Assembly (NCBI GenBank): GCA_002269645.1
Contig: NIVC01000768.1
Coordinates: 62,001 to 126,000 of the forward strand
Reading direction: 5' to 3'
DNA: 64,000 bases
Origin: Macrostomum lignano
Taxonomy: Eukaryota
Under the pieces are notes generated by a model that was not told the origin of the DNA, ran no database searches, and saw nothing but the letters and a program-made list of their open reading frames with translations. Both the position numbers and the translations under genes were made by a program. Shown here in pieces: positions 1 through 64,000 of this stretch (position 1 is the first letter of the stretch; each line of letters begins with the position of its first letter).

Positions 1-468
<468 letters not shown>

Positions 469-483
469 TAGCAGGAGACCAAC

Positions 484-2763
484 CGGAAACAGCGGCTGGA
501 AGTTGCTGCCAAAGCTGATCACATTGAACAGGCAGCCAGCCGGCAGGGACTTCAGAAACAGCAGCAAGGCCTCGCTAGCGGCTCGAATATTCGCGCCAGA
601 CATGGAGCCGCTCCTGTCAACAACCAGGATGAACTCCTTCTGCCGGCTAGCCGATGAGTCATCAGCGGGCGACATCAGCTTCTCGCCAAGCATGAGTTCG
701 CACTTGAGCACGCAGCCGCGCAGCACAGACTGCTGCTGGCTGGTGGAAACCGGCTGACGCGACACCAGCAGCTGCGGCAGCGGCCCGCTTGGCTCAGCGT
801 AGCGCAGAATAATTTCTAAATCATCGTCGGAGGCATCGCTGTCGCTGTTTAATATTAATTTAAATTTCCGCCCGGGCTCCAGCCAATCAACTCGGGCTTG
901 GGCGCATTCGACAGACTGGGCCGGGGCTTGGTCGGTCAGGCTGACCTCGATGCTCAGGCGGCCGCTCAGCCAGCCGGAGCTGCCGCCGCCGCTACCGCCG
1001 GCTGCAGACTGCGGTTCGACAAGCATTTCTGGCCTTGTTGGCGGCTGCACATTCGGCTTGCCGACCTCCTGGCGTTGTTTAAGCAATATGAGCTTTTTTA
1101 AATAAGGCATTAGGAGTTTTTATAATTGAAATATCGTTTGAAAAAGCCGCCACTGAAGTATCAGGGAGAAGGGCAAGCAGTGGGTACTGAAGGATCAGGG
1201 AAAAGGACTAGCAGCGGATACTGAAGGATCAGGGGGAGGGCAGCAGTGGATACTGAAGGATCAGGGGAGGGGGGCAGCAGAGGATACTGAAGGATCAGGG
1301 GAGGGCAGCAGTGGATACTGAAGGATCAGGGAGAAGGGAGGACAGCAGCGGATACTGAAGGATCAGGGGAGGGGGGCAGCAGAGGATACTGAAGGATCAG
1401 GGGAGGGGGCAGCAGAGGATACTGAAGGATCAGGGGAGGGGAGGACAGCAGCGGATACTGAAGGATCAGGGGAGGGGGGCAGCAGAGGATACTGAAGGAT
1501 CAGGGGGAGGGCAGCAGTGGATACTGAAGGATCAGGGGAGGGGGGCAGCAGAGGATACTGAAGGATCAGGGGAGGGGAGGACAGCAGAGGATACTGAAGG
1601 ATCAGGGGAGGGCAGCAGAGGATACTGAAGGATCAGGGGAGGGGGCAGCAGAGGATACTGACAGGATCAGGGGAGGGGGACAGCAGAGGATACTGAAGGA
1701 TCAGGGGAGGGGAGGACAGCAGCGGGTACTGAAGGATCAGGGGAGGGGGGCAGCAGAGGATACTGAAGGATCAGGGGAGGGGGACAGCGGAGGATACTGA
1801 AGGATCAGGGGAGAGGGGCAGCAGAGGATACTGAAGGATCAGGGGAGGGGAGGACAGCAGCGGGTACTGAAGGATCAGGGGGAGGGCAGCAGCGGGTACT
1901 GAAGGATTGGGGGACGACAGCAGCGGATACTGAAGGATCAGGGGAGGGGGGCAGCAGAGGATACTGAAGGATCAGGGGGAGGGCAGCAGAGGATACTGAA
2001 GGATCAGGGGAGGGGGGCAGCAGAGGATACTGAAGGATCAGGGGGAGGGCAGCAGAGGATACTGAAGGATCAGGGGAGGGGGGCAGCAGAGGATACTGAA
2101 GGATCAGGGGGAGGGCAGCAGAGGATACTGAAGGATCAGGGGAGGGGAGGACAGCAGAGGATACTGAAGGATTGGGGGAGGGCAGCAGAGGATACTGAAG
2201 GATTAGGGGAGGGCAGCAGCAGCAGCAGCATCAAAGATCGAAGACCCGCTCACCTGTCCAGGCGTATACCTGGGCACCAGTTTCCGCATAATGGTCATCT
2301 TGCACTGGCCAATCTCGGTCTCGTCCAGTTCCAGCAGCGAGGCCATCTTGATAGTCACAGCCGAGCCGGCCTTAACGTTGCCCAAATAGCAGTTGAAAAC
2401 GTCCGATGAGGCGTCGCTTTCGCCGGCCATGGCGGCCGAGAATCCGGCTTGTACAGCCCGCCGAAAAGCCTCGCGAGCCTCCTGTTTGTCGCGAATCTCG
2501 CACTGGATTAGGCGGTCATTCACAGTGGCATCGAATTCGAACAGAGCCGAGGAGTCGTCCTGGGGGAAAGCGAACGATACGTGGCGAGTGTCCTCGACGG
2601 CCCGGCTCTGGTAGGTCAGACAGTAGCGAGCCACGGCCAGGTTGCGGTCTAATTCAATGTTTACGGCGCTTTCGGTGAAGGCAAACGGAGCCTCAGGCGT
2701 GGGAATGTTTGCGCAGCGTAGGCAGTACATTGCGGCTGCATGAAGATTGGAAACCAGTTTCAT
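484..2763 (-). CDS. VWA5A: VIT + von Willebrand factor A domain protein (VWA5A/BCSC-1-like), 3'-truncated by window edge
   Basis: Exon 2763..2254 encodes a VIT domain ([41 protein letters not shown]) and ends CAG|GTGAGC. Exon 1068..484 follows CCAG| and is open throughout, with the MIDAS motif [15 protein letters not shown] and [21 protein letters not shown], ending CCG|GTTGGT. The phase-0 join is consistent. The start could instead be the ATG of MYCLR. Confidence 0.8.
1155..2205. repeat. ~33-bp G-rich minisatellite (GGATACTGAAGGATCAGGGGAGGGGGCAGCAGA) in VWA5A-like intron 1
   Basis: About 30 copies with variable G-run lengths. Confidence 0.97.
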
Positions 2764-2789
2764 AAATACAGGTAATTGTCTCTGTAACC

Positions 2790-3635
2790 TACTGGTGGAC
2801 AGGTGTCTGTCTATAATAAGCTACTGGTGGACAGGTGTCCGTCTATAATAACCTACTGGTGGACAGGTGTCCGTCTAAAATAACCTACTGGTGGACAGGT
2901 GTCTGTCTATAATAACCTACTGGTGGACAGGTGTCCGTCTATAATAACCTACTGGTGGACAGATGTTCTGTCTATAATAAGCTACTGGTGGACAGGTGTC
3001 TGTCTGTAATAAGCTACTGGTGGACAGGTGTTCTGTCTATAATAAGCTACTGGTGGACAGGTGTCTGTCTATAATAAGCTACTGGTGGACAGGTGTCTGT
3101 CTATAATAACCTACTGGTGGACAGGTGTCCGTCTATAATAAGCTACTGGTGGACAGGTGTCTGTCTATAATAAGCTACTGGTGGACAGGTGTTCTGTCTA
3201 TAATAAGCTACTGGTGGACAGGTGTCTGTCTATAATAACCTACTGGTGGACAGGTGTCCGTCTATAATAAGCTACTGGTGGACAGGTGTCTGTCTATAAT
3301 AAGCTACTGGTGGACAGGTGTTCTGTCTATAATAAGCTACTGGTGGACAGGTGTCTGTCTATAATAACCTACTGGTGGACAGGTGTCTGTCTTTAATAAC
3401 CTACTGGTGGACAGGTGTCCGTCTAAAATAAGCTACTGGTGGACAGGTGTGTCTATAATAAGCTACTGGTGGACAGGTGTTCTGTCTATAATAAGCTACT
3501 GGTGGACAGGTGTCCGTCTATAATAACCTACTGGTGGACAGGTGTCTGTCTATAATAACCTACTGGTGGACAGGTGTCTGTCTATAATAAGCTACTGGTG
3601 GACAGGTGTCTGTCTATAATAACCTACTGATGGAC
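2790..3635. repeat. 32-33-bp minisatellite (CTACTGGTGGACAGGTGTCTGTCTATAATAAG) between MSH2 and VWA5A-like
   Basis: Direct inspection, about 26 copies. Confidence 0.97.
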
Positions 3636-4155
3636 ACTTAGCTATTTGTTAATCTACTACTACTACTTCTTTTACTACTACTACTAATACTAAAAAAGTA
3701 GGCGATCTACTACTATAAAAAGTAGGCGATCTACTACTATAAAAGTAGCTAGATAGATGCTAAACAAAAAACCAATACAAAAGAAAATACAAAGAAACTG
3801 CCGTCAACCAGAACGGGTTTATTAAATTTGTTATAAAAATATGAAAGGGCCTGATCCGTTTCCTTCATTCGAAAGCTTTAATTTCTTGTTTCACTATAAT
3901 GAAGAGTTCGATTAATAAATGCACAAAAATGCACAAATTTATGGGGAAAATGCTTTTCTAAATCAATTTTAACAGTTTCAGAAGTTCGGGTTCAGGGGTA
4001 GGTTATGAGATCCACTGGTGACGCAAAATATGCGAGAACTGCACCAAAATAGTAAAACTGCTTTGAGATCAAATCACACTACTTATTAATTGTTGATCAG
4101 TAGTCAGTGACGATAAAAACTGATATCCAAAGCCAAGCCCCCATTGCCCCCATTA

Positions 4156-11081
<6,926 letters not shown>

Positions 11082-11271
11082 GCTTGACAAGCTGGCGGCA
11101 TGAAATTTAGTGCAATTCAGTGCAAATATATGAGATTGTCTCTCACCTCTTTACTGCATGCTTATTGTAAATCATAACTTAGGCTTGCTTTAAACCAATG
11201 AAAGCACTATTTTATACATTTTTCGACACGACAAACAGTCAACAGTCGATGAAAACAAAAACTGTTGAATT

Positions 11272-12620
11272 CCACAATCTCAAAAGCTTCACTTCACAAT
11301 CTCAAAAGCTTCACTTTACAATCTCAAAAGCTTCACTTCACAATCTCAAAAGCTTCACTTCACAATCTCAAAAGCTTCACTTCACAATCTCAAAAGCTTC
11401 ACTTTACAATCTCGAAGCTTCACTTCACAATCTCGATTCCTCGAAGCTTCACTTCAAAATCTCGAAGCTTCACTTCACAATCTCGAAGCTTCACTTCACA
11501 ATCTCGAAGCTTCACTTCACAATCTCAAAAGCTTCACTTCACAATCTCGAAGCTTCATTTCACAATCTCGAAGCTTCACTTCACAATCTCGAAGCTTCAT
11601 TTCACAATCTCGAAGCTTCACTTCACAATCTCAAAAGCTTCACTTTACAATCTCGAAGCTTCACTTCACAATCTCGATTCCTCGAAGCTTCACTTCAAAA
11701 TCTCGAAGCTTCACTTCACAATCTCGAAGCTTCACTTCACAATCTCGAAGCTTCACTTCACAATCTCAAAAGCTTCACTTCACAATCTCGAAGCTTCATT
11801 TCACAATCTCAAAAGCTTCACTTCACAATCTCAAAAGCTTCACTTCACAATCTCAAAAGCTTCACTTCACAATCTCAAAAGCTTCACTTCACAATCTCAA
11901 AAGCTTCACTTCACAATCTCAAAAGCTTCACTTCACAATCTCAAAAGCTTCACTTCACAATCTCAAAAGCTTCACTTCACAATCTCAGAAGCTTCACTTC
12001 ACAATCTCAAAAGCTTCACTTCACAATCTCAAAAGCTTCACTTTACAATCTCAAAAGCTTCACTTCACAATCTCAAAAGCTTCACTTCACAATCTCAAAA
12101 GCTTCACTTCACAATCTCAAAAGCTTCACTTCACAATCTCAAAAGCTTCACTTCACAATCTCAGAAGCTTCACTTCACAATCTCAAAAGCTTCACTTCAC
12201 AATCTCAAAAGCTTCACTTCACAATCTCGAATCTTCACTTCAAAATCCCAAAGCTTCACTTCACAATCTCAAAAGCTTCACTTCACAATCTCAAAAGCTT
12301 CACTTCACAATCTCGAAGCTTCATTTCACAATCTCGAAGCTTCACTTCACAATCTCGAAGCTTCATTTCACAATCTCGAAGCTTCACTTCACAATCTCGA
12401 AGCTTCACTTCACAATCTCGAAGCTTCATTTCACAATCTCGAAAAAGTCGAAACTTCACTTCAGTCTCCACAAGCTCAAAGCTTCACTTAACTAGCTCGA
12501 AATTTCACTCAACAAGCTTGAAACTTCACTTTACAATCTCGAAGCTTCACTCAACAAGCTGGAATCTTCACTTTACAATCTCGGAGCTTCACTCAACAAG
12601 CTGTAAACTTCACAAGCTTG
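11272..12620. repeat. 21/22-bp minisatellite (CACAATCTCAAAAGCTTCACTT) between CTNNBL1 and MSH2
   Basis: About 55 copies with a degenerate right end; explains the spurious 478-aa and 408-aa ORFs. Confidence 0.97.
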
Positions 12621-13099
12621 AAACTAAGTCCTGAAAATTAAACAATTACAGTAAATGAATGAAACGGAAATAAGATCACACGCATATACGATTGAACAAT
12701 GAACATAGAATCATATACTACTATTAGTATCGATCAGTGCTACATTTACTTATTAAGCGCATTATATGAAAAACAGGCCATTATAACTATAGAGCGGACA
12801 AGCACATGATGAATACAGGCTACAATTAGTCCGACTCTGTAACCGACTGTCCCTTCAATATATGCATCAGGTATAATACAAAAGCATGTCAAAGCAGGCT
12901 GACAAAAACTAAAAAAAACTGAAGCGGCACAAAAAGTGACTATTGTGTTTTTTAACAGTGTAATTTGTTTTTTTATATTCCGAAGTTTGTAAAGAAATCT
13001 AAGAGCCCGTTTATAAGTTGAAAACTTATTAACCCATGAGATTTAGCTGACTTTCCTGTGTCCAATGTCTGAATCGGATTTCGAGCACTATTACGAGTA

Positions 13100-13800
13100 A
13101 TAACATCCTTAACAGCACTATTAACAGCATCCTTAGCGGCACTATTAACAGCATCCTTAACAGCACTATTAACAGCATCCTTAACAGCACTATTAACAGC
13201 ATCCTTAACAGCACTATTAACAGCATCCTTGACAGCACTATTAACAGCATCCTTAACAGCACTATTAACAGCATCCTTGACAGCACTATTAACAGCATCC
13301 TTAACAGCACTATTAACAGCATCCTTAACAGCACTATTAACAGCATTCTTGACAGCACTATTAACAGCATCCTTAACAGCACTATTAACAGCATCCTTGA
13401 CAGCACTATTAACAGCATCCTTAACAGCACTATTAACAGCATCCTTAACAGCACTATTAACAGCATCCTTGACAGCACTATTAACAGCATCCTTAGCGGC
13501 ACTATTAACAGCATTTTTGACAGCACTATTAACAGCATCCTTAACAGCACTATTAACAGCATCCTTAACAGCACTATTAACAGCATCCTTAACAGCACTA
13601 TTAACAGCATTCTTGACAGCACTATTAACAGCATCCTTAACAGCACTATTAACAGCATCCTTGACAGCACTATTAACAGCATCCTTAACAGCACTATTAA
13701 CAGCATCCTTGACAGCACTATTAACAGCATCCTTAACAGCACTATTAACAGGATTTTTGTAACAGCACTATTAACAGTATCCTTAACAGCACTATTAACA
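13100..13800. repeat. 24-bp (12+12) minisatellite (TTAACAGCACTATTAACAGCATCC) downstream of CTNNBL1
   Basis: Direct inspection. Confidence 0.97.
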
Positions 13801-13924
13801 GCATCATGAGCCTTAGAATTCCACCTGTCTATATGCTGTTATGAAGAACCTCTAACCATATAGGAAAAATAACCCTAAAGAAGCGCACTCCAGTCCATCT
13901 GACAGTAGTCCTTGGCAGTGAAAT

Positions 13925-16900
13925 TCACTCGGCCAATCCGAATCGTTCTTTAAACACGGCCAGCAGCGGCTCCAGCCGGGCCTTCTCCTCTGCGTCATCG
14001 CTGTGCGCCAGGTGCTCTTTGACAACTCCGTGCACGGCGGGCAGCGGACTGGATCGCATGTTGAACATCTGGCGGACTGGCCGAACAACGCCAGCATCTG
14101 GCGGCGACATGGCGCACACTTGGAGCAGGATTAGGTCCACCAGCTGCAGGGTGAACAGGCCCATTTCCAGTCTGAGGACAAGTAGGAAAATTAAACACTA
14201 GAATAGCCTGGTGGAGTCATAGGATTTGCTTTAAAAAGATGATACTAAATTGGCTTGTCATATTTTTTTCAAATCTCACTAATCTTTTCAACAAGTATGA
14301 TTGCCTTATCAAGACAGGTAATTTTGTAATCCCCTACAGATAAACCGCTAATCTCATAGATAATCTGCTAATCTCCTAAAGAAAATCCGCTTATCTCTTA
14401 CAGAAAATCCGCTAATCTCCTATAGAAAATCCGCTAATCTCCTATAGATAATCTGCTAATCTCCTATAGATGATCAGCTAATCTCCTATAGAAAATCCGC
14501 TAATCTCCTATAGAAAATCCGCTAATCTCCTATAGAAAATCCGCTAATCTCCTATAGAAAATCCGCTTATCTCCTATAGAAAATCCGCTTATCTCCTATA
14601 GAAAATCCGCTAATCTCCTATAGAAAATCCGCTAATCTCCTATAGAAAATCCGCTAATCTCCTATAGAAAATCCGCTAATCTCCTATAGAAAATCCGCTA
14701 ATCTCCTATAGAAAATCCGCTAATCTCCTATAGATGATCTGCTAATCTCCTATAGATGATCAGCTAATCTCCTATACGAGCGTAGATGATCAGTTAATCT
14801 CCTATAGATGATCAGCTAATCTCCTATAGATGATCAGCTAATCTCCTATAGATAATCCGCTAATCTCCTATAGATAATCCGCTTATCTCCTATAGAAAAT
14901 CCGCTAATCTCCTATAGATGATCTGCTAATCTCCTATAGATGATCAGCTAATCTCCTATAGATAATCCGCTAATCTCTTATAGATAATCCGCTTATCTCC
15001 TATAGAAAATCCGCTAATCTCCTATAGATAATCCTATATATAGAGCTCGAGTGAAGCTCGATTGTCTCCTATAGGGATAATTCGCTAATTTCCTATAGAT
15101 AATCCGCTCATCACCTATAGATATAATCCGCTAATCTCCTATAGATGATCTGCTAATCTCCTATGGATAATTCGCTAATCTCCTATCGATAAAATCCACA
15201 AACTACCAACGCCAACAGTGACCCTCTAATCTCAGCAGCGTTAATCCTCTAATTCTTGACAGATTTAATCTGTTAACCAGCCCGCACCGTCTCAGATAGA
15301 CTTCCTCCTCCAGCTCCTCCTCAGTGCTGGCATTCCACAGCTCCGGCTGGCGCCGTTCAGCCAGCAGCCGCCTGTCAGCCGCTTTGACAGAATCACGCCA
15401 TTTGAAATGCAGCTCAGCCAGCCGCTCCATCTTGGCGTGATCGTTCTCAACAAACTTAGCCAGAATCCTAGTCTTGTGCGTAGGCGAATTAGCGCAGTGC
15501 CGCAACAGATTGTGCAATATTGAGCACAGGTGCTCTTCAATCTCTTGTACTGAGAAGCCGCTCTTTTTCGGTTTTGGCGGTCGCATAAACACCGGGAAGA
15601 TGGTTCTTAGGCCGAGAATGTCCACGAATTTTAAGGCGTTATCCGCACCGTCTGGCCCATTCAGTGCGTAGTCCAGCACCTGCGGTGGTTATGTGAGTGA
15701 GTGAGTGAGTGAGTGAGTGAGTGAGTGAGTGAGTCAGTGAGTGAGTGAGTGAGTCAGTGAGTGAGTGAGTCAGTGAGTGAGTGAGTCAGTGAGTCAGTCA
15801 GTGAGTCAGTGAGTGAGTGAGTCAGTCATTCAGTCAGTGAGTCAGTCAGTGAGTCAGTCAGGCTACCTTCAGAGCCGACGGCCTGGCAACCCGCTTCTCC
15901 CTGAGAATCAGATTCATCAATTGCAGCCCTTCGCCTCGCAGGAATCGGTCTTTATTAGCCTTGGCTAGCAGGGCGCTGCACAGACAATTAAAGAGATTCT
16001 CCATCAGCTCGCGCTCCTCAGAATCTGCCGGATCCTGCCGTTTATAATGGGCCAGCTGGTTGAGCAGAATATCAACGCCTTTGAGCTCTCCTAGTAGCAG
16101 ACGATTGGGCTCGGAGCTTTGCAATAGTATGGCCAATAGCTCGCTAGCGTACAGCTTATTGGGACTGAAGCCCCGCTTGCCAATGCGTTTAAGCAAGCAG
16201 GCTAGCAGGCCTTGCTTAGACGCCATCTGCTCCAGGCAGTCCGGTCGGGCCTCGCACAGGTTCTCGATTATGCCTGCGATTGGGGAGAGCAGTGACCAGA
16301 TTGTCAGTCAGAAAGTGGCCAGCTTGTCAGGAAGAGTGACCAGACTGTCAGTCAGAGAGTGACCAGACTGTCAGTCAGAGAGTGACCAGACTGTCAGTCA
16401 GAGAGTGACCAGACTGTCAGTCAGAGAGTGACCAGATTGTCAGTCAGAAAGTGGCCAGCTTGTCAGGAAGAGTGACCAGAGTGTCGGAGAGTGACCAGAT
16501 TGTCAGTCAGATAGTGACCAGATTGTCAGTCAGAGAGTGACCAGATTGTCAGTCAGAGAGTGACCAGACTGTCAGTCAGAGAGTGACCAGATTGTCAGTC
16601 AGATAGTGACCAGATTGTCAGTCAGAGAGTGACCAGACTGTCAGGCAAAGTGACCAGGATTGCTAGTCAGAGAGTGACCAGACTGTCAGTCAGAGAGTGA
16701 CCAGACTGTCAGTCAGAGAGTGACCAGACTGTCAGTCAGAGAGTGACCAGACTGTCAGTCAGAGAGTGACCAGATTGTCAGGCAGAGAGTGACCAGATTG
16801 TCAGTCAGAAAGTGGCCAGCTTGTCAGGAAGAGTGACCAGATTGTCAGTCAGAGAGTGACCAGATTGTCAGTCAGAGAGTGACCAGATTGTCAGTCAGAT

Positions 16901-17879
16901 AGTGACCAGATTGTCAGTCAGAGAGTGACCAGACTGTCAGGCAAAGTGACCAGGATTGCTAGTCAGAGAGTGACCAGTACAGACTGTCAGGGTGACCAGC
17001 TCGTCATTCAACAGAGTCAACAGACGTTTAGCTTAGCTGAACAAGTGAAACAGATCCCAGTGAAGGAGGATTAGCCATACGAGCTAAAATTCTCCAAATA
17101 ACACAAGCAGAGCAACATCACTAACCAAAAGACGAATGCACTCCGTCAGCCTCCTCCTTGATAGTCTCATCCAGACGGTCAAGATTCTGCACCAGCATCA
17201 TGACCAGCTGGGCATCCATCAGTTTGGCAATCAGCTGTTCAGTATCGTCCGGATTCTCGGCCAATACATCAGTGTCTGTCATCTCTTCTATTAGATCAAT
17301 GACAGCAATAGAAATGTCGGTGTTCTCGTGCAGCACCAACTGCAGCAGGGTGTCCAGTACAGGCAGTTCGCACAGCACAGGATAAGCGGCTGGCACAGTG
17401 GGCAAGGTGTGCAGCTCCTGCAGAGCTGAGTGCAGTTCAACCTCGGACTCCATGAACTTCTCCGGATTATCCGAATATTTCACTCGAAGTTCGGCATTCC
17501 TAGCCGCTCGCTTCTCCAGTTGAAGCATCAGCAGGCGCATCCCGGACACGCTGTCAGCCTTTGACGGCTTGGAAGCGTCGGCATCGTCGCTGTCGACTTT
17601 CGCGTCATCGCCCTCCGCATTGTCGTCGGCTTCGAGGGCGCGCAGGACGGCCTCTTTATTAAGGCCAGCTGGCTGCTGCGGCGCCGATGCAGAGGGCGGC
17701 ACTCGAGATGATCGAGCGACGCCAGCGCCGGTACCCGACGCTGAGGCCGAGGCGGCGGCGGCGGCAACGGCCAGACGAGCTCGCTTCCGCTCCACGTAGC
17801 CTGTGTCCGTGTTGTCCGAGAAACGCGTCCGGCGCTGGCCGGGCGTGGCCGGCTTGTAGGACAGAACCTCGGTGATGTC
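13925..17879 (-). CDS. CTNNBL1: Beta-catenin-like protein 1 (Prp19 complex spliceosome subunit), 4 exons, ~600 aa, no in-frame genomic ATG at its 5' end
   Basis: Exons 17879..17126, 16273..15867, 15679..15288, 14171..13925 are frame-consistent. Motifs: DITEVLSYKP, KNAELRVKYSDNPEKFMESEVELH, HENTDISIAVIDLIEEMTD, NKLYASELLAILLQ, LAHYKRQDP, FLRGEGLQLMNLILREK, KFVENDHAKMERLAELHFK, YLRRLEMGLFTLQ. Confidence 0.95.
14330..15190. repeat. 22-bp minisatellite (AATCCGCTAATCTCCTATAGAA) in CTNNBL1 intron 3
   Basis: Direct inspection; same core as the MSH2 intron 2 array. Confidence 0.96.
15694..15860. repeat. (GTGA)n/(GTCA)n microsatellite filling CTNNBL1 intron 2
   Basis: Direct inspection. Confidence 0.95.
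16290..16995. repeat. ~23-bp minisatellite (GAGAGTGACCAGATTGTCAGTCA) in CTNNBL1 intron 1
   Basis: Direct inspection. Confidence 0.96.
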
Positions 17880-18009
17880 CTGCAAATGTAAGGGAAATTT
17901 GATATCTCGATTCTCGATGGTAAAGGAATTGGGCCGGAGCCTACACGTAGCTTCAGTTTCAGGCGCCTTGGAATGTTAGCAGTGAGAAGCAGGGTCTGAG
18001 AATTTAGTA

Positions 18010-18280
18010 TCTGGGAGGGTTGTAGCACGGCAACTGAGGATCTGGGAGGGTGGCAGCACGACAACTGAGGATCTGGGAGGGTGGCGGTGGCCCAGCAACT
18101 GAGGATCTGGGAGGCTGGTAGCACAGCAACTGGGGATCTGGGAGGCTGGCGGTGGCCCAGCAACTGAGGATCTGGGAGGCTGGCCCAGCAACTGAGGATC
18201 TGGGAGGCTGGCAGCACAGCAACTGAGGATCTGGGAGACTGGCTGCACAGCAACTGAGGATCTGGGAGGCTGGCGGTGGC
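18010..18280. repeat. ~30-bp minisatellite (CAACTGAGGATCTGGGAGGCTGGCAGCACAG) between ATAD5-like and CTNNBL1
   Basis: Direct inspection. Confidence 0.93.
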
Positions 18281-18307
18281 GTCCATATAATAAAAATGGC
18301 AACTAAA

Positions 18308-18313
18308 TTTATT
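18308..18313 (-). terminator. Putative polyadenylation signal AATAAA of the ATAD5-like gene
   Basis: TTTATT on the + strand, about 230 nt after the ATAD5-like stop, in AT-rich sequence. Confidence 0.5.
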
Positions 18314-18541
18314 TTAAATCTTTTAAAATATCAAACGACGATTAAAAAAAGTATTTTTTGTACTGTCCAAAATTTCAACTAACGAAGGCGTTAATAAATA
18401 AATTAATATACATATAAGTAGTAATAACACACATCCATAAATGCACATTGCGTCAATTGTTAAATTGATGTAAATTTAGTTAACAGAAAACACAGATTGC
18501 CAAAAAATGAGCACACATAAAATGCATCTAGCGAACGGTAT

Positions 18542-21500
18542 CTAGGACTCTGAGCTTGCCAACGTGTTGCATTTCAACAGGTAGTGCATAGCGGAATCGC
18601 TGAGCGACAATTTGAGTTTACGATCAACTAATCGAACAAGCGAACGCCTGTTGAAGCCAGCGGATGGGGCCAGGCAGCGGGCGAACTCAGCCCGGTCCAA
18701 GGACTCCTGACGGCCGAACGGGCGACAGCTGGGCAGCGGCTGGCGAAGGTCTCGGAGTAGACGACCGAGACCTGGCCGCGGCTCTATCAGTGGCAGTTGG
18801 TTGCTAGGTAACTTAGCTGATCCTCCTCCTGACAGCGACTGGCCAATCTGGTTGCTAGGCAACTCGGCTGATCCTCCTCCTGACAGCGACTGGCCAATCT
18901 GGTTGCTAGGCAACTCGGCTGATCCTCCTCCTGACAGCGACTGGCCAATCTGGTTGCTAGGCAACTCGGCTGATCCTCCTCCTGACAGCGACTGGCCAAT
19001 CTGGTTGCTAGGCAACTCGGCTGATCCTCCTCCTGACAGCGACTGGCCAGTCTGGTTGCTAGGCAACTCGGCTGATCCTCCTCCTGACAGCGACTGGCCA
19101 GTCTGGTTGCTAGGCAACTCGGCTGATCCTCCTCCTGACAGCGACTGGCCAATCTGGTTGCTAGGTAAAGAAAGCCGAGCTAACAGGCTGAGCCCCGACG
19201 ACGCCAACTGATCAGCCGCCTCGGCGCATCGGCGACGACGTCTACGCAGCCAGTCGGCGAAGGCGAGGACGTCGGCAGATTGCGAAATCGTATTCAGCGT
19301 AGAAGCAGCAGAATTAGTTCCTCCTAGAAGCAGCAGTGCAGCATCAATAGGCGCCGGCGGTACCGCAATCGACAATCGACAATCACCGGCGCCAGATTCC
19401 GGCAATACAAAGTGCACCAGGTTCAACAGTTGGCGAATGTCGCCACGGCAGGCGTTGACCAGTTCGATTGCCGCGTCGGCCGACAATCGACAGCCAAGAG
19501 CCAGGCAGACCACGCGAGCGTAGGCCGCCACGAGAGGTCGACTGGGCCGGCGTAGCTTAAAAATCGGCGCCGCGTCGGTCAGGCCGAGACCGCGTCGTAG
19601 CGACTCGGCGTCGGCGGCGGCCAACAGCAGCGGCTTGCGACTGGATGCGCAGACGCCGGACACTAGGCGACGCAACGATGGCTCGTCGTCCAACGGTTGA
19701 TCGGCATCGTCTAGCAAGATTAGCCAGGAGCTGCTGACGGATAGGGCCTGCGGATTTGTGAATGAGTTGGTTGGCGCTTTCGCAAATTAAAGCACGCACA
19801 CGTGTGGGCACATCAGGAATCGAACCCGGGACTTTTAACAGCCTAATCCAAGATACGTTTGCCAAATTAATGGAGCTTTTGTATATGGTAGCAAGGCTGG
19901 CACAGTAGCATTTAATTTCGTTCATAGCATCACCCATAGATCTTATATTCCCTAAATGCGCCACTGTATTGCAGCAATAGGGAAAGTGCGACCGCTGTTT
20001 TTCGTCACTTGTGCGAAAAAAGCCGACATGGGTTGCTTAAATTTTGAGTTCAGTAGCTTAGGGACGCTATTTTTTGAGAATGTGATAGAACTTTTCATGA
20101 AATAAATAAAAAGCTACTCAATCAAATTAAAAATGATGCATGCACTGTAGAGACTACTGACGAAATTGAGTTCAGTAGCTGATTCTCGCGCTGTCGCGAG
20201 TTGCTTCTTGCTTCTTTCTTTTTTCTTGCATGAAACTTTAGACTTTGAGATTAGGATTTAATTTTTTGCCTCTGTTGACAGGCCCTTCTAGTCGTCAGTT
20301 TTAGATAGAAACTAGCCCAATAAAACACGTTTTAATGGCATTAGCACGTGATGTTTTGCAGGTGTTTCGCAATTTTTTAATAACATCGTTGAGTTTTATG
20401 TAAATGAAACTAGTTTGCTATGATGGCCGCTATAAACATTTTATACAGTTGCTGTATTCGATTTTATTTGACACAAATTGCGTCAATTTGCTTTACAAGC
20501 GCTAATTTGCAGGCGCTCTGCACTGACCCCTCTCAGGCTGCTGCTGCCTGCCACTCCCGCCTGTTCTGCGAGCGCGTTTGTGGAATGGGTCTCCCCTCTG
20601 GGCCTAAACCTAAATAAACTGTAGATACGAGATAGCTCGTATTAACATATAAATAATAAATTATGTATTTATTTAGAATTCCAGTGCCATTTGACAGCCT
20701 GGGTCTGAGTTCAGGATGTCAAAATTAAAGTTAATGTGCAGACTTGCCATCAGCGCCAGTAGTGAGACGATGTTGCCCGCAAATAGTGTGCCTAAAACCT
20801 TCCTGCGAATATTTTTATACAGTAAATTCACTCAATAGGCCATGAACCGCAAGCTTACAGGTGCGCTATCGAGCGAATCAGTCTCATCTTCAGCGTCCGA
20901 ATCGTTGCGATGACGCCGCTTTCGCTCCACCTGACAACACGTGGCCGCCTGGTGCAGCCGCTGCGCCAGCTTAGCCCCGTGTCGCCGCTCCTCGGCGCCA
21001 ATTTCAAAAACGCGCAAGCCATGCTGACGCGCAATCGCCCGGGCTACGCAGCTCCGGCCGGGGCCTTCAATTAGCGCCACGCGATTCGAGCAACTACTAT
21101 TCGAAACTGCAGCTGAAGCCAGCCAATCTGACAAATTTCTCACAGCTTCAGCGTTGCCAAGCACGCCAGCTGCGCAGCGAGGCGCCAAAAGTTCGTCAAG
21201 AGAGCGACGGGAGCAAGGTAGCCCTCTATTGTTATTAGCATTAGTATTAGCAATAGCCGCACGCAGCTCGGTCAGGTAGCGACCAGCTGGGAAACCTGGC
21301 TGCAATGCGCGCACATTGGCCAACTCAGCGGCTGTATTGAAATGTTCGCCAACAATTGGCGGGCGGTCCAACCGGAACTGGACAACAGCAGCGGCGGAGT
21401 CAATCAAGCTAGCCGAGTTCCCTCGATCGCCATAGTTATAAAGTACACTGCCAGTAGTACAGTCAGCAGTGCACACGCAAACTAAACAGTTGTCACTGAA

Positions 21501-21824
21501 CAGCGATGCTGGAGCTTGCCAGCCAACGTGGATGCACCAAGCGGGCGGGAAAGGCCAACAGAATCTGGAAGCAGAAACTCCCTTATCCGAGTCCTTCTCA
21601 TTAGCTGGCCCAGGCTGACAAAAGTCAGCAGCAAGGAATGCTTGACGACGCACCAGTGGCGCGGAGGATAGCAGCTTTCTACCTTCGCTTTGCTCATTAT
21701 CATTACAATTTTCAACAATAAAGCAGGACGATTCGAGCGCACTGGGTGCCGATTTTGCTGGCAGAAAATAGTCGGCTATGCGACGACTGCAGGCGGCTGA
21801 GGAACGTCGCTGCTGCTTTGGCAT
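18542..21824 (-). CDS. ATAD5: ATAD5/ELG1-like RFC large subunit (PCNA unloader), divergent and short (~723 aa), 2 exons
   Basis: Exons 21824..20859 (CCT|GTAAGC) and 19747..18542 (CCGCAG|GCC), phase 0. The AAA+ clamp-loader region ELLAPRCAAGVLGNAEAVRNLSDWL...VALIEGPGRS..RAIARQHGLRVFEIGAEERRHGAKLAQRLHQAATCCQV resembles ATAD5 (FEVNASSQRSG..LKEATQSHQV). Also Walker-B-like LILLDDAD, SSRKPLLL and CRGDIRQLLNLVHF. Confidence 0.75.
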
Positions 21825-22700
21825 GCGGAGGCTTCAACCTTAATAGTGATATTGGCTGGCTGAAAGAAACAATACAGTCAGCTGGGGAATTTTAGTCAAT
21901 AAGTCCTCTTGTCTTGGTTTTGTGGCTTTTTTGTCTAGATATAAGCCTGCTAAGTTAGTAGGAATAGTGCTAAGTTGCCTATGCCTTTTTGGCATGATAT
22001 TTAAACTAAGCAGAAATTGTATATATATTCTATTTGTGTAAAAAATTCTATTTGCTTTGTTAGAAAACCTACAGATTGTTTTTTGAAAATTGACATTTTG
22101 TCTACCATAATCACTGCTAATATTTAGCTGGACCAGTTTTAGAGCATGTCAAAATATGCTATAGATAAGATGACATATGTTCTTACTAGTATAAATATCA
22201 AGTATTAATCAAGTGAGATAAAACAATGATGTTTTTTATAAAAGTATTAAATTGTTTGCTTGTTGTCTGTCTTTATTTAGACTCATTTGCACTGTATTAT
22301 AGTTCCAAGGCAGATACATAGCTTGTACTCGTATCTCCCTTCTAAGAATTTCTAGACTTCTATTATTTTTTAGATAATCAATTAAGCATATTTATATAAT
22401 ACATATACTTGTGATGGGCTTCATCTCTATTTCTTAGAAAATAGTATTTCTAAATTTCTGCCTATTCTGTTATATTGTACAAATATTAAAAATAGTTTGT
22501 ATATTCTATATATTATTGTCAGATTCTTGTTTCAAACAATAAGGAAATAAGGAAATTTTTAGTACAAATAGGAACAAGATAAAACCAAATTAAATAAACT
22601 CACTTTTTGATCCTATTTTCTCCTCTTAATTATTCAAGCTATTCTAATATTTTTCCAGCTATTCTATTTGGAGATAAAATTGATAATAAGCCTTAGGGCT

Positions 22701-23749
22701 CCCGTTGGAAAAGTTATGCACCTGCAGAGGCACAAAAGAGGCACTTTGGTGGCCTATTTCGTGTGTGTTTTAGAAATGCACCTGAGTGCACCTTTTATGC
22801 CTAAATGTCACCAATATTTTTGAAAAGAGGCATGAAAGGTGTAAAATTGGTGAAGTGGTCAGGCAGTAAGTGAATTCTTAATTTTGATTGGCTGCGGCAG
22901 TAGGGGCAGTAAAGGTGCTGAAGGGGCGCAGAAAGTGCACAAAAGGTGAATCAGAGGTGCATAAGGTGTACATGTTGCGGCATAAATATATATACAGGTG
23001 CATTTCCAAAACACGCTTGAAATAGACCCCAAAAGTGCCTCTTCTGTGCACCTCGCTCACCTTTCATGCCTATGCACGAATTAACGCATTAATAATCAGT
23101 AACAAAAAATTAACTGAGAGTTACATACTCATATATTGCACGCACAGATTGAACATAGAAAAGCTTTTTTACACCTATACTAATTGCTGCTATCCCCTTC
23201 CTAATCCTGACAAACCACAAAAGTAAACATTTCCTGTACTGGTAAGTTGTAATAACTTTCAAATCTCAGGAAAAGTTCCGAAAAGTGATGAAAAGCTTTG
23301 AATCTGTTTAAAGAATAGTAAGGAAAAGTAGCAAAGAATTTTCGCAAGTTGGAATGCCCCTTGCATTGCCTCTATACCTAAAGTGCCCACTGTGCACCAT
23401 TTGTTCACCTTTTGTGCCTCCAGTGCACACTGTACACTTTTTATGCACCTCCACCACAGCGCACCTTTTTTCACCTTTCACTCCACCAATGCCCCCAATT
23501 CCTACTTTGTTCACCTTTTGTGCCTCCAATACACACTGTGCACCTTTAATACACCGAACTCCCCTATGACACCTGTGTCCCTACCACCTATTTTGTGCCT
23601 TATATTCACCTTCTGACCCTGCAGAGGCACTCAGGTGAACACGCGGTGCACAAGTGACACAAAATAGGCATAAAAGAGGCGAAAGTGAGGCAGAAGGTGT
23701 AAAACTCTTCACCTTTCATGCCTACTTTAAAAACTCAAAATCCAACGGG
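22701..23749. mobile_element. Non-autonomous DNA transposon, 9-bp TIR CCCGTTGGA, 3-bp TSD GCT (CMC/EnSpm-like, tentative)
   Basis: CCCGTTGGA at 22701 and TCCAACGGG ending 23749, each flanked by GCT; the interior is rich in GCACC/GGTGC motifs. Confidence 0.65.
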
Positions 23750-25432
23750 GCTAGCATTTACTTCTATGTTAATTACTTCGAGTAGCAGACAGTAGCATTG
23801 GAATAATTGCCCAAAGATTGAGAGAATAAACTATTTAGAATGAGACCTCTAAATTTAGAATCTAAGAAATTGCCTTAATAGCAGAATATCTACAATAGGT
23901 AAGATTATGTAAGAATAATTAGATTAAAAATCTAAGAACCTAATTCAAGGCAGAAAATCTACCAAAGTATAAGCTATAACCCATTGGTCCTAGTAACACC
24001 CAGACTAAGAAAAATCCTCTATTGGAACAGACATTATCTAAAAAAGATAAGTATAGTGTTATAAGATTGCTTAAGCCAATAGTATATAATATACCATCAA
24101 CTTTATGATACATTACTAATATATAATATAGTATTAGCATGACCAAGATAGCCATATACCAGGATGACCATAGCTTTAAATTTGATATCAATAAGAATAG
24201 ATTTAAAACTAATAAATATACTTGTAGATGACTCCATGTTAAACTTTTTAAATAGTATCATTATTGAAAAAAATTGAAACTAATTAGTAGGGCATGCAAA
24301 AACTAAAAAATATTGAAATATTAGGCCTTAAAAATAATTTATTTCAAATATATTATTGGATAGACCTAGTATTTAGAGTTGGTTAAAATATAGGGGCCTA
24401 CTTGATAATGATATTACAATAGACTATAATTTGCAAATCAATAGTAGATAAAATGGATGCCCATCAAAATGGCCACACGCGGAACAGCCATACGACAAAA
24501 CGGCCACACCGTCAAAATGGCCACATGACAAAACGGCCACATAAAACAAAAAGGGTTGCAGATTGACTTTGTTCTATTTGTTATGTTATGTTGTTATGTT
24601 CTATTTGTTATTTTTAGCTTTGGTACTTGCATCAGCATCAAAATGCAAAAGAAGTGAATGCACTTCTTTTTCATTTTGATTCTTTCTTTTTCATAAGTGA
24701 AGTGAATATATTGTGAAATTTATGTAGGCCGAAAAGGATCCAAAAGCAAAGACGAAATAGCAACTCACCTTTCAGACAAAGTCGATGGTGCTATCTGCTG
24801 CAGCGATTGCAGCACAATGCATGCTGGCGAGGTCTGACTCTAAGTAAACACTTTGGACAACTGTCGTCCATTGTTAAAAATGAAAAATGAAATGAAAAAT
24901 TTCGCATCAGAGATAACTACTAACTGCCATAAGATATTTTGCACTGTTGTTAAATTGTTATTTGAGTAAAGGTGGATGGTTGCAGCTCCTCTCTCTGCAA
25001 CCATCCACCTTTATTCTTAATTGACTAATGCCTTGGCCCCCATGTATGCCACCCCCCCCCCGATTGTTCATCATTTATCTTTCTACTTAAATGTGCATTC
25101 AACCCTCTACTTCTCTTATCTCATATTATTACAAATTATTACATCGTGTGGCCCAGGGTTTTTTTTTGTGCGCAGAGTGTGCGTATGCACCCTAAATTTT
25201 AAAATCGCACCCTGAAATTAAAAAAGTAGGTGCGGTTTAGGTGCGGTCTTATAACCATTTTTCTTTAAAGGCTTAACCATGCTTAAGCTATTTTTTATGC
25301 ACTGCCTTAAAATATGAAACAAAATAACTCTTTAAGTTTAAATCCTATTAAGTCATATAGGCGATATAGCCTATAGCTATAGCCTTATGTAAGATATTAA
25401 AATATACATTCCTAGTTGTCTGAAATGTGAGC

Positions 25433-27920
25433 AATGTGAGGGTTTCACGAGAGATATTCAGACAAAGGCTCCCTAAAACACACCCCGCACCGGGCCCCGA
25501 ACTGCTACACATTATAACATTTTTTGTCAATGCAGTATTTGATTGCAAGGAAAAGTTAAAATAGTAATGGAATAAATATCTTTATTTATTTTTTTAAATA
25601 TTATTATTTTTTATATTCTCGTTTTCATTATTAAATTATAATATTATTATTTTATTAATATTATTATTAATATCACTTATTGTTCACCGAATTTTATATT
25701 TCAAAGTAAAAAAACTAAATTTAATAAAAACTTGAAGCTTAACAGAAAACGCATTCTGAAGTGTCTTTAGTTATAGTCCAATTTGTTTTAATGTGTAGCG
25801 CTGCAGGGCGGTGTGGGGCGTGTTTTAGGGAGACCCATTCAGACAGACATTCAAAATGATTGTCTGTAACTTCAAACAAAATTGACCCGCTTCAACCATC
25901 TTTTTGGCAAATACTTACGCAAGTGTTGGGCGTCAAATAAGCTTTAATTTATTAACTGAAGTAAAAATCCTTCTGACATACATTGATTTAAAAATTGCTT
26001 AGCAACACTAGCTCTGATTAGAAATCGCTTTACTGTTGACTAAAATTGTTTTGATCGTAGCAGCCTAAAAGCAGATACTGGATTTAAAAATGCTTCGATT
26101 TACTCTATACGCATGTCTCAGCTTTAAAATGACACCTCAGGCGTCGCAAAAGACAGCTTTGATGCTGAGATATTCGACACTAAACATGCATTGCTTTGCG
26201 CAATCTCACATTCAGAAATTTCACTGATTTTTTGTCGATATTTGTGCAGTTGCCATGTCCTTGTTTTTCATCAGAATCTTGTCAAATTCTAGTCATGTCT
26301 ATACGCATGTCTCAGCTTTAAAATGACACCTCAGGCATTGCAAAAGACAGCTTTGATGCTGAGATATTCGACACTAAACATTGCTTTGCTCAAACTCACA
26401 TTCGGAAACTTCACTGATTTTTATTCAATATTTGTTCAGATGCTTGTCTACTTCTCCATTTATTAACCATCGCATGGAGCCTTGCTAACGTACAAGTGTA
26501 TGTAGTTACAGTAAATGGGGTTTTTGTGACTCACTTAAACTTGTTTACGCATTCTGCAGCTATTCGCCGCCTTTCATTAGAGTGATTCATGGAGTCCAGT
26601 TGATAAATTTCCACAAATTGGACTGCTTCTACATCAGATCTCAACATTTGGAACTGTCCTTGAACTATTTCAGAGTTAAGTGAGCTAATGGCATCAAATG
26701 GAAGGCTAGTGCTCGTACTTGTAAGCGAAGCAGGTTCACAATTGAAATGGTTGTATTCATGGCCATGGGATCTAAACTGATCTGTTTTACTTTCACGATC
26801 GATTTGGTCTCAGAAGGAGCAGCAGTTGATGGACTGAGGTGAGAAGAAGATGTGTCACGATTTGAGCTGTTTTTAGAAAATATCTTTATCTAATTAAATA
26901 TTTTCATGCGGCTCCTTAGGTTGTTCCGAATTCCGAGTCTAGAAGTCAAGACAGAAAAAAAGTTAAGAACTGCTACTGTAGTCCGTAGGGATTGGAAAGC
27001 TTAGCAGTACATTAGAAATCACCTGTTCAATCTAAAAAGTTTGAAGTACATATAGCTATTGGGTTGCAACAACAGTAGAAAAAATTCTTCCTTTTTATTT
27101 TATTCCCACCGCTTACCTCATTCCGATTTGGATAGCAGAATTGCCACGCAAAAAAAGTAAAAACATAACAATAAACTATTTGCTTCATATTAATTGCCAC
27201 TGACTGCTAATAAACGCGACGTCAATTTCTCTCAATAACAGTTGGAACATGTTTCTCGTACACTTGTATATTTATTTGAACCGCAAAGCGGTGAAAAAGT
27301 CATGATTGGTTGCCATATGTACAAATGTACACTCACAGACTCACTGACTCAGGTACAATCTATGCAATATAAAGGCAGGAATCATTAAAAATCAAATACT
27401 TAAGACAGTTTAAGAGAAGTCCAGGTTTAAACTGGACATGACTAGAATTTGACAAGTTTCTGATGAAAAACAAGGACACGGCAGCTGCACAAATATCGAC
27501 AAAAAATCAGTGAAATTTCTGAATGTGAGATTGCGCAAAGCAATGCATGTTTAGTGTCGAATATCTCAGCATCAAAGCTGTCTTTTGCGACGCCTGAGGT
27601 GTCATTTTAAAGCTGAGACATGCGTATAGAGTAAATTGAAGCATTTTTAAATCCAGTATCTGCTTTTAGGCTGCTACGATCAAAACAATTTTAGTCAACA
27701 GTAAAGCGATTTCTAATCAGAGCTAGTGTTGCTAAGCAATTTTTAAATCAATGTATGTCAGAAGGATTTTTACTTCAGTTAATAAATTAAAGCTTATTCG
27801 ACGCCCAACACTTGCGTAAGTATTTGCCAAAAAGATGGTTGAAGTGGGTCAATTTTGTTTAAAGTTAAAGACAATCGTTTTGAATGTCTGTCTGAATATC
27901 TCTTGTGAAACCCTCACATT
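25433..27920. mobile_element. Long-TIR (foldback-like) element with ~490-bp inverted arms
   Basis: 25433-26300 (minus the inserted MITE) is the near-exact reverse complement of ~27435-27920. No TSD was resolved. Confidence 0.75.
25465..25836. mobile_element. Mutator-type MITE copy 1 (TIR GGGTCTCCCTAAAACACGCCCCGC)
   Basis: TIRs plus a perfect 9-bp TSD ATTCAGACA (25456-25464, 25837-25845). Confidence 0.85.
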
Positions 27921-28901
27921 CTAAATAAGACTCAAGAGAAATTGCACTCTGAGCCTTAAAATCGCACCTTGAAATTTGGCACAAGGTGCGATTTCGCACC
28001 TTATCTCTGGCGAAAAAAAAACCCAGGTGTGGCCGTTTGTCGTGTGGCCATTTTGTTGGCACCCCGATAGAATAGACAGAAGAAGAGATTAAATGTTGTA
28101 GCCATTTTGATATATGGCCATCTTGGTCTTAGTCTTATACCTTAGTATCCTAGCTAATATTTGCATTATAGGCTAATCCAAATTCAATCAAATAATATAA
28201 AAATGTTTTTATTTCATTTATATTAGTTTGGTTTTTTTATATGCAAAAAATGAATAGGCCTAATCTTGTTTTTATTAAAGCTTATAAAATGTAAGATCAT
28301 CAATATAAAGTTATTAAACATATCCAGAAAAAATATTTTCCAATCTATCATATGATATGAACACAAAAATAGGCTTTGGTTATTTTAGGCCCCTTTTTAC
28401 ACTATTTTAAAACCATAGGCATAGGCTAGGCCTAGTAGGCCTATAGACTAGATTAAAATAGGCCACCTACCCTGGGTCCCTGCCCCTGGGACCCTGGCCT
28501 ACAAAGCAACTTGAAAAGCTGCACCTAGCCTAGGATCCTTCAACCTTAGATCTACAATTTATCTTCATTGAAAGTAACACCCTATGTTTTTGTGTGGATG
28601 GATAGGCCTAGAAAGGCGATGGCTAAAATTTGAAAATTGCACTCTGAAATTTAGTAGTTAGTTCTATTTTGTTAGACTAAGGCATATGGTGCGTATTGCA
28701 CCATAATGCCTTCAATAACATTTTATTAGTAGTAGTAAGTTGGTTCAGGCAGTTAGCCTGTTTGGCCAATATAAGTCTATATATTTAATAATTTTCCGAA
28801 AAGTGTGTATTGGGTGATTAATATGATTTTTGTAAATATATAGGATGTTAGGATCGTGTAGTAGTTCTTGTAAGTCATAGGATGACAAATCATTATAAAA
28901 C

Positions 28902-29283
28902 GGGTCTCCCTAAAACACGCCCCGCGCCGCCCCGAACCGCTACACATTATAACAAATTTGGCTAAACTGAAGACATTTCAAAGTGAGTTAGATCTCTGTT
29001 AAGCTTCAAGTTTGTATCGAATTTAGTTTTTTTTACTATGAAATATACAATTCGGTGAATAATAAGTGATATAAATAGTAATATTAGTAAAATAATAATA
29101 CTATAATTTTATAATAGAAACGAGAAAATGAAAAATAATGCTATTATTTACAATGATAATTGAATTTATTTATTCCATTACTCTTACAACAAATACTTTC
29201 CTCTGCAATCAAATACTGCATTGACAAAAAATGTTATAATGTGTAGCGGTCGGGGCGGTGCGGGGCGTGTTTTAGGGAGACCC
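28902..29283. mobile_element. Mutator-type MITE copy 2, inverted relative to copy 1
   Basis: Same TIRs and homologous interior; 9-bp TSD TTATAAAAC / TTTTAAAAC. Confidence 0.85.
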
Positions 29284-29574
29284 TTTTAAAACAATGATGA
29301 ACTTAACAAGTTTTCTTTTAACAAAATATAAATCCACTGGCCCAATGCCTCGATAAAACATGGTCAAATATGAAATATTTAGCTCCATGTAGCCGATTAA
29401 TATTTGCTTTATATAAAAAGAACAACCAAGTTACGGTGTATTGACGTTGTCACCTAAATTACGGTGCATCCAAGTTACGGTACCGCATTAGTTAGCCGCC
29501 AGATTCATAAGCTACGTATGGGGGTTGACTATCATGGGTGTGAATCGCATAAAAAATCCAACCTGAACCAATTC

Positions 29575-29705
29575 TCGTGCACAAACCCCAAATGAATTTG
29601 CCCGCGCACGGAATCGAACCCAAGGACCACTGTATATAGAGTGGTCCTTGATCGAACCAACCGTGTCGTGGCGCGAGAGCAAGACGCGTTTACCGCTGAG
29701 CTGAT
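29575..29705 (-). mobile_element. tRNA-derived SINE head, copy B, interrupted by a 30-bp palindromic insert
   Basis: Reverse strand reads GCTCAGCGGTAAACGCGTCTTGCTCTCGCGCCAC (A-box-like) then GGTTCGAT...GGTTCGATTCC (B-box). Confidence 0.7.
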
Positions 29706-30347
29706 CTTTCTCCTAATTAGGGCCAAGACGAAACGACTACATTTTTGTACTTTTTCACAATTCCAATGAAAGATAAGATGCCAATTCTCTCGCTATTAAT
29801 GCTACAATACTACTTTAATGCAATCTGAAAGATTGAAGGAGACTAAGATGGTACGGGAGCCCAACAATCACTGCCTAAAATTAGTGCGACGCCAATGTGA
29901 CAAATTTTTTAGTTAATCAAAAAGCATAGATACTGAATCTGCAAAATCTTCTAGAGAGCTCGATTTATTACGATAAACGTTATTGCTCGTCAATTTCTTA
30001 GCACAAACAAATTACCCGCCAACAGTTTTTTTGCCATACATTCCGAGACTATATAAAGACTATATAAAATGAGCGATGATATGTGTATAGAAGGACCATC
30101 AAATTTTACTCGTATAATGCACAATTTTTACACACTGCAGTCGTATCGGCCTTTCCGCGGGCGCAGCAATGAGCAATTTAATATTATTTTCCGAAACATT
30201 TCAACAAATTTAGAAACTGATACTATAACAGCACATAATTGAAACGAATTCATTAAAAATGCATTCGAAAGTGACTGACACAAGCAGACAGAAATTTTAT
30301 AATATTTGCTAGAGATAACCGTAATTAGCAGGCTGGCGGCAGTCAAA

Positions 30348-33300
30348 TTAGATCAGGTGCTCCTGGCCGTAGTAACGATAGCACGCCCTGACAACCTGGC
30401 GCAGAGCGCTAGTATAACAAAGGTCCCGCCGATCATCCGGCGCCCGACGGTCGTCCTTAATGCTAAGGAACGGCATGACGTCCAGCGGCCACCAGGCCGG
30501 CCGCTTGTCGCTGCAGCCCCAACGAATCCGACGCGGCCTACGGCGACGCGGTTCAACATCTTCGGTACCCCAGTTCCACAGGCCGACCAGGTGGAGCAGT
30601 AGTCTGCGGATTGAATTAACGTCCAGTTCGTCAAGGCGAGCCGGACGGCCGCGACGGACCAGAACGGGCAGGCGAACATTCGCTGCGCGTTGGCTGCTGC
30701 TGTCAGAGTTTGACGGACTTCTTGACGGGTCGTCCTGTAATTGGGAGACATCAGTGACTCGACGACGATGGTCTACAATTTCTGGCGATCGAGGTCCCGA
30801 TGCACGAGCTGCAGTCTGATCCGATAGCTGTTCTTGCAGCTCCGGCAGCGTTGGTTGATGCGGCTGAGGATCCGTAGACCGCGACTCCAGCTTCACGATG
30901 CAGGTTTTAGCGCACCTATGCGGGTGGATTCAGACAGTCGTGAATTTACAGCTAGAAAGTAAAATGACACTGTCATAATCGCTAGTGCTACGAGATGCCT
31001 GTGGGCACCCTGGCATAACGCCTTTGGTAACATCGTCCCGCAACCAGTGCTGAGGCGATTCTGCCCATTCCACTGACTCCTGAGCTACGAGTACATAAAA
31101 GTGCGCCAATACTGTACGCAGGCAGGCACTCACGCACACGCTCACACAGGGTGTACAGCGGCCCTGACTATCTAATCGTCAGGCTTGTACACTCTATGTG
31201 CCTTGAAACAACCCACCGCGACCAATTTTCGCACACAAGATCCAAATAATCCAAATGAGCACCTGGAAGCAATCGGGGCCGAAATAGACAGAGTTTTCGC
31301 TGGTGCACGAATCCACATTGCGCTCTGCTGCGGCTGTGGCGGCGGCGGAGGCGGTGGATCTGCGACCGCTCCAGTCTGAGTGCCAAGAGACCGCAGCTGT
31401 ACTGGGAAAACTGGAGCCTCAACCAGTTTAGAAAGATTTCGAAACTCAACCAGTTCAGAAAGATTTCGAGACTCAACCAGTTCAGAAAGATTTCGAGACT
31501 CAACCAGTTCAGAAAGATTTCGAGCCTCGCCAGCCGCCACGTCAACTGGGTGCAGCTCCGATTCAGGTAAAACTTCCTCAGCTTCTAAGCAGGGCCCAAA
31601 GTCTGACTCAGACACTAGCCGCTGCTGATTAGACTCAATGATTGGCAGTTCTAATAAGTGAGATTGGCCATAGAATTTGTAACAATGGCGCACAACTTCG
31701 CGCAGAGCGTCCGCGTGGTGACGGATCAGGGCGCGTTGGTCCGATGTGCGCCAATCCTGCGGGAGCACGGGAGGTGTAGCGGAGCCAATACTTTCATAGT
31801 CGTACAGAGCAAACGAATTTACTTAATGGTTTCGTTGTTAATTTGTTAAGGGCTGTTTTGATAGTTAGAGTATTAACTGTCATTGTAACTGTATTAACTG
31901 GACGATGAATCAAAACACTGTATGGTTTGAAGGAACTGCACATGTACTGCATTGATCTGCATTTTTTCAAGCCAGCTAAAAGATTGGTTAGAGACAGGTT
32001 ACAGACAGGTATGACTTTCTATTCGTAAATTTGAACGTGACCCAACCTTAACTCGAGCTGACTTAGCGTCCTTCTTCCTGCCAAGGCGTTTGGTAGAAGT
32101 TTTTAACTTAAAGGTCAGGTATAGAATCTAGCGCGTGACTGCGGGTCAGAGAGAGAAGAAAAAAGAGAGAAGAGGGGAGAGGAGGGGAGATGAGAGAGGA
32201 GGGAGAAGATGAGAGGGAAGATGAGAGAGAGGGAAGAGGAGGGGAGAGAACGGAGATAATAAAGGAGAGAGGAGGAAAGAGGAGAGAAGAGATAAGAGAG
32301 GAGATGGGAGAGGAGGGGAGGGGAGGGGAGATAAGAGAGGACATAAAAAAGGGAGCTGAAGAGACACAAGAATTTGTGAAGCTTCAAAAGAACCCGAGGG
32401 CCGGATATTGAAAACCCTGATCTATACCCACCCGGTAGCATCTTCTTATTAAGCGTAATTTGAACGAACCAGAGAAACCATATGCTGACCTAAGTCGAAT
32501 CGAAAAGTGATAATTGAGAATGATGCATGCAGCATATTGTACTCAAATGGGAAAAAGCCCAGGTGCTAGTTATCTGTAGCCGTGGGTTGACTATGAGACA
32601 CCATCAGAACAATTAAGGTACACAGTTTAATTAACGTCTTTCGGCCCATTTTCACCCTGGTATATGTTGAAGAATATCTGAAAAGTCAGAATAACTGGCA
32701 ATTGTTGGAGTGGTGCAGAACAGATGGTTTCAATATATTCTTGAATTTCTTGTGCCTGAGTTACTAGGCTCCGATGCAGCAACAAAAATTGTCAAGAGGC
32801 AGGCGGGGGTGAATTCCAACCACTCCTTGGTCGTTCTACTGTTAACGACAAGATAGGCATTTGACGAAAAAATGGCAATGGTAGAAATGTAAAAAAGGAA
32901 TAGAGAAAGAAATTAAAAAATTCCTTTTCAAGAGGCCAATTAGGAGCGAGAACGAAGCGCATTAAGGAAGGCTGGGAGGGGTGCTGGGTTGAGTTGCATC
33001 GCTGTCAGTTTTCTCTCTCTCTCTCTCTCTCTCTTTCAGTATAAAGATGGCTTCTCGGCCTGCAAAGTAGTTATGGGTTTTGTCTCAATAAAGTTCTGAC
33101 TTGACTTGCTTTTTCAGATACTAAATTACCTCAATTAACAAGCACGCCTAGCTAGAAAAGCAGCAAATGTTGAAGCTCTACGCTTTCATTTTGCTAACTA
33201 ACGCGGTTACAGCCGTCTTCGCCAGCTGCAGAACGAAGTGGTGCAAACTCGGCGACCGCTGCCTCAACGAGACCGTCGCTCAAGGCTGCTGGAAGGCGCC

Positions 33301-36300
33301 CAGCGTGGCGCCCTGCATGATGAAGGCGGGCGCCAGTCCCGGAGACCTGGTTGCGCAGTGGAATGAGCGCACCGCTGCGTGCTGCCTCTTCCGCTACCAG
33401 ACGGTGTGCCGGCACATTCAGGCCCGCAACGCGACCGAGTCTCTGAGCGACAGCCGGTGCAGCGTGTACCGCTTCTCGTCTCTGTCGAGATGCTCCGAGT
33501 CGGTCGGTGCGCGCTTTGTGGCCGCGTGGCTGGCAGGAGGCGGCAGCCGGTTTGACAACCTCGTGTGCCAGGCCGAGCCCGGCAACTACCGGCTGCACAG
33601 CGAGAACGTGGACTGGACTGAGGACGGAGCCAAGTTCAACGGGGCGTGTTCGTACGCGGCTACCGAGGATGTGGGAAACGTAGTGAACGGGGGCTCCTTC
33701 ACCTGGCTTCTGCGGCTGAAGAGGCAGCCGAGACTCCAGCCGTTCATGGAAGCCGGCCAGTGCGACAACTTAGGGAATTTTGGCCCGCATTTCTGGGAGT
33801 ACAGCATGCCGAACATGCTGTTCAATCGTTCTCCAGGCCTAACAGGTGCAAAAGCATCTCAAATTCTCCCAAACAATCCGAACACTTGGATCGACATCGG
33901 ACTGAGCCAATCAGAAACAGATAGGCAAATGTTTTTCAATGGCTCATTTGTGCTGTCAACTGGAGCGACCGCTCCGACCTCGAGCTTCTGCTACATTATT
34001 CAAATTGGTCGGCGTTGGCCAAATCATTTTCTACAGGGCACCGTTAGGGCCGTTGCGATCGCGAACTTCTCCATGACAGCGGCGGAGATTCAGCGGTTCT
34101 TTTCAACGCTGCCCTGAGCCTTGAAAAACGCTGAACTTATAAAGGATTAAATTTTGTTGCTGAACAAATTTAAAATAATTTTAATACGCGTACAGCGCCT
34201 ACAATACTTATCTAGCAATCTTAGCCCCTTATAGGGCAGGTAATAAAGAAAGTAGAATATTTTTAAAAACTAATCAAAAAAGCTTGCAGGGCGTACACTG
34301 CACTCTGTGGCCCTCACTATTCATGTCCCACTCTTTTGCCAAAACTTTTTTTTACCAATTATCGACCAATCACGTTTTATTCCCCAAAACCCAATATCGA
34401 CTAATAAATATACTGAGCAAACAAAGTCATACAGAAGCCACCTTTCTCGGCACGCAAACTTGCATTATTACAAAAGTCTAAGTTAGCAGCAACCCCACTG
34501 CGAGCCTTGGCATTCTCCATTGAGGCACTAAATTAACCCCCTACACCTTAAAAGTTATGGTCTAACCGTACCAAAGTAAACCTAACTCTCCTTTTGATGT
34601 TTGTCATCGCAACAACCCCCCGTGAGCCTTGGCATCTCAGCAACCCTCTCCCCGTGAGCCTTGGCATCTCAGCAACCCTCTCCCCGTGAGCCTTGGCATC
34701 TCAGCAACCCTCTCCCCGTGAGCCTTGGCATCTCAGCAACCCTCTCCCCGTGAGCCTTGGCATCTCAGCAACCCTCTCCCCGTGAGCCTTAGCATCTCAG
34801 CAACCCCCTCCCCTCGTGAGCCTTAGCATCTCAGCAACCCCCTCCCCTCGTGAGCCTTGGCATCTCAGCAACCCTCTCCCCGTGAGCCTAGGCATCTCAG
34901 CAACTCCCTCCCCCCGTGAGCCTTGGCATCTCAGCAACCCTCTCCCCGTGAGCCTTGGCATCTCAGCAACCCTCTCCCCGTGAGCCTTGGCATCTCAGCA
35001 ACCCTCTCCCCGTGAGCCTTGGCATCTCAGCAACCCTCTCCCTGTGAGCCTTGGCATCTCAGCAACCCTCTCCCCGTGAGCCTTGGCATCTCAGCAACCC
35101 TCTCCCCGTGAGCCTTGGCAACCCCTCTCCCGTGAGCCTTGGCATCTCAGCAACCCTCTCCCTGTGAGCCTTGGCATCTCAGCAACCCTCTCCCCGTGAG
35201 CCTTGGCATCTCAGCAACCCTCTCCCTGTGAGCCTTGGCATCTCAGCAACCCTCTCCCCGTGAGCCTTGGCATCTCAGCAACTCCCTCCCCCCGTGAGCC
35301 TTGGCATCTCAGCAACCCTCTCCCCGTGAGCCTTAGCATCTCAGCAACCCCCTCCCCTCGTGAGCCTTAGCATCTCAGCAACCCCCTCCCCTCGTGAGCC
35401 TTGGCATCTCAGCAACCCTCTCCCCGTGAGCCTAGGCATCTCAGCAACTCCCTCCCCCCGTGAGCCTTGGCATCTCAGCAACCCTCTCCCCGTGAGCCTT
35501 GGCATCTCAGCAACCCTCTCCCCGTGAGCCTTGGCATCTCAGCAACCCTCTCCCCGTGAGCCTTGGCATCTCAGCAACCCTCTCCCTGTGAGCCTTGGCA
35601 TCTCAGCAACCCTCTCCCCCGTGAGCCTTGGCATCTCAGCAACCCTCTCCCCGTGAGCCTTGGCAACCCCCTCTCCCGTGAGCCTTGGCATCTCAGCAAC
35701 CCTCTCCCTGTGAGCCTTGGCATCTCAGCAACCCTCTCCCCGTGAGCCTTGGCATCTCAGCAACCCTCTCCCTGTGAGCCTTGGCATCTCAGCAACCCTC
35801 TCCCCGTGAGCCTTGGCATCTCAGCAACTCCCTCCCCCCGTGAGCCTTGGCATCTCAGCAACCCTCTCCCCGTGAGCCTTGGCATCTCAGCAACCCTCTC
35901 CCCGTGAGCCTTGGCATCTCAGCAACCCTCTCCTAGTGAGCCTTGGCATCTCAGCAACCCTCTCCCCGTGAGCCTTGGCATCTCAGCAACCCTCTCCTAG
36001 TGAGCCTTGGCATCTCAGCAACCCTCTCCCCGTGAGCCTTGGCATCTCAGCAACCCTCTCCTAGTGAGCCTTGGCATCTCAGCAACCCTCTCCCCGTGAG
36101 CCTTGGCATCTCAGCAACCCTCTCCCTGTGAGCCTTGGCATCTCAGCAACCCTCTCCTAGTGAGCCTTGGCATCTCAGCAACCCTCTCCCCGTGAGCCTT
36201 GGCAACCCCCTCCCCCGTGAGCCTTGGCATCTCAGCAACCCTCTCCCTGTGAGCCTTGGCATCTCAGCAACCCTCTCCCCGTGAGCCTTGGCATCTCAGC

Positions 36301-38319
36301 AACCCTCTCCCCGTGAGCCTTGGCATCTCAGCAACCCTCTCCCTGTGAGCCTTGGCATCTCAGCAACCCTCTCCTAGTGAGCCTTGGCATCTCAGCAACC
36401 CTCTCCCCGTGAGCCTTGGCATCTCAGCAACCCTCTCCCTGTGAGCCTTGGCATCTCAGCAACCCTCTCCTAGTGAGCCTTGGCATCTCAGCAACCCTCT
36501 CCCCGTGAGCCTTGGCATCTCAGCAACCCTCTCCCCGTGAGCCTTGGCATCTCAGCAACCCTCTCCCTGTGAGCCTTGGCATCTCAGCAACCCTCTCCCC
36601 GTGAGCCTTGGCATCTCAGCAACCCTCTCCCCGTGAGCCTTGGCATCTCAGCAACCCTCTCCCTGTGAGCCTTGGCATCTCAGCAACCCTCTCCCCATGA
36701 GCCTTGGCATCTCAGCAACTCCCTCCCCCCGTGAGCCTTGGCATCTCAGCAACCCCCCCCTCGTGAGCCTTGGCATCTCAGCAACCCCCTCCCCCGTGAG
36801 CCTTGGCATCTCAGCAACCCCCTCCCCCCGTGAGCCTTGGCATCTCAGCAACTCCCTCCCCCGTGAGCCTTGGCATCTCAGCAACCCCCTCCCCCCGTGA
36901 GCCTTGGCATCTCAGCAACTCCCTCCCCCGTGAGCCTTGGCATCTCAGCAACCCCCTCCCCCCGTGAGCCTTGGCATCTCAGCAACTCCCTCCCCCCGTG
37001 AGCCTTGGCATCTCAGCAACCCCCACACCGTGTGACTACGAACTATGAGCATGTCTTCACGAAGGGACAATGCTGACAGTTCTATTCTATTCAAGTAATG
37101 CTAAAAACGCAGTCCATATAGTCTCCAATTATTCTTTCAGAGAACAGTTGGTTTAAAAAGCAAATGGCTGTAAGGACTAGCTTACTGAGAGAGAAGCATC
37201 AGATGAGAGACTGTTTTGTGAACTTGCTGGGCCACAGTTACTCGCCTATTATGTCTATTTCCAGTTCTTTGTAAATGAAATATTAATACACACACAATTC
37301 TCTAATTACGAGCTAGAACGACACTATTCCTTTTAAGTCCTACACAATGAAAACGCTCCCATCTAAGGAATTAAGAAGAAGCCACTGGAGCAGACAGAAC
37401 ATCTCAGCGGCAAACGCGTCTGACTCGATCGCGTCGCGACCCTTTGTTGGTTCGAATCCGTGCTTCGGCCACATTCATTCGGGACCCATGAGGGCCAGCC
37501 CCCAAGGCACAGAGTGTACATGCCTGACGGTTAGAAAGTCAGGACCGCTGTACACCCTGTGTGAGCATGTGTATGAGTGCGTACCAGCGTACAGTATTAA
37601 ACTGAACTCATTGACCGCCTGACCTGCTTGACATTCCGCCAGGGCAGCAGGCAGTCTGGCCACCACAGCGGCATGGCTGCGGGATCGTCCCAGCGCAGCT
37701 GGGTCCGGCCAGTGACCAACTTGAGCAGGTCCGGCACAAACCGGCGCAATTCGTTAATTGGCATGTCCTCTAATTGCACCCGACGGCCTTTAACTATCGG
37801 CTCGGGCAGCTGCAGTATCGGCTGCGGCCCGGCCTCGGAGGCTGAGGCAACGGCAGCTGCGTCAGTCGATAGAGTCGACAGCGACTCGCGCGTCAGAGCC
37901 TCAATGTCGGGCCCAAGCAGACGGAGGTGGCTGCGCAGCGGTTCGCTTCCGGCCACCCTCAGCCGCCACTGGAATGCGTCGTCGTCGTTGTCATCGCCGT
38001 AAATTTCGCTGATGCTGCCGCCACCGCCGCCGTCGCCTCCTCGACGACGCGGCCGACGCTCCAGCATGACAACGGCGCACAGGCGCACCGTGGCGCCATC
38101 GTCGGCGCCACTGCAAGTCAGCAGGCTGGCCCGACGGGCGAGATCGCGAAACGACCCGGAGGCGGCTTCGCTGTCGTTTTTCTGCCGACGACGGGCTGCG
38201 ACTCTACAGCGCCGTTTGGCAGCGCCGCCGACCTCAGCGACCAACGGACGCTTAGACTGAAGATGCGGGATATTCAATGCGAGTGCCTGATTGAACTCGG
38301 AGTTTGGAAACCTAAACAT
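30348..38319 (-). CDS. NRF1/EWG/P3A2-family-like DNA-binding protein with two tandem NRF1-type modules (3 exons, ~585 aa)
   Basis: Exons 38319..37624 (CAG|GTCAGG, phase 0), 31756..31263 (AG|GTGCTC, phase 2) and 30915..30348 join in frame. Module 1: LPEPIVKGRRVQLEDMPINELRRFVPDLLKLVTGR..RW..MPLWWPDCLLPWRNVKQ|DWRT...ADALREVVRHCYKFYGQSHLL. Module 2: LPVLVRRG..RWGCSDKRPAWWP..SALRQVVRACYRYYGQEHLI. Both match the NRF1 pattern LPPL..LRAFIP..KPIWWP..PWANVRSD..QALRTIVKNCYKQHGREDLL. Confidence 0.8.
31040..31215 (-). mobile_element. SINE body, copy C (intron 2 of the NRF1-like gene)
   Basis: The reverse complement matches the body of copies A and D (AGAGTGTACA.GCCTGACGATTAGA.AGTCAGG.CCGCTGTACACCCTGTGTGAGCGTGTG). 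Confidence 0.75.
32116..32419. mobile_element. Degenerate hAT/Charlie-like MITE with purine-rich interior
   Basis: Shares TTTGTGAAGCT.CAAA.GA..CCCGAG.GC.GGA and a GA-rich middle with the element at 41851-42136; ends CCCTG; TSD not resolved. Confidence 0.4.
33040..33046 (+). promoter_or_regulatory. Candidate TATA box of the nested secreted-protein gene
   Basis: TATAAAG after a (CT)n tract, about 125 nt before the ATG; a possible 52-nt 5'UTR intron (GTAGTT...TTTTCAG) follows. Confidence 0.35.
33167..34117 (+). CDS. Intronless secreted protein: signal peptide, Cys-rich PAN/apple-like N-terminus, C-terminal LamG/concanavalin-A-like domain
   Basis: 316-aa ORF with GC-rich codon usage; hydrophobic leader MLKLYAFILLTNAVTAVFA; C-terminal pattern SFTWLLRLK...WIDIGLS...MFFNG...IQIG....FLQGTVRAVAIANFSMTAAEIQRFF is typical of LamG-3 folds; AATAAA at 34242-34247. 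Confidence 0.75.
   Translation: MLKLYAFILLTNAVTAVFASCRTKWCKLGDRCLNETVAQGCWKAPSVAPCMMKAGASPGDLVAQWNERTAACCLFRYQTVCRHIQARNATESLSDSRCSVYRFSSLSRCSESVGARFVAAWLAGGGSRFDNLVCQAEPGNYRLHSENVDWTEDGAKFNGACSYAATEDVGNVVNGGSFTWLLRLKRQPRLQPFMEAGQCDNLGNFGPHFWEYSMPNMLFNRSPGLTGAKASQILPNNPNTWIDIGLSQSETDRQMFFNGSFVLSTGATAPTSSFCYIIQIGRRWPNHFLQGTVRAVAIANFSMTAAEIQRFFSTLP
34615..37025. repeat. 32-bp minisatellite (GTGAGCCTTGGCATCTCAGCAACCCTCTCCCC), ~75 copies, NRF1-like intron 1
   Basis: Direct inspection; no unique spacers. Confidence 0.98.
37401..37598 (+). mobile_element. tRNA-derived SINE copy D (NRF1-like intron 1, next to the donor)
   Basis: CTCAGCGGCAAACGCGTCTGACTCG head, B-box GGTTCGAATCC (37449-37459), shared body. 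Confidence 0.78.
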
Positions 38320-38344
38320 TTTAAAAAAGAGTTGCTCTCATTTT

Positions 38345-40055
38345 AGACTCAGACTAGACACAGTGAGATAGATAGTAGAAAGACTGAGACTAGACACACT
38401 GGATAGATAGTTGAGAGACTGTGAGACTAGACCCACTGGATACATTGTTGAGAGACTGTGAGACTAGACACACTGGATAGATAGTTGAGAGACTGTGAGA
38501 CTAGACACACTGGATAGATAGTAGAGAGACTGAGACTGGACGCACTGGATAGATAGTAGAGAGACTGAGACTAGACACACTGGATAGATAGTTGAGAGAC
38601 TGAGACTAGACACACTGGATAGATAGTTGAGAGACTGTGAGACTAGACACACTGGATAGATAGTTGAGAGACTGTGAGACTAGACACACTGGATAGATAG
38701 TTGAGAGACTGTGAGACTAGACACACTGGATAGATAGTAGAGAGACTGAGACTAGACACACTGGATAGATAGTTGAGAGACTGTGAGACTAGACCCACTG
38801 GATACATTGTTGAGAGACTGTGAGACTAGACACACTGGATAGATAGTTGAGAGACTGTGAGACTAGACACACTGGATAGATAGTAGAGAGACTGAGACTG
38901 GACGCACTGGATAGATAGTTGAGAGACTGAGACTAGACACACTGGATAGATAGTTGAGAGACTGAGACTAGACACACTGAATAGATAGTTGAGAGACTGT
39001 GAGACTAGACACACTGGATAGATAGTTGAGAGACTGTGAGACTAGACACACTGGATAGATAGTTGAGAGACTGTGAGACTAGACACACTGGATAGATAGT
39101 AGAGAGACTATGAGACTAGACACACTGGATAGATAGTAGAGAGACTGTGAGACTAGACACACTGGATAGATAGTAGAAAGACTGAGACTAGACACACTGG
39201 ATAGATAGTAGAAAGACTGAGACTAGACACACTGGATAGATAGTAGAAAGACTGAGACTAGACACACTGGATAGATAGTTGAGAGACTGTGAGACTAGAC
39301 ACACTGGATAGATGGTTGAGACTGTGAGACTAGACACACTGGATAGATAGTTGAGAGACTGTGAGACTAGACATACTGGATAGATAGTAGAGAGACTATG
39401 AGACTAGACACACTGGATAGATAGTAGAGACTGAGACTAGACACACTGGATAGATAGTAGAAAGACTGAGACTAGACACACTGGATAGATAGTTGAGAGA
39501 CTGAGACTAGACACACTGGATAGATAGTTGAGAGACTGTGAGACTAGACACACTGGATAGATGGTTGAGACTGTGAGACTAGACACACTGGATAGATAGT
39601 TGAGAGACTGTGAGACTAGACACACTGGATAGATAGTAGAGAGACTATGAGACTAGACACACTGGATAGATAGTAGAGAGACTGTGAGACTAGACACACT
39701 GGATAGATAGTAGAAAGACTGAGACTAGACACACTGGATAGATAGTAGAAAGACTGAGACTAGACACACTGGATAGATAGTTGAGAGACTGAGACTAGAC
39801 ACACTGGATAGATAGTTGAGAGACTGTGAGACTAGACACACTGGATAGATGGTTGAGACTGTGAGACTAGACACACTGGATAGATAGTTGAGAGACTGTG
39901 AGACTAGACACACTGGATAGATAGTAGAGAGACTATGAGACTAGACACACTGGATAGATAGTAGAGAGACTATGAGACTAGACACACTGGATAGATAGTA
40001 GAGACTGAGACTAGACACACTGGATAGATAGTAGAGACTGAGACCAGACACAGTG
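38345..40055. repeat. 35-37-bp minisatellite (GAGACTAGACACACTGGATAGATAGTTGAGAGACTGT) immediately upstream of the NRF1-like gene
   Basis: Direct inspection. Confidence 0.97.
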
Positions 40056-40587
40056 AGATCGACAGCAGAGACCGTGCTGGAACCCAATATTGTCTCATAT
40101 GTAAAGAAACAAAAAAATAGAATCAAGATAAATTAATTGTTTTATATTTTGTACTGAAATCTTCTATTTAACTGAAACAAGACAGACAATAAAAACAGAA
40201 AATATGAGCAATAAAAGAGCAGACAATACTATTTACAGCTATAAAATCGAAAGCAAAACTTCTACAGTAAAGAAACGGGCGGAGATATGGCAGAAGCAGT
40301 CAGCCAATAAGCTTTAACCAGCTCAATAAAAAAGAGCCATTAGATTAGCTAAAAGAAAATCTACAAAGAGCATTCTATTCGTAAATGAACAATTTCTCGA
40401 ATAATAAATTACAATCGAATGACTTCAATCTTTGTTAAGTTAAGTGGATCAGGTTAGATTAGAAATTGGAATGCAAACAGCTATAAATCACTCTGTCTTT
40501 ACTGAATCGTTTATTAGTGCACTTTTAATATCAGTTAATGACAGAAAGAACAATACGATTTGAATTGTTAAATTGCTAGATTTCAAA

Positions 40588-40777
40588 GGGCCTATCAACT
40601 TAAGCTCATAGAGTGGAGTCCTTAATTTCCCCTTGCTTGTTCTCTAACATCTCAGGTTCAATTTTTGTAACTGTTTTGCCAAATCCAGCTTCCTGGTGTC
40701 ACTGTGAGCAGGATGACGTATCATTTGTGTACATAGGTTACTCGGGCTCCACTTTTTGAGCTTAAGTTGACAGGCCC
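40588..40777. mobile_element. 190-bp MITE, PIF/Harbinger-like TIR GGGCCTRTCAACTTAAGCTCA
   Basis: About 30-bp inverted termini; TSD not clearly resolved. Confidence 0.6.
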
Positions 40778-41850
40778 TTTATTTTTATCCTGGTTACTGC
40801 AGAGCGGGCGTTTTATTAGCTGTGCGCTTCACAACCTCGAAATTTCACAAGCTAAGAACTTCACAAGTTCAAAAAGTTTCGCAAGCTCAAAATTCTATTA
40901 AAACTTGAAATTTCAAACAAACGGTAGCTCTCAATTTAAACATTCAACGCGAGTTTATAGGCTAATTAAAGCTACTTAGTTTTCTAAGTTCGAATCGCTT
41001 AACACGCCAGCCTTCGGTGCAGACAGACAATTGCTTAGTCTACAGTTCTAACAACAGCAAGAAGTACATAAGAGCACGAAAGCTGAGAAATGCAATAAAA
41101 AGCACACACACACACACCCAAAGCTAAGAACAATATTTAGCAGCAACATTAGGCACTGATAATTAGTTAACGGACAGAAAATTGACTCGAAGAGTTGTTA
41201 AATTATCAAACAATTTGAATGCAATTAATCAATCACACGTATTGGGACCTGACTTCTGAGATTTGCTTCTTCTATTAACCTGTAATTTCATGTGCTAAAT
41301 ACACAGCCTTGGCTGGAAACTACAAACAGTTAGGAATTATACTGGACTCCTAGATAGAAGCGACACAGTTTGGCACAACGCATAGACGCAGTAAGAAAGA
41401 AAATCATCTAGGAAATACTACTTATGTCAGTAGTACACATAAATCAATCAGACTATTGATTGTAATATAATACGAGTATTACCAATACACACAGGGAACC
41501 AATGTAAAACAGGCAAATACTTATCAAGTATGTGCAATTAAAATACAGGTAATTAAAAACCGCGCTAAACAATGCGATTATTTTACAGGAAACTAGAGTT
41601 AGCTAAAAGACATCTAGTAATAAAGTAGTAATCATGAGACAAATAAAAGCAGAAAGATTACTTAAATTAGCCAGACAGAAAGTCTTCAGTTATTTTTAGC
41701 ACTAAACAAAAATTATCACCTTCTAAACTTTCGAGTTTAAAATAAGAACTCGACTTTCTAAACAAAATATCAGCTGCTCAAAGCATAGCTGTTTCTCGGC
41801 CCGAGTTTTGTCTATGGTACAAACCCACTTTTTGCTATATCGGTTTAGAG

Positions 41851-42136
41851 CAGGGGTCGGCCAACTTGTTTATCTTAAGAGTCATATAAAATTGCTGCAA
41901 GCCAGGTAAAATAGAGAGCCAGAATAAGAGAAGAGGAAACAAAAGGTAAGATGAGATGACATATAAAAGGATAAAGAAGAGGATAGAAGACAGAGAGGGG
42001 AGAGGAGGGGAGATGAGAGGAGAGGAGAGGAGAGACGAGGGGAGATGAGAGAGAAGAGACAAAGCATGAGTGGGCCGGATTGATTTTGTGAAGCTCCAAA
42101 GGACACCCGAGTGCGGGAGAGAGAGGCCGACCCCTG
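41851..42136. mobile_element. hAT/Charlie-like MITE
   Basis: TIR CAGGGGTCGGCC / GGCCGACCCCTG; 8-bp TSD GTTTAGAG / GTTTAAAG. Confidence 0.8.
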
Positions 42137-42442
42137 GTTTAAAGAACACAGCGGCATTACTACGAGCGCACGTTTTTCCCGTCAAAAGGCGACACTTTTT
42201 GTCAATTTAGTGTTGAAAATACTTACAGTTTTGCTAGTGTGAGTGTGGCATCCTTTACTTCTATTGTCCATAATAATCAATGAAATAAAATACGAGAACT
42301 TTGGCATTTTGCCAGCCACGAGCATTTGCACTACTCAGAAAAAAATTAATATCAGTAGTAAGAAGGAGAAATCGTATGTTAGTTTCTTTGCATAGAATTT
42401 GGCAATTAGTATTTATTTGACTAAATTTAGGGCCTAGGGATG

Positions 42443-49200
<6,758 letters not shown>

Positions 49201-49450
49201 TGTATTACAGCTGCAACTCATCATAATTTGATTGTTAAGTAGGACTAAACTACTAAGAGAGTTTTGCGATATAGAGCGTAGTAGAAGACTATTTTTCACT
49301 TCAAGTCCTTTTCCAAACAATATGTCTATATGGCCAGAAGTCTCATTCTCTATGTAAAGAGAAAGTCTTTCACATTAATAACTACACACCACTTTACCTC
49401 CTATTTTGAACAAAGTCTTGTTCAAAAGAAACAAGCAGAACTTCAATTTA

Positions 49451-50390
49451 CAGACTGCCTGTGGCCAAAATTGTCCCCGAGTGACGCGCATGCGCAGATT
49501 TGAAATTCAAAAGAAACAATGTTACATTCTATTTAGACAGAGATTTTTGCACATAGATCCGAGTACATTTTCAGTACATTAATCTAACTTTTTGTTTTTC
49601 CTGTACTGCAAAACTGCAAAATCGTAGCGCAATAAGAAACGATATGAATGCTGAAGATCAGATTGAAGAAGACGATGAATTGCTGGAAGAAGATGGAATC
49701 GATGAATTTGAAGCAGAATTCGATGAAGATATCATGGAACAGCAGCCTCGGCAGTGCACTATTGTTTAAGCAACAGTGACAGAGACCGTATCATCAGCGC
49801 TGCTAATCGTGGGGATGACTTGTGGAACTGGCGCGCCAACTTGGAGTCAAGAGGTCAATAGCGAACACGATTGTGAGGTCAGGGAGAGCGGAAAAGCAGC
49901 CTACGAGATTCCGGACACCATTCAGGTCAAGCAGCTTCCACCATACAGTCCATTTTTTAGTCCCGTGAAGAACTTAATCTCCTGTTGGAAGGACACTCTG
50001 AAGAGAAAACTGGCAGCAGACCAGCAAAATTTCATTGCTCCAATAGCTGAGCAGCATGGGAATCAGTCAATGGCGGCCTATTGGTGAGACATTCTGTACA
50101 ACATGGTGGACAGAACTGTTGGCTGCATCTCTGTGGACAAGTGCACCAAGTGGTTCAACCATGTGTTTACATACATCCCTCACTGTCTTGGTGGACAGGC
50201 AATTGATGGTTAGGTGTCTCAAGTTGGCCAACTGAAATTGCCTTGTTCCTGTTTTTTTCATTTTACTCTTATGTTTGTCAATATGTTGTGTTTTATCCCT
50301 TTGTTGAAATAGAATGTAACATTGTTTTTTGGAATTTCAAATCTGCATAGTGCATGTCACTTGGGGACAATTTTGGCCACAGACAGTCTG
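49451..50390 (+). mobile_element. Internally deleted IS630-Tc1-mariner element with transposase C-terminal remnant
   Basis: About 85-bp TIRs (CAGACTGYCTGTGGCCAAAATTGTCCCCRAGTGAC...); TA at the left flank; remnant QLPPYSPFFSPVKNLISCWKDTLKRK matches the Tc1 LPPYSPDLNPIEN motif. Confidence 0.82.
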
Positions 50391-50910
50391 AATAAAAATA
50401 GAAGGTAAAATGGTGTACTCAATTGATATAGTGGTGACAAATTAGTCATATTGAATTGTCTAGAATCCAAATAGAGCTAGTCTCTACTCTATCTTCTTAC
50501 CGATTGTTATTACTATCAACAATAGATAATTTATTGCTCTGTCTAGCTAATTATCTCATTTGGTCATTAGTAAAGAAGCATCTTTTCCAATAGGTATCAT
50601 AAATATGATGACCCAATAGTAAAGCATTACCTTTGATATCTTCTACCTAGGACCCTATATTGCATTTCTTATAAGTAGACATATATGATAGGATAATGAA
50701 GATAATAAAATCTAGTTTTGTATCCTAAACTAGAAAGAAATTTATCTTTAAAGATAAAAGTAAAAACTTATCTATGACCAACCAACTGCTAATATAACTT
50801 ATTAAAGGATTAAGGCAGTTAAAGTTAAAATGCATTCTTAGTCAATAATTTTGTTTGAAATTTATAAAAGTTTAATACTCTTAGCACTAAACAACTTTTT
50901 AGCCATAATA

Positions 50911-51780
50911 CAGTGTTGGGCACCATTAATGAAAATCTTAACTTCTGTTAATAGCAAAAGCATTAGCGTTAAAACAAAAAAATCTTAACTTTTTAACTCC
51001 TAAGTTAACTGAAAGTTAACTGATAATCGTTAATAAGCGTTAATCTGTTAAAGTTAACACAGAAAATACGGAAATCTTGCATGTTTTTTCCAAAACAGAC
51101 TTCATATTGCATGTCTTTGCTATTCCATCTTTTTAGCGAAACACAGAGGTCATCTAAGCAATTTGAAAGCTAAAAAAGTAATAAATAATCATTTTTAAAA
51201 CTTGCATGCATAATACTACTAAAAGTAAAGCATATGGTAAAAAGAGTAACTTATTTTATTTGAAACTTAAAAGCTAATAGCAAGAAATTCATAATTAAAT
51301 ATGCATAGGAAGGTTGTTTCAGTACCATTAGCAGGCGCAGCAGAAAGTTGCGAAAGATAGGGACAGAAGTGAATCAAAGCGATTGATGCTCACGCGCAAG
51401 AAATAAAGTTTCACACTATTTTAATTCATTATTTCAAAGTTTATTTGTAAGAAGTTGTTAATTACATGGACGTCTGTATGATCATTGTCATAAATAAAGA
51501 GATTATATTTAGGCATATAGGTAAGCTCAAATACATTTGTAATGTTTAAACTTCTTGTAAGACTTATATTTTTTGTTCCTTCTTTGCGTCTTTGGTCATT
51601 GACATAGACACTACCGTTAACGATGAATTTATCATTAATTCACAAAATTTTTAACGTAAATTCGTTAATCCATTAGTTAAAAATCTTAACGACAGTCCGT
51701 TAACGTTAATGAAAAATCTTAACGCTTATTAATGCTTATTAACGGATTAACGCTTATTAATGGACTGGTGCCCAACACTG
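50911..51780. mobile_element. hAT-like non-autonomous element (870 bp)
   Basis: TIR CAGTGTTGGGCACCA; perfect 8-bp TSD CCATAATA; subterminal TTAAC repeats. Confidence 0.88.
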
Positions 51781-52374
51781 CCATAATATATTCATTGAAA
51801 AAATTTTTATTTAATAATGCAAGTTTGATGAAAATTGTTGAGCCATTTGTATTAGTTAACATGTTTAAATTTTTTCCTGTAGACCCTTAGTTAGACTTTT
51901 ATGATTGCCTTTTCCTACTCTTTCCAATTCTTCAATAAGCATATATATTTAGACCTACTAGACCCTTCCCCTTGATATCTAAGAATCTTATCATTATATT
52001 ATAGATACTATCACCATCATTTTACTTTTAGTTTTATATAACATATATAGTTTAAATTGAGTTTATATTATATAAATAAGTTTAACCAAAAGGTTTTAAA
52101 AAAAGCATCCAATATTCCAATGTAGAGTTTTTATTACTATTAAAGTGATATAGATTACTATATTTATAACTATTAACAATGAAATTCTATGCATTATAAA
52201 TCTATACCTCTGTATACATATTTAGCATAGGTACTAGCAATCTTCGCCCCCCGATGGGGGACATCTGGATAGAATCCTTGTTCTTTACAAATAAAGACTC
52301 CAAGAGAAATAACAAATAGACAGGGTCATAAAGCCTTCATGAAAAAGCAACAGACATTTCCTCTAAAAACAAAA

Positions 52375-53200
52375 CATCCCAAGACAGCAAGCATCCCCAG
52401 ACAGCATTCAAGCATCGATACCTAAATAGCAAACATCACCCAGACTTCAAGCATCCCATAGATAGCAAGCATCCACCCGATAGCAAGAAACCCCAGATAG
52501 CAAGCATCCCCCAGATAGCAAGCATCCCCCAGACCCCAGATAGCAAGCATCCGCCAGATAGCAAGCATCCCCCAGATAGCAAGCATCCGCCAGATAGCAA
52601 GCATCCCCCAGATAGCAAGCATCCCCCAGATAGCAAGCATCCCCCAGATAGCAAGCATCCCCCAGATAGCAAGCATCCCCCAGATAGCAAGCATCCCCAA
52701 GATAGCAAGCATCCCCCAGACCGCAAGCAACCCCAGATAGCAAGCATCCACCCGATAACAAGAAACCCCAGATAGCAAGCATCCCCCAGATAGCAAGCAT
52801 CCCCCAGACCCCAGATAGCAAGCATCCGCCAGATAGCAAGCATCCCCCAGATAGCAAGCATCCGCCAGATAGCAAGCATCCCCCAGATAGCAAGCATCCC
52901 CCAGATAGCAAGCATCCCCCAGATAGCAAGCATCCCCAAGATAGCAAGCATCCCCCAGACCGCAAGCAACCCCAGATAGCAAGCATAACCTGGATACAAA
53001 GAGACCTTATAGATATCTAGCAACCCCCTCTCAAGATAGCAAGTACCCTCCACCCCCAAGAGCAAGCATCTCCCAATAGCAAGTAACCCCAGTAGCAAGC
53101 ATCCTTCCGGTAGCAAGCATCCCACCAATAGCAAGCATCCCTCAGATAGCAAGCATCCATCAGATAGCAAGCATCCCCCTGATAGCAAGTATCTATCCTT
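52375..53200. repeat. 18-bp minisatellite (AGATAGCAAGCATCCCCC)
   Basis: Direct inspection. Confidence 0.96.
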
Positions 53201-53289
53201 AAATAGCAATCATCCAACAGAGAACAAGTAGCTAGTGCAACAATTTCCTTAGCTTTATAGTGGCTCCGTTTTGTTTGGCATGACACTTT

Positions 53290-56200
53290 TTATGTTTGAA
53301 ACGGTGTCTCTTTTATGTTTGAAACGGTGGCTCTTTTATGTTTGAAATTGTGGCTCTTCTATGTTTGACATGACGTCTCTTCTATGTTTGACATGGTGGC
53401 TCTTTAATGTTCGACATGATGGCTCTTCTATGTTTGCCATGGCGGCCCTTTTACGTTTAAAATGGTGTCTCTGTTATGTTTGACATGGTGGCTCAGTTGT
53501 TTGACATGGTGGCTCAGTTGTTTGACATGGTGGCTCAGTTGTTTGACATGGTGGCTCAGTTGTTTGACATGGTGGCTCAGTTGTTTGACATGGTGGCTCA
53601 GTTGTTTGACATGGTGGCTCAGTTGTTTGACATGGTGGCTCAGTTGTTTGACATGGTGGCTCAGTTGTTTGACATGGAGTTACGTATATGTTTGACATGG
53701 TGGCTCTTTTATGTTCGACATGGTGGCACTTTTATGTTTGGCATAGTGGCTCTTTTATATTTGACATGATGGCTATTTTATATTCGACATGTTGCTCTTT
53801 TATGTTTGACACGGAGTCACGTATATGTTTGACGAAATGGCTCTTTAATGTTCGCAATGTTGGCCCTCTTATGTTTGACATGGAGTCACATATATGTTTC
53901 ACATGGTGGCGCTTTAATGTTTGACATGGAGTCACGTATATGTTTGACATGGTGGCTCTTTTATGTTCGACATGGTGCTCTTTTATGTTTGGCATGGTGG
54001 CTCTGTTATGTTTGACATGGTGGCTCAGTTGTTTGACATGGTGGCTCTTTAATGTTTGACATGGAGTCACGTATATGTTTGACATGGTGGCTCTTTTATG
54101 TTTGACATAGTGGCTCTTTAATGTTCCCATGGTGGCTCTTTTATGTTCAACATGGTGCTCTTTTATGTTTGACATGGTGGCACTTTAATGTTTGACATGG
54201 TGGCTCTTTAATGTTTGACATGGTAGCTCTTTAATGTTTGACATGGTGGCTCTTTAATGTTTGACATGGTGGCTCTTTAATGTTTGACATGGTGGCTCTT
54301 TAATGTTTGACATTGTGGCTCTTTAATGTTTGACATGGTGGCTCTTTAATGTTTAACATGGTGGCTCTTTTTTCGACATGGTGGCTCTTTAATGTTCGAC
54401 ATGGTGGCTCTTTTATGTTCGAAGTGGTGGCTCTTTTATGTTTGACATGGTGGCTCTTTAATGTTTGACATGGTGGCTCTTTAATGTTAAATGTTAAATG
54501 TTTGACATGGTGGCTCATTAATGTTTGACATGGTGGCTCTTTAATGTTTGACATGGTAGCTCTTTAATGTTTGATATGGTGGCTCTTTAATGTTTGACAT
54601 GGTGGCTCTTTAATGTTTGACATGGTGGCTCTTTAATGTTTGACATGGTGGCTCTTTAATGTTTGACATGATGGCTCTTTAATGTTTGACATGGTGGCTC
54701 TTTTATGTTTGACATGGTGGCTCTTTAATGTTTGACATGGTGGCTCTTTAATGTTTGACATGGTGGCTCTTTAATGTTTGACATGGTGGCTCTTTAATGT
54801 TTGAAATGGTGGCTCTTTATTGTTCGACATGGTGGCTCTTTTAGGTTCGACATAGTGGCTCTTTAGTGTTCGAAATGGTGGCTCTTTTATGTTTGACATG
54901 GTGGCTCTTTAATGTTTGACATGGTGGCTCTTTAATGTTTGAAATGGTGGCTCTTTATTGTTCGACATGGTGGCTCTTTTAGGTTCGACATAGTGGCTCT
55001 TTAGTGTTCGAAATGGTGGCTCTTTTATGTTTGACATGGTGGCTCTTTAATGTTTGACATGGTGGCTCTTTAATGTTAAATGTTAAATGTTTGACATGGT
55101 GGCTCATTAATGTTTGACATGGTGGCTCTTTAATGTTTGACATGGTAGCTCTTTAATGTTTGATATGGTGGCTCTTTAATGTTTGACATGGTGGCTCTTT
55201 AATGTTTGACATGGTGGCTCTTTAATGTTTGACATGGTGGCTCTTTAATGTTTGACATGATGGCTCTTTAATGTTTGACATGGTGGCTCTTTTATGTTTG
55301 ACATGGTGGCTCTTTAATGTTTGACATGGTGGCTCTTTAATGTTTGACATGGTGGCTCTTTAATGTTTGACATGGTGGCTCTTTAATGTTTGAAATGGTG
55401 GCTCTTTATTGTTCGACATGGTGGCTCTTTTAGGTTCGACATAGTGGCTCTTTAGTGTTTGACAATGTGGCTCTTAATGTTTTACATGGTGGCTCTTTAA
55501 TGTTCGACATGGTGGCTCTTTTATGTTCGACATGGTGGCTCTTTAATGTTTGACATGGTTTTTCTTTTATGTTTGACATGGTAGCTCATTTATGTTCGAC
55601 ATGGTGGCTCTTTAATGTTTGACATGGAGTCATGTATATGTTTGACATGGTGGCTCTTTAATGTTTGACATGGTGGCTCTTTAATGTTTGACATGGTGGC
55701 TCTTTAATGTTTGACATGGTGACTCGTTAATGTTAGACATGGTGGCTCTTTTATGTTTGACCTGGTGGCACCTTAATGTCTGTAATGATGGCTCTTTAAT
55801 GTTCGACATGGTGCCTCTTTAATGTTTGACATGGTGGCTCTTTATTGTTAAACATGGTGGCTGTTTAATTTTTGACATGGTGGCTCTTTATTGTTCGACA
55901 TGGTGGCTCTTTAATGTTCGAAATGGTGGCTCTTTAATGTTCGAAATAGTGGCTCTTTTATGTTCAACATGGTGGCTCTTTAATGTTCGAAATGGTGGCT
56001 GTTTAATGTTCGAAATGGTGGCTCTTTTATGTTTGACATAAAGTCACTTATATGTTTTACATGGTGCCTCTTAAATATTAGACATGGTGGCTCATTTAGG
56101 TTTGACATGGTGGCTCTTTTATGTTTGACCAGGTAACTCTTTTATGTTCGATATGTTGGCTCTTTAATGTTCGACATGGTGGCTCTTCTATGTTTGACAT
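53290..56200. repeat. 21-23-bp minisatellite (TTTGACATGGTGGCTCTTTAATG), ~2.9 kb
   Basis: Direct inspection. Confidence 0.97.
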
Positions 56201-56559
56201 TGCACTTCTTTTATGTTTAGCAGTTTTTTGTTTTTAAGGTGTTTTAATAAAAAAAATCTATTTTGCACTACTAAGATTCGAACCCAGGTCGCTACATTAG
56301 CATTCCAGTCTGTTCGCATCAGGGCTATCTTTTTTCAATTGGAGAACATGAATTGTGGCCCTTATAATTCAATTCTTACAGCAAGTCAATTGGAGCAAAA
56401 AGTTATGACATAATCAATTTCTCAGTCAGCCAGTATCAGTCTCAATTTAAGTTGGCAATATGGTTACGCAATTTCAATTCAAGTCGTGTGTGCGTTTCTT
56501 TGACACTGTTTTCAACTTGTTGTGATGCAATCTTTATCACAATCGGAATTCAGCCAGTC

Positions 56560-56790
56560 AGTTTTTTTCTCTAGCATTCTTACAATGCATTTCAAGTGGA
56601 AAATTTGGCTTGACCTTTGCAAAAAAGCATGTTTTTCGAATATTTAATCCTTTTAACATTGAGCAATTTCTTAGCCAAGATGCATGTACCGTCCCAGGAA
56701 AATTTCTGATCGAATGGTGCAAGTTTGAAGAAAATCGGTTGAGCCAATTTTTCTGAAATCTATCGCATACCCACAGACAACTCATTTTTA
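56560..56790 (+). mobile_element. Possible Helentron-associated (HINE-like) remnant
   Basis: GTGCAAGTTTGAAGAAAATCGGTTGAGCC...ACAGACAA...TTTTTAGTATATAG resembles invertebrate HINE 3' ends; recognition by motif only. Confidence 0.3.
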
Positions 56791-57865
56791 GTATATAGGA
56801 ATCCATGGCACAGTCTTTAACAAATTGAATTGGCTCATATAAAGGCCACTTTCCTGACCTAAGACTAAGTAAAAGAATAGCAAAATATATTTTGTCTTCA
56901 TTTTGTCTTAATATAATATCATAAGTGTCTAATGTAATAATAATATAATAAATAAATATATCGAGGTAATACAGATAGCCCTAGACAGATAGGAAATATA
57001 TTTAAATGTATACTACTACTATATCAATAAAGCCTTAAGCCTTAAACCTTGAAGGTATAAAATTAAGAGGTAGAATTGGATCTTAATCAAACTGATACTA
57101 AAACTCTAAATATCTTTTCTAAAATATTACGATTCTAGAAAAATTATAATCCTAATCCTATAATAGTCAGGTCAAGACAATTACTATTTTTAGAGAATTT
57201 TCCCATGCAAAAATGGATTTTCGACTCAAAATTTCTTGCACAGATGCTGCGGAGAGCAGGATATCAGGATGCCGGGCATACACATTGCAGGCGTAGCTAG
57301 CAAGGTAGATAGACTTGGGACTTGTTCTAAAGGGCAAAAGCTGAGACAAAGTTCTCTATAATTTGGCATAGAAAGATATTAAATTTTACAGGAACATACA
57401 AGTTAAAAACGCGTGCCACGCACGAATTTTTTTACAGGTGTTAAAGAACAAAAATGAGCATGATTTTAAAAAAATAAATACACAAAAATATGTATTTTAG
57501 CAATATAACCTATTTTATTGCAAAATCTTTTATTTAAAAAAGTTACTTTGTTATAATGATAATTGTGGAACATATTAATATATTTAACTTTATAAAATGC
57601 CTTGCATTTAAAAAATAGTGCTTCTGAATTTACCTTCGACATTTTTTTTTTTGTATTTACATCAGGTATCGGCTTAAATTTTTGCGATTTACAAGTTTTA
57701 TTTACGATTAATTCCGTTCCTCAGTGTCTCTGATCTGAGACTTCCATTACCTTTAAGAGTTGTCTCCTTACATTGCAGAGTTATAAGTCAAGTCAAATTT
57801 AGATAGAAGAAAACGTGGATTGTAACACAAAAAATTGTTTCGTCGACTTCTATAACTGTATTAAA

Positions 57866-58795
57866 ATGGTAGGAGTATTACGTATGAGCAACTGTTAACT
57901 GGTGGCACAATGAACAAGTGTAGCCATTTGAAAATCTTATTGTCTTCATTTTCAGATGCACTATATGCTTCTATTCAGTCGACAAGGGAAATTGCGTCTC
58001 CAAAAATGGTATACATCTCACTCGGAGAAAGCTAAAAAGAAGATAATTCGCGATGTGATGACCATGGTGCTTGCGCGGAAGCCCAAGATGTGCGCCTTTA
58101 TTGAGTGGAAAGATTTAAAGATTGTGTATAAAAGGTGAGGCAGAAAAGAGATGATTTTTGTATATTTTTCATCTTCACGGCAAATTTTAATTAATTTCAG
58201 ATATGCCAGTTTGTACTTTTGCTGCGGCATCGAGCAGCAGGACAACGAGCTTCTCTGCTTGGAAATTATTCATCGCTATGTTGAACTGTTGGACAAATAC
58301 TTTGGCAGTGTAAGCGTGAAACGTTTGAATTGTTTACATCCTTTGTTTACATTGTTTACATAAGTTCCACAGCAACATGCAATAAATTATGCGCAGGTGT
58401 GCGAGCTGGACATCATATTTAATTTCGAGCGGGCCTACTTCATGCTAGACGAATTCATGCTGGCTGGCGAGGTTCAGGAGACCAGCAAGAAGAATGTGCT
58501 GAAAGCAATTGCTGCGCAAGATCTCCTGCAAGAAGTACGTGTTTGAAATAAGAATTTAAAATCAGATTATCAAAAGTATACGTGCCAGCTGGGACTCTTC
58601 CTATGCACGAGAAGCCAGTTTGTTATAATGGATTGTCAACTGTCTTTCACAATTGCTTGAGAAAGTTTTAAACTACTAGCGTATATTATTCAGCTAAAAG
58701 AACTCTTAGAATTTCCGAATTAAAATTTTCAGGAATGCGACGAGCCGAAATCGCTGCTAGAGGAACTGGGAGTCATCAGCACCGGCCTTGAATGA
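57866..58795 (+). CDS. AP1S: AP-1 adaptor complex sigma subunit (AP1S1/AP1S2-type)
   Basis: Probable ATG-only exon 57866..57868 (ATG|GTAGGA), then exons 57956..58134, 58201..58309, 58397..58534, 58733..58795. Translation: [25 protein letters not shown]|[20 protein letters not shown]|[22 protein letters not shown]|[13 protein letters not shown]. Confidence 0.96.
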
Positions 58796-59451
58796 TCAAA
58801 TTATTTCACAATGATACTTTGATTGACAGCTGCACCGACACAATTATATCCATGACTAATGCTCTTGCAGTTGCATTACCATTTTTTATCATTAGTAGCC
58901 CTTTTTACAATTACTTTTTTTAAAGTCTTCCCTCTTATTCATTGTTTTTTCCCTCGCGTGTTTGCTAAATTTCAGTTTACGAGTAAGCGATTATGCCACT
59001 TTATGTGGCCATGCACCACATTCCCGCAGTTTATGCGCAATACTACGCAATACTCGTATTTTGTGAAATTGTAATCTTCCTCTCACAAGTTTTGCCTTAA
59101 CACCTAGCCTCCTTTAAGAGTATTTATAGTATATTTAGATTGAGTAGTTACCAGCTATTATAAATTTTCTAATTGCCTAAAATGATGCTCACCATAAAGT
59201 CACAACAATACACTTGAGTCCGTCGCCTTGATTGCCTTAATATGTTCCGTTTCAATACGAACTATTAGCCCTTAATGAACTAAAAATTAATGATAATTTT
59301 CGCATTTAGGATTTTGTCTAACAGCTTGTCAAATAATTGTGCTTAGTCAAAAATACAACTTTTCATTCAAAATTCATGCCACGAGTTACGCAACAACGCC
59401 GCGAACTGATGAAGAGCAGGGGGCCAGGGGTTGTCAATCACAAGTAGTAGT

Positions 59452-62400
59452 AGTAGTAGTAGTACTTACTTACTTGACTTAGCTGCAGGGGGCTCCGTGC
59501 GTCCGGAAACAGCGAGGAGGCGTTGCCGCCCATTTCGCTAACCCCTGGCGACCACGGGCAGCTAGTAGTGCTGCGGTGTCGCGCAGGGAGTTCCGGTGGC
59601 GACGCCCCCTCCGGAGAGTCCAGGAGGTAGATTGTCGCTCGCCCGGTAGCCCTTAGGTAGCGGACGAGCTGGCAGAGATTCTCGGGCCTGAAAACGTCGG
59701 AGAGGTCCGGGTTTGGGCCGAGGTAGGTGAGCCTGTCCTGAGTAAAGGCGGGGCATTCACAGATGAAGTGCTCCGCATTCTCGACACCGGAGAGGCAGAA
59801 AGGGCATTCCTCACTGCGGATTTTCTCCTGGAGGTAACGATGCCTGGCAAAGCAGCCATGACCCGAGAGGGCCATGGTAACCGCCCTGATGTCCCTGCGG
59901 TTGAATCCAAGCAGGGCCCTGTGTAGGGCGGAGGAGGGACAGGAGACAGCCGCGCGGGATTGCCGGCAGTCGGGGGCGTTAGCCCACCTCTACCTGTGCT
60001 TAGAAGCCACCCACTGGTTGATCCGAGTGGACAACGGCGATGGGGGTGGGGGCCACGGGCAGGGGACCAGTAAAAGAAACGGTCGAGCCAGCCTTGGCCA
60101 GGCGATCGGCCAGCTCGTTGTCGGGGTGGCCCGAGTGCCCGGGGATCCACCTTAGGGACACCTTGTTGGAGGCGCCTAAGCGGTTGAGCTGCCCGATGCA
60201 GTCGAGGACTGTACGCGAGCAGGTGGTGGTACGCTCAAGGGCGTGAATCGCCGCTTGACTGTCCGAGTGGAGGGTAATCTCCTTCCCCCAGACGTGCTGA
60301 TTGTACAGCTCCATGGCGCAGGAGCTGATGGCGAGAACTTTGTTCTGGAAGACGGTGGAGCAGGTGCCGGTGTGTTGGGAGAAGGTCGCCACAGTTCTCC
60401 CTCCAGACACGATGCAGTAGCCGTATCCAGAGGCGGAGTTGATTTGGGACCCGTCAGTGAAGCAGTGGATTTCATGGGGTTTCCAGTTGTCTCTCGCTTC
60501 ATGGCGTGGTGGAATGCTGGTTTTGAATTTGAGCGGGGGGCAGAGCGTGGACGGGATTCCGTCCGAGAGGGTCAGCAGGCCTCGCTGCTTCCAGGTCTCG
60601 CAGGCTGAGGTCGCCATGCGGCCGGAGGTTCCGCTTTCTGAAGGCAAACTGCTTCTGGATTTGGACACCCGCGTCAAGCAGACGACGGGTGGTTTTCATA
60701 GCCTCCCCTCTAACAAAGAGGTCGAGGAGGGGAATGTCCAAGAAGGAGTTCATGCCAGCGAAGGGCGTTGAGGGAGCCGCGCTCATGATAGCTCGACAAG
60801 CGCGGCCTTGCACCCTATTTAAAACCTCAAGAACCCCTTTCACCTCTAGGGCACTGTTCCAAATGAGGCCGGCAAAGGAGATGGCCGGTCTAACAATGGC
60901 AGTGTAAATCCACCAGAGGCGGCGGGGTGAGGCCCCAGGTAGCACCGAAAGCTCTGCGGATCTGCGCGAGAGTCGCGAGAGCTTTGCGGGCTTTAGTTTG
61001 GACGTGCGGGGTCCAGCTCAACCTGTGGTCGAGGGTGACGCCCAGACATCTAGTTTGTTTCTCCATGGCAACAGGTTTGCCGCAGAGGGAGAGCGGTTCG
61101 ATCCTCCAGTTTCGGCGGCTGGTGAACATGATAGCCACGGTTTTAGACTCAGAGAACCTGAGACCGCAGCTATGTGCCCAGCGCTCGGCACGGTGGATGA
61201 AGGCTTGAAGGAGGTCCCTGAGGACCGCGGGCGATGGTCCAGCCACAGTGGCGGTAACATCGTCCGCATAGCCGACCTTCTGAACAGGGTCCGGATGCGG
61301 GCTGCAAAGCAGCTCGTCCATGACTAAATTCCAGAGTATCGGGCTGAGGACTCCACCTTGCGGTCCGCCTTTCTGGACTTCCACGGAGCGTGAGTGTCCC
61401 AGGAGGTGCGAGGTGGCAGTACGATGGAGACCATGTACATGATCCAGCGGGTGAGGTGCTCGTGCGTGCCCCGGGATTCCAGGGCTCGCTTAAAGGCTTC
61501 AAAGAGCACATTGTTAAAAGCACCATCAATGTCGAGGAAAAGCGACAGCGCGTATCCACTGCCAAGCACGGCGCGCTCCAGCTTGTCGACAATGGCGTGC
61601 AGCGCACTTTCGATGGAACGTCCAGGACGAAAGGCGTGCTGATTAGGGGAGAGCGGGGAGTTCCTCAGCTCAACGAGGAGAAGGCGCCAGAGCACCAGCC
61701 GTTCCATCAGTTTGAGGAAGAAGGACGTCAGACTGATAGGGCGGTAAGCTTTGGCGGAGTGATAGTCTCCCTTTCCTGGCTTGGGTATGAAGACTACCGT
61801 AGCCTCTTGCCAGGCTTTTGGCACTACCCGAGGGTAATGCTGGCCTTGAAGAGGTTGCAGAGGAGGCCGAGAAACCTGTCATTTTTAACTGCCTCATGAA
61901 GGAAGGCAGGATAAATGTTGTCAGGACCCGGGGACTTGAAAGGAGAGAAGGATTTTGCGGCGCGAGCCGTCCTCTCTCTAGTAATGATGGTCGAAGCCAG
62001 GATCTGTCCGCCCGGAGAGTGGTCCGGTGGGCCTAGCTGCGGTGTGGCACGTGGGAAAGAGCTGGTGAGCATAATGTCCAGCGATTCCCCAGGGTTCTCA
62101 GCGAGCCGGCCGTCCGGTCTTTTAATGACTGAGAGCTTTGACATTTTGTCGAGGGTGAGAGCCTTAACTACGCGCGAAGTAGGGCGGGTGCCTTCTAACT
62201 CCGCGCAGTATTGGCGCCATTTGTCGGACTTGGCTTTCCTGGTTTCACGCTTAAAGTCGCGGATCGCTTCTTGATAGGCGGCCAGGTCAGCTGGGTCCTT
62301 GCTCTTGCGAGCTTTCCGTTGGAGGCACTTTGCCTTGCGCCGGAGGATCCGAGCGCCGGGTGCCACCAGGGGGCGGATTTTTTGCCTTTGTAGGCTTTAA

Positions 62401-64000
62401 GAGGACAGGAAGCCTCATGGGCTGTCAGGACGGTCTTGCTGAGCAAGTCTGCAAGGTCATCCACTTCCTGACAGGTGGTTGGAGCGACGGTAGTCAGCTG
62501 ATCTGTCTGGCATTTCAGGGTTTCCGTGAAAGCCGTCCAATCAGTGTTCCGGACGTTCCTTTTCCACAGAATGTGAGGCTTGGGGCAAGAGGATTGCAAA
62601 CGAAAACGAACGAAGCGATGGTCAGACAGAGACTCCTCTTCGTCCCACACCTCCCAGTCCTTGACTAAAGGAGCCAAGCCATGGGAGACGAGGGTAACGT
62701 CGAGGGCCTCCGTCCATCGCCCGTTGTCAAAGGTGGGGGTTCCACCAATTTGCAAAACTCAGTGTTGGTGGTGCAGATGTAAGCAAGGAGTTCCTCGCCT
62801 CTGCTATTGGAAGTATTACTGCCCCAGTGGGTGTGGTGAGCGTTGATGTCGCCCGCCACCAGCAGCTCGAACCTACGGTTAGAGCAGTAGTCCACGAGGG
62901 AGGTGAGGTTGGGTGGAACCGCGGGGCCATCGCCAGGGATATAGATCGAGGCGATGATGACCGTGCGGTTGGTGATAATGTGGTTGGACTGAATGACACA
63001 GAGGTCTCTGTCAGAGAGGTCCGGTCTGTGCCAAGCTTTGAGGTGGGTAGATACGAAAATGGCTGCTCTGGGGTTTTGGGGGTCTTGAAAACAGTCAAAA
63101 CCAGCAGGAATATTCGGAATCTTACCTTTCTTTGTCCAGGGCTCCTGGAGTAGGATGATGCCCGGTTTCGCAAAGTTTGCCACCCGCATCAGGTTGGTCG
63201 AGGCCGCGATGCAGTGGTGCAGGTTAAGCTGCAGGATGTCCACTCCGGGAATTCCACGAGTGGTCCGCGCAGCTTCCTGCCGGCTCAAGGCGAGTTGTGC
63301 AGGAGAGCTGCCTCTTCTGCCTCGCCGATAGCTCCAGGCTCCAGCTCCATGGGCTCCTCCCGGATGGATTCCATGGTCGAGGGCGAGGTCGCTACCTGGG
63401 CGGCATTCTCGCTCTCGGCCCGGTTTTCCGGGGGGCCGCAGTGGTGACACTGGGCTGGGGGTGGCTGCGGTTGGGGGCCTTGGCGGTGTCCAGCAGCTGT
63501 TTCGCGCGCTGAGTCAGACCAGAGCGGATAGTGTTCCGGGCGGGTTTCCGGCCCTTTCCACGTCCGCCTGTTGCTGCAGCTTTCGCGGCTTTCCCTCTGA
63601 CAGGGTCCACGTCCTCGGAGGGGTCGTGACGACCGGGAGCTTCTTTTCCTGGGCGTTTCCGCCCGGCAGAGCCCCCGACTGCCCGCTTACGCTTCTCCGG
63701 GGGCGGTGGGCGGGTGGCGTCAGACTCAAAGCTAAAGAGCTGAATCTGCAACAGCCCGACAGAGATGATGGACATGTCCGGGTAGCGGAGCATCCAGCTA
63801 TCCGACAGTCCAAGAATAGCCGTGAAACCGTCTCCGCCTGGCTTGGAGATGGTCTCGTGAACTACGACACCGTTGGCCGGTAGCTCCGGGTTGGAAGCCA
63901 CTAGCAGGTGACGCAGCTCGTCGGCCTTGGTGATGCAGCTGCGAGCCGGAATCCAGGCACGGTGCCGGTGTGTCCGGGGTCGCTCGTCCTCCCTGTAGAT
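59452..64000 (-). mobile_element. Non-LTR retrotransposon (LOA/Lian-type, R1 group), 5'-truncated by window edge, multiply frameshifted
   Basis: ORF1 tail (RAWIPARS..LLVASNPEL, DUF4780-like). ORF2 in successive frames: APE (ILQLNLHH, LLQEPW, GDINAH, DVTL, SDH), RT (PGPDNI, RPISLTSFFLK, LDIDGAFNNV, PQGGVLSPILW, YADD), RNase H (FTDGS, HSDSQAA, WIPGHSG..NELAD.LAK), Cys finger ([14 protein letters not shown]). The 3' tail is (TAAG)n(TAC)n at ~59452-59480. Confidence 0.92.

What the first reader, a model, noticed from the sequence alone, without database searches (positions are those of the whole stretch)
17860..17960. CTNNBL1 has no start codon of its own: candidate spliced-leader-donated AUG
The first exon begins TTACATTTGCAG|GAC ATC ACC GAG GTT CTG TCC TAC (DITEVLSYKP). 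This aligns with residue 2 onward of the conserved CTNNBL1 N-terminus (human MDVGELLSYQP). In frame, a TAA lies about 30 codons upstream with no ATG in between, and I found no ATG|GT mini-exon between here and the ATAD5 stop. The next in-frame ATG is over 100 codons inside. Flatworm spliced leaders end in AUG, which was shown in Schistosoma to serve as initiator Met. Trans-splicing here would give exactly M-D-I-T-E-V-L-S-Y, making the gene dependent on trans-splicing for translation.
Basis: partly seen in the sequence, partly recalled or inferred. Interest (0 to 1): 0.82.

Follow-up and report, generated by a model that had tools for sequence, protein, structure and literature searches.

The report
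Gene borrows start codon by trans-splicing
The flatworm Macrostomum lignano's CTNNBL1 gene has no start codon in the genome; its first exon begins at codon 2, right after a trans-splice acceptor, so the AUG that ends the spliced leader most likely supplies the initiator Met. This mechanism is already known in flatworms, so the gene is a clean new example, not a new phenomenon.

Summary
The gene lies on the minus strand. Its acceptor is ...CATTTGCAG| (AG at 17881-17880). Exon 1 starts at 17879 with GAC ATC ACC = DITEVLSYKP. This aligns with residues 2-11 of the conserved CTNNBL1 N-terminus; 102 of 118 orthologues start M[DEN][VI].[ED][LIVF]L. An in-frame TAA lies 33 codons upstream with no ATG between. 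The first in-frame ATG is codon 114.

The window is 100% identical to M. lignano assembly Mlig_3_7. The published M. lignano spliced leader (SL) is 35 nt and ends ...TTGCATG. Its published trans-acceptor motif, [T/C]TNCAG, occurs once in the 662-nt spacer, at this site.

GenBank annotates both genomic copies (PAA77058.1, PAA85852.1) as 'partial' 599-aa proteins whose CDS starts at this base. That is what the published pipeline, which cuts transcripts at mapped SL reads, would produce.

The other possible cis donors are weak.

I could not retrieve any SL-to-exon junction read, so trans-splicing here is inferred, and so is translation from the SL AUG. SL-AUG initiation was shown in Schistosoma (Cheng 2006). 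Verdict: interpretation supported; new member of a known kind; modest interest.

The parts
17880..17885 (-). Trans-splice acceptor TTGCAG (AG = 17881-17880), preceded by the pyrimidine-rich tract aaatttcccttacat.
   Evidence: Sequence. It matches the published M. lignano trans-acceptor motif [T/C]TNCAG. It is the only YTNCAG in the 662-nt spacer. It is identical in the second genomic copy, L002.
17126..17879 (-). CTNNBL1 coding exon 1. It begins with codon 2 (GAC = Asp) and contains no ATG before codon 114.
   Evidence: The GenBank CDS of PAA77058.1 starts at this base. Donor is TTG|GTTAGT.
15867..16273 (-). CTNNBL1 coding exon 2.
   Evidence: tblastn with orthologues plus splice sites. The model reproduces P0039 exactly.
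15288..15679 (-). CTNNBL1 coding exon 3.
13925..14171 (-). CTNNBL1 coding exon 4, including the stop codon TGA.
17976..17978 (-). In-frame TAA, 33 codons upstream of the acceptor. It closes the frame, and no ATG follows it before the acceptor.
17538..17540 (-). First in-frame genomic ATG (codon 114 of the genomic ORF). Three out-of-frame ATGs (17620, 17608, 17584) precede it.
17880..18290 (-). Presumed outron: the spacer from the upstream gene's poly(A) region to the acceptor. The last ~130 nt are unique sequence.
   Evidence: This is an inference; the outron's 5' limit is not defined.
18009..18280 (.). 31-nt-unit tandem repeat (~8.5 copies) inside the spacer. Copy number differs between the two genomic copies.
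18284..18286 (-). It lies in a 15-nt stretch that is deleted in the second copy.
18308..18313 (-). AATAAA poly(A)-signal-like hexamer of the upstream gene, 229 nt after its stop.
   Evidence: It is conserved in L002.
18542..21824 (-). Upstream same-strand gene (ATAD5-like; 655 aa in GenBank). It has its own ATG at 21824 and its stop is TAG 18544-18542.

Best explanation
Proposed mechanism:
1. The M. lignano CTNNBL1 pre-mRNA is trans-spliced at the acceptor TTGCAG| (first exon base 17879). It is possibly transcribed as the downstream cistron of an operon with the ATAD5-like gene.
2. The 35-nt spliced leader ends in AUG. This AUG is joined directly and in phase 0 to GAC AUC ACC...
3. The mature mRNA therefore reads ...UUGC AUG GAC AUC ACC GAG GUU... 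and encodes M-DITEVLSYKP..., a 600-aa CTNNBL1 with the canonical N-terminus.
4. The genome holds no initiator codon for this N-terminus, so full-length protein depends on trans-splicing.

Shown here:
- the sequence anatomy;
- the organism's identity;
- the homology boundary;
- the absence of a genomic ATG;
- that the published annotation starts a 5'-open CDS at this base in both copies.

Inferred:
- that SL reads map to this acceptor;
- that ribosomes start at the SL AUG (by analogy with Schistosoma mansoni);
- operon membership.
For: - Anatomy.
- Homology starts at residue 2: 102 of 118 orthologues start M[DEN][VI].[ED][LIVF]L, and alignment A2 places D at column 2.
- Organism: window is 100% identical to M. 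lignano Mlig_3_7.
- SL and motif: the SL ends in ATG and the trans-acceptor motif is [T/C]TNCAG (PMC8629364). That motif occurs once in the spacer, at the acceptor.
- Annotation: GenBank PAA77058.1 and PAA85852.1 are both 'partial', both 599 aa, and both begin DITEV with the CDS starting at the acceptor. The annotation pipeline cuts transcripts at peaks of SL-containing reads and then calls ORFs (PMC5730564). A 5'-open ORF that starts exactly at AG| is what that procedure yields.
- Predicted mRNA: the SL AUG is the first AUG and opens a 600-aa ORF. Three out-of-frame AUGs with a purine at -3 precede the internal in-frame AUG.
- Gene predictors on the older ML2 assembly could not find a start. 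They produced chimeric models (P0001, P0160) or a model that starts with D (P0040).
- Precedent: Cheng et al. 2006, as cited. Wiberg et al. 2023 note the Macrostomum SL's final ATG as a 'translation start codon'.
- Operon: the spacer is 662 nt, or 390 nt after subtracting the 272-nt tandem repeat. This is under the published 1-kb operon criterion.
Against: - No SL-exon junction read or cDNA was seen. An exact look-up of M+599 aa found nothing. A scan of metagenome contigs for ATG+exon found nothing. The third protein search returned nothing.
- The two genomic copies differ by 3 nonsynonymous and 1 synonymous change in codons 1-113, against 0 nonsynonymous and 6 synonymous in codons 114-599. 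So the N-terminal part is less constrained. All 3 nonsynonymous changes lie in the low-complexity linker, which is also unconserved among orthologues.
- The copies are only 0.56% diverged, so their agreement says little about long-term conservation.
- The -3 position of the SL AUG is U, a weak Kozak context, although +4 is G.
Confidence: 0.85

Rival explanations
1. A cis-spliced upstream exon supplies the ATG. There are two forms of this idea. One is a small exon in the spacer, such as ATG 18286 or ATG 18434/18413 with donor TTC|GTTAGT at 18383. The other is read-through from the ATAD5-like gene using the donor CTT|GTTCGA (~18650), which would give a fusion protein ...AGFNRRSL|DITEV as in the ML2 model P0160.
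For: In-frame ATG-to-GT combinations do exist in the spacer. The gene's own cis donors are also non-consensus (GTTAGT, GTAGCC, GTGCGG). UniProt A0A1I8FYJ3 (P0160) is an in-frame fusion model of this kind.
Against: - Every candidate donor scores poorly, and there is no ATG|GT mini-exon.
- ATG 18286 lies in a 15-nt stretch deleted in the second copy. The GTTAGT at 18383 reads GTTAAT there.
- Any such exon would add 2-114 residues before D, whereas 102 of 118 orthologues have Met directly before D.
- The transcript-based Mlig_3_7 annotation ends the upstream gene at its own stop and starts CTNNBL1 at the acceptor in both copies.
- P0001 and P0160 come from an older assembly. The P0001 model carries apparent frameshifts, and its ATG is absent from the corresponding window sequence.
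Confidence: 0.05
2. The N-terminal 113 codons are not translated, or are translated only at trace level. The functional protein starts at the internal in-frame ATG (17540) or at a non-AUG codon. On this reading the DITEVLSYKP match is a relic.
For: Nonsynonymous differences between the two copies are confined to codons 1-113 (3 nonsynonymous and 1 synonymous, against 0 and 6 in the rest). The conserved ARM/CTNNBL domain (Pfam match 99-565) would survive almost intact.
Against: - The N-terminal motif is retained against orthologues from other animal phyla, and the 113-codon frame stays open. This is unexpected for untranslated sequence.
- A basic RR...RKRAR stretch follows the motif. It is in the position where orthologues have KR-rich segments (A2).
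- In the SL-spliced mRNA the SL AUG comes first, and three out-of-frame AUGs in good context lie before the internal AUG.
- The 3 nonsynonymous changes fall in a low-complexity linker that also varies in all orthologues.
Confidence: 0.07
3. Assembly or annotation artefact: a real genomic ATG or first exon is missing or mis-assembled at this locus.
For: The M. lignano assemblies are repeat-rich, and the ML2 models show apparent frameshifts.
Against: Two independent loci in Mlig_3_7 (NIVC01000768.1 and NIVC01000302.1) have the same acceptor and the same lack of an ATG. Their flanks are contiguous and 93-100% identical. ML2-derived models share the same DITEV boundary.
Confidence: 0.02

Closest known systems
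Flatworm SL 3'-terminal AUG used as initiator methionine (Cheng, Cohen, Ndegwa and Davis, J Biol Chem 2006; Schistosoma mansoni)
   Same: The SL ends in AUG. It is joined in frame to an ORF that lacks its own start, so the conserved N-terminus is completed by the SL Met. In S. mansoni more than 40 cDNAs were reported to need it.
   Different: The species is different: a free-living, early-branching macrostomorph. The gene is different. In M. lignano neither the junction read nor translation from the SL AUG was shown by any source I could reach.
slORFs: open reading frames created by SL addition (slORFfinder, PMC9851317)
   Same: The start codon is contributed by the leader and the ORF is completed only after trans-splicing.
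   Different: slORFfinder cases in nematodes, Oikopleura dioica and trypanosomes mostly use near-cognate NUG codons and often create new or alternative ORFs. Here a canonical AUG restores the ancestral N-terminus of a conserved protein.
M. lignano SL trans-spliced genes and operons (Wudarski 2017; Ustyantsev and Berezikov 2021)
   Same: The acceptor motif, the same-strand upstream gene, a repeat-adjusted spacer under 1 kb, and tandem repeats that inflate the spacer all match the published description.
   Different: Those papers do not discuss donation of the start codon. No occurrence of 'ATG', 'methionine' or 'initiat' was found in PMC8629364, and 'AUG' and 'start codon' each occur once, only about clearing out-of-frame AUGs from 5' UTRs. 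I found no per-gene list that includes this gene.

Membership tests
SL-AUG-initiated flatworm mRNA (Cheng et al. 2006 type) | The organism performs SL trans-splicing with a leader that ends in AUG. | tested here: met
   Window is 100% identical to M. lignano Mlig_3_7. The published SL is ...TTATTGCATG (PMC8629364; PMC10468722).
SL-AUG-initiated flatworm mRNA (Cheng et al. 2006 type) | The mRNA of this gene is trans-spliced at the acceptor immediately before the ORF. | tested here: inconclusive
   Support is indirect.
- The acceptor matches YTNCAG and is unique in the spacer.
- The GenBank 5'-open CDS starts exactly at AG| in both copies.
- The pipeline cuts transcripts at SL-read peaks.

No junction read was seen.
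SL-AUG-initiated flatworm mRNA (Cheng et al. 2006 type) | The SL AUG is in frame with the ORF, with no intervening stop. | tested here: met
   SL plus exon gives AUG|GAC AUC... and a 600-aa ORF. The SL AUG is the only AUG in the SL and the first in the mRNA.
SL-AUG-initiated flatworm mRNA (Cheng et al. 2006 type) | No genomic in-frame AUG is able to encode the conserved N-terminus. | tested here: met
   TAA lies 33 codons upstream with no ATG between. There is no ATG|GT exon and only weak cis alternatives. The first in-frame ATG is codon 114.
SL-AUG-initiated flatworm mRNA (Cheng et al. 2006 type) | Translation actually initiates at the SL AUG. | not testable with these tools
   This needs proteomics, Ribo-seq or a reporter. 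It is inferred from S. mansoni.
CTNNBL1 (beta-catenin-like protein 1) orthologue | Full-length CTNNBL domain and the conserved N-terminal MD[VI]GELLS[YF][KQ]P motif. | tested here: met
   Pfam PF08216 E=6.8e-160, covering residues 99-565. Human CTNNBL1 PDB chains score E~1e-146. The N-terminal motif is present minus the Met.
Downstream gene of an M. lignano operon (Ustyantsev and Berezikov criteria) | Adjacent same-strand genes, repeat-adjusted distance under 1 kb, and the second gene SL trans-spliced. | tested here: inconclusive
   The genes are on the same strand. The spacer is 662 nt, minus a 272-nt tandem repeat = 390 nt. Trans-splicing of the second gene is inferred only. Co-transcription was not tested.

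The most novel reading that the evidence does not exclude
Loss of the genomic ATG makes CTNNBL1 obligately dependent on SL trans-splicing for its expression. By established knowledge, CTNNBL1 is itself a spliceosome-associated (Prp19-complex) factor. The same situation may be widespread among the many '5'-partial' M. lignano gene models. If so, a sizeable class of conserved Macrostomum proteins is complete only after trans-splicing, and the expression of some splicing factors is coupled to trans-splicing capacity.
Probability: 0.12. Interest if true: 0.55.

Novelty: new member of a known kind. Interest (0 to 1): 0.3.

Why it matters
The case is practical more than conceptual.
- It explains why this conserved gene is deposited as 'partial', and why ab initio predictors invented chimeric N-termini or fused it to the neighbouring gene. 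Macrostomum annotation pipelines should append the SL Met when a 5'-open ORF starts in phase at a mapped SL site.
- M. lignano is, according to PMC8629364, the only flatworm with stable transgenesis. That makes this tidy locus a good substrate for testing SL-AUG initiation in vivo in a free-living flatworm.
- It does not change what is known about the mechanism.

Tried and rejected
- SL sequence or SL RNA gene in the window: none. Only two unrelated 11-mer matches were found.
- Direct transcript evidence:
  - Protein search with exon 1 missed the identical GenBank protein. The search with the N-terminal 143 aa returned nothing. The word index is lossy, so these negatives carry no weight.
  - Exact look-up of M+599 aa for both copies: not in the collection.
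  - Metagenome scan for ATG+exon: 0 hits.
- Per-gene trans-splicing lists: CTNNBL1, the Mlig IDs and the PAA accessions were not found in any text or supplement held.
- Cheng et al. 2006 is not held, so I cite it only through papers that cite it.
- The gene name 'g5' as evidence for a polycistron: rejected. The naming prefix reflects sequence clusters, and the second copy is named 'Mlig011045g1'.
- Bacterial-style TTG start at 17885 from the ORF listing: irrelevant for a eukaryote.
- Other flatworm orthologues could not be isolated. The best 120 hits are all non-flatworm animals.

Full report
**1. What is in the sequence**

The feature is on the minus strand. Read 5'->3', the sequence is ...aaatttcccttacatttgcag|GACATCACCGAGGTTCTGTCCTACAAGCCG. 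The acceptor AG is at window 17881-17880 and the first exon base is at 17879.

In the exon's frame the upstream sequence reads C-TAA-HSKAPETEATCRLRPNSFTIENRDIKFPLHLQ|DITEVLSYKP. The stop is at 17978-17976, 33 codons upstream, and no ATG lies between it and the acceptor.

The first in-frame ATG of the exon is codon 114, at 17540-17538.

The spacer between the acceptor and the stop of the upstream same-strand gene (TAG 18544-18542) is 662 nt. It contains only seven ATGs and no ATG|GT mini-exon. No ATGGT occurs anywhere up to 21900 on this strand.

**2. The gene**

tblastn with orthologues plus splice-site inspection gives four coding exons: 17879-17126, 16273-15867, 15679-15288 and 14171-13925. 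Together they make 599 codons plus a stop.

The product matches Pfam CTNNBL (PF08216) at E=6.8e-160 over residues 99-565. It matches human beta-catenin-like protein 1 chains in the PDB at about 1e-146.

Among the best 118 orthologues from other animals, 102 begin M[DEN][VI].[ED][LIVF]L, typically MD[VI]GELLS[YF][KQ]P. In a MAFFT alignment the genomic ORF DITEVLSYKP starts at column 2, one residue after the Met (A2).

Four things therefore coincide: the limit of homology, the AG| boundary, reading phase 0, and the absence of exactly one residue, Met.

**3. The organism and its spliced leader**

A 23,955-nt locus fetched from GenBank assembly GCA_002269645.1 (Macrostomum lignano Mlig_3_7, NIVC01000768.1) is 100% identical to window 3925-27879. 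Window coordinate w corresponds to record coordinate w+62000.

What the literature says about M. lignano:
- It has one 35-nt spliced leader, CGGTCTCTTACTGCGAAGACTCAATTTATTGCATG.
- 30-39% of its genes are trans-spliced.
- The enriched motif at trans-acceptors is [T/C]TNCAG.
- Operons are defined as same-strand neighbours with a repeat-adjusted gap under 1 kb whose second gene is trans-spliced (PMC8629364; PMC5730564).

The acceptor here, TTGCAG, fits the motif. The motif occurs about once per 444 nt on this strand of the window. In the 662-nt spacer it occurs exactly once, at the acceptor.

No SL RNA gene lies in the window.

**4. Published annotation**

The GenBank protein PAA77058.1 ('BOX15_Mlig001294g5, partial', 599 aa) is identical to my model. 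It begins DITEV, and its CDS spans exactly 17879-13925.

A second genomic copy is on NIVC01000302.1: PAA85852.1, 'Mlig011045g1, partial', 599 aa. It also starts DITEV at the same acceptor.

The annotation was built by assembling transcripts, cutting them at peaks of SL-containing reads (the TBONE pipeline) and then calling ORFs. An ORF can be left 5'-open only if it runs to the transcript's 5' end. So in both copies the transcript model starts within 0-2 nt of AG|. That is what a mapped trans-splice site produces.

This is strong but indirect evidence. I did not see the reads.

Neighbouring genes show how this annotation behaves:
- The MutS-like gene's 5'-open CDS starts 2 nt after a TTCCAG acceptor in copy 2. 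In the window copy it starts at a non-AG position.
- The upstream ATAD5-like gene has its own ATG.

**5. How other predictors coped**

Models on the older ML2 assembly illustrate the missing ATG.
- A0A1I8G9T2 starts with D.
- A0A1I8FAJ8 prepends MPRASTGVPL. This is taken from another frame inside the upstream gene's last exon, where the window has no ATG.
- A0A1I8FYJ3 fuses the whole upstream gene to DITEV through the weak donor CTT|GTTCGA.

**6. Alternatives**

Cis-spliced ATG exons were enumerated. All in-frame ATG-to-GT combinations in the spacer have poor donors.

Alignment of the two genomic copies shows the following (A1):
- The last ~130 nt of the spacer and the acceptor are conserved apart from one substitution.
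- The best-looking donor, GTTAGT at 18383, reads GTTAAT in copy 2.

Any such exon would also add residues between Met and Asp, unlike 102 of 118 orthologues.

Initiation at the internal ATG is disfavoured. In the predicted SL-spliced mRNA the SL AUG is the first AUG and opens a 600-aa ORF. Three out-of-frame AUGs with a purine at -3 (17620, 17608, 17584) come before the internal one.

One observation points the other way. The two copies differ at 10 of 1800 coding positions. There are 3 nonsynonymous changes and 1 synonymous change in codons 1-113, against 0 nonsynonymous and 6 synonymous in the rest. All three nonsynonymous changes lie in the low-complexity linker, which is unconserved in every orthologue. 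The first 41 codons are identical between copies. I read this as a relaxed linker, not untranslated sequence. The copies are too similar (0.56% divergence) to settle it.

**7. Mechanism**

Shown:
- the anatomy;
- the species;
- the SL sequence (from the literature);
- the frame and the 600-aa ORF after joining.

Inferred:
- The SL is spliced to 17879.
- The SL AUG, 33 nt from the cap in the context UGC AUG G, is the initiator. This would give MDITEVLSYKP....
- The gene may be the downstream cistron of an operon with the ATAD5-like gene. The supporting details are:
  - an AATAAA 229 nt after that gene's stop;
  - then a 272-nt tandem repeat of a 31-nt unit;
  - then ~130 nt of unique outron;
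  - a repeat-adjusted gap of 390 nt.

The upstream gene's best solved-structure match is human ATAD5, but only at E=8e-7, and its Walker A motif is degenerate (GPGRSCVA).

**8. Comparison with what is known**

Use of the flatworm SL's terminal AUG as initiator Met was described for Schistosoma mansoni by Cheng et al. 2006. It is repeated as common knowledge in later flatworm papers. In that study the SL AUG was in frame in 28% of trans-spliced transcripts, and more than 40 cDNAs required it.

For Macrostomum, Wiberg et al. [quoted passage not shown] The dedicated M. lignano trans-splicing study does not discuss AUG donation. I found no paper or supplement that mentions this gene.

The case is therefore a new, very clean member of a known kind.

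**9. Verdict**

- Observation: confirmed.
- Interpretation: supported, confidence about 0.85.
- Missing step: a junction read or an N-terminal peptide.
- Novelty: new member of a known kind.
- Interest: about 0.3. The value is mainly for annotation practice, and as a convenient locus for testing SL-AUG initiation in a transgenic flatworm.

Noticed in passing
window ~11087-11110 (minus strand); L002 ~23135-23150: At the 5' end of the downstream MutS-like gene (929 aa; Pfam MutS_I/III/IV/V), the second genomic copy has a TTCCAG acceptor 2 nt before the annotated 5'-open CDS (AAATTTCCAG|CCGCCAGCTTGTCAAGCATG). The window copy reads AAATTTCATGCCGCC at the same place, that is, CAG replaced by ATG. 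One copy may therefore have lost its trans-splice acceptor and gained an out-of-frame upstream ATG.
   Followed up: partly
window 17126-17879 compared with L002 10001-10754, and the rest of the CDS: The two CTNNBL1 copies differ at 10 of 1800 coding nt. All 3 nonsynonymous changes (codons 42, 92, 97) fall in the N-terminal low-complexity linker. Codons 114-599 have 6 synonymous changes and none nonsynonymous.
   Followed up: yes
window 18542-21824 (minus strand): The upstream gene (655 aa in GenBank) is only weakly ATAD5-like (best PDB hit human ATAD5, E=8e-7). It has no Pfam hit, a degenerate Walker A (GPGRSCVA), and a 51-nt coding tandem repeat of 7.2 copies (18798-19165). My two-exon reconstruction of 655 aa is not the deposited sequence, so the true exon structure differs.
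   Followed up: partly
window 10500-19165: Introns and spacers are packed with tandem repeats of 21-24-nt units (11273-12445, 13104-13805, 14327-15192, 16286-16977) plus a (GTGA)n tract (15693-15858). These produce long spurious ORFs on both strands, and their copy number differs between the two genomic copies.
   Followed up: no
L002 16729-19143: In the second genomic copy, a 756-aa gene with a weak hAT-dimerisation match (Dimer_Tnp_hAT) is annotated between CTNNBL1 and the MutS-like gene. No such gene is annotated between them in the window copy.
   Followed up: no
window 21825-21870 (minus strand): A TTTCAG acceptor-like motif lies 35 nt upstream of the ATAD5-like gene's ATG. If the SL were spliced there, its AUG would be out of frame and would open a short ORF overlapping the main start. 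There is no evidence either way that this site is used.
   Followed up: no
window 2203-2763, 30348-38319, 47496-48197, 59438-63901 (all minus strand): Other content seen in Pfam scans of long ORFs: a VIT-domain exon, NRF1-like DNA-binding exons, an FUT8 (alpha-1,6-fucosyltransferase) exon, and a GC-rich element with an endonuclease/exonuclease/phosphatase ('Endonuclease-reverse transcriptase') domain, probably a non-LTR retrotransposon, with many overlapping ORFs.
   Followed up: no
The search for homologous proteins: Tool behaviour: the word-indexed protein search missed the 100%-identical GenBank protein when queried with exon 1 alone or with the N-terminal 143 aa. It found the protein only with the full-length query. 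Negative results from this tool on low-complexity queries are unreliable.
   Followed up: yes
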